From contig CAXAHE010000001.1 in NCBI GenBank assembly GCA_963968475.1, positions 1 to 59,899 of the forward strand: a DNA stretch of 59,899 bases. Reading direction: 5' to 3'. The first letter of the stretch is position 1; every line of letters starts with the position of its first letter. The DNA is from an uncultured Candidatus Poseidoniales archaeon. GTDB taxonomy: Archaea > Thermoplasmatota > Poseidoniia > Poseidoniales > Poseidoniaceae. A program made the position numbers and the translations under genes. This document shows, in pieces, positions 1-59,899 of the stretch. The notes below the pieces were generated by a model that did not search any database, was not told where the DNA came from, and saw nothing but the letters and a program-made list of their open reading frames with translations.

Positions 1-135
1 CGCCCTTCTTTGGTCCTGGTGGTCCTCCACCTTTCTTTGGTCCTGGTGGTCCTCCGCCCTTCTTTGGTCCTGGTGGTCCTCCACCTTTCTTTGGTCCTGG
101 TGGTCCTCCACCTTTCTTTGGTCCTGGTGGTCCTC
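1..135. repeat. 27-bp perfect tandem repeat, 5 complete units, truncated by the window edge
   Basis: Units lie at 1-27, 28-54, 55-81, 82-108 and 109-135. Two variants occur, in the order A-B-A-B-B: A = cgcccttctttggtcctggtggtcctc, B = cacctttctttggtcctggtggtcctc. A degenerate copy extends to about 162. The units are contiguous with no spacers and lie inside the CDS above, giving a 9-aa period. Confidence 0.95.
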
Positions 136-1306
136 CACGAGACGGGCCAGGAGGTCCCCCTCGTGATGGTTTTTCTTCGAGTTCTTCCTCTTCTTCCTCA
201 AAAATAGCTCCACAATGTGGGCATTTTGGATCAGATTCTTTGACGAGGCCATCACAGACTTCGCAAGCAAACATTTCCTCTTCAGGTTCTTCACTTGCTC
301 CGATTTTACTGACCTTTCCGTCTTTCATGCAGGATAATATGATTTGGACATCCATGTCAAATCCCTTCAAAGCCACTTCTGTTTGAATAGCGTGTTCAAA
401 TGCAGATTCTAAATCTTCAGGAGTATCGAGAACTCTGCCGTCGTCGACATAGGTTAGGTTTACGATTAGGGCACCATCAACGGTTTTCGCTTCTGGTGTC
501 TCAACAGCAACACCTCGCTTTCGAGCAACTCGTCGAGAAGCAACTTCGCACATTCTTCTCAAGAGAGCCTCATTTGGCGCATCTGTTGAGGTTTGCCCCA
601 TTGTTCCAGCAATGACTTCAGCAGCGGGGGTAATTCCTTGTGCATCTTTTAGATGGGAAGGGAGATCGGCTCCTAGATTTGCAAGGACATTGGTTGCGCT
701 TGTTTGATTCATGTTGAGCCATTGGCTTCTCCGTTCAGTTTTCACAGCACGTTCGGTCTCAGCCAATCGATTTACCATTGCATCTGTAGGCGATGCTGCT
801 GGGTTGTTCGATACTGTTGTCCCACCTAACTGTGGTTCGACGTTTGAAGTCGGAAGTGCTCCGCTGCCTAGGGTTGGTCCTTTGGGTAATGAGGGAATAT
901 CACTTCTCTGTTGACTCTGAGGCATTTGGCCAGGTTGATTTTGGCCAAATGGTTGAGCCTGTGGGAATTGGTTACTCATTTGGTTCGGAAATTGGGAAGG
1001 TTGTTGGGGAGGTATTTGGCCACCTGGGGGAAGGTTCGATTGTTGATGGATCCCTGATGCAATTTGTTGAAGAACGTCGGCCGGAATTCCTTGTGGCATT
1101 CCTTGCTGTTGTGCATCTCTTTGTTGGCGAACAGCTTCACCTGAGACGACTCCAAAACCACGGCCTCCAGTTGCTTCACCTCCACCGAGACTCGTAGACC
1201 CAATGGCTGAGAAACTGCCCGCTCTGGACATTTCTTGACGTGAACCGCATTCTGGACAGAAGATACTGTCATCAGGAATCATTGCAGCGCAAGAACCACA
1301 TTCCAT
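1..1306 (-). CDS. Double zinc-ribbon protein with Q/P-rich linker and C-terminal (GGPPGPKK)n tail; 3' end lies beyond the window edge
   Basis: Absent from the ORF track because it runs off the window. Manual minus-strand translation from the ATG at 1306 (preceded by GGTGAGGAG) is open to position 1. It reads MECGSCAAMIPDDSIFCPECG (CxxC-x10-CxxC), then a Q/P-rich low-complexity stretch and a globular segment. A second ribbon follows (FACEVCDG..KCPHCG), then EEEEEELEE, then repeated GGPPGPKK. The track ORFs 10..207(+), 793..1197(+) and 976..1272(-) are other frames of this region. Confidence 0.7.
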   Translation of the reverse strand, partial: MECGSCAAMIPDDSIFCPECGSRQEMSRAGSFSAIGSTSLGGGEATGGRGFGVVSGEAVRQQRDAQQQGMPQGIPADVLQQIASGIHQQSNLPPGGQIPPQQPSQFPNQMSNQFPQAQPFGQNQPGQMPQSQQRSDIPSLPKGPTLGSGALPTSNVEPQLGGTTVSNNPAASPTDAMVNRLAETERAVKTERRSQWLNMNQTSATNVLANLGADLPSHLKDAQGITPAAEVIAGTMGQTSTDAPNEALLRRMCEVASRRVARKRGVAVETPEAKTVDGALIVNLTYVDDGRVLDTPEDLESAFEHAIQTEVALKGFDMDVQIILSCMKDGKVSKIGASEEPEEEMFACEVCDGLVKESDPKCPHCGAIFEEEEEELEEKPSRGGPPGPSRGGPPGPKKGGGPPGPKKGGGPPGPKKGGGPPGPKKGGGPPGPKKG

Positions 1307-1395
1307 CTCCTCACCTATGCAGACGTACCGCCCCTTCAATCTAAAGTCTTCTGTATTATGGGCAGAAAATTTGGGCAGAGAGAACACGAATCTTC

Positions 1396-2451
1396 ATGCG
1401 GAAGATTAGGTTGGGTCAAACCGGAGAGGAGATGGTGGCAGTTCTAATCAATGATAAATTAGACAAACTTCTCGAAACCACCTCGCGTTCATTTTATCCA
1501 ACACTCAAATATCTTCCAAAAAAGGTACGTGGTCAGATAGGTTTGCTCTATCTTTTGGCCCGACTCGCTGACACAATTGCTGATTCGAAGCACGGAGAGG
1601 CCGAAATTTTACTCGAACTTCTTGGAAAATACAACAATGTAACTCAGGGACGTGAAGCTACTTTGCCTGATTTCTCAGACCTTGCAGAGATTCAAACAAA
1701 TCCACATGAGGCTGAACTTCTTCTAAATGCCAAAGATGTAATTGAAGGATTACAAGAGTATGAAGAAGGAGATAGAGAGCGTATTCTCGAATGCTTGGAA
1801 GTAATCATAGGTGGTCAAATTCTCGATCTTCAACGCTTTGGAACAGCAATGGAAGGAGGGGGCATTTTATCCCTCACCTCTGATGAGGAATTAGATGACT
1901 ATGCCCACAGAGTCGCAGGTTGCGTTGGTACTTTTTGGAGCAAAATGTCTCTTGCCCATCTGATGACGTTGCCTCCTGAGAAAGAGAAAATATTTCTTGA
2001 GAAAGGAATTCGTTTCGGCAAGGCACTTCAAATGATCAATATCCTCAGAGATATTCCCGAGGATTTACGTTTTGGAAGATGTTACATTCCGAGTGAAGCC
2101 CTCTCAAAGCATGGATTGGTTCCAGAAGATCTCTTGGATGATTCGAATCTTGACGCATTCCGTCCACTCTATGATGCATATTTGGATTTAACAAATGACC
2201 ATCTTGAAGCTGCTACTGATTACATTCGAATGCTTCCTGATAAACAATTCCGTCTCAAAGCATCCTGTATGTTACCTGTGCTCATCGGCCAACGTACAGT
2301 GACGCTCCTAAGGACTGGCAATATTCTCGATTCAGATGAACGGATTAAGGTTACAAGAGATGAGATGAAATCTTATGCAAGAAAATTATTACGCGCCCTT
2401 GTTATTCCAGGTGGAGTGCGTCGTTTGCTTGAAAAGAATAAAGATAGGTAA
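1396..2451 (+). CDS. Squalene/phytoene synthase family protein (SQS-like paralog)
   Basis: 351-aa ORF. It carries SRSFYPTLKYLP..LLYLLARLADTIADS (DxxxD region) and INILRDIPEDLRFGRCYIP. These are signature blocks of head-to-head isoprenyl diphosphate synthases. Confidence 0.8.
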   Translation: MRKIRLGQTGEEMVAVLINDKLDKLLETTSRSFYPTLKYLPKKVRGQIGLLYLLARLADTIADSKHGEAEILLELLGKYNNVTQGREATLPDFSDLAEIQTNPHEAELLLNAKDVIEGLQEYEEGDRERILECLEVIIGGQILDLQRFGTAMEGGGILSLTSDEELDDYAHRVAGCVGTFWSKMSLAHLMTLPPEKEKIFLEKGIRFGKALQMINILRDIPEDLRFGRCYIPSEALSKHGLVPEDLLDDSNLDAFRPLYDAYLDLTNDHLEAATDYIRMLPDKQFRLKASCMLPVLIGQRTVTLLRTGNILDSDERIKVTRDEMKSYARKLLRALVIPGGVRRLLEKNKDR

Positions 2452-2571
2452 ATGATATATCGCCGTATACTCTTTGTAAGTAAATTATTACATCCTATGT
2501 TAAAATTCACCTTATCCGAACCTTGGAGAGGAGGCCTCTTAAGGAAGCAGCGCGAGCAATAACTGGTTAGG

Positions 2572-3867
2572 ATGCTGGAACGTCGAAAACCCTTGGACCT
2601 TCTCTTCCCGTTGAAGGGAGGTGCAGAGAGTTCTGTTTCAGCCAAGAAAAACCCAACTCCACTTGACCGCCTCAGAGCAGGTGTCATGTTAGCAAGAGAT
2701 GCAGTTAAGGCTGTTAGTATGACTGCTATGGAAGCTCTCCGTGAGGGAGCACTCATGATTGGAATTATAGGGGAAGAGAATGAACTTGTCGATCCTTTTG
2801 CAGATTTAGATGCACCTATATGGTCGGATAAACCTCCTGCTGAACTCCATCGTCTTGCTTACAAATATTGTGAGGAATTAACGAAGAGGGAAGCTGGTAA
2901 CTTCTATCATTCCTTCAAGTATCTTCCAGATGATCAACGCCAAGCAATGTGTGCAGTCTATGCCTTTTGTCGTCGTGCAGACGATATCGCCGATGGTGAT
3001 TGGGCTGATCGTTTCCCTGGTGCAGAAGGCGAGTTAAGTCAAGAAGCAATAGAATACCGGGAACAACTTGAGTCTTTGCAACAAAGAACAACTATCCTTG
3101 ATAATGAAGTATATCTTAACAAAATCAATCAACTCTTTTTCTTCAGAAAGAAACTCTCTACATGCTATTCAGGCGTTTACAGTACAGACCCTGTTTTCCT
3201 TGCACTCAAAGATACTGTAGAGCGCTACACAATCCCCCGTAGCGTCTTTGATGACCTTATCTCTGGTATGGAAGATGACCTGTATAGTAATCGCTATAGA
3301 ACATTCGATGAACTCTATGTATACTGTTACAGAGTTGCCTCAGTCGTTGGCCTAATGTGTATAGAAATTTACGGATATGATGATCCTCGTGCCAGAAAGT
3401 TTGCTGAATCATGGGGCATATTCATGCAATTAACAAACGTACTACGTGATGTTGGCGAAGACATCGAGCGAGATCGTGTTTACCTTCCTCTTGACGAACT
3501 TGAACACAACGGTATCGGCGAAGAAGACCTCCAAGGAGGGAAAGTTGTTCTCAATTCTTCATGGGAGCCCTACTGTCATCATTATGCTAAGCGGGCTCGA
3601 ACCTATTTGGAAGAAGCACGTCAATTACTACCTCTGCTCCCTCGAAGAACTCGTTATTCACCTGCGGCCATGATTGCATTCTATGATAAAATTTTGAAGC
3701 AAATAGAGAAGCAGCAAGGAGATGTTTTTACCCGTAGAGTCGGTCTTTCCAAGGTACAGAAACTTTCTCTGGCTGCTGCAGTTTATCTTCGACACAGATT
3801 CTTGCCAAGGTTCCTTGACCCAGTATGGTCGGGTTTCGCAAGAATTGGATTGCTTCCAAATGTGTGA
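2572..3867 (+). CDS. Squalene/phytoene synthase family protein (CrtB/HpnD-like paralog)
   Basis: 431-aa ORF with AGNFYHSFKYLPDDQRQAMCAVYAFCRRADDIADG and LTNVLRDVGEDIERDRVYLPLDEL. About 90 aa precede the conserved core, and in-frame ATGs exist downstream, so the start is uncertain. Confidence 0.8.
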   Translation: MLERRKPLDLLFPLKGGAESSVSAKKNPTPLDRLRAGVMLARDAVKAVSMTAMEALREGALMIGIIGEENELVDPFADLDAPIWSDKPPAELHRLAYKYCEELTKREAGNFYHSFKYLPDDQRQAMCAVYAFCRRADDIADGDWADRFPGAEGELSQEAIEYREQLESLQQRTTILDNEVYLNKINQLFFFRKKLSTCYSGVYSTDPVFLALKDTVERYTIPRSVFDDLISGMEDDLYSNRYRTFDELYVYCYRVASVVGLMCIEIYGYDDPRARKFAESWGIFMQLTNVLRDVGEDIERDRVYLPLDELEHNGIGEEDLQGGKVVLNSSWEPYCHHYAKRARTYLEEARQLLPLLPRRTRYSPAAMIAFYDKILKQIEKQQGDVFTRRVGLSKVQKLSLAAAVYLRHRFLPRFLDPVWSGFARIGLLPNV

Positions 3868-3892
3868 ATCTTCTCAAAGAGATTGAATTCAC

Positions 3893-5068
3893 TCAGACTG
3901 TTCGGGTGAACGCTTGAATTCCTGTAATATAGCGTCCAATAATGAGGTTATGGATGTCATGGGTTCCCTCATATGTCTTGACAGACTCAAGGTTAGCCAT
4001 GTGCCTCATGACTGGATATTCATCTAGAATACCATTGGCTCCATGTATATCTCTTGATACGCGAGCAATTTCTAATGCAATGTCAACGTTATTCATCTTA
4101 GCAAGAGAGATCTGTTCGTTGAACCAAGTCCCCTCGTCTTTCTTTCTTCCCAAATGGTAGGCGAGGAGTTGTCCTTTTGTAATTTCTCGAAGCATCCATG
4201 CTAGTTTATTTTGCACTAATTGGTAAGAAGCGATAGGATGATCAAACTGAATTCGACTCATTGAATAGGTCTTGGCGCTGTGGAAGCACGCCATAGCAGC
4301 GCCAAGGGCACCCCATGAAATTCCAAAGCGAGCATTGTTAAGACAAGAAAATGGTCCTCTTAGGCCTTTCACATCAGGTAACATACGATCCTTTGGTATC
4401 TTACAATCTTGGAAGACAAGTTCCGATGTGACCGAAGCCTTGAGCGAATGTTTTCCTTTCATTTCTGGAGCTGAAAATCCTTCATCATCCTTTTCGACAA
4501 TAAATCCGCGAATCACTCCGTCAAGTTTTGCCCAGACGACAGCTAAATCAGCAATAGTCCCGTTTGTGATCCACATCTTTGCACCGTTGAGAAGGTAGTG
4601 ATCTCCCATATCTTCTGCCTTTGTGACCATGTCTCCAGGGTTTGATCCATAATCTGGTTCAGTCAGTCCAAAACAGCCGATGTATTCTCCACTCGCCATT
4701 TTAGGAAGGTACTTGTTCTTCTGTTCTTCGCTTCCGAAATCCCAGATTGGGTACATAGCGAGTGAACCTTGAACTGAAGCAAAAGAACGAAGTCCAGAGT
4801 CTCCTCTCTCAAGTTCTTGACAGATAAGTCCGTAGGCAACATAGGAAAGTCCAGGGCAGCCATATCCTTTCAATGGAGCGCCTAAAACACCCATTTCTCC
4901 AAGCGCAACTCTCCACTCATCAGGAAAAATACCTTCAGCACATGCATGCTCAATCTTAGGAATGACTTCTTCATCAACCCAATCACGAACCATGTCGCGA
5001 ATCATAATTTCTTCTTCGGTAAGTAAGGACTCAATGTCGTAAAAGTCTAGGCCTTCGTATGGTTCCAT
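3893..5068 (-). CDS. gcdH: Glutaryl-CoA dehydrogenase (acyl-CoA dehydrogenase family)
   Basis: 391 aa. Acyl-CoA dehydrogenase blocks GLTEPDYGSNPG and MWITNG are present. The C-terminal YEGTHDIHNLIIGRYITGIQAF is typical of glutaryl-CoA dehydrogenases. Confidence 0.78.
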   Translation of the reverse strand: MEPYEGLDFYDIESLLTEEEIMIRDMVRDWVDEEVIPKIEHACAEGIFPDEWRVALGEMGVLGAPLKGYGCPGLSYVAYGLICQELERGDSGLRSFASVQGSLAMYPIWDFGSEEQKNKYLPKMASGEYIGCFGLTEPDYGSNPGDMVTKAEDMGDHYLLNGAKMWITNGTIADLAVVWAKLDGVIRGFIVEKDDEGFSAPEMKGKHSLKASVTSELVFQDCKIPKDRMLPDVKGLRGPFSCLNNARFGISWGALGAAMACFHSAKTYSMSRIQFDHPIASYQLVQNKLAWMLREITKGQLLAYHLGRKKDEGTWFNEQISLAKMNNVDIALEIARVSRDIHGANGILDEYPVMRHMANLESVKTYEGTHDIHNLIIGRYITGIQAFTRTV

Positions 5069-5140
5069 AGTGTTCCCTAACCGGGCGTGGTTGAAAGTAA
5101 TTGATGAACTTTAGCACGAACTCCGTGCGGGTAGAAATCA

Positions 5141-6328
5141 TTACTTTTTCTTATCAAAGCCACGCAGTTGTCGGTATTTCCTTTGTAAAAACGGAGAATT
5201 CATGTAAATCAAACCAATAATGACCCCTGGAACAGAAATCGCCACCGCAGTGAAAACGAGTGTTTCCATTATCCCCAAACTTGGTGTTGTTTGATCGGGA
5301 GTTATTTTGACAATTTTTCCCGTATTCGTCATCATCCACCCATCGTTTTCTCCTTTTTCCCAAATCAGAGTGATGCTATCGCCTGCAACAGTAGGATTGA
5401 ACGCAATTAATTCTTCTGAAGAAGTATGAAGGAAAATCTCATTTAAATTCGGTTGGTGTCGAACTGATTCCATTGGAGCCATATGGACGAGTGTAGTTCC
5501 ATCATATCCACGGCTCAGTTTGATGAAATCACTATCGCCATCTTTCAGAAAACTAGCTTTTGTAACACCATCTCCATCAAGATCACCAGTAGATTTTGAT
5601 GCATCTTCAATATCGAGACGTATTGAAAGGTATTGTCTCCCACTAGCAAATCCAGTGCATGTGTAGAGCGTAGATTCAGGACAATCGATGGCCATCCATG
5701 CTAGATTTGAGGTTCCACTTATCCAAGTTAATTCTCTTGTTCTGTCAATGACTCCAATGCCATCTTCAAGAGTAGCCAAAACGCAGATATTCTGTTCGAG
5801 ATGACACGCTATATCAGTAACTGTTGAATTCATACTACCTTCCATTTCAGTAAGTCCCTCGCCTTGGTTGAAACTGTAAACGTTGCCGTTTTTTGCTCCA
5901 AAGAAAGCGAGATCGCCTCCCGCTCTCCATTCAACGCTTGTAAGTTCTATTCCGTTGACGATCGTGGCACCATTCAATGATTCAATCCTTTGGTCAGAAT
6001 GGACATATCGTAGGGCAGCCCCTAAATCACCCGCAATGAGAGCAGTTTCACCGTTAGGATGCCATGCTACATTATTGAAAGAAGCGCTTCGGCCGCTGTC
6101 TATCGAAGTATCCTTTGCGCGATCACCGGGTTCATTCGCAGAAAAACCATGAATGAATCCATCGGAACCAACGACGAGAACAGTGGCTCCATCTGGAGAA
6201 ACATCACCAGAATTAAGTGCAAGATTTTGAGAACTAAGCGGTGTTAAATTAGAAAATTTGACTTCGGAAGCAGAAGCCACTGGTAAAAGGAGAATCCCGA
6301 TAAGTACTATCGCCATTATCTTGCGCAT
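5141..6328 (-). CDS. Secreted, C-terminally membrane-anchored protein, beta-propeller-like
   Basis: The ORF-track start at 6349 is GTG. The ATG at 6328 gives a canonical signal peptide, MRKIMAIVLIGILLLPVASASE. Repeated beta-strand blocks (GSDGFIHGF, AFFGAKNGNVYSF) are present. A C-terminal TM helix is followed by a basic tail (..LQRKYRQLRGFDKKK). Confidence 0.6.
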   Translation of the reverse strand: MRKIMAIVLIGILLLPVASASEVKFSNLTPLSSQNLALNSGDVSPDGATVLVVGSDGFIHGFSANEPGDRAKDTSIDSGRSASFNNVAWHPNGETALIAGDLGAALRYVHSDQRIESLNGATIVNGIELTSVEWRAGGDLAFFGAKNGNVYSFNQGEGLTEMEGSMNSTVTDIACHLEQNICVLATLEDGIGVIDRTRELTWISGTSNLAWMAIDCPESTLYTCTGFASGRQYLSIRLDIEDASKSTGDLDGDGVTKASFLKDGDSDFIKLSRGYDGTTLVHMAPMESVRHQPNLNEIFLHTSSEELIAFNPTVAGDSITLIWEKGENDGWMMTNTGKIVKITPDQTTPSLGIMETLVFTAVAISVPGVIIGLIYMNSPFLQRKYRQLRGFDKKK

Positions 6329-6417
6329 AGTTGGCGCAGAGATTAACACAAAAAAACCCCCCGCATGAGGTGGCTTCTCTTTCGCGAGACTTATGAGGCA
6401 CCTGTCGATGGCCTAAC

Positions 6418-6942
6418 ATGGAGCGATTCGCAGTTAAGCGTGGTTTAGAAAAGTCGATTGGTGGAAATGCTGGTCTTGCAAAGTTAGCAGCACAACATTT
6501 CGACAATGTTCAAGCAAATTCTGAAGGTGAATTTGAAGCATCGTTTGGTCTTCTTTCATCCATCAAAGGGTCTTACACAGATCAAGGCAAACTCATGGTT
6601 GACGTCGTTCAACTCAAAGGGTCTGACCTTGAATCCTTTTTGTCTCAAGACGGCGGCCGTGAAACAGCATTAGAAAGCCGTAAGAAGTGGTCAGCATTTC
6701 TTGATGAAGCAACTGGATACACTCCGAAACAACGTGGGGACAAGGCCAAGGAAGACGCAAAGAAATACTCAAAGGCTAAATCTGGAATCAAGATGATTCG
6801 TAAATCAATCGAGATGAGTTCAACTGTAACTCAAGAAACAATCGACCTTGCAGAATCAATGATTGCAGAAATCGAAAAGATGATTGCAGCAGGAACACCT
6901 CCGTCGGAAGGTAAAGTGAAGAAACTCACAGACCTTGTTTGA
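6418..6942 (+). CDS. Hypothetical protein (Lys-rich, helical C-terminus)
   Basis: 174-aa ORF ending 3 nt before the tyrS start, which suggests an operon. I recognise no family. Confidence 0.5.
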   Translation: MERFAVKRGLEKSIGGNAGLAKLAAQHFDNVQANSEGEFEASFGLLSSIKGSYTDQGKLMVDVVQLKGSDLESFLSQDGGRETALESRKKWSAFLDEATGYTPKQRGDKAKEDAKKYSKAKSGIKMIRKSIEMSSTVTQETIDLAESMIAEIEKMIAAGTPPSEGKVKKLTDLV

Positions 6943-6945
6943 GGT

Positions 6946-8094
6946 GTGGACATGGACGTCGATACGCTCCTGTCTCCCTTTGAGGAAAGATATGAACGTA
7001 TTAAGGAACTAAATGAAGACCAACGTAAGCGTCTCTGTCTGATGGTTTCAGATGTCGAAGAATGTGTTGGCATTAACCACCTTGTCGATTGTCTTGCTGA
7101 TGAAACCTCGATGTCTGGCGATGGTGTAATTCGATGCTACGTTGGTTTCGAACCAAGCGGCAAAGCCCATATTGGCTGGAAGGTCCTTTCACTGCAACTA
7201 AAACGCATGCTTGAAGCAAAAGCAAATGTCTTAATTTTCCTTGCCGATTGGCACGCATGGGTTAATGATAAATTCGGGGGTCAAATGGATGATATCCAGA
7301 AGACAGCTGTGTATATGGAAGAGACTTTCCGAGCCCTCCTTGATTACCCTGACGAAGGAGAAGGCCCAGGACAACTTCGATTTGTTTGGGCTAGTACACT
7401 CATGGATTCTGGCGATTACTGGGCGAGAGTACTTCGATGTTCAAAGGGAGCGACCCTGCCGATGGTTCGTAAAACATTCACTATCATGGGACGTGACGAA
7501 GCTTCATCAGATCATGATTTGTCTAAATTCTATTATCCTGCCATGCAGGCTGCGGACATTTTCGAACTTGGAATAGATGTTGCCCTTGGCGGAATGGACC
7601 AACGAAAAGCCCACATGTTCATGAGAGATATGGCCTCGAAATGGAACTGGAAGAAGGCGACCTGTCTTCACACCCCTATCCTTTCCTCATTGAAGGCCTC
7701 AGGTGTCCGAATGGATTCCTTCGATCACAAGATGAGTAAATCTGATCCTAACGGGGCTCTTTTGCTTCATGATACACTGCAACTCGTCCAAAAGAAGATG
7801 AAGAAAGCTTATCTCGATCCTGTTGATGATCATTCACCAGTTTACGAACTCGTTGAACATGTTGTTTTACCAGAATTCGGGTCAATCACAGTCACTCCGA
7901 ACCCTAAATTTGGAGAACCAAGCACTTGGGATGACCTTGAACAATTTAAGCAGGCAGTAAAAGATGGTACGCTCCATCCTTTCGATGCGAAAATGGGTGT
8001 TGCAGAAGGCGTGGCGAACGGATTGGTTTCAATTGCACAGCACTTTGAAGAACATCCCGAATCTTACGAGACAATGTTGAGCATAACCTCTTGA
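6946..8094 (+). CDS. tyrS: Tyrosyl-tRNA synthetase, archaeal type
   Basis: GFEPSGKAHIGW is the HIGH-type motif. YYPAMQAADIFELGIDVALGGMDQRKAHMFMRD parallels archaeal TyrRS (YPxMQxxDI..GVDVAxGGMxQRKxHM). KMSKS is present. Confidence 0.85.
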   Translation: MDMDVDTLLSPFEERYERIKELNEDQRKRLCLMVSDVEECVGINHLVDCLADETSMSGDGVIRCYVGFEPSGKAHIGWKVLSLQLKRMLEAKANVLIFLADWHAWVNDKFGGQMDDIQKTAVYMEETFRALLDYPDEGEGPGQLRFVWASTLMDSGDYWARVLRCSKGATLPMVRKTFTIMGRDEASSDHDLSKFYYPAMQAADIFELGIDVALGGMDQRKAHMFMRDMASKWNWKKATCLHTPILSSLKASGVRMDSFDHKMSKSDPNGALLLHDTLQLVQKKMKKAYLDPVDDHSPVYELVEHVVLPEFGSITVTPNPKFGEPSTWDDLEQFKQAVKDGTLHPFDAKMGVAEGVANGLVSIAQHFEEHPESYETMLSITS

Positions 8095-8101
8095 AATACG
8101 T

Positions 8102-8932
8102 TCACAGGCCCTCTATACTGAAGGCATGAATTTGTAGAATACGTCGTGTATCTTTCATGAAGTTTCTATCTGGAACAGGATCTATTTGAACGACGCCGTT
8201 GATTCTCACAGTATCTCCAATCTTGTAAGTATCTACATACTCGTCGTCTATCACGACCCAAATGGGTTGCCCAGATGAGTCATCGATATCTGAAACAGAC
8301 AAGTATTGAATGTCTTTGTAAAATGAACCTTCAGCAGTAAGTTTCATCGAAGATTTCAGGCGTTCATAAACACCATACGGAATCTTACCTTCGAATGTTT
8401 CCATTGCCTTATCGAAACAGACCTTGCAGGGTCCTTCAGGGCGCTTCCTCTCACGAGCAATCTTCTGCTTGACAATATCCCTTGACTCACAGCGAACGCA
8501 TACATAGAGCGCTTCTTGGAGGTAGCCCAAGCGAGGTCCTACATCCTTAATCCGGACGACAGAACTGACAATTTTGCCTCTATTTCTCATTCTTAGGGAG
8601 GAGATCGTCTTCGTGCGTTCGGCTGGGAGGAAGAGAGGTCGGAGGATACATCGAATATCACTCACTTCATTTTCAGCAACCATCGTACGAAGAACTTCAT
8701 TTGCTAGTTCAATCGTTTCCTCCGGTGTTTCGTTAAAGTACAAGCTAAGCACATCGTTACGGTCAATGTCTCTGTAATCGACATCAAACGGGAAGATTGG
8801 TTGCTCTAGACAATCAGTTCCCAAGAGTGATCTAAAGTCCTCACTATGTTTCGATTCAAACAGCTCTCTCCAAGCGTTGAGCGTGTCTGCTTGGGCGGGC
8901 GATGGTCCGGGAAATACTCGTTCATCTGGCAT
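8102..8932 (-). CDS. Stand-alone MCM N-terminal domain-like protein (helical + Zn-ribbon + OB); no AAA+ domain
   Basis: 276 aa. The order of blocks matches MCM N-termini. FDVDYRDIDRNDVLSLYFNETPEETIELANEVL is followed by IRCILRP..TISSLRMRNRGKIVSSVVRIKDVGPRLGYLQEALYVCVRC. Then come CxxC..CxxC (CVRC..CKVC) and VVIDDEYVDTYKIGDTVRINGVV. The ORF stops where the AAA+ core would begin, and tyrS abuts it convergently. Confidence 0.5.
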   Translation of the reverse strand: MPDERVFPGPSPAQADTLNAWRELFESKHSEDFRSLLGTDCLEQPIFPFDVDYRDIDRNDVLSLYFNETPEETIELANEVLRTMVAENEVSDIRCILRPLFLPAERTKTISSLRMRNRGKIVSSVVRIKDVGPRLGYLQEALYVCVRCESRDIVKQKIARERKRPEGPCKVCFDKAMETFEGKIPYGVYERLKSSMKLTAEGSFYKDIQYLSVSDIDDSSGQPIWVVIDDEYVDTYKIGDTVRINGVVQIDPVPDRNFMKDTRRILQIHAFSIEGL

Positions 8933-9045
8933 GGAAATTGGCCTTAAAACAGACGGTTTCTAAAGATTTCTGTGCTTCTTATTTCCGTTCTTAAATTACA
9001 AACGGCGGAAAGCCAATCTTCATGAATCGAGCCTCATTCCGTTGA

Positions 9046-9798
9046 ATGATACAGATGCCTACAATCGTTGTTTTAGTCAAGCAAGTACCCGATACCAATG
9101 CAAAAATTGTTGTTCAAGGAGATCGAGTTGACCTCTCATCCGTGAAAATGGTCATGAGTCCATATGATGAGTTTGCAATCGAGACAGCAATCCGTCACAA
9201 GGAAGCGACTGATGGCACAGTAACAGCACTCACCGTTGGTGGACCGGGCTCTGAGAAGATTCTAAAGGACGCAAAGGCAATTGGCGTAGATAACATCGTA
9301 CGTGTTTGGGATGACTCTTGGTCTGAACTTGATTCCAATGCTCTTCAAAGCATTCTTTCAGAAACGATTCAAGGAATGGGCGCTACTGTTGTCTACTGCG
9401 GAAAATCCGCAGCAGATACTGGTGCTGGATCGACTGGTCCTGGGCTCGCTGAAAGACTCGGCTGGGGAAATGCTTCCAACGTTATAGGAGCGGAATTTTC
9501 AGATTCTGTTGTTGTATCAATGCCAGTTGAATCAGGAGTTGCAAAAATCAATGTCACTTTACCAGCAGTCATATCCTGTGACAAAGGGAATTTCAAAGTC
9601 CGTAAGCCAAACGTGAAGGGAATTATGATGGCTAAGAAAGCGAAAGTGGAACTCATGAGCGCTTCAGCCCCATCATCATCGATCAATATTGCATCCCATT
9701 CTATGCCTCCTGCAAAACCTGCAGGAAAAACATTCGAAGGTGGAGCCAGCGCTTCGCAAGTTGCTCAACTTCTTCGTGATGAAGCAAATGTACTATGA
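9046..9798 (+). CDS. etfB: Electron transfer flavoprotein beta subunit
   Basis: IVVLVKQVPDT N-terminus and overall EtfB-like sequence. The true start may be the ATG at 9055. Confidence 0.85.
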   Translation: MIQMPTIVVLVKQVPDTNAKIVVQGDRVDLSSVKMVMSPYDEFAIETAIRHKEATDGTVTALTVGGPGSEKILKDAKAIGVDNIVRVWDDSWSELDSNALQSILSETIQGMGATVVYCGKSAADTGAGSTGPGLAERLGWGNASNVIGAEFSDSVVVSMPVESGVAKINVTLPAVISCDKGNFKVRKPNVKGIMMAKKAKVELMSASAPSSSINIASHSMPPAKPAGKTFEGGASASQVAQLLRDEANVL

Positions 9799-9808
9799 GG
9801 TGAATAAT

Positions 9809-10741
9809 ATGACAAATATGATTGTAATAGCAGAATTATCAAAGGGAAGTATCCATCCTTCAACCGCAGAACTCGTAACAGCAGCCCATGCCTTTGGAGG
9901 AGAACCAATACTTGTTGTTCCATGTACAGACGCATCGATCGCGGACTCAGTTCAATCTCTATCCGGAGTTTCTAAGATCATCGCAGTAAAATCAGATATC
10001 TTTGACGGAAACGACAGCAGCGGATGGGCAAGTGCTCTCGATAGTGCACTTCCTTCTGGAACTGTCCTTTGTCTCGCCACAACACGAAGCAAAGACGTTG
10101 CAGCACGTCTTGCAGCGCGACGAAATATTTCAGTAGTTCAAGACGTCATTCGAATCGATGGAACAGACCTAACTTCTCCAATCTATTCCGGTAAGGCGAA
10201 TCAAACTGTATCGGTTTCTGGAGATGCAGTGATTACTGTACGTGCAAATGTATTCGATTCAGCAGGTAATGATGGCTCCTGTGATGTTTCAGTCGTTGAT
10301 GCATCAGGGGACGTCAAAACAGCTGTGCAAGAGATTATGCAACGGGCAAGCACTCGTCTCGATGTTTCTGAAGCGAACATCGTCATCTCTGGAGGAAGAG
10401 GTATGGGTTCACCTGCTAATTTTGCTCATCTTGAAGCAGTCGCAGATACAATTGGGGCAGCAGTTGGTGCTTCAAGAGCAGCTGTGGACACATGGGATGA
10501 AATCCCTCACTCGATGCAAGTTGGTCAAACTGGGAAGACAGTAAATCCAAATCTCTACATTGCAGTTGGAATTTCTGGTGCGATTCAACATCTTGCTGGG
10601 ATGCGTTCTTCGAAGTATATTGTAGCAATCAACAAAGATGCTGATGCTGCAATCTTTCAACACGCAGATTATGGAATCGTCGCAACATGGGAAGAGGCAT
10701 TACCAGTATTCCAAGAAGCGCTTTCAGCATTGCTTGATTAA
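9809..10741 (+). CDS. etfA: Electron transfer flavoprotein alpha subunit
   Basis: The ORF-track start at 9689 overlaps etfB. The ATG at 9809 (MTNMIVIAE..) follows GAGG and the etfB stop. The C-terminal FAD-binding block is PNLYIAVGISGAIQHLAGM..IVAINKDADAAIF. Confidence 0.85.
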   Translation: MTNMIVIAELSKGSIHPSTAELVTAAHAFGGEPILVVPCTDASIADSVQSLSGVSKIIAVKSDIFDGNDSSGWASALDSALPSGTVLCLATTRSKDVAARLAARRNISVVQDVIRIDGTDLTSPIYSGKANQTVSVSGDAVITVRANVFDSAGNDGSCDVSVVDASGDVKTAVQEIMQRASTRLDVSEANIVISGGRGMGSPANFAHLEAVADTIGAAVGASRAAVDTWDEIPHSMQVGQTGKTVNPNLYIAVGISGAIQHLAGMRSSKYIVAINKDADAAIFQHADYGIVATWEEALPVFQEALSALLD

Positions 10742-11493
10742 GCATATTTTCCAAACGTAAAGGTTCCACCTTCGCCTGCAGAATCACCAACGAATGGATT
10801 CGTCGTTTTCTCATGACCGATCGTGGTTAGGGGTCCATGTCCAGGATGAACAATTGTCTCAGGATTTAATGGCCACAACTTCGTTCGAATACTGTTTGAA
10901 AGGACATTGAAATCCCCTCCAGTATTTTCTAAATCAGTTCTCCCCACAGATCCTGCAAATAAGGTGTCTCCAACAAACAAATGGTCGGCTTCATCATCAA
11001 TCAGTAATCGAAGGCAACATCCTCCGAGCGTATGGCCTGGTGTATGAAGAATTTCAAATTCAATAGAGCCGAGTTTCAACATCTCATCGTCCTGAATCTC
11101 AACATCAGCAAGAGCAGGTTCAGGAAGATGGATTCCATATCGAACCGCTGCTGTTTTTGCCAATGTTTGAAGGAAAGTATCATCTGGATGAAGATACCAT
11201 TCCACATTGTAATGTTGCTTGAGTGTGGGTATGTGTCCACTGTGGTCAAAATGGGCATGCGTATTCAAGAGAGCAACGACATTACGTTGAATCTCTTGTG
11301 TATCCTCTTTGGAATAGTTTGACCAATTAGGCCCGTTACCTTCACAATTCTCTATCCAATTGATCAGACGTTGAGGCTCATCACCACCATCGATAATCAC
11401 AGTATCGCCTGTTTGAACATCGGTTACAACAGAGCATCTCATCTGAAGTGGTCCGACTAGAAAGTTCTCAATCAGTGGAGATTGGACGCCCAT
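10738..11493 (-). CDS. MBL-fold metallo-hydrolase (glyoxalase II-like)
   Basis: HAHFDHSGH (HxHxDH), HTPGHT and a later HPGHG are present. 251 aa. Confidence 0.8.
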   Translation of the reverse strand: MGVQSPLIENFLVGPLQMRCSVVTDVQTGDTVIIDGGDEPQRLINWIENCEGNGPNWSNYSKEDTQEIQRNVVALLNTHAHFDHSGHIPTLKQHYNVEWYLHPDDTFLQTLAKTAAVRYGIHLPEPALADVEIQDDEMLKLGSIEFEILHTPGHTLGGCCLRLLIDDEADHLFVGDTLFAGSVGRTDLENTGGDFNVLSNSIRTKLWPLNPETIVHPGHGPLTTIGHEKTTNPFVGDSAGEGGTFTFGKYA

Positions 11494-11515
11494 GTCAATC
11501 GCAGGAACTCCACCT

Positions 11516-13081
11516 TCATGAGTCTGAGGATAGGATTGTGATTTGAACGTAATCCGTTGTTAAGACACCATCTGTTGCTTCAACCCTCAGTTCAAATTGA
11601 TGCGTACCGATTGGAAGTTTCACCTTCACTTTCTGAGAAGTAGCAATCTCCTTTCCAGTCGAATCCAGCCATGACCAACGGGCAATGTTGCTTTGAGGAT
11701 CCTTTGTATTCGAAGCATCAAGAGTCAGTATGAGCGAATTTTCGCCCATTTCAAGCACATAAGTTTGGTCATCACCTGCATGGGCTGACGGTGGTATGAA
11801 TACTTCACTCGATTCATGGAGCATGCTCAATAAATCATCGGCTTCTTCTTCATCAATGTCTTCGATTGATTGACTAATTTCATTCAACGCATCCGATAAA
11901 GCATCGAATGCAAACTCTTCAATCCGATCGGAATCAGTAAGCATCTCTCTCTCTCCTTCAGACAACAAAGATTCAAAGTCATCTACGTTTCTATAGACAA
12001 CTTCTGGATTGGTTTCCGCAAAGACTACCTCTTTCTCAAACCAGCCTTGTAGAAATGAGTCATCAACTTCAACAGGTTCTTGAGAGATGCTGCAGATTCC
12101 AACAGGTTCAGCCTCTGTCCAGTCGTTTTGATCCTCTCCGAAAAAGAGCATTTTTGTTTGATTCTTGTTGATAATAATTTGTTCAACTAATCCCTTGTGC
12201 TCGATGGTCCAATCAATTTCGTTTGTGACTAAATTAATGCCATATATATTGAACCAAGTTCCAACGAGTAAGTGCTTTTCAGTTAATTCTAAACATCGTA
12301 TAGCATAAGGAAATTGATGTATTTTAGTCAACTCGTACGTATCTGAAACATGAAGGATTGATCCATCATCTAATCCGAGATATTGAATTTGGTTTTTGGA
12401 AGAAAATGCCCGAACACGACCAGTAATCTCAGACCTAGAAACCCGTTCATGTCCTGCAAAGAATTCAATTTCCAAGGCTTCTTCATCCCCTGGAACTAAC
12501 GCATGGCCTTCTCTTGCTACGAACCAAGTCGAGTTGAGCCCCTTGCCATAATTGACAATGTCCTCTCCAATTTCGCCTCGCTGTTCCCGAGAGAACACTT
12601 CTTCGAATGATGAATTAATCTTCTTTACTTCACTTTGTTCAGTTAGCAACAAGAAACCATCTTGAAGAGGTTCGAATGAGATGATTTGTTGATATTTTGT
12701 TGGATGTTCTTTACCATCAAATGTGAGGTATCGTAGAGTTCCAATACCGTCGAGAACAGTAATCTGTTGATGGATATGGGCTTTTGCTCCACCAGCCTCG
12801 AGTTTGAATGTCCACTCAACCTCTCCGTTCTGGCTGTACATATGGACCCCTTCGACTTCGTCTATGACGAGGAATTTCTCATTGTGCCAAATCACTTCGA
12901 TTATCGCTGAACTAAATTTGAATGTATTTTCAAGGTGCTGCCCTTCTTCGTCTAACGAATACAGTAAAACTGTTCCTTTGCAATCTCCAATTAGTAGCTT
13001 GTCACCAGAAGCATTTACTGAGATGGTATTCACTTTCTCTTCATTATGAATCGAATCGATTGAAGGAAGTGTTTGGACCAT
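11516..13081 (-). CDS. Hypothetical protein: beta-propeller-like N-terminus, acidic linker, Ig/PKD-like C-terminal domain
   Basis: 521 aa with no signal peptide. WD40/PQQ-like repeated strands are present, followed by an acidic stretch (EDIDEEEADD). The C-terminal WSWLDSTGKEI..GTHQFELRVEATDG..VQITI resembles a PKD/Ig fold. Confidence 0.55.
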   Translation of the reverse strand: MVQTLPSIDSIHNEEKVNTISVNASGDKLLIGDCKGTVLLYSLDEEGQHLENTFKFSSAIIEVIWHNEKFLVIDEVEGVHMYSQNGEVEWTFKLEAGGAKAHIHQQITVLDGIGTLRYLTFDGKEHPTKYQQIISFEPLQDGFLLLTEQSEVKKINSSFEEVFSREQRGEIGEDIVNYGKGLNSTWFVAREGHALVPGDEEALEIEFFAGHERVSRSEITGRVRAFSSKNQIQYLGLDDGSILHVSDTYELTKIHQFPYAIRCLELTEKHLLVGTWFNIYGINLVTNEIDWTIEHKGLVEQIIINKNQTKMLFFGEDQNDWTEAEPVGICSISQEPVEVDDSFLQGWFEKEVVFAETNPEVVYRNVDDFESLLSEGEREMLTDSDRIEEFAFDALSDALNEISQSIEDIDEEEADDLLSMLHESSEVFIPPSAHAGDDQTYVLEMGENSLILTLDASNTKDPQSNIARWSWLDSTGKEIATSQKVKVKLPIGTHQFELRVEATDGVLTTDYVQITILSSDS

Positions 13082-13126
13082 GGTTTAACCAAAGGCTCGG
13101 CGGTTATAGCCTGATGCTTTTTCTGT

Positions 13127-14668
13127 TCAAATCTGATGATTGTGCATGTCAATACTTCGCTCATCATCCATTGATTCTTCAACCTTTGAAGCATCATTTC
13201 TTGCTTCTCTTAGTTTTTCGAGGTATTCTGAATCAATGTCGCCAGTAATGTATTGTCCATCGAAACATGAACTATCAAATCCATCGAGTCCACATCCTTT
13301 CCGCATGGTTACTTCGATTAAATCTTCCAGCGTTTGATAGAACAAACGATCTGAACCTATTGTCTGATTAATCTCTTCTATGGATTTTCCGTTGGCTATG
13401 AATTCATCTACTGCTGGCATGTCTATCCCATACACATTTGGATGGCGTACTGGAGGTGCAGCGGATGCAAAGTAAACCTTGGCAGCCCCAACTTCTCTGG
13501 CCATTTCAATAATCTGAGCGCTTGTTGTTCCGCGAACAATTGAATCATCGACAAGAAGTATATTTTTACCACTAAATTCTCTTGGAATTGCATTGAGTTT
13601 TCGACGGACAGATTTCATTCTCATCTCTTGTCCAGGCATGATAAATGTGCGTCCTACATATCGGTTCTTAACGAATCCTTCTCGATAAGGAACATTGAGA
13701 ATATTCGCCATTTGTAGGGCAGATATTCGGCCTGAATCGGGTACTGGAATAACTGCATCAATGTCATGGTCAGGCCATTGTTCGAGTAACCTCTCTGCTA
13801 GACGTTCCCCTTGATTCAAACGAGCTTGATAGACAGAGATTCCATCGATTGTCGAATCTGGGCGGGCGAAGTAAACATGCTCGAAAATACACGGTGTGAA
13901 TGGACGAGGCTCAGCACATTGTTTGACAAAAAGGTGTCCAGAGGATGAAATGAATATCGCTTCTCCTGGCTTGACATCTGAAACAATCTCGAATCCAAGG
14001 GCGGTAATCGCAACGGATTCGCTTGCAACAACCCATTCAGTTCCTCCATCATATTCTCTCTTGCCATAGACAAGTGGGCGAATGCCATGGGGATCTCTGA
14101 AGGCGAAGAGCCCATATCCATTGACAATTCCAACACAAGCATAGCCTCCTCGAACAGACTCATTGACATCACTTATTGCGTCAAAGAAAGAATCTACATT
14201 GAGGAATGGTTCACCATTTATGCTCATTTGATCGCTTTGAAGATCGAGCTGTACAGCAAGATGATTCAACAGTACTTCAGAATCACTTGTTGTATTCACG
14301 TGTCGACGATGTTCAGCAATGAGGCTTTTTTGTATCTCATCGCTGTTGGTTAGATTTCCATTATGAGCCAAGGCCAATCCATATGGTGAGTTTACGTAAA
14401 ATGGTTGAGCTTCTGCTGTTGAAGAAGATCCGGCAGTAGGATAGCGGACGTGGCCAATACCTACGTGTCCCAGCAATTTTTGCATATGTCGCTTGTAGAA
14501 TACATCGGAGACAAGACCGTTTCCTTTTCTGAGATTGAATTTCTCATTGTGCTCGGTCATTATCCCAGCCGCATCTTGGCCTCTGTGTTGAAGCACAGTC
14601 AAGCCATCATAGAGTGCTTGGTTCACGTGTGAACCGTGTCGACCAACTATTCCGATGATGCCGCACAT
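13127..14668 (-). CDS. purF: Amidophosphoribosyltransferase
   Basis: MCGIIGIVG is the N-terminal nucleophile. The PRPP-binding block is [14 protein letters not shown]. 513 aa. Confidence 0.9.
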
Positions 14669-14723
14669 GTGATTCCCTGTGTCGAGACAGTCGCGGCGCC
14701 TTTGTATTCATTGCGCTTGTTGT

Positions 14724-14903
14724 TCAAGCCTTAGGACGGTGAGATTTCTTGTTCCAGCTGTAGGTGCGCATGCGAGCAGTAGCCCCATATCCGCACGATG
14801 CACAAACACTTTTCTGCTTGTGATAGGCATTTCTTCCACAGCGTCTGCAGCGGATGTGTGTTGACTTTTGTCGACGACCCATTGATGGTGTACCCTTTGA
14901 CAT
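14724..14903 (-). CDS. rpl37e: Ribosomal protein eL37 (L37e)
   Basis: 59 codons, so below the ORF-track cutoff. Manual translation gives [59 protein letters not shown], with CxxC..CxxC. GGTGAG lies just upstream of the ATG. The listed ORF 14708..14911(-) is a different frame. Confidence 0.85.
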
Positions 14904-14978
14904 ATACTCACCTCGATGTCGAAGCCACCTGCCTTCTCCTTATCAAGGCAACGCTAAGAGAATACCCTGATAAATTGG

Positions 14979-15431
14979 TCATTCCTTGCTTTGATTTCTA
15001 GAAGTGATGTTTACAAATGCCACGAAGATCATGATCACAACTGCAACCAACACTGCCAGGGCTGTGACAATAAAGTGCACTATATTGGTTAATATTTGGG
15101 CTCTACTGCCGCTATTGTCTTCCAATAAAAATCCACCTTGTGATGTAAGGAGGACAGATACAATAATTCCTAGAATTGCTGCATAAGACATTCCGATCCA
15201 CGGCGCTTTTGGTTCATTCCTACTCTTTGAGTATCTGAACATATTAACAATGAAAAAGATTGATGTCAGTGTATATGTGGTAAGGAACGCGTTTGCAAAT
15301 CGAGCGAATCCTCTTGACAAATCAGCATCAGTTGAATTATTTGCTATCGTTAGGATTACACTTGGTAGGATAAGAATGATGCCTGCAATTAGTATGACTC
15401 GTTGTTTCGGGGTCTCACTCATTTTCTTCAC
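14979..15431 (-). CDS. Small integral membrane protein (about 4 TM)
   Basis: 150 aa with four long hydrophobic segments. It overlaps the upstream membrane gene by 17 nt. Confidence 0.55.
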   Translation of the reverse strand: MKKMSETPKQRVILIAGIILILPSVILTIANNSTDADLSRGFARFANAFLTTYTLTSIFFIVNMFRYSKSRNEPKAPWIGMSYAAILGIIVSVLLTSQGGFLLEDNSGSRAQILTNIVHFIVTALAVLVAVVIMIFVAFVNITSRNQSKE

Positions 15432-16218
15432 CTCCTATGTTTTTTCGAATCACTTCTGCGGCTAATTCGAGTTGCTCGCTTGAAGGTGGAGGCAAATGGC
15501 CTATTCCTGGACGCTTTCTCTCATATTGCCAGATTGTTAACGCAAACACGATGATGGAGAGGCCGAGTCCAGCAAGGATTCCGAAGAGGTCGCTTGTTGC
15601 AAGCCACACCGACGTGCTAAATTGGTTCGTATTCGTATAGGCATTGTCAGTATACAATCCTAGAAAGAGGAACCCAAACGAAAATAATCCTAGAATAAAC
15701 AGATTTCGTGATACATCGTTTCGGTCCTCTCCAATATGCTTGACCACGTACGAACCACAGAATAGAATGCTGCTCATTCCAAGTAAGAATGTAGGACGGA
15801 AAATAAGCCAATACTTGTTTGTTTCACCTTCCCAAAGAAGGGATGGCAACCAATTTTCATCATACCAATTCATTGTTTCCAATAGGGCGAATCCGAAAAT
15901 AAAGAGCAATAGGCCTAACGGTCTAAGTCTGGGATTGAAACGCTGGACAGGGATGTCTCCTGAGAATGTTGCTATGTATAGCCCGACGAAGATCAACAAA
16001 AGAGCAGGAAGAATTGCAACAATCAATGCAGAAGATGCGGCGGAAGGTGATTCTGGAACAGTCAAGAATGAAGCGAGATAAAGTCCTCCTCCTAAAAGAA
16101 GAAAGCCCTTTCCGAGATTCTGTAGGGAGTGCTGGCGGCGGAATTGCATTGCGATGCCGAGAGATGCAATGGCGAGGGGTATCCAAAGGAGCAATGCCGC
16201 TCTGATTTCGTCTTGCAT
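15415..16218 (-). CDS. Polytopic integral membrane protein
   Basis: 267 aa with multiple hydrophobic helices. I recognise no family. Confidence 0.6.
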   Translation of the reverse strand: MQDEIRAALLLWIPLAIASLGIAMQFRRQHSLQNLGKGFLLLGGGLYLASFLTVPESPSAASSALIVAILPALLLIFVGLYIATFSGDIPVQRFNPRLRPLGLLLFIFGFALLETMNWYDENWLPSLLWEGETNKYWLIFRPTFLLGMSSILFCGSYVVKHIGEDRNDVSRNLFILGLFSFGFLFLGLYTDNAYTNTNQFSTSVWLATSDLFGILAGLGLSIIVFALTIWQYERKRPGIGHLPPPSSEQLELAAEVIRKNIGGEENE

Positions 16219-16349
16219 GACCGTAGTTCATGGTATTAGACTTATCAATATCCCTGCATTTTTCCTTGTTGTTGGGCGTATTGCTTTGGAATTCTCTTAC
16301 GACAGCAATAAATACCCGTCGATTGTCGCCAAGACGTTCAGGTGAAGAC

Positions 16350-16634
16350 ATGGTTAAGATGCCTCGTCAAATTAAGCGATATAGTCCGTCTGCTGGTAAG
16401 CACACTCTTCACACTGTTGAGCGTGTCAAAAAGAAGCGAGCTTCCGAGCTTCGCTGGGGTCAACGCCGTTTCCGTAAGGTAATGCGTGGATACCGTGGTT
16501 TCCCACGTCCTAAACCGGATGGTCGTGAAAAGCCTACCAAGCGCGTAAACATTCTCTATCGCTGCACTGAAACAGGTAAAGCACATTATGCACCATGTAA
16601 GCGTGCTAAGAAATTCGAACTAATTGATCGATGA
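16350..16634 (+). CDS. rpl44e: Ribosomal protein eL42 (L44e), cysteine-poor variant
   Basis: The ORF-track start at 16230 is over-extended. The ATG at 16350 follows GGTGA. The sequence MVKMPRQIKRYSPSAGKHTLHTVERVKKKRASELRWGQRRFRKV..GFPRPKPDGREKPTKRVNILYRCTETGKAH..KKFELI matches L44e. Confidence 0.85.
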   Translation: MVKMPRQIKRYSPSAGKHTLHTVERVKKKRASELRWGQRRFRKVMRGYRGFPRPKPDGREKPTKRVNILYRCTETGKAHYAPCKRAKKFELIDR

Positions 16635-16644
16635 GGTGTAAGAA

Positions 16645-16815
16645 ATGTCTGGCGAATTCATCAAAGTATCCTGCAAAGATTGTGGAAACGAATCTATTCT
16701 GTTTTCACGAGCAACAACCGTAATCTCCTGTGGTGTCTGTGGCGCCACTCTGACAAATCCTTCAGGTGGAAAAGCAAACCTCGTTGGCTGCACCGTCTTA
16801 GAGACAATGGAATAA
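16645..16815 (+). CDS. rps27e: Ribosomal protein eS27 (S27e)
   Basis: 56 codons, so below the ORF-track cutoff. Manual translation gives MSGEFIKVSCKDCGNESILFSRATTVISCGVCGATLTNPSGGKANLVGCTVLETME, with the CxxC..CxxC ribbon. Confidence 0.85.
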   Translation: MSGEFIKVSCKDCGNESILFSRATTVISCGVCGATLTNPSGGKANLVGCTVLETME

Positions 16816-16830
16816 GGAGGCTGAGCCTCC
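16816..16830 (+). promoter_or_regulatory. GC-rich palindrome/hairpin GGAGGCTGAGCCTCC containing the aIF2-alpha Shine-Dalgarno sequence
   Basis: A perfect 7+1+7 palindrome lies between the rps27e stop (16813-16815) and the aIF2-alpha ATG (16831). GGAGG (16816-16820) can pair with CCTCC (16826-16830). Confidence 0.4.
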
Positions 16831-17616
16831 ATGCCAACAGACCTCGTTTACCCTGAAGAGGGAGAACTTGTCGTTGTATCTGTAAAAAGCGTTAAGCAAA
16901 ATGGTGCTGACGTTACTCTTGATGAATACGAAGGCGTAGATGGATTCATTTTTATTGGTGAAATCGCAAGTGGATGGATCAAAAACATTCGTAGGTTTGT
17001 ACGGGAAGGGCAACGCCTCATCTGTAAAGTGATGCCAAGCCGAATGGATGGAAGTTCACTCAAACTCTCTTTGAAATCTGTTTCCGAAGAGAGACGTCGT
17101 GATCGCCTTCAACAATGGAAGAACGAACAAAGAGCACTTCAACTGTTCAAAGTTCTTGGCGAAGCTCAAAAATGGGAGCAAAAGTTTGCTTCCGAACTCC
17201 TCGATCAACTAATAGAATCCTATGAGACGCTTTACGGAGCATTCGAAGAGGCTGCAATGAGTGAAGGAACACTTGTGGACGCAGGATTTGAAGGTGATTG
17301 GATTGCAGCATTCATTGAAATTGCAGTTGAGAACATTATTCCACCATTTGTTGAGATTCGTGGGACTTTGACACTAACAGTTGAGACCAATGACGGCGTT
17401 TTAACAATTCGAGAGGCTCTATTAGCCGCTGAGAAACTCTCTTCAGAAGAACAAGAAATAGAAGTAAATTGTTTCTATGATGGTTCTCCAGAATACCGGA
17501 TTGAATTGAAGGCTCCTGATTTTAAGACAGCTGAAGATACATGGACCGAAGCAATTAAAGCAACTGTTTCGGTTATTGAAAATGCTGGTGGAACAGCCCT
17601 TGCTTACAGAGAGTGA
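16831..17616 (+). CDS. eif2a: Translation initiation factor aIF2 alpha subunit
   Basis: It has an S1-domain N-terminus (GELVVVSVKSVKQNGADVTLDEYEGVDGFIFIGEIASGWIKNIRRFVREGQ). 261 aa. It sits in the conserved L44e-S27e-aIF2alpha-Nop10 order. Confidence 0.85.
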   Translation: MPTDLVYPEEGELVVVSVKSVKQNGADVTLDEYEGVDGFIFIGEIASGWIKNIRRFVREGQRLICKVMPSRMDGSSLKLSLKSVSEERRRDRLQQWKNEQRALQLFKVLGEAQKWEQKFASELLDQLIESYETLYGAFEEAAMSEGTLVDAGFEGDWIAAFIEIAVENIIPPFVEIRGTLTLTVETNDGVLTIREALLAAEKLSSEEQEIEVNCFYDGSPEYRIELKAPDFKTAEDTWTEAIKATVSVIENAGGTALAYRE

Positions 17617-17621
17617 AAGTT

Positions 17622-17864
17622 ATGGCGCGTCAACTTCTTCAACAATGCACAGTTTGTAACGCATGGTGTCTTGAGACAACATGCCCTCAGTGTGGCGGTA
17701 AGGCTCAGGCTGCTGCGCCACTAAAGTGGTCTCCAGAAGATCACCGTGCAAAGATTCGTCGAACACTAAACAATGTTGAAACTCCTGAGTGGAGTGCTTC
17801 CATACCAACTCTTCCTTCAGTGGTAGAATTGCGTGCTGGTCATGGCAACAAGGAAGAAGAATGA
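17622..17864 (+). CDS. nop10: H/ACA RNP protein Nop10
   Basis: Has CTVC..CPQCGGKAQAAAPLKWSPEDHRAKIRR, a zinc ribbon plus the PxxFSPED-like block. An alternative GTG start at 17613 overlaps the aIF2-alpha stop. There is a C-terminal extension of about 25-30 aa relative to what I remember for Nop10. Confidence 0.75.
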   Translation: MARQLLQQCTVCNAWCLETTCPQCGGKAQAAAPLKWSPEDHRAKIRRTLNNVETPEWSASIPTLPSVVELRAGHGNKEEE

Positions 17865-17924
17865 ATCTCTTCTTGCATCTTCATTGTGAAACATTATACT
17901 CCGTAAGGGTAGGCTTTGTGAATC

Positions 17925-18677
17925 ATGCCACTTCTAATCGACACTACAAGCGAACATGGTCTACCAACTGCTGATCTTCTTTTGTTTGCCCTTCCTGGGG
18001 TTGGAGATGTTGGAAAGAACGCTATTGAAATGCTAAACGAATCAAGTCAAGCCGAGAGAGTCGCTCGATTTATCCATCCAGGCCTAGCACCATTAGCAAG
18101 ATTGGATGAGGATGGGCTTCTTGCGCCACCTCACCTCTATGCATCCTTGTTCACAACTCCCACTGGCCAGCGCGTGATGACTGTAACAGGGCCTGGTCAA
18201 CCAAGTGATCCGTCTCATCAATATGATTTCACTCAGGAATTACTTGAGGTATTTTCAAAAGCAGAACTGCCCGAAATGCTCGTTCTAGCTGGACTCTCCT
18301 CTCCTCCAGAAAGGAAGGAAGCCTTTGTTGTTGCATCCTCCTCTGCACACCGTGTCAATATGGAAGAAAAAGGAGTAGACGTCCGTCGAGACCAGCCTTC
18401 TGGAGGGGCGATTGGAATGTCTGCATTAATGGCTTCAATGGGACCCATTTTCGGTATTCATTCTGCTTGTGCTATGGCGACAACAGTTGGAGCAAGCGGC
18501 GACGTACATGCCTCTCTCCGTCTTCTTGAATCGATAAGTGAAGGATGGTCTCTTGACCTTATTCTTCCAGATGATGTCACCTCTGGCGTCATACAAAAGT
18601 TGCTCGAAATTGCTCCTAAGAATTCTGCAGATCACGTACGTGAATTGACAGAAGAACCGGATGCATTCTACATCTGA
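17925..18677 (+). CDS. PAC2-family (proteasome assembly chaperone-like) protein
   Basis: FALPGVGDVGKNAIEMLNE resembles the G-x-PG-x-G-x-VG N-terminal block of archaeal PAC2/COG1938-type proteins. Its position after nop10 is common in archaea, from memory. Confidence 0.45.
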   Translation: MPLLIDTTSEHGLPTADLLLFALPGVGDVGKNAIEMLNESSQAERVARFIHPGLAPLARLDEDGLLAPPHLYASLFTTPTGQRVMTVTGPGQPSDPSHQYDFTQELLEVFSKAELPEMLVLAGLSSPPERKEAFVVASSSAHRVNMEEKGVDVRRDQPSGGAIGMSALMASMGPIFGIHSACAMATTVGASGDVHASLRLLESISEGWSLDLILPDDVTSGVIQKLLEIAPKNSADHVRELTEEPDAFYI

Positions 18678-18763
18678 TGGCGCCGAGAGAGGGATTTGAA
18701 CCCCCGCGTCCATGGGACAGTGGATTTCGAATCCACCGCAATACCGGGCTATGCGATCTCGGC
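18678..18763 (-). tRNA. tRNA-Ser (anticodon CGA), genomically encoded CCA
   Basis: Reverse complement: GCCGAGA-TC-GCA-TAGCCCGGTAT-TGC-G-GTGGA-TTCGAAA-TCCAC-TGTCCCATGGACGC-GGGGG-TTCAAAT-CCCTC-TCTCGGC-G-CCA. It has a 7-bp acceptor stem and anticodon loop TT-CGA-AA. The 14-nt variable arm has its own stem (GTCC/GGAC), so this is a class II tRNA. The T-loop is TTCAAAT. Confidence 0.85.
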
Positions 18764-18817
18764 CTGTTTCTCGCCTGTGCGCCACCGTCATAAGCATGAT
18801 GCATCACAGGCATCATC

Positions 18818-19018
18818 ATGGAGATTACATTCTCAGGGCGAGACCACAATTGTACGATTGAAGTTGAACCAAACAGCACACTCCGCCAAGCCCTAGTGCT
18901 TGCAAAGATACTCCCTTCAACAGTGATTGTAAGTTATGAGGAAAAGATCCTGCCTCACAGTACTGTCCTCAATTCCGATGTAAATTTACTCGTCACAACA
19001 GTATCGTCTGGCGGCTAA
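18818..19018 (+). CDS. ThiS/MoaD/SAMP-type ubiquitin-like small protein ending in Gly-Gly
   Basis: 66 aa. MEITFSG..TIEVEPNSTLRQAL.. ends ..VTTVSSGG-stop, the pattern of a beta-grasp sulfur carrier or small archaeal modifier. Confidence 0.7.
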   Translation: MEITFSGRDHNCTIEVEPNSTLRQALVLAKILPSTVIVSYEEKILPHSTVLNSDVNLLVTTVSSGG

Positions 19019-20850
19019 TCCTCTGCTACGATATGAAGTCTTGATGCTCGATAGATCTCTCCAGTGGTTAATGCTGCCCAGCCGTTCATACCAACGTTGG
19101 TGATGATCACAGTATCACCGAGTTCAAGCATATCGTATTGAGGTCCCCAATCGGCTTGCCACCCTTCGATCTTAATCGCTCCAGTATTGTCGAGAATCAT
19201 CAATCCCTTACGGCACCATTCCCCACGGGCTGATACGCCTCTTTTTTCTGTTCTATAGACAACTGTCCCCATGATATTCCAACGTGCACGTGGCTTTAGG
19301 AGACTCATAGAAACCTCCTCATCAGAGTCTATTTTGACAATCTTTGAAAATGGATCTACTTTCAGAATGATTGAACCTTTGTAATTGAGTTGGAAGAATG
19401 CTTTCTCAACCCGCACTAAATCTCCTTTCTCCAAACCCTCTGGAACGGTAGGGGTGCCATCTGAATGGGTCATTGCTTTGACTTGAACATCCGCAAAAGC
19501 ATTGTTGGCTTGAGTGATTGTGATTCTTGGTGCGCGCCCAGATTGTGAGTGAATGAGTGTATGTACATGGCCGATGATATCATGTCGATCCTCGAGTTCA
19601 TCAATCGGGTCTCCTTTAATTTCAGCATAAGAACCAGGCAACTGATATGTTCCTCCATGAGGGTGTTCATCGTGTCCAGTTCCATTTGGACAGATCATAG
19701 ACCAATCACATCGTTCACAACGAGTTTGTTTGTTGGGTTTGTCAGAAGGAACACCTCCTGGTTCGAATGAACGCATTGGGGCTGGCTTAGGAGGGCATTG
19801 TTCGATATCAGGAGTTACTTCTCTGAGTTGACTCCAGAGTTCTTTTAGTTCAACACCCATTTCATCCATTTCTTCAATCGTTGGTTTTTCGATCATCTTC
19901 TGACTATTCGCTGCGAGATACCAAATTTCGAGTCCGTCAACTTCTTGTTGCTTTTCGTGAGTATGCCACCATAAAAAGGCATACATGCGTAACTGTTTGA
20001 CATAATCTCCAGATCGGTCATTATTTCCTAAAGAAGCTTTGATGTCGATAATTCGCACCATTCCATCCCAAGAATAAACAAGATCATATTCACCTTGAAA
20101 CCAGTGTTCTGGATGAACTACGTTCATCATGAATGGCTTTGCATCTGGATCAACAAACCAGGGACGAGAGATTTCCCATGCTTCAATCCATGTGACATCC
20201 CCATCCTGTGATAATGGATGCTGGTCAAGTTCGAATCCGCGACCATCCGGTGCTGGCCATTGAGGTCGAGCCCCATTTCGCCATTCCTGAAGTATCGTAT
20301 TTGATACAGTTGCAATGCATTTTTCAACCTCTTCAATATGCATTATGATGCCATTTGTTGCCATCATATGGCATCGTTCGATATCAACATCTTCCCATTG
20401 ACCTGCCTTCCTATCGTGCTTCGACCATTCGGTTTTCATACTTTCCAACGACGAATTTAGATGAGTTTTAACTCTCTCAGTGGCCCATATGAGTAGTTCA
20501 TTTTTGTTTTCCGGCCAGTATTTTTCAGGAAGGGGAAGGAGTTGTTCAGCGGGCCAAGATGAATCATGATTGCGATTTGGGCGCCCTTCATCATCCAGCG
20601 GTGTTGGAGCATAAACATCTGAAGGTGCGGAGGCCATGACTAAGCAAGGAGATTCTTTCAGTGTTTGACAAATAGCTTCTTCGACAGCCCTACCAACGAA
20701 TAAAATTGGGATTTGGGGCATGACTAAACGACGTACTTTCTCATAGAACCACAAACGAGGGCACGCTTTCCAAGCATTCACTTGGCTTGCTGATAGTCTG
20801 TTGTAATTCCCTATGGAATCTGTTTCAGAGTTAGGTAAACAAACAGGCAT
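19015..20850 (-). CDS. Fe-S PD-(D/E)XK nuclease (Cas4/AddB/Exo5-type) with two C-terminal OB-fold-like modules (paralog B)
   Basis: The start is set at the ATG at 20850 (MPVCLPN..), because it aligns with the MPV.. N-terminus of paralog A and removes a 59-nt overlap. Motifs: SASQVNAWKACPRLWFYEKV, GRAVEEAI, GEYDLVYSWDGMVRIIDIKAS, QLRMYAFLWW, CERCDWSMIC (CX2CX5C). The C-terminal half has two OB-like units (IIGHVHTL..GDLVRVEKA..; IMGTVVYR..ILDNTGAIKIEGW..LGDTVIITNV). Confidence 0.7.
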   Translation of the reverse strand: MPVCLPNSETDSIGNYNRLSASQVNAWKACPRLWFYEKVRRLVMPQIPILFVGRAVEEAICQTLKESPCLVMASAPSDVYAPTPLDDEGRPNRNHDSSWPAEQLLPLPEKYWPENKNELLIWATERVKTHLNSSLESMKTEWSKHDRKAGQWEDVDIERCHMMATNGIIMHIEEVEKCIATVSNTILQEWRNGARPQWPAPDGRGFELDQHPLSQDGDVTWIEAWEISRPWFVDPDAKPFMMNVVHPEHWFQGEYDLVYSWDGMVRIIDIKASLGNNDRSGDYVKQLRMYAFLWWHTHEKQQEVDGLEIWYLAANSQKMIEKPTIEEMDEMGVELKELWSQLREVTPDIEQCPPKPAPMRSFEPGGVPSDKPNKQTRCERCDWSMICPNGTGHDEHPHGGTYQLPGSYAEIKGDPIDELEDRHDIIGHVHTLIHSQSGRAPRITITQANNAFADVQVKAMTHSDGTPTVPEGLEKGDLVRVEKAFFQLNYKGSIILKVDPFSKIVKIDSDEEVSMSLLKPRARWNIMGTVVYRTEKRGVSARGEWCRKGLMILDNTGAIKIEGWQADWGPQYDMLELGDTVIITNVGMNGWAALTTGEIYRASRLHIVAED

Positions 20851-20872
20851 ACGAAGTGGTAAAATCCACCCC

Positions 20873-22642
20873 TCAAATACTCTTGGTCGTAAACGCTGGA
20901 GTTTGGTGCTCGATTCTTGTTTTACGAACATCTATTCTGAGTTGGATTAAACCGGCTCTCCAACCAAGTTCTGCACCAATAAGTCGAATCCGATTCCCAG
21001 GGCGCATCGATCGAAGGCGCTCACTTATTGCAGAACCAAAGGCTACGACTTCGACAATGTGCTCACCATCCCATAGATGGAAGCTGAGCATAGACCATGG
21101 TTTAGCATCGAGACGAACTCCATTTTGCTGTCGTATCGCCACGACAACACCTTCCACATTCGCTCGAGTCCGAAGCAGGCCAATTCGGGTTCCCTTAGGT
21201 TCATCCTCGTTACGTACTCGAATATTGGAATGCTGATCTACATACAGCCTTGGTTGATCTCTCCATACACCCGGCAGTGCATTTTCGATGATGACATCAT
21301 TCTGTTCAGAATCATGAAGATGGGGGAATGCTCCTGGCTCGGCTTCCTCAATGGCAATCGTTGCCTCTCCTGCTCGGAGCATTGCTCCAAGTACAGGTTC
21401 ATTGAAGTGGTTTGGTAAAGGTCCCCATTGAGCGATTAAATTCCCTGAAACGTTGACGCGAGATGGGATTTCACCCAGAGGAACGCATGGAGATGAAATT
21501 GAATTCCCTTCGATCATTCTTGCTCTTAGTTCCTCATCCATTGGTCCAGCGGACTCCATATTCGAATGTGTCAATGAACACCAGCCACAACCAGCAGATT
21601 CTCCATCACATGCATGAGTCGTATCTGGTTCTTCAGATTCTTCAATTGCTGGTAAAATCGATGCTCCCTCTCCCATCGTTCTCATGATGTTGTTGATCGA
21701 TAAAAACTCCTCGTCCATAGAAGTAAGTTCTTCTTTACTAGGGGCTTCATAGAGTATTCTTTCTCTTGATGAAAGATACCAGCCTTCCATATTTTGAACA
21801 TGTTTTTGTTCATGAGTTCGCTCCCAGAGCCAAGCATAAAATCTAAGTTGATGTTGAAGGCTTTCCGAGAAACGTCCTCCTGAGTGACCGGATTTGATGT
21901 CAACGAGGCGAATATTCCCATCCCATCTTAGAACAAGGTCGAGTTCTCCAGCAGCCCATCCTTCTGGGTGAAACATTCTCTGAGGTTGATGGACTCTAGG
22001 ATCTTTGAACCATGGTCTGGCAACTTCCCATGCTTCATTCCATTGAATTGGGCTCTCTGCCTTCATCCACTCAAACGGATGCTCCGAATTCCAGTCTCGA
22101 GCATGCAATGATCGTACTTTCTCTGGAACTGGGAAATGCGGCTGAGCACCAATTTTTGGAGTTGGAATCTCATAGGGTTCAACTCCAGTCCTGAATTGTT
22201 CGATATATGGGCCTCCATTTGCATCATAACATCGTTGAATTTCTTCAAGGAAGAGTTCCAATCCATTGTAGAGTTTATTCTGGAAGTCCTTGACATCAAC
22301 GGTCGACCAATCCGAATCAGCACGTTTCCATAGGGAGTTTTCCCAGGTTTCCAGTCCGACATCCCACGCATTTTGGGCTTCTTGATCAGCCAATTCATAT
22401 GCCCAGTCTCTTAACTCGTCAATTGATTCCATCGGTCCTGGTCGATTCATCATGACGTTACAGAGAGCATCTTCAATGACAATTCCTAGAACTTGGCCAA
22501 TCGATTTGGGTGATGAAATACCAACCTTTCGAGTTAGATACCATTGTCGAGTACATCGTAAGTACGTTGTAAGTCCCGATGCGGAGAGTCGTGAACGACT
22601 TCTCCCCAGTGGTCCGCCTTTTGGAGGTGTACCGACTGGCAT
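20873..22642 (-). CDS. Fe-S PD-(D/E)XK nuclease (Cas4/AddB/Exo5-type) with two C-terminal OB-fold-like modules (paralog A)
   Basis: 589 aa. Motifs: SASGLTTYLRCTRQWYLTRKV, GIVIEDAL, GELDLVLRWDGNIRLVDIKSG, QLRFYAWLW, CDGESAGCGWC. The C-terminal OB-like units are VNVSGNLIAQW.. and ANVEGVVVAIR..FHLWDGEHIVEVVAFG..MRPGNRIRLIGAEL. Confidence 0.7.
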   Translation of the reverse strand: MPVGTPPKGGPLGRSRSRLSASGLTTYLRCTRQWYLTRKVGISSPKSIGQVLGIVIEDALCNVMMNRPGPMESIDELRDWAYELADQEAQNAWDVGLETWENSLWKRADSDWSTVDVKDFQNKLYNGLELFLEEIQRCYDANGGPYIEQFRTGVEPYEIPTPKIGAQPHFPVPEKVRSLHARDWNSEHPFEWMKAESPIQWNEAWEVARPWFKDPRVHQPQRMFHPEGWAAGELDLVLRWDGNIRLVDIKSGHSGGRFSESLQHQLRFYAWLWERTHEQKHVQNMEGWYLSSRERILYEAPSKEELTSMDEEFLSINNIMRTMGEGASILPAIEESEEPDTTHACDGESAGCGWCSLTHSNMESAGPMDEELRARMIEGNSISSPCVPLGEIPSRVNVSGNLIAQWGPLPNHFNEPVLGAMLRAGEATIAIEEAEPGAFPHLHDSEQNDVIIENALPGVWRDQPRLYVDQHSNIRVRNEDEPKGTRIGLLRTRANVEGVVVAIRQQNGVRLDAKPWSMLSFHLWDGEHIVEVVAFGSAISERLRSMRPGNRIRLIGAELGWRAGLIQLRIDVRKTRIEHQTPAFTTKSI

Positions 22643-22690
22643 ATTGACCGCTCGTAGTTGTTCCCTTTAGACTCTCTTCATTTTCTATGT

Positions 22691-24472
22691 CTATCTGACA
22701 TTGAACGAATAATAGTCTCCAATTTCCCTTTGTTCACGATCTTTTCGACTTTCCGATTTATTGATTCGTGGACGTTTAGAATCATGATCTCTGCGGAATG
22801 TCACGTTAACATCGTTCAGGAATCGGTTCATTCCTTCCCGTAAAGAGAATGGTCCCATTGCCTTACCCTTTACGCCACCTTCGCCTTCGAACACCAGTAA
22901 AGAATCGCTAACGATGTCAATAAAGTAAACGTCGTGATCGATAACAAATGCAGATTTTTCATTTGCTTCCATCGTTCTGCGGATTGCCTTAGCGGCCTCC
23001 ATACGAGCATTTGCATCGAGGTGAGCCGATGGTTCGTCAAGAAGATACAAGTCAGCATCTCTTCCAAGACAGAGTGCGATTGCTACAGCTTGCCGTTCAC
23101 CGCCAGAGAGTTTCTTTACACGCTTAGGCAACAGGGAATCAACTCCTAATGCACGTATGACATTGACATTGAATTCACCGCTTCGCCATCGCATCCCTAA
23201 CTCGCTATCGAGCCACGTCTGGACAGTACAATCCATATCAGCATCAATATGTTGAGGCTTGTATGAAATTTTTGCATTCGCAGTAACCCACCCGCTATCG
23301 TACTCATGTTCCCCTGCTAGGATTTTTATCATTGTCGATTTACCAGTCCCATTGGGACCCACTACACCGACAACTTCTGAGCGATGAACAGAACCTTCAC
23401 CAGTTGATAATTCGAAGGAACCTAGTTTCTTTCCAAGGTCGCCCCATTGAACAACAACACTGCCTGTTTCAACAGATCGCTCATGGTGCTTGAGGAAACG
23501 AATTGGTTTGTCTCGAATTCGAACGTTTTCCTCGACTAAGAACCCATCAAGGTATGCATTGATGGCAGTTCGGGTGGAGCGAGCGGGGGTAAATATCCCA
23601 AACGCTCCTTTCTGGCCATAGACGATATGGATGAGATCTGCAAGTACGTCGAGAACCGCTAAATCGTGTTCAATGACAATCACGCGCTTCGTTTCTGATA
23701 ATTTTTGAATAATTCGTACGATCCGCATTCGTTCGTGAATGTCGAGATAAGAAGAAGGTTCATCGAAGAAATAGACATCAACATCTCGTAAAATCGTTGC
23801 GCAAATCGCCATTCGTTGTAATTCTCCTCCGGAGAGTTGCTGAACAGTTCGGTCCAATAGGTGATCAATTCCTAAGGCGACCGTCATCTCATCGAACATA
23901 TTTCGTTCATCGACTCGTCGCAGCAATGCTTCAACAGTTCCTTGAACACGTTTGGGCAATCTGTCAACATTTTGTGGCTTTAGTGCGACTTTGATTGCGC
24001 CATCACGAACAGCCATGAAGAAATCACGAAGTTCACCTTTTGGAAGTGAATGAACAACATCTTCCCACTCTGGCTCTTTGTTTAACCAATCACCAAGGTT
24101 TGGTATCATTCGCCCAGAAAGAGCATTGAATGCTGTGGATTTACCCATGCCGTTTGGACCGAGAATTCCTACGACCGATTCCTTTGTTGGCGTGGGTAGG
24201 CGGAACAGTCTGAAGCCATTAAGACTGTAACGATGAATCATATCAGTTTCCAGTTCACTTGGAAGTTTTTCGATGATCAATGCATCGTGTGGACATTTGT
24301 TAATACAGATTCCACATCCGATACAGAGTGATTCAGAGATGTGTGGTTTCCCCGTTTTGTCATCCATAATGATGCATTCTTGCCCATTTCGAACTGGTGG
24401 ACAATAGTGAAAACATTCGTCATTACATTTCTTTGGTTGACAATTGTCTTCCTTCAAAACTGCGACTCGCAT
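22691..24472 (-). CDS. ABCE1: ABCE1 / RNase L inhibitor-type ribosome recycling ATPase
   Basis: It has an N-terminal double 4Fe-4S ferredoxin domain (CNDECFHYCP.., CIGCGICINKCP). Two ABC cassettes follow (GPNGMGKST and GPNGTGKST Walker A motifs; LSGGELQR and LSGGERQ signatures). 593 aa. Confidence 0.9.
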   Translation of the reverse strand: MRVAVLKEDNCQPKKCNDECFHYCPPVRNGQECIIMDDKTGKPHISESLCIGCGICINKCPHDALIIEKLPSELETDMIHRYSLNGFRLFRLPTPTKESVVGILGPNGMGKSTAFNALSGRMIPNLGDWLNKEPEWEDVVHSLPKGELRDFFMAVRDGAIKVALKPQNVDRLPKRVQGTVEALLRRVDERNMFDEMTVALGIDHLLDRTVQQLSGGELQRMAICATILRDVDVYFFDEPSSYLDIHERMRIVRIIQKLSETKRVIVIEHDLAVLDVLADLIHIVYGQKGAFGIFTPARSTRTAINAYLDGFLVEENVRIRDKPIRFLKHHERSVETGSVVVQWGDLGKKLGSFELSTGEGSVHRSEVVGVVGPNGTGKSTMIKILAGEHEYDSGWVTANAKISYKPQHIDADMDCTVQTWLDSELGMRWRSGEFNVNVIRALGVDSLLPKRVKKLSGGERQAVAIALCLGRDADLYLLDEPSAHLDANARMEAAKAIRRTMEANEKSAFVIDHDVYFIDIVSDSLLVFEGEGGVKGKAMGPFSLREGMNRFLNDVNVTFRRDHDSKRPRINKSESRKDREQREIGDYYSFNVR

Positions 24473-24558
24473 TTTCTCACCCTATATCTTTGCTATGAGC
24501 ACATCATCAATCATACTTCGCATTCAAACCACCCTATTGGGCAGCCTTTGCATGTAGC

Positions 24559-25098
24559 TCAAACGAGACCCTTGAGGTGTTCTGCGCCACGAACAACACG
24601 AGTTGTTGTTGGCGTTGGGAATTTCATTCCTGCCTTGCGCAAAGCATCCTTGGCAGTAAGGTAGTGTTCTGGGTTAACGTGGAGTGAAACAACACGTTGT
24701 CCACGGCGAACACGTGCAGCAGTTCCGACATTTTTACCAAAAGCACAGCGCATACCCTGAGATACACGGTCTGCACCAGCGCCAGTTGCTTGCTTGTTTT
24801 CACGGAGAACGTGGTGAGGGTATGTGTGGATCCGAAGAGCGTATCCTTGTGCGCCAGCCTCGTTACGGATGGTTGAGTTTGAGATAACACGGGCAGCTTC
24901 CAGGGCTGTGTGTCGAATTTGGCAGTCGTTGTTGGCTCTCAATTCGAGAACAACAGGGAATCCGCCTGTCTCCGCAGCACGGCGGTTTCCGGAGTGGAAC
25001 GAGAGAATACGGTTGTTTGGAACACCGCCAATAAACTTGCGGCGTGTGTAAGCAGGTCCTTTGAGTCGGCGGTACATTGATGCGGGTTTACGTGCCAT
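24559..25098 (-). CDS. rpl10e: Ribosomal protein uL16 (L10e)
   Basis: The ATG at 25098 gives MARKPASMYRRLKGPAYTRRKFIGGVPNNRI.., typical of L10e. The ORF-track start at 25143 is an upstream extension. Confidence 0.9.
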   Translation of the reverse strand: MARKPASMYRRLKGPAYTRRKFIGGVPNNRILSFHSGNRRAAETGGFPVVLELRANNDCQIRHTALEAARVISNSTIRNEAGAQGYALRIHTYPHHVLRENKQATGAGADRVSQGMRCAFGKNVGTAARVRRGQRVVSLHVNPEHYLTAKDALRKAGMKFPTPTTTRVVRGAEHLKGLV

Positions 25099-25233
25099 AA
25101 CATCTACTCCTAGCATCCCTGCGACTAATGTTTCCCTTATCATCCCTCCGATGTATTCCTAAGAACATATTTTCTCAAAAAGATGATGGATTTTTAGAGC
25201 AAGGAACATAATGGTTCAACGTTAGGAGGTGTC

Positions 25234-26466
25234 ATGGCGAGTGGCTGGAGGAAGTTGCTGGAGGAAGAGTCAGAACATCAATGGCTTGCACTCGGGTTGT
25301 TTTTGGTTTTCGTAGTCATAGGGGGATTCCTCATTGGCGGTACCCGCAATTTAGAGGGTATGGTGCTCGGGGTAGATTCAAATGAAAACCTCGCCTTTGA
25401 TGATGGCCATCATGTCATAGATATTGATTACCATGCAAACTCGGAATGGGATGGTGCACATTCTGCAATTGTGATGAATGGTTCAGGAATGAAAATGTAT
25501 CAACAATTCTCCTCTGCTGATGTAAATGACATTGTTCCCTTTGATGATCAACTCATTCGGGACGTTACCTTTTTTGAATCAGACGAAGAAGGAACGGTGA
25601 CTTACTCAGCAGCTCAAAACACAATTACAACCGTTGTCAATGGTATGTCATCGAATCAAATCCTGGATGATGCAATGGGTTCAACATTCAGTATCCAAGG
25701 AATCGCTAGAGATACGTCGGATACAATCCTCAACAATCGTATTTTGATCACCTCGGAAGATGGTGGTTCAGGCGTTCGTGGACTGGGGATGTCCGGCGTT
25801 ACGGTTTCATCTTCTCCAGACCCGTCAGTCTCCTGGACTGAGTTAGTTTATCTTGAAGATAATACGTACATTGCAACAGGTATTTTCACCTATCACGATA
25901 ACAACCCTGCCCTCCTTGAATCGAAGATTATCTTCGCTCACATCACTTGGGCTGGTGGTTCCGATGCCCCTCAAGTTCTGATATCGCCAGTAATGGGCAA
26001 CGGGAGCGAAGTGCACTCGCTGACCTCCATGAAGGATGGTCTCGCAGCGGCAGCCTCAAACCAAGAGGCATATACTATCTCAAAGGATTCAATTGAGATT
26101 CACAGTATTTCAGCAACAGCAATGGTGTACGAACCAAGCGAAAATCGACTTTGGTTCTTCGGAGAACTTGGGTCGAAATCTATTCTAAGAATGGATGTGG
26201 AAACAGGTGAAGAGACAACAAAGAACTTGCAATATGCTTTACCTCTCCAACCAACATTTGTTCTCATAGAAGGTGATTCTCTATTCATCCATGGGTATGA
26301 TGCAAAGGGAGAGTCCGATCGTCTATCATTGGATTTGACTCTCGAGGGTTCGATGTCTTCTGGTCGTGGCTTCCTTAATTTCCTCTTCCTCTTCGCAGGG
26401 GTTTTGATGCTTGGAACACAATTGTACACAATCATCGATCGTACTTTGCTGCAAAAGAAACGTTAG
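25234..26466 (+). CDS. Membrane-anchored extracellular protein (N- and C-terminal TM helices)
   Basis: 410 aa. AGGAGGTG at 25224-25231 lies just upstream of the ATG. There is an N-terminal TM (WLALGLFLVFVVIGGFLIGG), a large beta-rich ectodomain, and a C-terminal TM plus basic tail (..LQKKR). Confidence 0.6.
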   Translation: MASGWRKLLEEESEHQWLALGLFLVFVVIGGFLIGGTRNLEGMVLGVDSNENLAFDDGHHVIDIDYHANSEWDGAHSAIVMNGSGMKMYQQFSSADVNDIVPFDDQLIRDVTFFESDEEGTVTYSAAQNTITTVVNGMSSNQILDDAMGSTFSIQGIARDTSDTILNNRILITSEDGGSGVRGLGMSGVTVSSSPDPSVSWTELVYLEDNTYIATGIFTYHDNNPALLESKIIFAHITWAGGSDAPQVLISPVMGNGSEVHSLTSMKDGLAAAASNQEAYTISKDSIEIHSISATAMVYEPSENRLWFFGELGSKSILRMDVETGEETTKNLQYALPLQPTFVLIEGDSLFIHGYDAKGESDRLSLDLTLEGSMSSGRGFLNFLFLFAGVLMLGTQLYTIIDRTLLQKKR

Positions 26467-26542
26467 GATAACGTTCGCGGCGAACCTTAATGATGTCTCG
26501 GCATTACCCTCTAAATCGGTTAGTGTCCGAGGAGGCGAGTAG

Positions 26543-29176
26543 ATGACAAAAAGGAGCATGATGGACCAATTCCATGAATTGAAAGAAGAGAATCCAGGAA
26601 CCGTTCTTTTCTTCCGAATGGGAGATTTCTATGAATTGTTTCATGAAGACGCTGAAACCGGTTCTGAAGTCATGGGTCTAGCGCTTACATCAAGGGATAA
26701 GAATGCTGAAAATCCAATTCCTATGGCTGGTTTTCCATGGCACCAACTCGAGGACAATCTGCGGAAAATGTTGCGAGCTGGCCACAAAGTCACAGTTGCG
26801 GAGCAAGAGCAGGAACTCAGGGAGGGTGCAAAACTGCTTGAGCGGGTTGTAACAAGAGTCTACACGCCCGGCTCTCTCTATGAAGAATCCCTCATTGGTA
26901 CGGATTCCTCAGCCCTTCTCTGTGCTCTTTCTGTTGCAGCAGATTCTGTTGCCGTTTCAATGATCGATGCCTCAACAGGGCAAGCTTGGGCGACAACACA
27001 TGAAGGGGATGGTAGATGGGCTTCGATACATGATGAAGTACTACGCTGGAGCCCGAGTGAAATTGTACTTACTTTATCGGATTCTAAGGATAATGAAGTC
27101 CTTCATTTGATTTCATTACTTGATTCGATTATTATCAGTCAACATGCAGCACCGGCCAAACGGTCTCTTGAGAAATTAAAGAAGATGTTATCAGTGAATG
27201 ATCTTGGACATCTTGACTTAGACGATTCACCCTTAGCTCTCCAAGCAACTGCACTTGCAGCAGATTACCTTGCTACAGTTCATAGACACGATGACATCGC
27301 TATCAGTGATGTTGAAATTCAAGAAACCTCGGAGGGTATGGTGCTCGATCAAACAACACTTCGAAATTTGGAGATTACCCAAACACTTGCAGGAGAATTC
27401 GAAGGTTCTCTCCTTTGGTCAATGAATAAATGTAGGACTGCAATGGGGCGACGATGCTTGAAATCATGGCTTTTGCGCCCCCTTTCAAATGTCTCTGCCA
27501 TCGAAGCAAGGCATTCTGCCGTAACTTCACTTATGCGTTCTTCTAAACGCCTTGATTTGTTGAGAGAATGTCTGAAAGGAATGCTCGATATCGAACGTTT
27601 GTCCACACAATTGAACTATCGACGTTCAAACGCTCGAGATCTCCTCGCAACTGCAAATGCAATTGAACGGCTTCCTGCTATCAAACGATTATGTCTTGAG
27701 ACTGAAGATGGGTTACTCATGCATCTCGTCGAGGATTTAGATGCTCTTACCGATGTTGCTGAAAAGATTCATCGAACCTTAGTGGATGAAGTCCCATTGA
27801 GCTTAAGAGATGGTGGATTAATCCGAAAAGGAATTCATGAAGAATTAGACCGCTACAGGTCAGCCTCTGAACTTGGGCATACTTGGTTTAAAGATCTCGA
27901 GACAAAGTATCGGCAAGAGTTGAGTATTCCAAGTCTGAAAGTAAAGAATAATCGTCAAATTGGATGGTTTATTGAAGTGACTGCGACTCATTCATCTAAG
28001 GTACCTGAAGAGTGGAAACGCAAACAGCAGATGACGAACGGAGACCGCTGGGTAACCGATGATTTACTCGAGCAAGACGATTTATTACTCACTGCGGAGA
28101 GTAAATCAAAAGCAATTGAATATCGGCTGTTTTGTGAATTAAGAGATGATATTCGAGGTCATGCAAACCATCTTGCACAGATTGCTTCGCGTGTCGCAGC
28201 TATCGATGTGCTGCAATGTTTTTCAGCGACTGCACGCCAACGCTCATGGGTAAAACCTTCCATTGTTTCGGGTAAAAAAATGCACCTTGAACAAGCCCGA
28301 CATCCCGTTCTTGAAGCACAGCAAGGGTTTGTTCCGAATGATGCTATGATGGATGAAAAGAGAAGGTTCCTATTGATTACCGGTCCAAATATGGGTGGTA
28401 AATCGACCTATCTAAGGACGGTTGCACTCGTATCAATTCTTGCCCAAGCAGGAAGTCTTGTACCCGCTGAGAAAGCCAAAATCGGACTTGTTGATCGTAT
28501 CTTTACCCGAGTTGGTGCAAGTGATGATTTGAGAAGAGGCCGTTCAACATTCATGATGGAAATGATTGAAGTTGCTCATATCCTTCGCCGAGCTACACCC
28601 CAATCCCTGTTATTACTGGATGAAATCGGAAGAGGAACATCAACCTTTGATGGCCTCTCCCTTGCTTGGGCAGTCACTGAAGATGTTTGTAATCGAATTG
28701 GAGCTCGCAGTCTCTTCGCCACTCATTACCACCAACTTGTTGGATTAGAATCCGAAATTAATGGCTTAGCGAATGTTCATGTCCAGGTGGCACAAAAAGA
28801 CGGGACCCTCCATTTCCTCCATACAGTGGCCGATGGCCCATGCGATGAATCATATGGGATTCAAGTTGCAGCCCTTGCAGGTTTACCACGTCCCGTGGTT
28901 GAACGGGCCTCTGATCTTCTTGCTTTCCTTGAACAGCAAGCCCAAGGAGCAAAGGCTGGTAGAGACGGAGCACCCCAAACAAGGGAGGCAGGCCAGTCCT
29001 CTTTGATGGGGTATTTTGCAGCAGCTGCAATGCAGACCACAGAATCTGTGCCTACTGGCCCTTCGCAACAAGAACAATCAGTGCTAGACAAATTAATCGA
29101 TGTCAATCTTGATGATTTATCTCCACGAGAAGCTTACACGTTGTTAGAAGATCTTCAAACACGGTTGGAGAGATGA
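26543..29176 (+). CDS. mutS: DNA mismatch repair protein MutS (bacterial MutS1 type)
   Basis: It has an N-terminal mismatch-binding block, LFFRMGDFYELFHEDA. The Walker A motif is ITGPNMGGKST. Also STFMMEM and DEIGRGTSTFDG. 877 aa. Confidence 0.9.
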   Translation: MTKRSMMDQFHELKEENPGTVLFFRMGDFYELFHEDAETGSEVMGLALTSRDKNAENPIPMAGFPWHQLEDNLRKMLRAGHKVTVAEQEQELREGAKLLERVVTRVYTPGSLYEESLIGTDSSALLCALSVAADSVAVSMIDASTGQAWATTHEGDGRWASIHDEVLRWSPSEIVLTLSDSKDNEVLHLISLLDSIIISQHAAPAKRSLEKLKKMLSVNDLGHLDLDDSPLALQATALAADYLATVHRHDDIAISDVEIQETSEGMVLDQTTLRNLEITQTLAGEFEGSLLWSMNKCRTAMGRRCLKSWLLRPLSNVSAIEARHSAVTSLMRSSKRLDLLRECLKGMLDIERLSTQLNYRRSNARDLLATANAIERLPAIKRLCLETEDGLLMHLVEDLDALTDVAEKIHRTLVDEVPLSLRDGGLIRKGIHEELDRYRSASELGHTWFKDLETKYRQELSIPSLKVKNNRQIGWFIEVTATHSSKVPEEWKRKQQMTNGDRWVTDDLLEQDDLLLTAESKSKAIEYRLFCELRDDIRGHANHLAQIASRVAAIDVLQCFSATARQRSWVKPSIVSGKKMHLEQARHPVLEAQQGFVPNDAMMDEKRRFLLITGPNMGGKSTYLRTVALVSILAQAGSLVPAEKAKIGLVDRIFTRVGASDDLRRGRSTFMMEMIEVAHILRRATPQSLLLLDEIGRGTSTFDGLSLAWAVTEDVCNRIGARSLFATHYHQLVGLESEINGLANVHVQVAQKDGTLHFLHTVADGPCDESYGIQVAALAGLPRPVVERASDLLAFLEQQAQGAKAGRDGAPQTREAGQSSLMGYFAAAAMQTTESVPTGPSQQEQSVLDKLIDVNLDDLSPREAYTLLEDLQTRLER

Positions 29177-29180
29177 TTAA

Positions 29181-31151
29181 ATGAGTGAACCAAACAGAAT
29201 TCAGCAACTCGATGAGAAAACGATTGGTCATATTTCTGCAGGAGAAGTCGTTGAACGTCCTGCTCAAGTTGTCAAAGAACTTCTTGAGAATTCACTTGAT
29301 GCAGGCTCCACTTCGATTCATGTCGTTATTGAAAGAGGTGGGTTTGATAAGATACAAATCGAAGACAATGGAAGCGGAATTCACCAAGAAGATCTTGCTC
29401 TTTCTCTTGATCGGCATGCAACCTCGAAGATGAAATCTCCAGAAGACCTCAATGAGATTTACACGCTTGGCTTTCGAGGAGAGGCTCTCGCAAGTATCGG
29501 AATGGTGTCAAAACTGACTGTCGCCTCTCGGCCAGATGGCCAAGAAGGGCGTAGTATCCACATGGAAGATGGCAATAAAGGAGAGATTGAACCATCTGGG
29601 ATGGCAAAAGGTACCGTAGTTACAGTCGAACATCTCTTCGAAAATACTCCCGTCCGATTAGGTTTTCAACGTCGACCTGCAACAGAACATGCAAGAATCG
29701 TAGAGGTTGTTGTCGCTCATGCAATTGCCCATCCAAATGTTGGGTTCAGATGTACTATTGATGGCCGTTCTACTCTTCATTTACCAAAAGTCGAAACAAT
29801 TGAAGACCGTTTGTATGATGTTTTAGGGGGTCAGTCATCAGCCCTTCTCCCTCTTCAACAACCTGATGACGATGCGAGCGTTCCTGGTGATGAAACATGG
29901 TCAGGTTACATCAGCACTCCAGATATTTCAAGGGGCAAGGGGGATGAGATTCACATTCTTGTTAACGGTAGACCAGTTGCCTCAACACCTTTCCACCAAG
30001 CAATACGAAGAGGCTATCGTACCCGTTTAATGCAAGGCAGGCATCCTGTAACAGTTCTTCACCTCGAAGTTCCTGCTAATGAGGTGGATGTAAACGTCCA
30101 TCCTACGAAAAGAGAAGTACGACTGCGTCATTCATGGCGTGTCCTCGAGCGACTTGAACGAGCCATCGCGCATACTCTTGCTTCATCCCCAACACAACCT
30201 GATCCAAGTGGTGAACTCCAAGGGCTCCAAGGTCTTTCCCAACAGTCTATAGAAAAGCCAATACAGGAACTGCTTGCTCCCATAGTCAAAGATGAAAACC
30301 CTCAGGAGATACCTGCTCCACCAGCATGGGCGCTCGCTGCGGGTACCCAACTGAATCTTGTTGGGAAGGTTGCTGAAGAATCAATTGACAGTGATGAGAA
30401 GTTACGGCCACAATCCACAGCAGCATCTGCTCAAAAAGTGTTACCGGGAATGGGTTCATCTCCAATGGCTCCAGCTCTTTCCAAAGAAGAACGAGCATTA
30501 CACCGGCATGCAGGTCTTGGAGGAAGCATTCTTCCAAGCCAGGAATCACCATTGAAATTTTCTGGGAATGATTTACCAAAGATGGAACCCTTATCGCAAT
30601 TTGCTAATTCGTACATTCTTGCCCAAGCGGGAGAAGAACTTCTCCTGATTGACCAGCACGCTTTACACGAGCGTATTCGATACGAACGGCTTCGACATGA
30701 TCCGACAATTTGGGAACCACAACCTCGATTGGTTCCTACAACTATCCATTTCAATTTGACTCAAAAAGCACGATTAGAGGCTTCTATGGACAAATTGAAT
30801 GACCTGGGATTTACTCTCGAACAACAATCCGATGAAGAATGGCACGTCCTTCAAGCACCTCGCCTTCTCGATGGCGATGAAATTCAGCCGTTCTTATTCG
30901 ACCTCCTACAAGATGTGAGCGAGGATGGAGCTCCTCTGGAAACGATTGAACGAAGAAAAGACCATCTGGCATTCTTGAATGCGTGCAGAGGTTCCGTGAA
31001 AGCAAATGACGAATTGAGTATTGCTGAAATGCGTCGTCTGCTCGACGATATGCGTCATGTTCCAAATCCATGGGCTTGTGTCCATGGCCGCCCAACTGCG
31101 CTTCGTTTATCTCTGGACTCCCTTGACAAGCACTTCGGTAGGCATGGTTGA
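29181..31151 (+). CDS. mutL: DNA mismatch repair protein MutL (with endonuclease motif)
   Basis: It has a GHKL N-terminus (VVKELLENSLDAG, IEDNGSGI, LGFRGEAL). The C-terminal LIDQHALHERIRYERL (DQHAxxExxxxE-type) and ACVHGRPT blocks are present. Confidence 0.9.
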   Translation: MSEPNRIQQLDEKTIGHISAGEVVERPAQVVKELLENSLDAGSTSIHVVIERGGFDKIQIEDNGSGIHQEDLALSLDRHATSKMKSPEDLNEIYTLGFRGEALASIGMVSKLTVASRPDGQEGRSIHMEDGNKGEIEPSGMAKGTVVTVEHLFENTPVRLGFQRRPATEHARIVEVVVAHAIAHPNVGFRCTIDGRSTLHLPKVETIEDRLYDVLGGQSSALLPLQQPDDDASVPGDETWSGYISTPDISRGKGDEIHILVNGRPVASTPFHQAIRRGYRTRLMQGRHPVTVLHLEVPANEVDVNVHPTKREVRLRHSWRVLERLERAIAHTLASSPTQPDPSGELQGLQGLSQQSIEKPIQELLAPIVKDENPQEIPAPPAWALAAGTQLNLVGKVAEESIDSDEKLRPQSTAASAQKVLPGMGSSPMAPALSKEERALHRHAGLGGSILPSQESPLKFSGNDLPKMEPLSQFANSYILAQAGEELLLIDQHALHERIRYERLRHDPTIWEPQPRLVPTTIHFNLTQKARLEASMDKLNDLGFTLEQQSDEEWHVLQAPRLLDGDEIQPFLFDLLQDVSEDGAPLETIERRKDHLAFLNACRGSVKANDELSIAEMRRLLDDMRHVPNPWACVHGRPTALRLSLDSLDKHFGRHG

Positions 31152-32459
31152 GAGTCTGTCTAGGAAAGAAGGATCTGCGACTCTGTGGAGTCTGGGTCCC
31201 TCTACTGTTGCTCCAACCTTTGTTGCCAAAAGAACCGCAGTCATCTGAAGGCGGTGATCTCCAAATGTTTCAACCATTGAGGTTGGTTTTTGAATCGACT
31301 GATTTCCTTTGATTGTGATTCCATCATCTTTTATGGAACAATTAATTCCAAATTGTTGTAGCATCTCCGCAGTTTTACTAATCCGATTGCTTTCTTTGAA
31401 CATAGCATGGGCTGCACCTGAAATTGTACCTCCACCAGTCAAGGCAAGAATTGCAGAGAGTGGAGGTAACAAGTCATTTGCATCTATCAGATCAATGTCT
31501 ACTGGGGAATAATTTTCAGAAGGAGCGAGGATGTTTTCATTTAATGTAAGTCCAATCTTAGGTAACTTTTCCAGTAACACTTCATGACCAATTGAGTCCT
31601 TTTCATTTGGAAGATTGGCTAGAGTGATGTCTGTGTTTGCGACAACGCAAGAAAGAGCTGTAAAGGCCATCATCGAAGCATCAGGTGGCACCTCCCATTT
31701 CTTTGGGGGTGTTGAGTTCCAAGGCTGAACGATGACTTTGTCTCCATCCTGGTCAATGACGGCGCCACATTCAACCATCAAATCCATTGTTAATTGTGCA
31801 TGCCTCTTGCTTACTGAGTTTGAACTTTTCTTGATCATGCAAGGTTGTTGGATGCCCTCAGTTGCAAGCAGTAAGCTCGAATAGGGCTGGGAAGATTTCG
31901 AGGTATTCACTTCAGTTTCATATTTTTTCCAAGGCCCTTGCAGAAGGACTGGGAGGCGTTCTTGTTCTGTTCCATAGGAGCATTCAACTCCGAGTGTTTT
32001 CAGTGAATTCAGCATGTCTTGATGATCTCTATTGCGTAGGCTTGAGTCTCCGTCAATCATTATCAAGTGATTTGTTCTCGAGGCTAATCCCATTAAGAAA
32101 CGTAATGCAGTTCCAGAATTACCTGCGTGTAAGACGCTTGGAGGGCGGACAAGTCCTGTGATTCCAGAACCATTAATCGTCATTTTATCCTGCGTATGGG
32201 TGATTTTGACACCCAGTTGTTCAAGACAGCGAGCCATGCTTTCTGGATCTTCACCTAGAGTGGTTATTCCAGTCAGGGTATGTTCATCTGTGCTTAAAGC
32301 ACATAGATGCATCATTCGGATTAAATGACTCTTTGAAGGAGGGAGTTTCCATTCCGTGTCTAAGAGTGTAGTGTTTTCCTTTACATCAAGAGCTTCAATA
32401 TGGCTTGGACGATGCCCTTTTCCACGATGATTCCACCGCTTTGTCCAACCCTTTGCCAT
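31107..32459 (-). CDS. aroA: 3-phosphoshikimate 1-carboxyvinyltransferase (EPSP synthase)
   Basis: LPPSKSHLIRMMHLCAL, LHAGNSGTALRFLMG and FGDHRLQMTA blocks are present. I chose the start at the ATG at 32459 (MAKGW..). The track start at 32501 would leave only 22-28 nt to the divergent moaA. The 3' end overlaps the mutL 3' end by 45 nt. Confidence 0.8.
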   Translation of the reverse strand: MAKGWTKRWNHRGKGHRPSHIEALDVKENTTLLDTEWKLPPSKSHLIRMMHLCALSTDEHTLTGITTLGEDPESMARCLEQLGVKITHTQDKMTINGSGITGLVRPPSVLHAGNSGTALRFLMGLASRTNHLIMIDGDSSLRNRDHQDMLNSLKTLGVECSYGTEQERLPVLLQGPWKKYETEVNTSKSSQPYSSLLLATEGIQQPCMIKKSSNSVSKRHAQLTMDLMVECGAVIDQDGDKVIVQPWNSTPPKKWEVPPDASMMAFTALSCVVANTDITLANLPNEKDSIGHEVLLEKLPKIGLTLNENILAPSENYSPVDIDLIDANDLLPPLSAILALTGGGTISGAAHAMFKESNRISKTAEMLQQFGINCSIKDDGITIKGNQSIQKPTSMVETFGDHRLQMTAVLLATKVGATVEGPRLHRVADPSFLDRLSTMPTEVLVKGVQR

Positions 32460-32529
32460 ACCTACGCCAACATCTGTTATCAGATGAAGGCTTGCAAACA
32501 TTCACAATACAACGGCACTAGGGTTGCTT

Positions 32530-33531
32530 ATGGTCCTCAAGGATGTTTTCAAGCGTCCGTTGCTCGATTTGAGGATTTCTGTAACAGATCGATGCAATAT
32601 GAGGTGTCGATACTGCATGCCTCGTGAACATTTTGACAATGATCATGTCTATCTTCCTAAATCAGATATACTTTCATTTGAGGAGATTGTTCATGTCGTT
32701 GAATCGCTTCTTCCCTCTGGTCTTAGGAAAGTAAGACTTACTGGCGGTGAGCCTCTGATACGCAAAGACTTACACAAACTTATCAAACAACTAAGATCGC
32801 TTTCAACAGAACTTGATATTGCATTAACAACAAATGCTCATCTCCTTTCGAATTCGATTGAATTGCTCAAACAAGCAGGTCTCTCAAGAATCACGGTTTC
32901 TTTAGATGCTGTTGATGTTGATGTTTACCAAACGATGGGGGACACAACCTCAACACCTGATACTATTCTTGCGTCTATCGATAAGACTCTAGCACTGGGT
33001 ATTCCGGTTAAAGTAAATACTGTTGTCCAAAAAGACATCAATGAACATCAAATCATACCTCTTATCTCGCAGTTGAGTTCGAGGAATGTTCCTATTCGGT
33101 TTATTGAATACATGGACGTTGGTGCCACGAACTCTTGGAATTTAGATCACGTAGTGACAGGCAAAGAGATGCGTACTCTAATCGAAAAGGAATTTGGAAT
33201 AATCCAATCCATTGAACCAAATCATCCAAGCGATGTGGCAAGAGAATATCGTACTACATCAGGTTCCATCATTGGTTTTATAGAATCTATTTCGAATCCG
33301 TTTTGTGGAGATTGCTCAAGGGCAAGACTCTCCGCAAACGGGAGTATCTTTACCTGTCTTTTTGCAACAAAAGGTTTCGATATCCGCGGAATTCTTCGCA
33401 TGGATGCTAGTAAGAAGGAGATATCACAGGCTATTTCTTCAATCTGGAGCCAACGAAAAGACCGATATTCTGAAACCCGTAGCGAAAAGACCGACTCAGA
33501 ACGGATCGAGATGTCTTTTATCGGTGGCTGA
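32530..33531 (+). CDS. moaA: GTP 3',8-cyclase MoaA (radical SAM)
   Basis: LRISVTDRCNMRCRYCMP is the CxxxCxxC radical-SAM cluster, and the C-terminal cluster is CGDCSRARLSANG. The ATG at 32530 is preferred over the TTG at 32524. Confidence 0.85.
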   Translation: MVLKDVFKRPLLDLRISVTDRCNMRCRYCMPREHFDNDHVYLPKSDILSFEEIVHVVESLLPSGLRKVRLTGGEPLIRKDLHKLIKQLRSLSTELDIALTTNAHLLSNSIELLKQAGLSRITVSLDAVDVDVYQTMGDTTSTPDTILASIDKTLALGIPVKVNTVVQKDINEHQIIPLISQLSSRNVPIRFIEYMDVGATNSWNLDHVVTGKEMRTLIEKEFGIIQSIEPNHPSDVAREYRTTSGSIIGFIESISNPFCGDCSRARLSANGSIFTCLFATKGFDIRGILRMDASKKEISQAISSIWSQRKDRYSETRSEKTDSERIEMSFIGG

Positions 33532-33571
33532 TGTACAATCCTTCAATAACTCCTACGGTTCACTTTACCTT

Positions 33572-34315
33572 ATGACCAAGACTATGTTGATACCATTGTT
33601 CGTTTTACCCGCTGGAATATTTCCAACTGTCGAAGAACCGCTCCGTGTTTTTGAACCACGATACAAGCAAATGCTTGACGATTGTGTGTTAGATGGAAAG
33701 CCGTTTGGATATGTTACACATTCAAGCGATATTTCTGATGTGAACGGTTGGACTCAACCAGGAAGATACGGCGTTCTTTGTGATGTGAAAAATGTTGAAG
33801 AACAGGGGACAAACCTCCTTTTTACAGCAAATGGTACTTCCCGATTTGAGATCATTGATGTCGTGCAAGCCGCTTTGCCATCGATGCCGTTTGGGGACAT
33901 ATTCCCAACCGTAGATGAACTCGTTGAGCAGTATCATGAAACAAGCCCTGATGGAAAATTATACCTCCAAGCTAACGTGAGAATAGTTGAAGAAATAAAA
34001 GGTGAAGTAAGTGCTGATGATTGGTCTGAATTCTTGCACATATGGGCTCAGCATATCGTTGATGTCAACTCCATTCTGAGGAATGATGGCCTTAATATGG
34101 AAGACATGCTTTTGCTTCTTGAAGAAGAGTTCCTTCCGTACGATTCATCTTCATTGTGGCAGGTGGCACATGCAATACTTGATGATGATGGGTATCGCCA
34201 ACAGGCTCTATGTTCAACTGATTGTGATGAAGTGTTTGTGATTCTACATGATTCATTAAAGATGAAAAATGCTCAACTTAACTATATCAGAACACTCAAC
34301 GATCAAGATGACTAA
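33572..34315 (+). CDS. LON N-terminal (substrate-binding, PUA-like) domain protein
   Basis: The ATG at 33572 gives MTKTMLIPLFVLPAGIFPTVEEPLRVFEPRYKQMLDDCV.., the LPLFPL..LFP..L.IFEPRY signature. The track start at 33305 overlaps moaA. Confidence 0.7.
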   Translation: MTKTMLIPLFVLPAGIFPTVEEPLRVFEPRYKQMLDDCVLDGKPFGYVTHSSDISDVNGWTQPGRYGVLCDVKNVEEQGTNLLFTANGTSRFEIIDVVQAALPSMPFGDIFPTVDELVEQYHETSPDGKLYLQANVRIVEEIKGEVSADDWSEFLHIWAQHIVDVNSILRNDGLNMEDMLLLLEEEFLPYDSSSLWQVAHAILDDDGYRQQALCSTDCDEVFVILHDSLKMKNAQLNYIRTLNDQDD

Positions 34316-34807
34316 TCAAGATTGCATTGGCGGTAAATCAATTCGTACCAATACATACTGCAACTCTTGGTCGAGAAGCGTAAAGCCCCACTCACCAACA
34401 TCTGTACCTATTTCTCTTGAATTAACGACAAAGTAATCGCCTGCTGATATCGAATAGCTCGCATCTCGATCATGGAATGAGACGTTCGAACCGATAACCG
34501 AATAAACATCAGAATCATCAACATAACCAGTAAATTCAGTGCCATTAGCATTGTCTTGTTCAGATAGACTGAATGAAATTCGACCGGGATCAAGTGTTTG
34601 ATCGAGTGTTGTGATTCTGATTACATGGTATCCATTATCGAGAGCCCGAACACTTACAGTCATCTGTGGTGGAGCTTTTTCACCCGTTTCAAGAGCACCT
34701 TGCATAAGAACGAATACCATTCCAGACAGCATGACGGTTATGGCGAGAAGAAGCACAGTAGCAATGACGGGGCTTACGGCCTCTTCATCGCTGTGTAGGT
34801 TCGCCAT
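34316..34807 (-). CDS. Archaeal type IV pilin-like protein (class III signal peptide)
   Basis: N-terminus MANLHSDEEAVSPVIATVLLLAITVMLSGMVFVLM. The AVSPVIATVLLLAITV block is the typical archaeal pilin/archaellin-like prepilin motif. It is followed by a beta-rich domain. 163 aa. Confidence 0.7.
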   Translation of the reverse strand: MANLHSDEEAVSPVIATVLLLAITVMLSGMVFVLMQGALETGEKAPPQMTVSVRALDNGYHVIRITTLDQTLDPGRISFSLSEQDNANGTEFTGYVDDSDVYSVIGSNVSFHDRDASYSISAGDYFVVNSREIGTDVGEWGFTLLDQELQYVLVRIDLPPMQS

Positions 34808-34867
34808 GACCTTTGCAGATGCTGATAAGACTTGAACGCACCGATGAATACGGATAAAATTCGTAAC

Positions 34868-36004
34868 TTATAGGACCCATAGAGGTTTATCACATTCCAT
34901 TGCACGCTTTATTCCACCAATCGGGCCTAAAACTCGAAGCAATACTTCTGTAATAAGATCATTTTGGAACATCAAATAACCCATGTTCTTTGAGCGTAGT
35001 GAGTTTTTCAACGCACGTCCAAAGCACGCTTCTACTCGGTCTTGATAGGAAGTCAGTGGGGTTTGAAGTTTCTTAAAATCCAAATATGCTTCTGCAGCGA
35101 AACAACCTGAAATCATGGCTTGTGAGATACCTCCTCCATTCGATGGCATGACCAAACCTGCAGCATCTCCTATGGCGATTACATTTTGATCAACCATGGT
35201 CTTTACAGGCCCTCCCATAGGAATCCATCCGCCCCCGAATGAAAGAATCTCAAGGTTAAGATCATCACAGAATTTCTTCAGATGTTCTTTAATCGAGCCC
35301 TTAAGAGCTCCAGCACGTACTCCCAATCCAACGTTCGCAGTATCTGGTCCTTTGGGGATGATCCATGCATAGCCTTTTGGTGCTACGCTTCCAAGAAATA
35401 CATCGAATGTTTCAGGTACTTTTCCACGTACTTGCGCATAGGCAGTAGGGACTTGGTCATCAGGACGATATGCCTTATCCTTTCCATGTAAGAAGCGTGA
35501 AACATGAGCTAGAGAGCCACTTCCGTCGATGAGAAGGTCACACGTATAACGAGAATTCTCTGTAACAATGAGGAGTGAATTGGATTTACTTCTACGTTTA
35601 ATATTCAAGACAGGTTCTGACATTCGAATTTCCGCACCAGCAGAGACTGCCTTTTCTGCCAGATAACCATCGAATTGTAGGCGATGGCCTGCAAACGCAT
35701 CGAGGTCGAAATGATATGCCTTGCCACTTGGAAGAAACACTCGCATATGGTCAAGGCGATGAAGTTGAATTCGATCTGGGAAATCGAAAGAGTCTTTGAG
35801 CCACTGATGATTCTCTAAACCAGAAAACGTACCAATGACTTCGCCCCAATTTGGAATGCACTCACCACATTGAGCAGGATTACCAATAATCTCTCTTCGC
35901 TCCAAAATCAGCACGTCAATACCGTCTTCTGCTAAGCGTTGGGCACATGTCGTTCCTGCTGGTCCAGCTCCAACAATGATGACTTCACGATGTTCGACTT
36001 CCAT
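34868..36004 (-). CDS. Geranylgeranyl reductase family flavoprotein
   Basis: VIIVGAGPAGTTCA is the FAD-binding GxGxxG motif, with IGDAAG later. 378 aa. It is adjacent to GGPP synthase. Confidence 0.8.
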   Translation of the reverse strand: MEVEHREVIIVGAGPAGTTCAQRLAEDGIDVLILERREIIGNPAQCGECIPNWGEVIGTFSGLENHQWLKDSFDFPDRIQLHRLDHMRVFLPSGKAYHFDLDAFAGHRLQFDGYLAEKAVSAGAEIRMSEPVLNIKRRSKSNSLLIVTENSRYTCDLLIDGSGSLAHVSRFLHGKDKAYRPDDQVPTAYAQVRGKVPETFDVFLGSVAPKGYAWIIPKGPDTANVGLGVRAGALKGSIKEHLKKFCDDLNLEILSFGGGWIPMGGPVKTMVDQNVIAIGDAAGLVMPSNGGGISQAMISGCFAAEAYLDFKKLQTPLTSYQDRVEACFGRALKNSLRSKNMGYLMFQNDLITEVLLRVLGPIGGIKRAMECDKPLWVL

Positions 36005-36013
36005 GCACTCACC

Positions 36014-37009
36014 TCACATGTGTCGCTGTTGGACATGTTCGACGATTCGCATGAGGAGCGATTTAGAGAGAGAGTCTGGGAATCGCTGGAGTTCAAGCGT
36101 TGCTCGCTCAAGATGTGTTCTCATGAGTAGTTGAGAATAACCAAGGGAGTCGGAGGTTTCGAGTAGACCCATTAGTTCGTCCCAGTTTTTATCAGTAAAC
36201 TGTTGGAGAATGGTTGAGAGATTCTTTCTTTTCTCTCCGTGTAGTAGTGTCAGGGCGTGAATTAAGGGGAGTGTCATTTTTCCTTCGATAACATCAGCAC
36301 CTCGTGGTTTACCCATTCGCTCATCGCCTTGGAGGTCAAGAAGGTCGTCCATAAGTTGGAATGCGATTCCTAGTTCCATGCCAAAACGACCCAGTGCTTG
36401 AGCATCAGACTGACTTGCTCCTGCAACGATTGCAGCAGCTTCGCAGCCAGCAGCAAATGGCCCTGCTGTTTTACCACGAACGATTTGTAAGTAATCCTCT
36501 GGTGAAGTTGAGAGGTTGAGAACATGATCGAGTTGCATGAATTCGGAAATTGCGATGTTTGCACAGCAATTTGTTACGAGGTCAATAATTGATTTCGTAT
36601 ACAATCCACCAAGTCCGAAACCGTGTACGAACAACCAATCTCCTGCGATAATCGCCTTCGCTTGTCCTGCTCGCTCATGCAGGGTTGTAATTCCGCGACG
36701 CTGTTTTGCAGCATCATTTATGTCGTCATGAACTAGCGTTGCAGTATGAATGAATTCGAAAGATAGCGCCAAATTCATTATTTCTTCAATATTCTTACCT
36801 CCTGCAACTTCATAGGCGATGATGGCAAGTAAGGGACGTAGTCTTTTTCCGCCTGATAAGAGCATCTCTCCAGCAAGTTCAGCAACTTCTCCTGCCCCAT
36901 TTTCGAGTTCTTTTTCAATCATTGAATTGAGGGCATCATTGACTTGCTTACGCAAGTTTTCAAGGCGGTTTAGTTCCGCTTCGCTAATTGCTTGCACAGT
37001 ATCATCCAC
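36014..37009 (-). CDS. idsA: Short-chain polyprenyl (geranylgeranyl) diphosphate synthase
   Basis: GGKRLRP, LVHDDINDAAKQRRG (first DDxxD) and FQLMDDLLDLQGD (second DDxxD) are present. Confidence 0.85.
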   Translation of the reverse strand: MDDTVQAISEAELNRLENLRKQVNDALNSMIEKELENGAGEVAELAGEMLLSGGKRLRPLLAIIAYEVAGGKNIEEIMNLALSFEFIHTATLVHDDINDAAKQRRGITTLHERAGQAKAIIAGDWLFVHGFGLGGLYTKSIIDLVTNCCANIAISEFMQLDHVLNLSTSPEDYLQIVRGKTAGPFAAGCEAAAIVAGASQSDAQALGRFGMELGIAFQLMDDLLDLQGDERMGKPRGADVIEGKMTLPLIHALTLLHGEKRKNLSTILQQFTDKNWDELMGLLETSDSLGYSQLLMRTHLERATLELQRFPDSLSKSLLMRIVEHVQQRHM

Positions 37010-37081
37010 AAGGGTGCCCTTCTTAACGAGTGGTCTCTGCCCATAGAACGCTGAGACCTATGTTTCGGCCGAGGTGAGACT

Positions 37082-38164
37082 TTGGAAAACGAACGATTAG
37101 TGTTTCTATCCACTACATCGCATGGCGATGGGGTCCGCCTGCAAATCGAAAAAACACTCGAGCAACGAAGTAGAACGTTTGATGCGGTTCTGAAACAAAC
37201 TCCAACCATTCAAGATGCCCTTTCCATTCTTTCAGATGGTTTAGGTGATGTTGTTGCCATGAGCCCAACAGATTGGACTCAACACAGGACTTCCGAGTTC
37301 TCTATCATTGGTCTTTTACCACGCAGAGAGCCTACATGGGTCATGGTCAGTGAGGATAAACCAGAATATTTAGTTAAAAATGCTATTCTATTCTGTGATC
37401 ATGAACTACTTAGAAGGCAATTGATGAGGCTACGAAGGGATATTGTGCTACAGACATCCGTCGAAGTGAATCTTGGAGATTGTGATGCTGGAAGTCGCGA
37501 AGAAATCGAGGCTATGGAAAACCTCAGATTAGAGGGCGAAATAGATGGATATGTCGTGAAGCGTTCCCAGTATAACCTCCTGTCGTCGAGGACAAGACGT
37601 CATACACTTGGACTCCAACGTGGTTCGCCAGAACGTGCTCGATTTATTCCACCCCCGCTTGATGGGTTCACACTCCTTGTTGGAAGAGTTGGTTTCCCCA
37701 AGGTGCGAGTTGAGCACATCCTAGATCCTTCTGCTGAATTATCATATCGAATCGAATCAAAGATTCTGGAAAGTATCCCTGGCCACCTCGTTTCGATTAC
37801 AGGCGTGCATGTTGAGCAGCGCGGGGTTGGAACAATTCTTCGAGAAGCTAAACGAATCAATGATGATTGGACAATGGAAGCAATGATCGATCCCGAATCA
37901 AATGTTAAAAACGCAGGTAAGCGATTGGAGATGCGAATCGAAACCTTAGGTCTCGATGGCAGAGTAAGTGCTTCTGCTGAACGTGTCGGTCAAGTTGACG
38001 GGCATCGCATTTCAATGATCAATCTCTTACAAGAATTGGGGAATATGCTTTCAGCTCTTACGTCTCCTCATGAGGCAACAAATAGGCGAATCCACGGATT
38101 ACCGGATGAGTTCCATGAAGAACGCCCAGCAATGATGTATCTTCATTCAGATGAATCAGAATGA
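37082..38164 (+). CDS. Hypothetical protein with weak hydroxymethylbilane synthase (HemC)-like resemblance
   Basis: TTG start preceded by GAGGTGAG at 37070-37077. By-eye parallels to HemC blocks: DVVAMSPTD (DIAVHSMKD), RREPTWVMV (REDPRDA.V), HELLRRQLMRLRRDI (TSSLRRQ.QL...RPDL). ESKILESIPGHLVSITGVHVE corresponds to ER..L..LEGGCQVPIG.YAE but lacks the Cys. The CDS itself is likely; the function is very uncertain. Confidence 0.35.
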   Translation: MENERLVFLSTTSHGDGVRLQIEKTLEQRSRTFDAVLKQTPTIQDALSILSDGLGDVVAMSPTDWTQHRTSEFSIIGLLPRREPTWVMVSEDKPEYLVKNAILFCDHELLRRQLMRLRRDIVLQTSVEVNLGDCDAGSREEIEAMENLRLEGEIDGYVVKRSQYNLLSSRTRRHTLGLQRGSPERARFIPPPLDGFTLLVGRVGFPKVRVEHILDPSAELSYRIESKILESIPGHLVSITGVHVEQRGVGTILREAKRINDDWTMEAMIDPESNVKNAGKRLEMRIETLGLDGRVSASAERVGQVDGHRISMINLLQELGNMLSALTSPHEATNRRIHGLPDEFHEERPAMMYLHSDESE

Positions 38165-38760
38165 CCGAGTTCTTGACGAGCTTGTTCAATTGATTCTGGG
38201 GTTCGGTTGTTTCCTGCAAGAATCACTTCAAAGCCGTTATCGAGAAGGTATTTTTCTAAATCGACTAATGAAACAGCCGGATTTGGGTCGCATAGGTTGC
38301 CAATAATTTCATCAATCTCTCGGCTTGTTGCTTCCCAAGAACCTGCTGCACGTTGAAGTTCGACAGCAAAGCGTTCAACGATTTCAACTGCACTTCTGCT
38401 TGGAGTTTGAGCCTCTCTCATGGATTGGGCAACTGTTTCGTGTTGTTCCCGCAATTGGTGGATCTCGTTCAATGAATTCCGAAGGATATTTCTAAATTCT
38501 TCGAGATTACTATTTTTCGAATATTTTCTGTAGGCTTTATCCAAGCGGGAACTGAGTGAGGATGCACCTGCCGCAATCGCTTCTTTAGCCTTGACTGATT
38601 GCACAATCGCTTCACTAGCCAACTGAATACGCTCGTTGAGAGTATCGTTGAAACGCCTGGACTCATCTGCGAGGTCTCTTCGGACAATATCGCGAAGTGT
38701 GTTGCCTAATTCATGCGCTTGTTTTAGCATAGAACGGGCTGTCTTTTCTGCACTTGACAT
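38143..38760 (-). CDS. Hypothetical coiled-coil protein
   Basis: 205 aa, helical and heptad-rich. I recognise no family. Its 3' end overlaps the previous gene by 22 nt. Confidence 0.5.
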   Translation of the reverse strand: MSSAEKTARSMLKQAHELGNTLRDIVRRDLADESRRFNDTLNERIQLASEAIVQSVKAKEAIAAGASSLSSRLDKAYRKYSKNSNLEEFRNILRNSLNEIHQLREQHETVAQSMREAQTPSRSAVEIVERFAVELQRAAGSWEATSREIDEIIGNLCDPNPAVSLVDLEKYLLDNGFEVILAGNNRTPESIEQARQELGHSDSSE

Positions 38761-38938
38761 GGATTCACCAATGAGTCCTGTGAGTCGAACGTGTTTGAAG
38801 GTTTAGCCAATTTTCTTCTTTCTTGGATTGAAATACGATGTTGAACAACATATCCATCCTTCCAAACTGAACGATTTGGCATGTCTTGACAGCGAAACCA
38901 CATATACTGTAAGGGGGCAACGAGGCTTAGGTGCCCTT

Positions 38939-40693
38939 ATGAGTGATCGTTCAAGTCTCTTGTCTGAACTCTATCAGGCGCGTCTTGAAGACCTGAAGGA
39001 AATTGCTTCTGCATATGGATTAGCAAAGAATGGATCCGTTGAATTTCTTCGAGCACAACTCATACGTGATCTGATTCTTTCGGAGTGGGATCTCACAATC
39101 GATGGGCTGCGTGTCATTCTTAACAGTGACTTAGGAGATTTACTTGGGGTCTTTGGAATTAAGAAAACTGGTTCACTTCGAACTCGAAGGCAACGTTTGT
39201 ACCTTCATTTGAATCATGATCCGAAGCAACTTAGGGAAGATAAACTTGAGAAATTGTCCAAGGAAGACCTTCATTCACTGTGTAAAGCATTGGAACTCCC
39301 GCGTTCAGGAAATCGACAAACACTGTTAATTCGAGTCGCAGGTGTTCTATCTGCACAACACAAGAACTGGGGTACAATCAAACGCTCACTGAAGAGGAAC
39401 GGGCCGACGATCAACATACCATCGCCATCAGAAGATAGTGAAGCCCCTACTCAAGCAACAACAATTGAGGCGAAAGTCGAAACATTCACTGAACAAAATC
39501 CTGAAGGATGGACGTTCGAACAAGAGTCTGAACTCATTGGAGAAATGGAAGATGAAGGGCTTGACGCTTCTCTTGCTGATATCGCAGCTTCTATAGATGA
39601 ATCACTTCAATCCTTTGCACCTCTCCCGGAGGTTCAAGATGTACCGCCAATGCTGCAAGAAATGCCTCTTGAAGAACCAACACTGGAAGAAGAAGCAGCC
39701 CTTCTAGAAATTAATGCCCGTAGGGCAGAAGTTGAAGCAGCAGCACGCGACTATCTTCTTGTTGGCAGCACCACTGATATGGAAGATATGAGTGCCTTCA
39801 TATCAGGTCTTACAACGCATGGTTTCTCTGTCGAGATGCAACGTGTTCAAGATGCAATTCGAACCATTATCATGGAAGTAGCATATCGTTCTGAACAAGA
39901 GCAAAATGCACTTTCAACAAAACCAGGTTCTTGGTCTGAACGTGAAGCAATTCGAATGTTTGAACAAATTCGACCTCACATGAGAGAGCGCATCCCAGAA
40001 ATTGTAGCCGGACAGAAAGGAAATTTAGTTCAGGCACGAATGGAATTTGAAGAAGAAGCCCGTTCCAAAGGTTTGGACTTGAGGAGTCCTGCTGTATCTG
40101 GCCGACTTCACGCTTTGTTTGATTTGCATCTTGAAATCAGTGAGGCTGAAGAATTACAGGATCCTATTGCAGCTCGGAAAAACCGCTTGTTGAGAATTCT
40201 CTATCATGGTGCAATTCATCTTCCAGACCAAAGCCGTCGAACAATTGAGAGGCTTGAAAGAAATCTTAGTTCCTTTGAATCTCTTGTTGAGACTGTACTT
40301 GAATCCAGTGAAGGCGACTTTTCCGAAGGACAACAAAGTCTGATTATTCGTTTCCTAGAATCGAAGGGGTATCTTGTTAACACTAGCGAATTACGACCTC
40401 GAGTTCTTGCATGTGCAGGGATTATTGGAACTGAATTAGGATATCTGACTCCTAATCAAATCCCACGGCTAGCACCTGGCATTCTTGTTAGTGATGACCA
40501 AGTCGATGCGATTGTTGCTGAACTGAGAGCTCTGGCTGCTACATTCAAACCAAAACAGGTTGAGAAAGAAGAACCTGAACTAGAACTCGCTGATTCTGTT
40601 GCAGACGCTTCAGACCGTGTGGGGAATGTTCGTGGAAAGATTGACCGTGTCGATGCTTTGCTAGCAAGACTCAGACTTCAAGACAATCAATGA
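38939..40693 (+). CDS. Hypothetical protein with three N-terminal SAP/HeH-like motifs and a long acidic/helical C-terminal region
   Basis: The ATG at 38939 follows AGGTG. The track start at 38828 is TTG. The SAP-like helix-extended-helix units are LEDLKEIASAYGLAKNGSVEFLRAQLIRDL, LGDLLGVFGIKKTGSLRTRRQRLYLHL and KEDLHSLCKALELPRSGNRQTLLIRVAGVL. Confidence 0.5.
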   Translation: MSDRSSLLSELYQARLEDLKEIASAYGLAKNGSVEFLRAQLIRDLILSEWDLTIDGLRVILNSDLGDLLGVFGIKKTGSLRTRRQRLYLHLNHDPKQLREDKLEKLSKEDLHSLCKALELPRSGNRQTLLIRVAGVLSAQHKNWGTIKRSLKRNGPTINIPSPSEDSEAPTQATTIEAKVETFTEQNPEGWTFEQESELIGEMEDEGLDASLADIAASIDESLQSFAPLPEVQDVPPMLQEMPLEEPTLEEEAALLEINARRAEVEAAARDYLLVGSTTDMEDMSAFISGLTTHGFSVEMQRVQDAIRTIIMEVAYRSEQEQNALSTKPGSWSEREAIRMFEQIRPHMRERIPEIVAGQKGNLVQARMEFEEEARSKGLDLRSPAVSGRLHALFDLHLEISEAEELQDPIAARKNRLLRILYHGAIHLPDQSRRTIERLERNLSSFESLVETVLESSEGDFSEGQQSLIIRFLESKGYLVNTSELRPRVLACAGIIGTELGYLTPNQIPRLAPGILVSDDQVDAIVAELRALAATFKPKQVEKEEPELELADSVADASDRVGNVRGKIDRVDALLARLRLQDNQ

Positions 40694-41931
40694 TTGTTCT
40701 GAGCATAGAAGTTTTGCACGACAGTTGTAACAGATTGAATATCTGATATTCCACGAGCAACTAAATCTTCAATGATTTGTTGTCGTTGATTAACGTGCTT
40801 TTCGAAAACATCAGGAGTTACACCTGCCGCTCTACAAATGACTTCTCTGAGGTTAGAAGGGATTCCAGTTTCTTCGATTTGATCAGTATGAGCATTGTAC
40901 TTCCAGATTGTGTTGAGACGAGGTTTTGAACCTTCCATTCCTGCGATTTCAGCAACTTCTGTGATCTTACGCGCTGTTTTTCCATTAACGTGCAGTCGTG
41001 CTTGAATAATAATCAAGTCGAGACCTGTAAGCATAATCGGTGGTACATTCATCGGTGGATTGATCATTCTCGTAACAGTTTCTTGAGCAGTGTTTGCGTG
41101 AAGGCTGCCAAAGGAACCGTCGTGACCAGTATTCATTGCAGTAAGGAGCGTAGCACATTCTGGTCCACGGACTTCTCCAACAATAATTCTGTCAGGTCGC
41201 ATACGTAGGCTCGATTTCAAGCAGTCATTCATGTCGACTTCAGGTGTTCCATCAGGACGTTCTCTTCGTGTTTCCATACGAAGCCAGTGGTCGTGGTATA
41301 CTTGTAATTCAGCAGTATCTTCGACAGTAAGGAGCCGGCGGCTCCATGGAATGTACATTCCAAGACAATTCAAAGTCGTAGTTTTACCCGAACCAGTACC
41401 TCCTGCAATAACGAAGTTTGCAGGTCGGCTGTCAAGTCCTTCAATCCAAACCCACATCATAGCGGCAAGTCTTGAATTGACAGTTCCAAATTTGACGAGG
41501 TCGATCATCGTCAGTGGGTCTTCCTTGAATTTACGAATTGTGAGTGTTGGTCCATCTGGTGAAACGGGTGGGATTGTTCCGTTAACACGGGATCCATCCG
41601 GAAGGCGACCATCGAATATAGGTACCATTCCAGGTCCGTCTCCAAGTGGAACGTTTGTGAAACCAGCAATGTTTTTTGCGATTTGCATTCCAGCTTCATC
41701 ATTGATCCAAACATTTGTGCGGCACATACCATGCTCTCGATGAGCAACTTTGACACACTGTGTTCCGCCGTTATACATGACTTCTTCGAGATTATCATCT
41801 TCGAAAAGTACTGCAAGATCGCCATGCGGGTTGGGTGCAACAGACCCTTCGACATGGTAAATTGGAGAAGGATGGTTTGGTTCTGTATAGATTGTTACAT
41901 TTCCGTATTGTTCTAAAATTTGGTCTGACAT
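40687..41931 (-). CDS. Type II/IV secretion-family ATPase (CpaF/ArlI/VirB11-like) of a type IV filament system
   Basis: TIRKF, the Walker A motif IAGGTGSGKTTTLN, VEDTAEL, RPDRIIVGEVRGPE and NTGHDGSFGSLHAN are present. 414 aa, shorter than typical archaellum ArlI/FlaI. Confidence 0.85.
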   Translation of the reverse strand: MSDQILEQYGNVTIYTEPNHPSPIYHVEGSVAPNPHGDLAVLFEDDNLEEVMYNGGTQCVKVAHREHGMCRTNVWINDEAGMQIAKNIAGFTNVPLGDGPGMVPIFDGRLPDGSRVNGTIPPVSPDGPTLTIRKFKEDPLTMIDLVKFGTVNSRLAAMMWVWIEGLDSRPANFVIAGGTGSGKTTTLNCLGMYIPWSRRLLTVEDTAELQVYHDHWLRMETRRERPDGTPEVDMNDCLKSSLRMRPDRIIVGEVRGPECATLLTAMNTGHDGSFGSLHANTAQETVTRMINPPMNVPPIMLTGLDLIIIQARLHVNGKTARKITEVAEIAGMEGSKPRLNTIWKYNAHTDQIEETGIPSNLREVICRAAGVTPDVFEKHVNQRQQIIEDLVARGISDIQSVTTVVQNFYAQNNH

Positions 41932-41940
41932 AAATTCACC

Positions 41941-42672
41941 TCATCCACCGATCATTTTTGTTGCTCCTAAAAAGAAGAACATGGACATCGTCATCCAGAG
42001 TGGTACAAACCACATTACATCTCTCATTCTGCCGAGCATTCGCCCAGATACAGCAACTCCGATTGCGCTTGCTACAGCGAAGAAGAGGCTGAATGTGGAG
42101 AGGAAACCATCAATTTGGAATCCCTTTGAACCAGGGGTAAACAATCCCACAAGAAATCCAATAAGACCAGGAAGTCCGATACAAATGAAGAGAATAATAA
42201 GGATGCCACTTCCTTGAAGTTCAGTTTCTCTTTTGTTCATCAAATCGTTGAGCCTTTCGTAATCCATTGATAAATTCATCAAAATTTCTTGAAGCGGAGC
42301 ACCTTGCTCAATAGCAGTTTCAAGTAGGTGCATGACACGCTGGACTTGAGATGATCTGGTTTTCGTTGCAAAACTAGAGAGAGCGGCATCAAAGGTATTT
42401 ACATGACTTTCAGCCAATGTTTCTTCGAGCAATGGGCCAAGTGGGGCTGGTGCAGTTTTTGCTTGCTGTTGCATTGCTTCTTGGATACCGAGGCCTGCCC
42501 CGACTGTATCGGACAATGCTTCAAGGAAACTTGGTAAGGCGTTCTCAATTTTTCTTCTTCGAATCCGTTCTCGAATTGGAGGAATTCCTCCTCCGAGCAT
42601 AGCAAAGCCAACAACACCCAAGAACAACATCATCGGTTGATTATTGAACGATTCCAGTAGGCGAAAGAGCAT
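41941..42672 (-). CDS. T2SSF-domain platform protein (TadC/half-ArlJ-like)
   Basis: 243 aa. N-terminal TM, then a cytoplasmic helical domain (ENALPSFLEALSDTVGAGLGIQEAM..), then C-terminal TM helices. Confidence 0.65.
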   Translation of the reverse strand: MLFRLLESFNNQPMMLFLGVVGFAMLGGGIPPIRERIRRRKIENALPSFLEALSDTVGAGLGIQEAMQQQAKTAPAPLGPLLEETLAESHVNTFDAALSSFATKTRSSQVQRVMHLLETAIEQGAPLQEILMNLSMDYERLNDLMNKRETELQGSGILIILFICIGLPGLIGFLVGLFTPGSKGFQIDGFLSTFSLFFAVASAIGVAVSGRMLGRMRDVMWFVPLWMTMSMFFFLGATKMIGG

Positions 42673-42676
42673 GATA

Positions 42677-43252
42677 TCACAACCCTGGATCCTTTGTGTG
42701 GGTTTTCAGACCGATCATAACCATTGCAAGAATCGTAAGCATTAGCCCCGCATTAACTACCATATTGATTGTTGATTGCTCTGGCATACCAAAGAAACTG
42801 CCCATGTCTCCTACAAGTTGGGGGAAGAGGCCGAAAACCGCAAGGATGATTGGGCCAATCATTCCAATTGAGAGGAGTGATTCTGGAACCCCACTTAAGT
42901 CTTCAATATATTTTTTTACATCTTCAGTACGTTCTTCTTCCATGCGACTTCCTTGCTTTTTCAAGGTGTTAATTATGTCCGTATTTTGAGTGATATTCAT
43001 GTGCATGATGTTAAGCAGACGACGATATCCTTCAGTCTCTGATTTATTCATCATACTCTTGAGTTCTTTTTCGAGTGTTCGTCCACCACTTCTAACCTTG
43101 TCCATCATCTCTTTGAAGTCCTCTGAGATGATTCCATATCCCCCTTGGGAAATACTGTGAATTGTTGCTTCGAGACCAATTCCCGATGACATGAGGACAT
43201 CCATTGCACGAATGACATAGAGAACTTCTCTCTTTTCGTCCAGTTTACGCAT
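42677..43252 (-). CDS. T2SSF-domain platform protein (TadB/half-ArlJ-like)
   Basis: 191 aa. A cytoplasmic helical domain (LYVIRAMDVLMSSGIGLEATIHSI..) is followed by TM helices. It lies 4 nt from the next gene. Confidence 0.65.
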   Translation of the reverse strand: MRKLDEKREVLYVIRAMDVLMSSGIGLEATIHSISQGGYGIISEDFKEMMDKVRSGGRTLEKELKSMMNKSETEGYRRLLNIMHMNITQNTDIINTLKKQGSRMEEERTEDVKKYIEDLSGVPESLLSIGMIGPIILAVFGLFPQLVGDMGSFFGMPEQSTINMVVNAGLMLTILAMVMIGLKTHTKDPGL

Positions 43253-43262
43253 ACTTTCACCT

Positions 43263-43616
43263 TCAAATGACGTCTTCTATCAGTTCAAAATGGAACTTTT
43301 CAGTAGAACCCTCGTACTCAAGAGCAGAAAAAATGACTTTAACATCTCTTTCTTCAAATGGGTCGTGGATAAATGGTTGCCCTGATCGAAACATCTCGAG
43401 AATGCGCTTGTAATCTTCAAGGGATAGAATCCCTCGAACATTGTAGACAGTAGATTCTGAGCCTTCATCGTGGAGATTATCGCCTTCTCCACCACGGATA
43501 ATTGTACGGGTCATCCTTCGTGTCAATCGAACATCAATATCTGCGTTCGGTATCCGAACCCAATCTGATGCGCCTGTCCCAGTTGCCGGTCGAATGAAAA
43601 AATCCATGCCTGCCAT
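43263..43616 (-). CDS. Hypothetical soluble protein tightly linked to the pilus platform genes
   Basis: 117 aa with no TM. It ends 10 nt before the platform gene. I recognise no family. Confidence 0.5.
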   Translation of the reverse strand: MAGMDFFIRPATGTGASDWVRIPNADIDVRLTRRMTRTIIRGGEGDNLHDEGSESTVYNVRGILSLEDYKRILEMFRSGQPFIHDPFEERDVKVIFSALEYEGSTEKFHFELIEDVI

Positions 43617-43674
43617 AATGACCCCAATTAGTCTGAGGGTGAAGGCAAGATTTGAATGTGTTGGAGTAATTCTC

Positions 43675-44610
43675 TCAAGAAACTATCTTGAACCAACCAA
43701 ACCTTGGCTCATGTAAGATGCCTTCATCACTCATAGCATCAAGTTCAGATTCGCTCTTGTCACGTGGGAAACCACGTGCTGCTAGATTTCGAACAAGAGA
43801 TTCGAAATCGACTCCGTCTCCGTTATCCATTGCTTGAATACATTCGAGAACTACTGGCCGTAGATCGTCGTCAGCTTCTGTAGCCACCTCTTCAACCTCT
43901 GCAAGATTTAGCGTAGGAGGAGGTGCTGTAGCGGCTTCGAGTTTCCCTTCAGCGATATCCAATGCTTGCATGACGTTTAATCGGTATGTTTCGGTATCAA
44001 TCTGTCCATAATGGCCTTGAGCAGCAAGGAGGCCAGGTATCATGTCTTCAGCAACACCCGCTTCTTTCATTCCTTCAGTTGTCGGCTCACAACTCAGTGT
44101 AAGTTTATGCTGACTAAGGCGGTTGAGTGTTGCAGCAGAAGCGCTGACAAGCCAAGAAGCGTATCGTTCCCTATCAATTATGCACGCTTCTTCAGGTCGA
44201 AGGGATGTGTATACTGCTCCTTCATCGGTTTGATACCAACGCGCTTTTGCAGTCATTGTGAGTAGAACTGGTTCTCCAGCATCAATTTTTTCCAGTAACT
44301 GAATTACGAATTCTCTCATTGATTCTGTTGCATATTCGCCCACAGAGAAATAGTGAAGGCCAGAAGGGTCTCGAATTTGCCCATTGTACATCTGTGAACC
44401 ATTACTGGTTTCTCTTAACTCTAATCGTTCAACTAAGCCTGAAACAATAAGGCGGTTGACTTTTGCACCAAGCTTTGTTATGACGAAAGTAGGATCAAAT
44501 TCTCCAGTTCCTTTCTCATTAAGAGTAGATTCTCCAAATTCAGAAGCAAGCATGAACCATGCTGGTTGGCGTTTAATTTGCTGTGTTCCGATCATTATTC
44601 CATCCCCCAT
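43675..44610 (-). CDS. RPA-associated OB-fold protein (Rpap-like)
   Basis: QPAWFMLASEFGEST..DPTFVITKLGAKVNRLIVSGLVERLE..YNGQIRDPSGLHYFSVGEYATES parallels the Rpap family block (..AP.YV.TP.GA.VNR.F.VGVL.E...R..DPTG.F..YAGQY.P). That family is found next to rpa genes in haloarchaea. An alternative start at 44595 overlaps the rpa stop (TAATG). Confidence 0.65.
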   Translation of the reverse strand: MGDGIMIGTQQIKRQPAWFMLASEFGESTLNEKGTGEFDPTFVITKLGAKVNRLIVSGLVERLELRETSNGSQMYNGQIRDPSGLHYFSVGEYATESMREFVIQLLEKIDAGEPVLLTMTAKARWYQTDEGAVYTSLRPEEACIIDRERYASWLVSASAATLNRLSQHKLTLSCEPTTEGMKEAGVAEDMIPGLLAAQGHYGQIDTETYRLNVMQALDIAEGKLEAATAPPPTLNLAEVEEVATEADDDLRPVVLECIQAMDNGDGVDFESLVRNLAARGFPRDKSESELDAMSDEGILHEPRFGWFKIVS

Positions 44611-46301
44611 TGTGCTCGAAGTTCGGTTGCTTGAAGTGCTGATTCAGGTTTGATGATTGTGGCTTCATTGCACAAAATCATCGAGCCTTGACCATCATTG
44701 ATGACTCTTCCTGACGCCTCTAATCGGCAACCAAGTAAGCGATTTCGGATTGATTGAACATACATCATTGACCCGTTCGCTTGAATTTGGTCCACCATCG
44801 TGGAGTGGTCTGTTTCAAGCAGAGAAAGAGCAGCTTCTTTCGAAATGAGTAGTGCGCATGTAGCTCCTTGGTCATCGAGAACAAGACGGAGTCTGACATC
44901 CTCATTTCCTTCAACTGTTCCATGTTCGCTACATTGTCCTTCACGTAGTACTCTTCGACATTCTGGACATCGCATGATGGTTCCAGAATCTTCACGAATA
45001 GATACAATGGTGCCAGTAGTGGAGATTCCTACTCGACTTGGCCCACTCACAAGGTCGAGAAGTCCGACTTCCACTTTGAGATTTGCAAGGTCAAGGTTTC
45101 CATCCCAGGGAGTTTCATCCAATATTGTAATTTGCTCGGCTCTATCGACAGTAATGTCAGGAATACCTTGCCAAGCGCGAACACGTGCATCAGTGATGCG
45201 TACTGTAATCGGTAATTTCGTTTCATCAATTGGTAAATCAACCCATGCACTCATTCTGCATTGGCCAGTAGGGTCTGCAATCTGCCCAGACCAAAGGTAT
45301 CGTTCTTCTCCATCTTTGGTGAAAGTACGCTTTGCCCATTCAGTTATGCTGACAATAATTTCGACATCCTTGGAACCATCGCGAAGTGTACTTACTGTCC
45401 CAACAAGTCCTTCTTTCAAAGCATCCGTATCTGCGAAAGAGGCATCGTGGAATGGTTCAATTTTCGTGGTTCTGCCAAAGTTGAGTTCTGGTGTGTCTCG
45501 AAAGGTCTTGACTTGAGCGCCATCGACTTTTAGCAAAGAGCCGACTTCAAATTCAAAGGGTTCCCAAGAAAGGAAACCGATTGCACCCGATTCATCGGCT
45601 AAACGGCCTCGGACAACATCAATACTCCCGCTACCATCTCTTTTGTGTATTTGATCTGGACGTACCGACATGACTCGGCCGACAATGCAAACATATCCAT
45701 CACCAGGAAGGGAATCGATACCAATTGGCTCACCTGGGGCGACAACTGGCCGAGTTCCTTCACGCAAGACAGCAATGCGTGACGACTGATTGATATTGAT
45801 CGACATGCGTCCTTGGTATTCGTTGACTGATGCTCCTTCAATTCGAACAACAGATCCTGGTGTGATGTTGGCGTTATTGCCCCAGTCTTTGTACTCCCAG
45901 CGGGTTCTTTCTCCAGAACCTTCTTGCCATGGATCGTCTTCAAGAAGACCGAATGAAATTGATTTCGATTCTCCTCGAATCATTTGTTCACGAACATTGT
46001 GCGAAACGATTTCTACTTCGATTTCGATCTCACGATCGTCTGCTTTCAACTCGGAAAGAGAACTAACCTTTTTCGATGGTTTCTTCGTTTGACCACTCGC
46101 TCCTCCTTGAGAGGTTGGAGTGTCGCTTTCACTTCGAAATCTTCGAACAATCGATCGAATAGCATCTTGTGGGGGGATGAAGAATTCTTCTTCGTATTTC
46201 ACGAAAGCGGATCGGATTTCTTCTTGATCTGCGTCTGGACATTCCTGCAATACTGCTGCAATATGGCCTGCATATCGGTCGTCTCCGCTCAAAGAATCCA
46301 C
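44595..46301 (-). CDS. rpa: Replication protein A (multi-OB-fold ssDNA-binding protein with zinc finger)
   Basis: GTG start. 568 aa. It has three or four OB-like units, and CPECRRVLREGQCSEHG is the zinc finger embedded in the last OB. Confidence 0.8.
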   Translation of the reverse strand: MDSLSGDDRYAGHIAAVLQECPDADQEEIRSAFVKYEEEFFIPPQDAIRSIVRRFRSESDTPTSQGGASGQTKKPSKKVSSLSELKADDREIEIEVEIVSHNVREQMIRGESKSISFGLLEDDPWQEGSGERTRWEYKDWGNNANITPGSVVRIEGASVNEYQGRMSININQSSRIAVLREGTRPVVAPGEPIGIDSLPGDGYVCIVGRVMSVRPDQIHKRDGSGSIDVVRGRLADESGAIGFLSWEPFEFEVGSLLKVDGAQVKTFRDTPELNFGRTTKIEPFHDASFADTDALKEGLVGTVSTLRDGSKDVEIIVSITEWAKRTFTKDGEERYLWSGQIADPTGQCRMSAWVDLPIDETKLPITVRITDARVRAWQGIPDITVDRAEQITILDETPWDGNLDLANLKVEVGLLDLVSGPSRVGISTTGTIVSIREDSGTIMRCPECRRVLREGQCSEHGTVEGNEDVRLRLVLDDQGATCALLISKEAALSLLETDHSTMVDQIQANGSMMYVQSIRNRLLGCRLEASGRVINDGQGSMILCNEATIIKPESALQATELRAQWGME

Positions 46302-46444
46302 CCCCGCCAGGCGAATTGTTGATTGGGCCTGTGCGGAGAACAGGCTGCGGGCTTTCGTGCGGATTGGTTTAGACTTGACACTCCCATGACCTCCATGGAA
46401 CTGAACAAGACTGACGAGGGGTGATAAACAATCCCCTTCACAAT

Positions 46445-47854
46445 TCAGGCGGGATTGATACGCATTCCTTGTGCAAAGAGGACGTTTGAAAGATGATTAG
46501 TCCCAGTGCTTGACACACCGTTCCTTGTTGAACTACGGCCGAGACTGACTTCTTTTGACAAGGCTTTGAAGAGATTTCCAGAGACGCCAGCCTGTTTAAT
46601 CGGACCCAATATTTCTCCCTCTTCAATTCGAAGAACTGTACTCGAAGTGACTGAGAAATCTCCGCTCGTTGGGTTAGCCGTGTGTGCTCCCATGACACTG
46701 TGAATGACATAACCCGTACCCATTGTCTCAATCATCTCATCAAGGGACATTGGTGGCTTTGAGGACAGTAAATGGACATCGCCGCAACCTGTTACAGGCG
46801 GTGACATGTGGCTGCCTCGCGATGCAGATCCTGTGGATTCAGCAGAATCGGTTCTGCCTTCAGATACATTCTTTGCAGCATCTCTTGAGGACCATAGCAT
46901 CTTGCGGAGAGTACCATTTTCGATGATTGTGTGACATGATGTTGGAACGCCTTCAGCATCACGTGAACCCGAACCAAAACCACCTTCCATCCTTCGATCG
47001 TCCATCATTGTGAGATGGTTATCAAGCACAACTTCGTTCAATTTTCCAGACCAATATGATTCGCCTCGAACCATTCTTTCACCAAGAATTGATGGGCGGA
47101 TGATATTTGAGAATAAGGAACTGATACCCTGTGATGTCATTATGACAGGTGTATCTTGTGCATCTGATTGAATTTCAATAGGATCTCTTGTTTTTTGGGC
47201 CCATTCCACTGCTGTAGCCACACAATCTGGAATGCCTGCGATGAGTTTTCGCGAAGATGAACTCTCCCATGAACTTGTCATTTGGTCATCGACATCAATA
47301 GAGACTTGGACTCCTAAACCATGTGATGTTGATATCCCTGATGCTTCAATGCCTTGACTCGACAACATAACTCCTGCTTCGGCTCCAATCCCAATGCCTC
47401 CTCCAATAACAACAGCTCTTTCGTCGAGTGATGCGACTTCTGAGATGATGTCGTCTCCTTGAGTGAGGAGATCATCAGGCGATAATTTCAGAATTGCCTC
47501 ATCGAGCATTCCGTCAACAGGATTGGTTTTTTGCGCTGATGGTAAGGAGAAACCTGAGATGCTTGGGCTTGCCTTTGCGATGGACAATGCCTGTGAAACT
47601 GCGTGCTTGGCTCCTGAGACATCAACAAGATGTGCATAGCCATATCGACCGTTGTCCAGGATTCGAACACCAAATCCACCTTCACCGCCTCCAGAAGCGA
47701 GAGAAATTCTTCCTGCTTCGATATCGAGTGAACGGCCATATCCTTGCGTACCGACAATTTCCCATTCGGAAATGTGTTGTAATTCACATTCCTTAGAGAT
47801 CTCCTTGCATCCGTCAAGAAGCCGTTCAATCGCATCTTCCGGAATCATCCTCAT
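46445..47854 (-). CDS. pmbA: PmbA/TldE-family metalloprotease subunit
   Basis: 469 aa, paralogous to the adjacent TldD. It overlaps the tldD stop by 4 nt. Confidence 0.8.
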   Translation of the reverse strand: MRMIPEDAIERLLDGCKEISKECELQHISEWEIVGTQGYGRSLDIEAGRISLASGGGEGGFGVRILDNGRYGYAHLVDVSGAKHAVSQALSIAKASPSISGFSLPSAQKTNPVDGMLDEAILKLSPDDLLTQGDDIISEVASLDERAVVIGGGIGIGAEAGVMLSSQGIEASGISTSHGLGVQVSIDVDDQMTSSWESSSSRKLIAGIPDCVATAVEWAQKTRDPIEIQSDAQDTPVIMTSQGISSLFSNIIRPSILGERMVRGESYWSGKLNEVVLDNHLTMMDDRRMEGGFGSGSRDAEGVPTSCHTIIENGTLRKMLWSSRDAAKNVSEGRTDSAESTGSASRGSHMSPPVTGCGDVHLLSSKPPMSLDEMIETMGTGYVIHSVMGAHTANPTSGDFSVTSSTVLRIEEGEILGPIKQAGVSGNLFKALSKEVSLGRSSTRNGVSSTGTNHLSNVLFAQGMRINPA

Positions 47855-49290
47855 CCCACCAGTGCTTCTCGAATTCTCATGATTGGACCACCGTCACCTA
47901 CGGGGACTGTCTGTCCTTTTCCGCAGAACCCAGGGCTTGCTAACTTTGCGTCTTTGGTCAATCCATCGACATCGTTCAAGATTTGCAATGTAAGTCCACT
48001 TACGCTTACATCCCGCAGAGGGGTTGTGATTTCTCCATTCTCTATGAGATAGGCTTCTTGAGCAGCGAACTGGAAGGAACCACGGCCAGTATCTACCTGT
48101 CCACCACGTGATCCACATGCGTAGACCCCGTATTCAATGTCCTCCATCAGTTCATCAATATCATTGAAATTTCCACCCATGATCATTGTATTCGACATTC
48201 GAACAAGAGGATGATGAAGCCCGTCCTGGGCCCGTGCGCCTGCGTTTGGTTCCAATCCAAAGTGATGTGCGGTTTCTCTGTGATTCAAGTAATCGGTTAA
48301 GACGCCGTTCTTGATGAGTGTTTTTTCCCTGGTGTCAAGACCTTCATCGTCGATAGGATAGGCGCCATAGCCACCTCGTAGAGTGGGGTCATCAACAACT
48401 GTTACGATGTCGTTGCCAATTTTTTGGCCAAGTTTTCCATCAAGACACGAATCACCTGCAGCAACAAGGTCGGCTTCACATGGATGACCCAGTGCTTCAT
48501 GAATGTAGACTCCTGTAAGGTCTCGGTCTGCGATAAGAGGTAATTTTCCACTTGGGGCCCGCTTGGCTTTGAGTAGTCTCAATGCTGCGATACGAGCATC
48601 TCCACCAAGGCTTTGAAGATCACATGCCTCGATAAGTTCCAGCCCCCCTTCTCCGCCATGCCTCATTCTATAGGAGACAGGATCTCCGCCATCTCTGGCA
48701 GTTACCATGCCGTTGACCATCGATCGTTGGAATGACCATGTTCTGTCCATCCCCTCAGTTGTTAGGAGTTCAGTGTGGAGGTGCTCATCTGACCAACCAC
48801 ACGATACTGAGATAATCCGTTCATCATCATTAGCGGACTGATGGATATTATCGAGCATTGACAACTTTGTATCGAGATCCGTGTTTCGGACATCTTTCTT
48901 GGATTTCCAATGTATTTCATCCTGGTGAATTGGGATTTCAGCAAGTTGAATCGGATTTGAACCGCTTGGGCGGCGGGCAGCAACTGCTTTTGCGAGGCGC
49001 ACAGTTGCTTCGATTTCATTTGGAATGTTGCTAATATCTGTCGTAGAATGAACGCCCCATGCACCATCTGCTAGGATTCGAAGTGTTGCTCCAATCTCTT
49101 GACCTGGAATTGCATGTTCAAGTTGCCCATCCTTCAATCGTACCGAGGAAGTTGTTTCAGCCATCAAACGAATTTCAGCATAACTTGCTCCAAATGTCAA
49201 AGCATTGCTTAGAGCATTGTTCATCTTTGTGCGATCGAGGTATCTGGAGGAGTAGGAGGTTAGCGACGCTCGCTCGGATTGGATGACCAT
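47851..49290 (-). CDS. tldD: TldD-family metalloprotease
   Basis: 479 aa. It carries the IHEALGHPCEAD (HExxxH) motif and a typical TldD C-terminus (GFCGKGQTVPVGDGGP). Confidence 0.85.
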   Translation of the reverse strand: MVIQSERASLTSYSSRYLDRTKMNNALSNALTFGASYAEIRLMAETTSSVRLKDGQLEHAIPGQEIGATLRILADGAWGVHSTTDISNIPNEIEATVRLAKAVAARRPSGSNPIQLAEIPIHQDEIHWKSKKDVRNTDLDTKLSMLDNIHQSANDDERIISVSCGWSDEHLHTELLTTEGMDRTWSFQRSMVNGMVTARDGGDPVSYRMRHGGEGGLELIEACDLQSLGGDARIAALRLLKAKRAPSGKLPLIADRDLTGVYIHEALGHPCEADLVAAGDSCLDGKLGQKIGNDIVTVVDDPTLRGGYGAYPIDDEGLDTREKTLIKNGVLTDYLNHRETAHHFGLEPNAGARAQDGLHHPLVRMSNTMIMGGNFNDIDELMEDIEYGVYACGSRGGQVDTGRGSFQFAAQEAYLIENGEITTPLRDVSVSGLTLQILNDVDGLTKDAKLASPGFCGKGQTVPVGDGGPIMRIREALVG

Positions 49291-49355
49291 GTATCTTCTC
49301 TTGTGCGGAGGTGTTTGAACTCTTTGTTTTCAAGAGTCAGAGAAAAGGGATATTT

Positions 49356-49886
49356 TTATTGAGACGTGTTTACATCTGCAAGGAGAATATGGCCGATTAA
49401 AGCCGCCTCAATTCGTATTGCTTCTGTTTCTCCGTCAAGAGCAATACCTAGTTTTTCTGCACCGTGTGAGCTGATTTGGAGAGAAGTTTCAGTTCTTGTC
49501 AACCCAAGGTTTGTTAGGAGAGATTGAGCAGATGAAGTGACGTCATCATCGCTGAGAGGTTGGTCTATATTTGGAATATGGAGCAACCAGCCTGATTGAG
49601 CACCTTGCGCAAGGCCTGCTCGCTTGAAGGCCTCTGAGACATTGTGTGTTCCTGATAGGACCCTTAGAAACTCAGCATCCAATGTATGGGCTTGTGCCGT
49701 TGACCGCTCAATATTGCGTGAACTTACGACCGCAGCAGTCCATAGTTGGCGAGGCGTTTGTGCGACCTTGTCTCCACAAAAGACCCATCTTTCGGAAGGT
49801 TGCGACTCTTGGAAGGAATGGACAAATTGTTTGAGATCAATTGGCTTCTCTGAATCCCAAGACCAACATGGAAAGGTGCTCCACAT
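49356..49886 (-). CDS. Possible KEOPS subunit Cgi121-like protein
   Basis: 176 aa. ..NIERSTAQAHTLDAEFLRVLSGTHNVSEAFKRAGL.. resembles the Cgi121 block (..IAKS..MEILL.ASG.RQI.EAIK..G.). The resemblance is weak and judged by eye. Confidence 0.35.
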   Translation of the reverse strand: MWSTFPCWSWDSEKPIDLKQFVHSFQESQPSERWVFCGDKVAQTPRQLWTAAVVSSRNIERSTAQAHTLDAEFLRVLSGTHNVSEAFKRAGLAQGAQSGWLLHIPNIDQPLSDDDVTSSAQSLLTNLGLTRTETSLQISSHGAEKLGIALDGETEAIRIEAALIGHILLADVNTSQ

Positions 49887-49913
49887 AAACGCATGGCGTA
49901 CTCTGTTAGCACA

Positions 49914-52505
49914 TCAATTATCCGATTGACCTTCGCCTTCAAGTGGCATATCATCAGTTCGCTGACGTGGCGGAACAACCTTTTCTTCTTTGGATAAGAC
50001 ATTCTTCACTTCCTTGATAATATTCTCAACAAGTGTGGGCCCCCACCCTCTCCATGAAGCTATTTTTTGCTTGTCTGCACGTGTCATTTGCATGACATCT
50101 TTGGGAGTTCGTATGCCAAATCCGGCGAGAGAACGGGCTCTTGCACGGCCAACATGGCGTATTTTGACCAATTGTAGAAGATCTTCTTTGCATCCATGTC
50201 GGACACGTTGTCGGAGTAGGTCGAGATCTTTTGATAGTTGAGCTAATACTGGCATGTGTTCGTCAGCAAACACATCATCATTGAGCAGGATTTCACGAGC
50301 ACCATAGAGTAGCCATTCCATCAAATCGACACGATGATGAACGTCTCCAGGTGAAACGTCGAGTTGCTTTTCAATCTCTCTCATCGTTTCTTCTTCAAAC
50401 CAATGCTCAATACACCATGCCGATTTCACCAATCCCAGGTGTCGTTCTTCATAGGACATGTCATGGAGAAGTTCATCTTCAACTGCTGCAGCCTTCAGTT
50501 GAAGATCAGACCCTAGAGTTAAATCTGCAGTCTTAGCCCATAACGATGCAAAATCAGGAGTGCTGCAAGCCAGGTGAGTCAGTCCAAATTGTGTCACTGG
50601 TGCGTCGCCACGAACGATTCTTCGAACTGCTCTTCGCATTCCAGTTCTCATAATCGATGCAGAAAGAGGATCGAGATACAATTGAGCAATTCTTTCACCC
50701 ATCGCCGTAGCTTCGTAGTGCATTGCAGGATGTTCTCCTTTCTGTTGACTCCATCCTCCAACTTGGGTCATTGAAGAAGCCGATACAAAACCCAGAGAGG
50801 GTTCAGAATGTGGGGTTTGATTTCTTGATGTTGGCTCCTGTGGAGAGGTCATGCTTACTCCACCTGCATCTTGAGCAATTGTAACCCAGACAGGGACTTC
50901 ATCTTCCCAAGTTTCTTCATCATCTATGCCGGAGTTTGCAATACGGTCCTGATATTGTTCATCGACACCCTTCCGGCGAAGGAACCTTTCCTCGACGAGC
51001 CAATCCAACATTGTGTCAAGACGTTCTTGGAGTTGTGTAGAGGGCATCGTCGTGCCAAGGAATGTTGCTCCAAAGAAGGCTCCAATCGAGTGTCGGTGAA
51101 GTAAACCCCCTGTTGCCACCGAAGACAAAAGATGCATTCGCATTGCTGGTTCTGCTGCTAGTTTGGAAGTGATGTCTTCGATTGGACCGAAGAAATACCG
51201 CTCGCTGACATCATCAGCAACCTGCCATCCATCCGTGCCCTTACAGAGAATCCATGCTTCTCCAATATCATCGTAACGTGGCCTACCAGCTCTGCCAAGC
51301 ATCTGATGTACTTCCATAACTGGTAACGGGCGGCTCATTCCATCGTCCCAGCGTTTGATATCTCGTACCAAAACTCTTCGAGCGGGTAAATTCACTCCTG
51401 CTGCCAAGGTTGGGGTTGCACAAAGCGCTAGAAGCAAACCTTTCTTGAAAGCCCCTTCAATCACTTGGCGTTGTCGGTGTGTCAATCCAGCATGATGGAA
51501 TGCAACACCTCCCCGAACACAAAGAGCCAATGTTTCCCCCATACTTGTCTGGGTTCTTCCTTCCAGAGAATCTGCGATATGTTCAAGTTCAATCAGCCGC
51601 TCAGGTTGTTCTTTTGCAAATCGTTTCTTGACACGTGCAGAAAGTTTCTTTGCCTCAGATTGGGCACTTCTACGAGTTCCAACGAAGACCAAGACTTGAC
51701 CGCCTTGGTCAATACTATCATTGAGAACAATCCAAGAAGGATGGCTCAAAGGTCCTTCAAGATGTCTCGGAGGTGAAAGTGGTTGCATACTATTGTCCAT
51801 CGATGAGGACTGGACCTTGCGGGGTTCAAGGTGCCGATCATGCAGGGTGGAGTACTCCAAGTCCACAGGCCTCCAATCTGATTGTATGAGGGCAGCGTCA
51901 AGCCAAGTGGCGAGGATTTCACAATTTCCAACAGTCGCTGATAGGGCGATTAATTGGGCATTTGGTCGAAGAGTTCTCAATCGTGTCAGATTGATTTCAA
52001 GGGTTGGCCCTCTTGTTGCATCATGAAGCAGATGGAACTCATCAGCAACAACAACTGACACATTGCTCATAAGTTCTGATCGTGTTCGCATGAGTGAATC
52101 CAATTTCTCAGAGGTGCAGATAAGGATGTCACAATCCTCGATGTTCTTTGCCTCTGCAGTGGCGTCGCCCACTCCGAGCCCAATTTTCAAACCGATCTCG
52201 GCTCCGATTTCCTTAAGTTCCTCAAATTTTTCACTCGCTAGAGCCTTTAGAGGTACGATATATACTGCTCTTGAACCGGGATTATGGGTAAGTAATTGAT
52301 TGAGTATTGCTATGTAAGCAACTAGCGACTTACCTGATGCAGTTGGAATCGCAAGCAAGACATTTGAACGAGAGAATACAGCCTCCATCGCTTCATATTG
52401 TGGAGGATGCAAGTGTTCAATTTTCCATTTCGATGTGAAAAATTGGCGCACGTTTTCAGGAAGAGCAAGGTTTGCAATCGCTCTTTCCTCCTCGCCCATG
52501 ACCAT
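49914..52505 (-). CDS. hel308: Ski2-like DNA helicase Hel308/Hjm
   Basis: AIPTASGKS (Walker A), DEFH, SATVGN, HHAGL, GVNLPARRV and QMLGRAGRP are present. It has a ratchet/Sec63-like region and a C-terminal HhH (IRHVGRARARSL). 863 aa. Confidence 0.85.
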   Translation of the reverse strand: MVMGEEERAIANLALPENVRQFFTSKWKIEHLHPPQYEAMEAVFSRSNVLLAIPTASGKSLVAYIAILNQLLTHNPGSRAVYIVPLKALASEKFEELKEIGAEIGLKIGLGVGDATAEAKNIEDCDILICTSEKLDSLMRTRSELMSNVSVVVADEFHLLHDATRGPTLEINLTRLRTLRPNAQLIALSATVGNCEILATWLDAALIQSDWRPVDLEYSTLHDRHLEPRKVQSSSMDNSMQPLSPPRHLEGPLSHPSWIVLNDSIDQGGQVLVFVGTRRSAQSEAKKLSARVKKRFAKEQPERLIELEHIADSLEGRTQTSMGETLALCVRGGVAFHHAGLTHRQRQVIEGAFKKGLLLALCATPTLAAGVNLPARRVLVRDIKRWDDGMSRPLPVMEVHQMLGRAGRPRYDDIGEAWILCKGTDGWQVADDVSERYFFGPIEDITSKLAAEPAMRMHLLSSVATGGLLHRHSIGAFFGATFLGTTMPSTQLQERLDTMLDWLVEERFLRRKGVDEQYQDRIANSGIDDEETWEDEVPVWVTIAQDAGGVSMTSPQEPTSRNQTPHSEPSLGFVSASSMTQVGGWSQQKGEHPAMHYEATAMGERIAQLYLDPLSASIMRTGMRRAVRRIVRGDAPVTQFGLTHLACSTPDFASLWAKTADLTLGSDLQLKAAAVEDELLHDMSYEERHLGLVKSAWCIEHWFEEETMREIEKQLDVSPGDVHHRVDLMEWLLYGAREILLNDDVFADEHMPVLAQLSKDLDLLRQRVRHGCKEDLLQLVKIRHVGRARARSLAGFGIRTPKDVMQMTRADKQKIASWRGWGPTLVENIIKEVKNVLSKEEKVVPPRQRTDDMPLEGEGQSDN

Positions 52506-52586
52506 AGGTTACGTCAACGGGTGAAAAGGAATGCGCTTCAACTTGCATGCCGACACGCATAAGTCCTTTCGCTTTCTACGAGGTTC

Positions 52587-53090
52587 ATGGACGACAACAC
52601 CGAGTTGTTAATCGAGCAACGACTATCTGTATTTTCGGATGAACCAGATTTGAATGATTGGTTTGAAGTCATGTGTGGCGCTGCTATGACAGTTTTAGGT
52701 CTCTTTCATTTGGTTGAGCCAGGTGAATTAGTCGACCCTGATATGATGCGATGGTTTGCTGCATCTGTAATCGCTGCAGGAGCAGTCTGGGCAGGACATG
52801 GATTGAAAGACATGGCTGTGAAGGAAATGCGTCGCTCAACTGCTATGATGGAACTTACTTCTGATGCGCCAACAAATACTGTTGACCACGGTTTGATTCG
52901 TGACGTACTTCTTAATCCCGATGCATACAAGGATTTCTTGATCAAGGCTTACGAAGAGGCTTGGTCTGATGGAATCATCACAGAAGATGAACTTGAAGAT
53001 TTGAAGAAATTCCAAGCAGCGCTCGGAATTAGTGATGAAGATGCCAAGTCCATCTCGGCAAAAGCAAAGAAGTCAAACAGTGAAGAATGA
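52587..53090 (+). CDS. Hypothetical membrane protein (2 TM) with acidic helical C-terminal domain
   Basis: 167 aa with two hydrophobic helices, then ..AWSDGIITEDELEDLKKFQAALGISDEDA... I recognise no family. Confidence 0.45.
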   Translation: MDDNTELLIEQRLSVFSDEPDLNDWFEVMCGAAMTVLGLFHLVEPGELVDPDMMRWFAASVIAAGAVWAGHGLKDMAVKEMRRSTAMMELTSDAPTNTVDHGLIRDVLLNPDAYKDFLIKAYEEAWSDGIITEDELEDLKKFQAALGISDEDAKSISAKAKKSNSEE

Positions 53091-55103
53091 AGTCCAAATG
53101 GATGCTTTACCAACAAAGGATTCTGCTAGTTTCTGAGCAGCCTTTCTTCTCTTCCCTTCACGAAGTATGATTACTGCACCCAAGAGTATGCAGGTGATTG
53201 CCACAATGGTAGAATAAGGAATAATTCCATTTGCTTGTCGCAGTGCCTCAAATTCAGGTGAATCATTTTCATTAAATTGTGATGAATAGGATACTTGTAA
53301 ATCCAATAAGTCGAGAGCGCAATCACACAAAGATACAGTGATCCGATCAGGGTATATGGAGTTTTGAAGGCGTTTCCATTTTGAATCTTCAATGTCCACG
53401 GGTCGAGTTGCCCATGTTGGAGAGTTAACTGAGCCGTACGACGAGGTATCCACCATCATCGTGTCAATGCGGTGAATCGAAGATGTTGGTTCTTCATCGA
53501 CAACCAACAAAGCTTCGAGGATCATTATGTCGAGCAAAAGCGCCCGTGTTGCAATAATCGAAAATTGAACAATATGCTCATCCAATCCTTCTCCCATCGT
53601 CCCCTGTCTTGCTTCATAGATCTGATTGAAAATCAATCGGTCAAGACGTATTTCATCAAAGTCAGAAACAATGAGTTGCCACTTTCCATCTTGTCTTTCA
53701 TACGCCTCATCGATCTCCAGCCGTAACCGAAGTTGTTCACCATCTCGTATACCCCACGTCGCACCAACGTGTTCGATCATGGTGGTTTGTGGTGTTGCTG
53801 GACTGGAAACATCCCATAATTGCTGTATTCGTTCCTCCAAGAGTTGGTCAAACGTCCATTCTTCATCGCCTTGAACTTCATCAGCCATCGCCCAAAGAGG
53901 ACTGACGACTCCGCTCATCAACAACACGAAACAGATCGGTAGAAAGATCCCAAATCGCGTCATATCAGATGTAGACTTCCTTCTGATATCCATGGAAAAA
54001 AAGATGAGAGCAATTATCGATGGCAATAATATGAGTCCACTATGCGGTTCAAGTTGGGATTCCACTCCTGTCGTGAAATCGAAGTAATTGGCTCCATATA
54101 CCACCTTTCCATTGAATTCCGAAGCATCGGTAGGCCCTGAACTTTCAACAGCATACAAGCCACTCCAAACATAGGGTTGGTAACGATCATTCTGTCCCTT
54201 GAGGCAAAAGACGTAATCTCCTGGGTCAAGTGCTCTCCATCGGTATGTTGTTAACACCATATCATCTTCTGATTTAGTCACGACTTCTGGTGTTGCAACT
54301 TGCAGCCCATTGCTTGTCCGAAGTCGATGAACGCCGTTACTTTGTTGTAATTCCAAAGGTACATCTTCCCACTGAATCAGAATTCGGAGAATCTCATGTT
54401 CTTGAATATTGAACGACCAACAATCATCTTCAATGCCAACCAATGCTCCTCGATGGACTTCATCGAAATCAGTTGGCTTAGGTTGTAGAGCACTTGTAGG
54501 TTCATCCACATCTTTTGCAGCGATGTTATCGGACCATGTGATGTCGAGTTCCATGTAAGATGCTTCACGTAGATGAAATTCCCACGTCGATGGTCTGTCA
54601 AGCGTAAATGTAACTCGAATACGAACCGTTTCTTCTGGCCACAACAGGCGACCTTGATCGAGATTGAGTGGTTCGTCTGTCCAACGATACGGTTCAGCAT
54701 TTGTGCCGGGGCTTGTGGCTGCATCCGCTTCAAGATTTGTCACGCTAGAACCGATTATCACTCGAACATCCATTTCTGGACGATAGAGTCCCAAAATATC
54801 GCCTTGCACTCGAAGGTCTATCACAAGATCATCGATTGTATCTGGTAAGAGTGCTAATTCAGTTTGTTCCGGGAACATATCAAATTCGAGAGCCACAGTC
54901 TCAGTCGAAACAGGGTTGGCTTGCACACTTCCAGTAATGGTTTCTTCACCCGTTGCCACGGGTGTGAGTAAGCATTCATCATCGGAAACACAAGAGAAAA
55001 ACAATGTCCCTCCAGTTGCGTTGTCTGTAAGTGAGGCTTGACCAGGAGGAATTATTGAGAGTAAAAGAATCACGATGATGAAGCGATGTATATTCGACTC
55101 CAT
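53073..55103 (-). CDS. Large surface/membrane protein (signal peptide, ectodomains, internal and C-terminal TM helices)
   Basis: 676 aa. The signal peptide is MESNIHRFIIVILLLSIIPPGQAS. Mid-protein TM helices are present (LILLPSIIALIFFSM, FGIFLPICFVLLMSGVV). There is a C-terminal TM plus basic tail (REGKRRK). Confidence 0.6.
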   Translation of the reverse strand: MESNIHRFIIVILLLSIIPPGQASLTDNATGGTLFFSCVSDDECLLTPVATGEETITGSVQANPVSTETVALEFDMFPEQTELALLPDTIDDLVIDLRVQGDILGLYRPEMDVRVIIGSSVTNLEADAATSPGTNAEPYRWTDEPLNLDQGRLLWPEETVRIRVTFTLDRPSTWEFHLREASYMELDITWSDNIAAKDVDEPTSALQPKPTDFDEVHRGALVGIEDDCWSFNIQEHEILRILIQWEDVPLELQQSNGVHRLRTSNGLQVATPEVVTKSEDDMVLTTYRWRALDPGDYVFCLKGQNDRYQPYVWSGLYAVESSGPTDASEFNGKVVYGANYFDFTTGVESQLEPHSGLILLPSIIALIFFSMDIRRKSTSDMTRFGIFLPICFVLLMSGVVSPLWAMADEVQGDEEWTFDQLLEERIQQLWDVSSPATPQTTMIEHVGATWGIRDGEQLRLRLEIDEAYERQDGKWQLIVSDFDEIRLDRLIFNQIYEARQGTMGEGLDEHIVQFSIIATRALLLDIMILEALLVVDEEPTSSIHRIDTMMVDTSSYGSVNSPTWATRPVDIEDSKWKRLQNSIYPDRITVSLCDCALDLLDLQVSYSSQFNENDSPEFEALRQANGIIPYSTIVAITCILLGAVIILREGKRRKAAQKLAESFVGKASIWTSFFTV

Positions 55104-55139
55104 GTTCCCACACTCAAAGTCTGCTATTCAATAAATTGT

Positions 55140-55682
55140 TTAGATTGTTTCGCCTACGTTTTCAATATCAACGAGAACTGTTGAACATGTACGGCATTTG
55201 TATCTCCCGTTACTGCGTTTCTTGCGTGGATATTGATTTGTGCAGGTCGTGCATGTCCAAAGCCAATCTGCAGAGAGTCGTCTCAGATGCTGTGTAAACG
55301 CCTTGCCTTGAGTTGCTCCTTCATGGGGCCATAGGGATTCTACTCGGCGAAAAGCTGCATTATGATATCTCATGCCTAAGACATGAAGGAATTCATGATA
55401 CAAAACAAACCGAGCATAGTCCAACCATTCCTCTGTTAACAAATAGGGATGTAAATCCACAGTTTCAACATCTTCAAAGTGGAGTGTTTCCGTAGTTCTT
55501 CCCCGTTTAAACCGAGTCACACCATGGCGTTGTGTTGCGTTTCTTCGAAGGACTGCGAGTTGAACAAGATGTAGATTTTTTAATTCATCTTCATGCCAGA
55601 CGTCCATATGATTCATCGTAAGTAGAACTTCTATGCGAAGGTCTTCCAAAGACGATACTTGAATTGAAGAAGGTTTAGCCAT
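55140..55682 (-). CDS. SprT-like zinc metalloprotease with C-terminal zinc ribbon
   Basis: VLYHEFLHVLGMRYHNAAF is an HExxH..H motif. WTCTTCTNQYPRKKRSNGRYKCRTCSTVL is a CxxC..CxxC ribbon. This arrangement matches SprT/Wss1-like or DUF45-like proteases. Confidence 0.55.
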   Translation of the reverse strand: MAKPSSIQVSSLEDLRIEVLLTMNHMDVWHEDELKNLHLVQLAVLRRNATQRHGVTRFKRGRTTETLHFEDVETVDLHPYLLTEEWLDYARFVLYHEFLHVLGMRYHNAAFRRVESLWPHEGATQGKAFTQHLRRLSADWLWTCTTCTNQYPRKKRSNGRYKCRTCSTVLVDIENVGETI

Positions 55683-55691
55683 ATTTTGGCC

Positions 55692-56156
55692 TCAATTCCA
55701 ACGATGGTATGCAGGATGTCCTTCCTTTACTGCTACAAAGAGGCCTTTACCAGTTGCACAAACCATCTCTCCTGCTTTCAATTCCATACGAATGTTCACA
55801 CGATCTTCGCTTATTTCTTCAGCAAATGCTGTGATGACGAGTTCAGTATCCATTGGTGTTGGCCGTCTCAACGAAATCGAATAGGATGCCGTGACTGTGC
55901 ATGGAGGTTCATCGAGATTCTGTTCATCCATCAAAGCAATTGCTGCAGCCCAATTCCCATGGCAATCCATCAGTGTACCGATGATGCCGCCATTGACCAT
56001 GCCTGGAAACGCTTGATGCTCTTCTGAAGGAGTAAACTTCATTTCTAAACCTTGTTCGGTTCTGTAGGAGTTAATCTGTAAGCCATGTTCATTCGCAGGT
56101 CCGCATCCAAAGCAGATTGAACTCGCAGCATACTGCCGTTGAACGCCATTGTCCAT
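55692..56156 (-). CDS. PaaI-family hotdog-fold thioesterase
   Basis: 154 aa. CFGCGPANEHGLQI..GMVNGGIIGTLMD is typical of PaaI/4HBT-like thioesterases. Confidence 0.75.
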   Translation of the reverse strand: MDNGVQRQYAASSICFGCGPANEHGLQINSYRTEQGLEMKFTPSEEHQAFPGMVNGGIIGTLMDCHGNWAAAIALMDEQNLDEPPCTVTASYSISLRRPTPMDTELVITAFAEEISEDRVNIRMELKAGEMVCATGKGLFVAVKEGHPAYHRWN

Positions 56157-56238
56157 GCTCTGACTCCGTGAAGTCAGCCCTTAGACTCTCGCTTTGAGAA
56201 TCAAGAGTAGAGCTTACGCTCAACTGGTTCCGATGTCC

Positions 56239-56259
56239 AAGGCCATCGGAGGCCTTTTT
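56239..56259 (+). terminator. Intrinsic-terminator-like hairpin AAGGCC-ATCGGA-GGCCTT followed by a T run (plus-strand orientation)
   Basis: A 6-bp GC-rich stem lies at 56239-56244 / 56251-56256. Five consecutive T run through 56259. It sits 14 nt beyond the stop of the minus-strand ORF 56274..56597. Confidence 0.3.
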
Positions 56260-56273
56260 GTAACAAAGAGGAT

Positions 56274-56597
56274 TTATCTTCCGATACGGGATTCAATAAA
56301 CTGCACAAAATGAGACATGTGTTTAGCATGCTTTGCGACGAACCTTTCTGGTAATCTGTTAACGATTGAACCATGAATTGTGTGGAGATTTCTCCCGATC
56401 CAGAATCTTTGAAGTTCTCCATCCATACTTAGATTCTTTGAATCTACAGCAAATGAATTTGGACAACATGGTTTGTTCGTTTTGTTACTCCGGGATTGAG
56501 TCTTAACCTGTATTCCCTTAGTTCCGTCATAGCTCATCTGGCTATTACGTCTCCCTGTACGTTTTTTCCTTCCTTTGTTTTTCTTGTTACTACTCAT
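56274..56597 (-). CDS. Hypothetical small protein with highly basic N-terminus
   Basis: 107 aa, starting MSSNKKNKGRKKRTGRR... It lies in an AT-rich stretch. An overlapping alternative-frame ORF (56201..56422) leaves open a frameshifted or decaying gene. Confidence 0.35.
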   Translation of the reverse strand: MSSNKKNKGRKKRTGRRNSQMSYDGTKGIQVKTQSRSNKTNKPCCPNSFAVDSKNLSMDGELQRFWIGRNLHTIHGSIVNRLPERFVAKHAKHMSHFVQFIESRIGR

Positions 56598-56760
56598 AAT
56601 CTTCCTTCCAATTTACCTGCTCAGAAACGTCTTGCGTTCCCGCCAAAGCGTAGACTGCTTCGGGTAAATTTGGTCGATTATTGGTACATAGGATTCCCAT
56701 ACACAATTCGTGCATTATATTCTTGATTTCAGAGTTTATAAAGGTATTGTTACTTGTAAT

Positions 56761-57678
56761 TCAGCACATGAGGGACATCTGTTCCCCTTTGGCTTCCTCA
56801 AGTCTATTTTTGGCAGGGCATAAAAAACGGATGCTGCAATGCATGCATGTCCGAGATGAATCTGCAAATGGAACCCGTTCAAGGTTGTTTTTTGATCCAA
56901 CCAGTTTAAGAATTCTCTCCATCTCCTGCGAATCAAGAAGAATCAAACGGCGTATGGATTTTTTTTCGTTTGTACTTACATTTGTCTTATGGATGAACCA
57001 TTTCCCATTCTTCCATGAGTATTGTATAACCGTCGCATTCTCTGTTCCTAATGAAAAAAGAGCAGCATTTTGATTGATTTGATCGATTGAAGAATATCCA
57101 AATAGGTTGATTCGAATCAAAAATGAATGTTCGCCTTTTTCTGCAGAAAAGTCTGATGAGTTGTAGACTCTTACTCCATCAATACGTTTTGATCTCGTAG
57201 CTGGTATTGACTTGAGGACCATTGTATTGAGCAGATGGATAAAGGATTCATCTTCAATCAATTTAATGCATCTTTCTGCCCCAATCTCTTCAAGATGCTT
57301 TTCTGGTTTCACTCGACGAAACACAGAATCCTGTTCTTTCCATTCCTTGAGTTGAGTAATTATTGAATTTCTATCTCCTATGCGATATTGGAATACTTGA
57401 TTGAATTTTAGTCGAACCAAGTTCATAGACCATTTCATTCCCATCTGATAATCTTCGACATAATCGCGAATCGTTTCACGAATACTCATTTGCATAAGAA
57501 TCCAAGGCGTTTGAATTGCAAATGAATTCTTTAACAATTGTCCAGTAGGGTGGTTTGTTGCATAGGCTGCAATTCCATAGCGTAGGACAAAGGCTCTCGG
57601 GCATCGTTGCATTAGGTTGACTCGAGTTCTTGACCACGTTCTTTGGATTGGATGCATAAGTGAAGAATATTCCTTCAA
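56761..57678 (-). CDS. Cas4-like PD-(D/E)XK superfamily protein, catalytic core apparently degenerate
   Basis: 305 aa. The N-terminal SRTRVNLMQRCPRAFVLRY and C-terminal CMHCSIRFLC (CX2CX5C) give the 1+3 cysteine pattern of Fe-S Cas4-type nucleases. I cannot find a clean D..(D/E)xK. Hand-counted G+C is about 36-37% in two 100-nt samples. Confidence 0.45.
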   Translation of the reverse strand: MKEYSSLMHPIQRTWSRTRVNLMQRCPRAFVLRYGIAAYATNHPTGQLLKNSFAIQTPWILMQMSIRETIRDYVEDYQMGMKWSMNLVRLKFNQVFQYRIGDRNSIITQLKEWKEQDSVFRRVKPEKHLEEIGAERCIKLIEDESFIHLLNTMVLKSIPATRSKRIDGVRVYNSSDFSAEKGEHSFLIRINLFGYSSIDQINQNAALFSLGTENATVIQYSWKNGKWFIHKTNVSTNEKKSIRRLILLDSQEMERILKLVGSKNNLERVPFADSSRTCMHCSIRFLCPAKNRLEEAKGEQMSLMC

Positions 57679-57695
57679 CCGACATTAAGCCTTCT

Positions 57696-59899
57696 CTACA
57701 ATACGCCAATTGAAAAGAGGGCTAATATTGAGTTCGCTGTAACCCACAGGCTGATTGGAATCAGTACTAACCCCATGAATCGTGCAAAGGATTCGGCTCC
57801 AAATTTGCCAAAGAGGTTGGAAATCGGCCCGCCCCAAGAAGCAATAATTCTCAGAATCAGAACTGTAAGCCCTGATACGAGGATGTGTCCCAAAAGAATG
57901 AGAACAGCAAAGAGAATGGAGATTCCACCATCTAATGCTGTTGCGCCTACGCCTTGTGCAATTAGAGCAGGGTCAGCAAGCCAAGAGAACCACCCGATGA
58001 AGACGCCGAGGAACACATCACGCTGCATATCTTCTTTTGGCCTCCATTCTTGGAATGATTTGTTTGTTAAACCATGGAGCATGGATCCGAGTAACTTTGC
58101 TTCTATTGGCGTACCAGTTCGGTAAGTGACGACACACATTTGAACAAACCAAAGGAACATTACTACGTGAAGTAAATGGGTGAAATATGCGCCAATTGGC
58201 AACAAACTTGCCAAAAGTGCAGGGAGGTGTACCATCAAGACACCACATCCTCCAGCCAATGCGATACTAGCCCATAATGCGCCAGGTGGAAGAGGTTCCT
58301 CTGGTTTTGTCCAACCTTGACGAGGCAATGCCAGGAATATGAGGAATAAGCCTGCCGGAATCAAGATGGAAAAGTATGTTCCTAGACTGGTTGGTCCACC
58401 TGTTCCTATGCCATCGATTGCATCATTCATTGCCTTTGAACCAGCGGTTGGTGTCTCGCTCCATGTGACATGCATCGTTTTGTCAACGATTAAAATCGAA
58501 TCAGCGTTACCAGTCGGTGAAGAACTCACTAATTCATTATTATAATCCAGAACAATTAGCCAACTTCCGTTTAATTGAGATCTATAAGCGAGTACATCGC
58601 TCAATAATGAGTTGTCACCTGTAACTACTTGAACCACCGAAATATCATCTCTTTGCCCAAGTAGGAGGGCGAACTCATTTGCTTGATCTTGAGCAGATTC
58701 AGAGCCGGGTGCAATTGCTCCTATGACAAGAGCATTTGAATCACCCATCAATTCAGAAAGCGTCGTGAATTCAGTTCCATCTATCTTGAATTCAGCATCG
58801 AGAAGAAGAGTGTTTTCATCGATTATCGCTTCATCACTCAGATTTGTTTGAGCAAAACCAAGAGGGAGCATGAGTAACATCATTACGAAAAGAGCTCCAA
58901 TGATTGGTAGTGGTAGGGGTGGCTCTGAATTGAAGCCCTTGTACACCAAGCCGATGAAGCAGAAAATGGTCGTCAACGTTAGCCAAATTCCTGCAGTAGC
59001 AAATCCTTCGTTATCAGGTTCCACCTCGAACCGGATGATTCCAAATGCATGACAATCGACGTTCGGATTGCCACTTGTGGTTTCTACGCATATTTCCAAA
59101 TTTGAAGACCCAGTAAACAACTGTTCTTTTCCTGTCCATATCCATGCCGTCTCGTTATTTCCAAGATTACGTTCCATACGAATACGGCCGATTGAATTTT
59201 CCATTACAGTATCTCGATCTTTATTCGTTTTTTCATCGGAATCTAAAGGGCCTCGAAGGACCCATGAAACCTCACGGTTTCCGTTACCGTCAATGAGCAC
59301 ATCATTTTCCCCCCAAGGTAATTTCGGAAGAAATTCGATGTGAGCACGTTTCGAAGAATCGATTCGTATACTCGCTTCTGGTTCGTATACCTTGCCAGTC
59401 ATGATAATTCCGCCAGCATTCGTTTCAAATCCGCCCCACTGAATTCGGGCAATAGTTCCTTCACAGAGGTGTTCTGCGCTGAGGCTAATTCCAAATGTAT
59501 CTCCTGGTGAGAGGTCAATTTCTAACGGTTGAATTTCTCCTGAAAAATTTTGAGGATTATTCGATGCGATTGTGTCCATCGTATGAGTGATAATTGTTTC
59601 ATAGACCTGGGAACCTGATATACTTACAGTCATTATAAGGGTTGTAAAGTCATCCCCTGGGGTGAATGGATTAGAAATCTGGGTGCATTGTGTGGATTGA
59701 GCCAGACCGGCTTGTGGAACTAAGTAAGCGCTGAAGAAGGTGGAGATGTTAATCGCCCCACTGATTGGATTTATGAGTGGCTCAGAGGTCAGAGAAAAAA
59801 TCTGGTTTAATCCACTATTCGGGGTGACATCGGCAAATGCAAGTGTAGCATCAGGTCTTGCTCTTTGCAGTACTGACGTTTCAGCGTTTTCACCTTCAA
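57696..59899 (-). CDS. Very large polytopic membrane protein with N-terminal ectodomain; 5' end lies beyond the window edge
   Basis: The track ORF starts at the ATG at 59633. I translated the same frame upstream (..EGENAETSVLQRARPDATLAFADVTPNSG..DDFTTLIMTVSIS..) and found no stop up to 59899. The gene therefore most likely begins outside the window. The C-terminal half has at least 8 hydrophobic helices. Confidence 0.6.
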   Translation of the reverse strand, partial: EGENAETSVLQRARPDATLAFADVTPNSGLNQIFSLTSEPLINPISGAINISTFFSAYLVPQAGLAQSTQCTQISNPFTPGDDFTTLIMTVSISGSQVYETIITHTMDTIASNNPQNFSGEIQPLEIDLSPGDTFGISLSAEHLCEGTIARIQWGGFETNAGGIIMTGKVYEPEASIRIDSSKRAHIEFLPKLPWGENDVLIDGNGNREVSWVLRGPLDSDEKTNKDRDTVMENSIGRIRMERNLGNNETAWIWTGKEQLFTGSSNLEICVETTSGNPNVDCHAFGIIRFEVEPDNEGFATAGIWLTLTTIFCFIGLVYKGFNSEPPLPLPIIGALFVMMLLMLPLGFAQTNLSDEAIIDENTLLLDAEFKIDGTEFTTLSELMGDSNALVIGAIAPGSESAQDQANEFALLLGQRDDISVVQVVTGDNSLLSDVLAYRSQLNGSWLIVLDYNNELVSSSPTGNADSILIVDKTMHVTWSETPTAGSKAMNDAIDGIGTGGPTSLGTYFSILIPAGLFLIFLALPRQGWTKPEEPLPPGALWASIALAGGCGVLMVHLPALLASLLPIGAYFTHLLHVVMFLWFVQMCVVTYRTGTPIEAKLLGSMLHGLTNKSFQEWRPKEDMQRDVFLGVFIGWFSWLADPALIAQGVGATALDGGISILFAVLILLGHILVSGLTVLILRIIASWGGPISNLFGKFGAESFARFMGLVLIPISLWVTANSILALFSIGVL

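What the first reader, a model, noticed from the sequence alone, without database searches (positions are those of the whole stretch)
19015..22642. Tandem paralogous Fe-S PD-(D/E)XK nucleases, each fused to two OB-fold-like modules: candidate two-subunit nuclease of unrecognised architecture
Two co-directional genes are separated by 22 nt, using the ATG at 20850. The longer track start would overlap the upstream gene by 59 nt.

Their N-termini align: MPVGTPPKGGPLGRSRSRLSASGLTTYLRCTRQWYLTRKV versus MPVCLPNSETDSIGNYNRLSASQVNAWKACPRLWFYEKV.

Both keep the following elements:
- motif I: GIVIEDAL / GRAVEEAI;
- a shared W-x-EAWE-x-x-RPWF-x-DP block;
- motifs II-III: GELDLVLRWDGNIRLVDIKSG / GEYDLVYSWDGMVRIIDIKAS;
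- QxxxY: QLRFY / QLRMY;
- one N-terminal and three C-terminal cysteines: CDGESAGCGWC / CERCDWSMIC.

This is the 4Fe-4S pattern of the Cas4/AddB/Dna2/Exo5 clade. Both therefore look catalytically competent.

Each then has about 200 aa of beta-rich sequence. It carries twice the G-x-V...D-x-G-x-I...G-D/N-x-V-x-I signature seen in the RPA OB folds of this same window. A heterodimer would have four OB folds and two nuclease sites.

There is no helicase, ATPase, cas gene or CRISPR array nearby. The genes follow uL16 and ABCE1 on the same strand with 48-nt and 86-nt gaps, and converge on the ThiS/SAMP gene with a 4-nt overlap. The substrate could be ssDNA (end resection or flap processing) or RNA. 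I do not recognise this domain combination as a characterised family.
Basis: partly seen in the sequence, partly recalled or inferred. Interest (0 to 1): 0.75.

Follow-up and report, generated by a model that had tools for sequence, protein, structure and literature searches.

The report
Paired Fe-S nucleases with built-in OB folds
Two neighbouring sister genes of a marine group II archaeon each encode a Cas4/AddB-type iron-sulfur nuclease fused to a pair of RPA-like single-strand-binding modules; this uncharacterised design, kept throughout this abundant ocean lineage, most likely cuts single-stranded DNA during repair.

Summary
Gene A (20873-22642, minus strand, 589 aa) and gene B (19015-20850, minus strand, 611 aa) are real paralogues (BLASTP E 2e-35).

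- **Nuclease part.** Both pass the Pfam PDDEXK_1 threshold. Both keep every catalytic motif and four cysteines, and these are invariant in their homologues.
- **OB part.** AlphaFold models (pLDDT 83 and 90) show that each C-terminal ~200 aa is a tandem OB module. The best structural match is RPA70 DBD-A/B (Foldseek E 1e-7 to 1e-8).
- **Distribution.** The family is tiny: 498 hits among 1.84 billion representative proteins. The archaeal members carry Poseidoniales or Thermoplasmatota labels. A shorter, single-gene form with probably one OB fold occurs in bacteria, one labelled Planctomycetes.
- **Pairing.** A sits directly before B in every GTDB locus with enough flank (78 of the 80 kept), with a median gap of 37 nt. 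The pair also survives in distant lineages (~31% identity) where ABCE1 or MutS-MutL are no longer neighbours. One B-like clade is encoded singly.
- **Absent.** Neither protein has a helicase or ATPase domain, the window holds no CRISPR-like repeat array, and no ORF scanned against Pfam gave a Cas family.

I found no published description. The best reading is a core, probably co-transcribed pair of single-stranded-DNA nucleases. Whether they form a heterodimer, what they cut and in which pathway are all untested. I rate it a new variant of a known kind, of moderate interest.

The parts
20873..22642 (-). Gene A, 589 aa: Fe-S PD-(D/E)XK nuclease plus tandem OB folds
   Evidence: ORF. Pfam PDDEXK_1 E 8.9e-16, 59 bits against a cut-off of 22. 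AlphaFold2 model pLDDT 82.7, pTM 0.83.
21563..22642 (-). A nuclease domain (about aa 1-360), including a helical insertion (about aa 74-151) between motif I and motif II
   Evidence: Pfam match and secondary structure.
21893..21949 (-). A motifs II-III, GELDLVLRWDGNIRLVDIK (aa 232-250; D235, D248, K250)
   Evidence: Invariant in 18 homologues; regex check.
21578..21610 (-). A C-terminal cysteine triad, CDGESAGCGWC (C345, C352, C355). The fourth ligand, C30, is at 22553-22555.
   Evidence: All four cysteines are invariant. The spacing is C-x6-C-x2-C here, but canonical C-x2-C-x5-C in the distant A-like P0269.
21209..21469 (-). A OB fold 1 (about aa 392-478)
   Evidence: Beta strands 396-476 in the model. 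Foldseek matches tandem-OB proteins: RPA70 A/B, HIN-200, POT1, Teb1.
20903..21175 (-). A OB fold 2 (about aa 490-580)
   Evidence: Strands 493-579. Pfam tRNA_anti-codon at aa 496-556, E 0.02. The merged A+B family profile (A3) matches P. abyssi RPA, E 0.002.
20851..20872 (-). 22-nt A-B spacer (GGGGTGGATTTTACCACTTCGT)
   Evidence: Sequence. A-B gaps in related loci are mostly 16-61 nt, median 37, which fits co-transcription.
19015..20850 (-). Gene B, 611 aa from the ATG at 20850: Fe-S PD-(D/E)XK nuclease plus tandem OB folds
   Evidence: ORF. PDDEXK_1 E 2.7e-15 over the full profile 1-247. AlphaFold2 model pLDDT 90.5, pTM 0.85.
19681..20850 (-). B nuclease domain (about aa 1-390). It has a conserved B-specific insert (about aa 66-115) and a helical insertion.
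   Evidence: Foldseek against viral models aligns 350-410 columns to RecB-family / PD-(D/E)XK exonucleases, target TM up to 0.61.
20038..20094 (-). B motifs II-III, GEYDLVYSWDGMVRIIDIK (aa 253-271; D256, D269, K271)
   Evidence: Invariant; regex check.
19690..19719 (-). B cysteine triad, CERCDWSMIC (C378, C381, C387; canonical C-x2-C-x5-C). The fourth ligand, C30, is at 20761-20763.
   Evidence: Invariant; regex check.
19327..19659 (-). B OB fold 1 (about aa 398-508)
   Evidence: Strands 400-506. NCBIfam SSB/RPA models hit aa 471-515, E 3e-4 to 3e-3. Foldseek RPA70 A/B E 1.4e-8.
19018..19293 (-). B OB fold 2 (about aa 520-611)
   Evidence: Strands 523-609; Foldseek; profile match to P. abyssi RPA.
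22691..24472 (-). Context only: ABCE1, co-directional and 48 nt upstream of A, probably in the same transcription unit
   Evidence: Pfam. ABCE1-A gaps are 8-99 nt in 69 loci. The adjacency is lost in L092.

Best explanation
Genes A and B are an anciently duplicated, vertically inherited gene pair of Poseidoniales (marine group II) and related archaea labelled Thermoplasmatota.

**Architecture (shown).** Each protein has two parts:
- an N-terminal Cas4/AddB-type (Pfam PDDEXK_1) metal-dependent nuclease. It has a complete active site (E, D, D-x-K, Q-x3-Y) and a four-cysteine iron-sulfur site.
- a C-terminal tandem OB-fold module shaped like the RPA70 DBD-A/B single-strand-binding core.

**Proposed mechanism (inferred).**
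- The OB pair captures single-stranded DNA and presents it to the nuclease site on the same polypeptide. The enzyme would therefore need no helicase domain of its own and could work on ssDNA tails, flaps or gaps made by other enzymes.
- The two genes are co-transcribed and the products act together, probably as a heterodimer with two active sites. These could differ in polarity or in strand preference.

**Proposed role (inferred).** Housekeeping DNA repair or recombination: end resection, flap or gap processing, or excision after mismatch recognition.
For: - **Nuclease identity.** PDDEXK_1 scores 59 and 57 bits against a cut-off of 22. The domain aligns structurally to viral RecB-family exonucleases. 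Catalytic residues and four cysteines are invariant in both families. They are also kept in distant archaeal and bacterial relatives.
- **Tandem OB.** Both models are confident. The top Foldseek matches are RPA70 DBD-A/B bound to ssDNA (4gop_C, 1jmc), Teb1 AB, POT1 and HIN-200, at E 1e-8 to 1e-5. Baculovirus LEF-3 and phage SSBs also match. The family profile hits P. abyssi RPA at E 0.002.
- **Core gene, not mobile.** All 80 best GTDB loci are Poseidoniales-type and share one synteny block, and A precedes B in the 78 with enough flank. A and B identities fall in step with those of the neighbouring genes.
- **The pair is the conserved unit.** It is kept at ~31% identity in a 70% GC genome (L005) and in loci without MutS-MutL or uL16 alongside. 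It is also kept where ABCE1 has moved away (L092). Both an A-like and a B-like lineage exist among the representative clusters.
- **Tight spacing.** A-B gaps have a median of 37 nt.
- **DNA rather than RNA.** From established knowledge, the characterised Fe-S PD-(D/E)XK nucleases I know of (AddB, Cas4, Dna2, Exo5) act on DNA.
Against: - There is no direct evidence for a complex. A multimer prediction was not possible with these tools.
- Bacterial relatives are single genes with what looks like one OB fold. One archaeal B-like clade (P0420) is encoded alone in a different context. So the fold can presumably work without a paralogous partner.
- Gene neighbourhood gives no consistent repair signal. 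The most persistent neighbours are translation and proteasome-assembly genes.
- OB folds of this type also bind RNA.
- Substrate, polarity and the presence of the Fe-S cluster are all untested.
Confidence: 0.55

Rival explanations
1. A and B are two independent nucleases that stay adjacent only through inherited gene order. Each works alone, as a monomer or homo-oligomer, on a different substrate.
For: - Single-gene relatives exist in bacteria and in one archaeal clade.
- Both paralogues keep full active sites, so neither is reduced to a structural partner.
- Gene order in Poseidoniales is conserved over long stretches in general.
Against: - The pair stays adjacent and co-directional with short gaps while flanking genes are rearranged.
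- The duplication is old (24% identity) yet both copies are retained in every lineage checked but one.
Confidence: 0.25
2. The pair is the excision nuclease of the bacterial-type MutS-MutL mismatch repair system of these archaea.
For: - In Poseidoniaceae-type loci, MutL-MutS and an unknown 410-aa gene lie divergently about 4 kb from A. This holds in every locus with enough flank.
- Mismatch repair needs ssDNA exonucleases. The Fe-S nuclease Dna2 has been linked to EXO1-independent mismatch repair in eukaryotes (PMC9036127 abstract).
Against: - MutS-MutL are not adjacent in the loci L090 and L091, in L005 or in L092, while the pair persists there.
- The two gene groups are never co-directional and are always separated by uL16 and ABCE1.
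Confidence: 0.12
3. The proteins act on RNA, for example in ribosome-linked mRNA or rRNA surveillance together with ABCE1.
For: - ABCE1 lies 8-99 nt upstream on the same strand in 69 loci.
- This arrangement also holds in a lineage with only ~31% identity.
- The surrounding genes are translation-related.
- tRNA_anti-codon-type OB folds can bind RNA.
Against: - ABCE1 adjacency is lost in L092 while the pair stays. It is also absent for P0420 and for the bacterial forms.
- I know of no characterised Fe-S PD-(D/E)XK nuclease that is an RNase (own knowledge).
- The best structural matches are ssDNA binders.
Confidence: 0.08
4. It is an anti-virus defence module related to solo-Cas4 or to the Druantia nuclease DruK.
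For: Weak domain-level PADLOC hits: DruK at 25 bits, Cas4 at 21 bits, and an Argonaute-associated Cas4-like nuclease.
Against: - It sits at a fixed housekeeping locus in the 78 GTDB loci with enough flank and tracks the divergence of its neighbours.
- No partner defence genes were seen, no CRISPR-like repeat array was found, and no ORF scanned against Pfam gave a Cas family.
- The Cas4 model scores 18 bits against a cut-off of 65.
Confidence: 0.04

Closest known systems
Cas4-like nucleases of Pfam PF12705 (PDDEXK_1; AddB-type nuclease domain, COG2887 RecB-family exonucleases)
   Same: Same nuclease fold and motifs (E, D, D-x-K, Q-x3-Y). Same arrangement of one N-terminal and three C-terminal cysteines. 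Scores are above the Pfam threshold. Viral RecB-family exonucleases match structurally.
   Different: - Known members are about 200-300 aa alone, or are fused to SF1/SF2 helicases (PMC5704561).
- Here a 140-180-aa helical insertion and two C-terminal OB folds are added.
- There is no helicase, and the gene is duplicated in tandem.
AddAB / AdnAB two-subunit helicase-nucleases
   Same: Paralogous subunits encoded side by side, each with a RecB-type nuclease site. AddB carries the same Fe-S cysteine pattern. This is a model for two nuclease sites dividing the work.
   Different: Those enzymes are driven by ATP-dependent helicase domains. A and B have no Walker A motif and no helicase domain. An OB module takes the place of the motor.
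RPA70 DBD-A/B and archaeal RPA / SSB
   Same: The C-terminal modules have the tandem OB architecture. The best Foldseek hits are 4gop_C and 1jmc, and there is a weak profile match to P. abyssi RPA.
   Different: - They are not RPA family members by sequence: NCBIfam scores of 10-21 bits against cut-offs of 176-767.
- They have no significant similarity to the window's own RPA.
- They are covalently joined to a nuclease.
Eukaryotic Dna2 and Exo5 (Fe-S ssDNA nucleases)
   Same: Fe-S PD-(D/E)XK nucleases specialised for ssDNA ends. Dna2 also contains an OB fold and works on RPA-coated flaps (own knowledge).
   Different: Neither a Dna2 nor an Exo5 family appears among the Pfam matches at E up to 1. 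Dna2 has an SF1B helicase, and its OB fold is N-terminal and single.
Two-component viral recombinases: exonuclease plus single-strand-binding protein (baculovirus alkaline nuclease with LEF-3; herpesvirus UL12 with ICP8)
   Same: A PD-(D/E)XK exonuclease works together with an OB-type ssDNA-binding protein. LEF-3 models are among the best viral structural matches to the OB part. The partnership itself is from my own knowledge.
   Different: In those systems the two functions are separate proteins. Here they are fused and duplicated, and the nuclease carries an Fe-S site.

Membership tests
Pfam PDDEXK_1 (PF12705) | Score above the curated gathering threshold | tested here: met
   A scores 59 bits and B 57.4 bits against a cut-off of 22. 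B covers profile positions 1-247 of 247.
Fe-S PD-(D/E)XK nucleases (Cas4/AddB/Dna2/Exo5 type) | Catalytic E, D, (D/E)xK and QxxxY motifs | tested here: met
   Invariant in both families and in distant relatives.
Fe-S PD-(D/E)XK nucleases (Cas4/AddB/Dna2/Exo5 type) | One N-terminal and three C-terminal cysteines that bind an iron-sulfur cluster | tested here: inconclusive
   The four cysteines are invariant. Whether a cluster is bound, and whether it is 4Fe-4S or 2Fe-2S, cannot be read from sequence.
Cas4 (TIGR00372, CRISPR-associated) | Score above the NCBIfam cut-off | tested here: not met
   18.6 and 17.5 bits against a cut-off of 65.
Cas4 (TIGR00372, CRISPR-associated) | Adjacent to cas1/cas2 or a CRISPR array | tested here: not met
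   No Cas family among the Pfam results for the roughly 40 ORFs scanned; not every ORF of the window was scanned. The only tandem repeat is a 27-nt unit at 6-138. No cas genes were called in the related loci.
AddAB / AdnAB / RecBCD helicase-nucleases | SF1 helicase/ATPase domain in the nuclease subunit | tested here: not met
   No helicase Pfam family and no Walker A motif.
Dna2 | Dna2-type nuclease joined to an SF1B helicase | tested here: not met
   No such Pfam family at E up to 1 and no Walker A motif.
Exo5 | Match to the Exo5 Pfam family | tested here: not met
   Not among the Pfam matches at E up to 1.
RPA / archaeal SSB | Score above the NCBIfam equivalog cut-offs | tested here: not met
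   Best score 20.8 bits against 176. Comparison with the window's own RPA gives probability 7.8%.
RPA / archaeal SSB | Tandem OB-fold structure | tested here: met
   Foldseek E 1.9e-7 for A and 1.4e-8 for B to RPA70 (4gop_C), plus other tandem-OB proteins. These rest on predicted models.
Known defence systems (PADLOC: Druantia DruK, Cas4, Argonaute-associated Cas4-like nuclease) | Full-length match plus the partner genes of the system | tested here: not met
   Only 50-140-residue local matches at 17-25 bits. The neighbours are housekeeping genes.
Two-subunit (heterodimeric) nuclease | Physical A-B complex | not testable with these tools
   Only single-chain prediction is offered. The only indirect support is conserved adjacency.

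The most novel reading that the evidence does not exclude
A and B form a helicase-free, two-active-site machine that joins RPA-like ssDNA capture to AddB-like cutting. It would serve as the main ssDNA end- or gap-processing nuclease of marine group II archaea. For example, it could stand in for HerA-NurA in end resection, or supply the missing excision step of archaeal MutS-MutL mismatch repair.
Probability: 0.2. Interest if true: 0.75.

Novelty: new variant of a known kind. Interest (0 to 1): 0.5.

Why it matters
Marine group II archaea are among the most abundant archaea of the surface ocean and have no cultured representative. Their DNA-repair toolkit is known only from annotation.

This pair is present at the same locus in every species-representative contig examined that had enough flank. 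Public records call it only 'PD-(D/E)XK nuclease family protein' or 'hypothetical'.

A nuclease that carries its own RPA-like module, duplicated into two catalytically intact paralogues, is a design not described for the Cas4/AddB group. If the two proteins act together, they would show how ssDNA can be processed without a dedicated helicase subunit.

The pair would also give a concrete candidate for resection or excision steps in these archaea. Both proteins model with high confidence, so they are practical targets for expression and biochemistry.

Tried and rejected
- **PDB sequence searches.** Single-sequence searches with A and B found nothing. Only the family profile gave weak RPA, Cas4 and SSB hits.
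- **Foldseek against the PDB.** The 50 rows shown were all OB-fold proteins, so the nuclease domain's solved relatives could not be ranked. The viral library did show RecB-family nucleases.
- **Defence-system membership.** Rejected.
- **ABCE1 and MutS-MutL as functional partners.** Both adjacencies break in other lineages while the pair persists. I treat them as inherited gene order, not as evidence of function.
- **Literature.** Searches for this architecture, and for repair nucleases of marine group II, found no description. The Cas4 phylogenomics paper and the PD-(D/E)XK census do not list an OB fusion.
- **Heterodimer prediction.** Not possible.
- **Shine-Dalgarno reading of the spacer.** I considered GGGGTGG in the A-B spacer as a ribosome-binding site, but it lies 15 nt from the ATG, so I draw nothing from it.
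- **Left open.** I did not establish whether genomes carrying the singly encoded P0420 type also hold an A-like gene elsewhere.

Full report
**1. The observation**

The region holds two co-directional ORFs on the minus strand.
- Gene A is 20873-22642 (589 aa).
- Gene B is 19015-20931 (638 aa), or 611 aa from the ATG at 20850.

- a 22-nt A-B spacer, or a 59-nt overlap with the longer start;
- 48 nt between ABCE1 and A;
- 86 nt between uL16 and ABCE1;
- a 4-nt overlap with a convergent 66-aa ORF.

The 20850 start is the better one. Homology between A and B, and with 606-615-aa homologues, begins at the shared MPV N-terminus. In other lineages the A-B spacer is 16-118 nt, which leaves no room for the extension. 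Many database entries of 638 aa probably carry a start called too far upstream.

A and B are clear paralogues: BLASTP E 2e-35, 24% identity across about 580 aligned columns.

**2. What the proteins are**

*Nuclease domain.* Both pass the Pfam PDDEXK_1 gathering threshold: 59 and 57 bits against 22, with B covering the whole profile.

In alignments of 18 diverse homologues each, these residues are invariant:
- A family: C30, E57, D235, D248, K250, Q265, Y269, C345, C352, C355.
- B family: C30, E57, D256, D269, K271, Q286, Y290, C378, C381, C387.

B has the canonical C-x2-C-x5-C spacing. The window's A has C-x6-C-x2-C, but a distant A-like protein again has C-x2-C-x5-C. So both copies look catalytically competent and able to bind an iron-sulfur cluster. 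The cluster type cannot be read from sequence. One Cas4 with four such cysteines binds 2Fe-2S (PMC4176176 abstract).

*Structure models.* AlphaFold2 models are confident:
- A: pLDDT 82.7, pTM 0.83.
- B: pLDDT 90.5, pTM 0.85.

Each model shows an alpha/beta nuclease core with a long helical insertion, followed by about 200 residues of beta structure.

*OB module.* Foldseek against the PDB puts tandem-OB proteins on top for both models:
- RPA70 DBD-A/B (4gop_C at E 1.9e-7 for A and 1.4e-8 for B; also 1jmc and 1fgu);
- Teb1 AB, POT1 and HIN-200 domains.

Foldseek against viral models gives two groups. RecB-family / PD-(D/E)XK exonucleases align over 350-410 columns (target TM up to 0.61). Baculovirus LEF-3 and phage SSBs align to the OB part.

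A family profile weakly hits P. abyssi RPA (E 0.002), a Cas4 (E 0.044) and Sulfolobus SSB (E 0.15) in the PDB.

*What is absent.* Neither protein has a helicase domain or a Walker A motif.

One detail fails: the OB modules are not significantly similar in sequence to the RPA encoded in this window at 44598-45983.

**3. Distribution**

The window is from a Poseidoniaceae (marine group II) archaeon. The nearest species-representative contigs carry that label and are 93-94% identical in protein B.

An exhaustive HMM search of 1.84 billion representative proteins found only 498 hits at E up to 0.001. About 30 are full-length clusters and the rest are fragments. The full-length clusters split into an A-like and a B-like lineage, each reaching down to about 31% identity with the window proteins. 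The duplication is therefore old.

Source names are only of these kinds:
- Poseidoniales, Thalassarchaeaceae, Thermoplasmatota or Euryarchaeota archaeon;
- products called 'PD-(D/E)XK nuclease family protein', 'OB-fold nucleic acid binding domain-containing protein' or 'hypothetical'.

A third group of 430-477 aa keeps the nuclease motifs and cysteines. By length and by my reading of the sequence, which I did not model, it has a single C-terminal OB fold. It occurs as a single gene in two bacterial-type loci. One of its members is labelled 'Planctomycetes bacterium', and the context is uninformative: cytochrome bc genes and peptidase M28.

**4. Pairing and neighbourhood**

The scan of GTDB species representatives found 282 relatives. 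The best 80 loci all carry the Poseidoniales synteny block. Three contigs labelled as bacteria carry the same archaeal block and are likely binning errors.

In the 78 of these loci with enough upstream flank (two short contigs begin inside B), A directly precedes B. The usual order in those loci is:
- MutS and an unknown 410-aa gene on one strand;
- uL16, ABCE1, A and B on the other strand;
- then a convergent small ORF and PAC2.

Gaps are short. A-B gaps have a median of 37 nt and are mostly 16-61 nt. ABCE1-A gaps are 8-99 nt. This fits one transcription unit.

The informative cases are the rearranged ones.
- **L090 and L091.** Two phytoene/squalene synthase genes replace uL16 and MutS-MutL upstream of ABCE1-A-B.
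- **L005.** A 3.0-Mb contig with 70% GC in the fetched locus keeps ABCE1-A-B-PAC2 at ~31% identity, without MutS-MutL nearby.
- **L092.** The A-B pair is kept, but ABCE1 lies 6 kb away on the other strand.
- **L094.** P0270 (B-like) is preceded by a 550-aa gene cut by the contig end. I did not check whether that gene is A-like.

So the A-B pair is the conserved unit, and the ABCE1 and MutS-MutL adjacencies look like inherited gene order.

There is one exception. P0420 is a 622-aa B-like protein (36% identity to B) with intact motifs. It is encoded alone, between radical-SAM, pdxT and AIM24 genes, with no A-like gene in the fetched flanks: 8 kb upstream, and 3.9 kb (L088) or 0.8 kb (L089) downstream to the contig ends. 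I could not find out whether those genomes carry an A-like gene elsewhere.

**5. How it most likely works**

*Shown:* the domain make-up, the conservation of both active sites and both cysteine sets, the narrow and vertical distribution, and the conserved tight pairing.

*Inferred:* the OB pair binds single-stranded nucleic acid and feeds it to the nuclease on the same chain. The enzyme would then act on ssDNA tails, flaps or gaps produced by other proteins, without a motor of its own.

I prefer DNA over RNA for two reasons:
- The characterised Fe-S PD-(D/E)XK nucleases I know of (AddB, Cas4, Dna2, Exo5) are DNases (own knowledge).
- The closest OB structures are ssDNA binders.

Joint action of A and B, probably as a heterodimer, is suggested by:
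- retention of both copies side by side through rearrangements;
- analogy with AddAB and AdnAB;
- two paralogous cas4 genes that are both required for type I-A adaptation and were suggested to form a complex (PMC5704561).

It is not demonstrated, and the single-gene relatives show that the fold can presumably work alone.

A loose functional parallel is the viral pairing of a PD-(D/E)XK exonuclease with an SSB, such as alkaline nuclease with LEF-3. The partnership is from my own knowledge; the structural resemblance to LEF-3 is.

My confidence by level is about 0.95 for the architecture and 0.75 for a DNA nuclease. It is 0.5 for an A-B complex and at most 0.3 for any named pathway.

**6. Rivals**

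- **Independent enzymes (0.25).** Single-gene relatives support it. Persistent pairing argues against it.
- **Mismatch-repair excision nuclease (0.12).** The proximity to MutS-MutL holds only in Poseidoniaceae-type loci.
- **RNA-directed role with ABCE1 (0.08).** The adjacency is common, but it is lost in L092 and absent for the single-gene forms.
- **Defence module (0.04).** PADLOC gives only short local matches. The Cas4 model scores far below its cut-off. The window has no CRISPR-like repeat array. The scanned ORFs gave no Cas family. The locus behaves as a core gene.

**7. Comparison with known families and novelty**

The proteins are members of Pfam PDDEXK_1, the 'Cas4-like proteins of pfam12705'. 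Described members of that family are stand-alone, phage-borne, or fused to UvrD-like or COG1205 helicases (PMC5704561).

They are not Cas4 proper, AddAB/AdnAB, Dna2, Exo5 or RPA by the defining features tested.

I found no paper describing a PDDEXK_1 nuclease fused to tandem OB folds, or a tandem pair of such genes.

I therefore class it as a new variant of a known kind. It is an uncharacterised, lineage-specific architecture built from familiar parts.

Nuclease-OB fusions are a common theme (RecJ, ExoVII, YhaM; own knowledge), and no unusual mechanism is yet implied. Against that, it is a conserved, well-modelled and easily testable candidate in an abundant, uncultured archaeal lineage.

Noticed in passing
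window 25234-26466 (+): A 410-aa ORF lies directly upstream of MutS on the same strand. It has no Pfam, NCBIfam, PADLOC or PDB-sequence match. It is kept at this position, at 25-35% identity in the more distant loci, in the Poseidoniaceae-type loci with enough flank. It could be an unrecognised partner of MutS-MutL.
   Followed up: partly
window 26543-31151 (+): Complete bacterial-type MutS (877 aa, domains I-V) and MutL (656 aa) genes in an archaeon. They lie divergently from the uL16-ABCE1-A-B cluster. The adjacency is missing in L090, L091, L005 and L092.
   Followed up: partly
window 18818-19018 (+): A 66-aa ORF ending in ...VSSGG is convergent with gene B and overlaps it by 4 nt. tblastn finds it next to B in nearly all related loci with downstream flank. 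It has no HMM match, so the ThiS/SAMP (ubiquitin-like) label is only a guess from its size and the GG tail.
   Followed up: partly
window 19015-20931 (-), and database entries P0121-P0137: Many public gene calls for protein B are 636-638 aa. They use an upstream ATG that overlaps gene A. The conserved N-terminus starts 27 codons later (MPV...), so these calls are probably too long.
   Followed up: yes
L006 10001-11320; L007 10001-11392: Bacterial relatives of 430-477 aa (P0430 is labelled 'Planctomycetes bacterium') keep the nuclease motifs and the C-x2-C-x5-C triad. By length and sequence they appear to have only one C-terminal OB fold; I did not model them. They are single genes next to cytochrome bc and peptidase M28 genes. 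The direction of any transfer between domains is unknown.
   Followed up: partly
L088 8001-9869; L089 8001-9869: P0420 is a 622-aa B-like homologue with intact motifs. It is encoded alone in a different context (radical SAM, pdxT, AIM24; locus GC 54%). It is the only archaeal exception to the A-B pairing that I saw.
   Followed up: partly
L017, L051, L078: Contigs filed under Salipiger bermudensis, Rhodobiaceae and Verrucomicrobiales MAGs carry the full Poseidoniales block (uL16-ABCE1-A-B-PAC2) at 50-67% identity in protein B. This is most likely binning contamination.
   Followed up: no
window 44598-45983 (-) and 43675-44610 (-): An RPA/SSB-type protein of 462 aa (NCBIfam PRK07218, E 5e-65, below its cut-off). 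A 311-aa ORF with no family match overlaps its 3' end by 16 nt. This may be an RPA plus an associated protein.
   Followed up: no
window 49914-52505 (-): A Hel308-type DNA helicase of 863 aa with DEAD, archaeal helicase domain 4 and HhH domains. It is the nearest helicase to the nuclease pair, about 27 kb away.
   Followed up: no
window 6-138: A tandem repeat of 27 nt, 4.9 copies, 96% matches, at the very edge of the window. A unit that is a multiple of three suggests a repetitive coding segment.
   Followed up: no
window 1396-3867 (+): Two adjacent squalene/phytoene synthase paralogues. In L090 and L091 the same pair sits directly upstream of ABCE1-A-B. This marks a rearrangement between those lineages and the window's lineage.
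   Followed up: no
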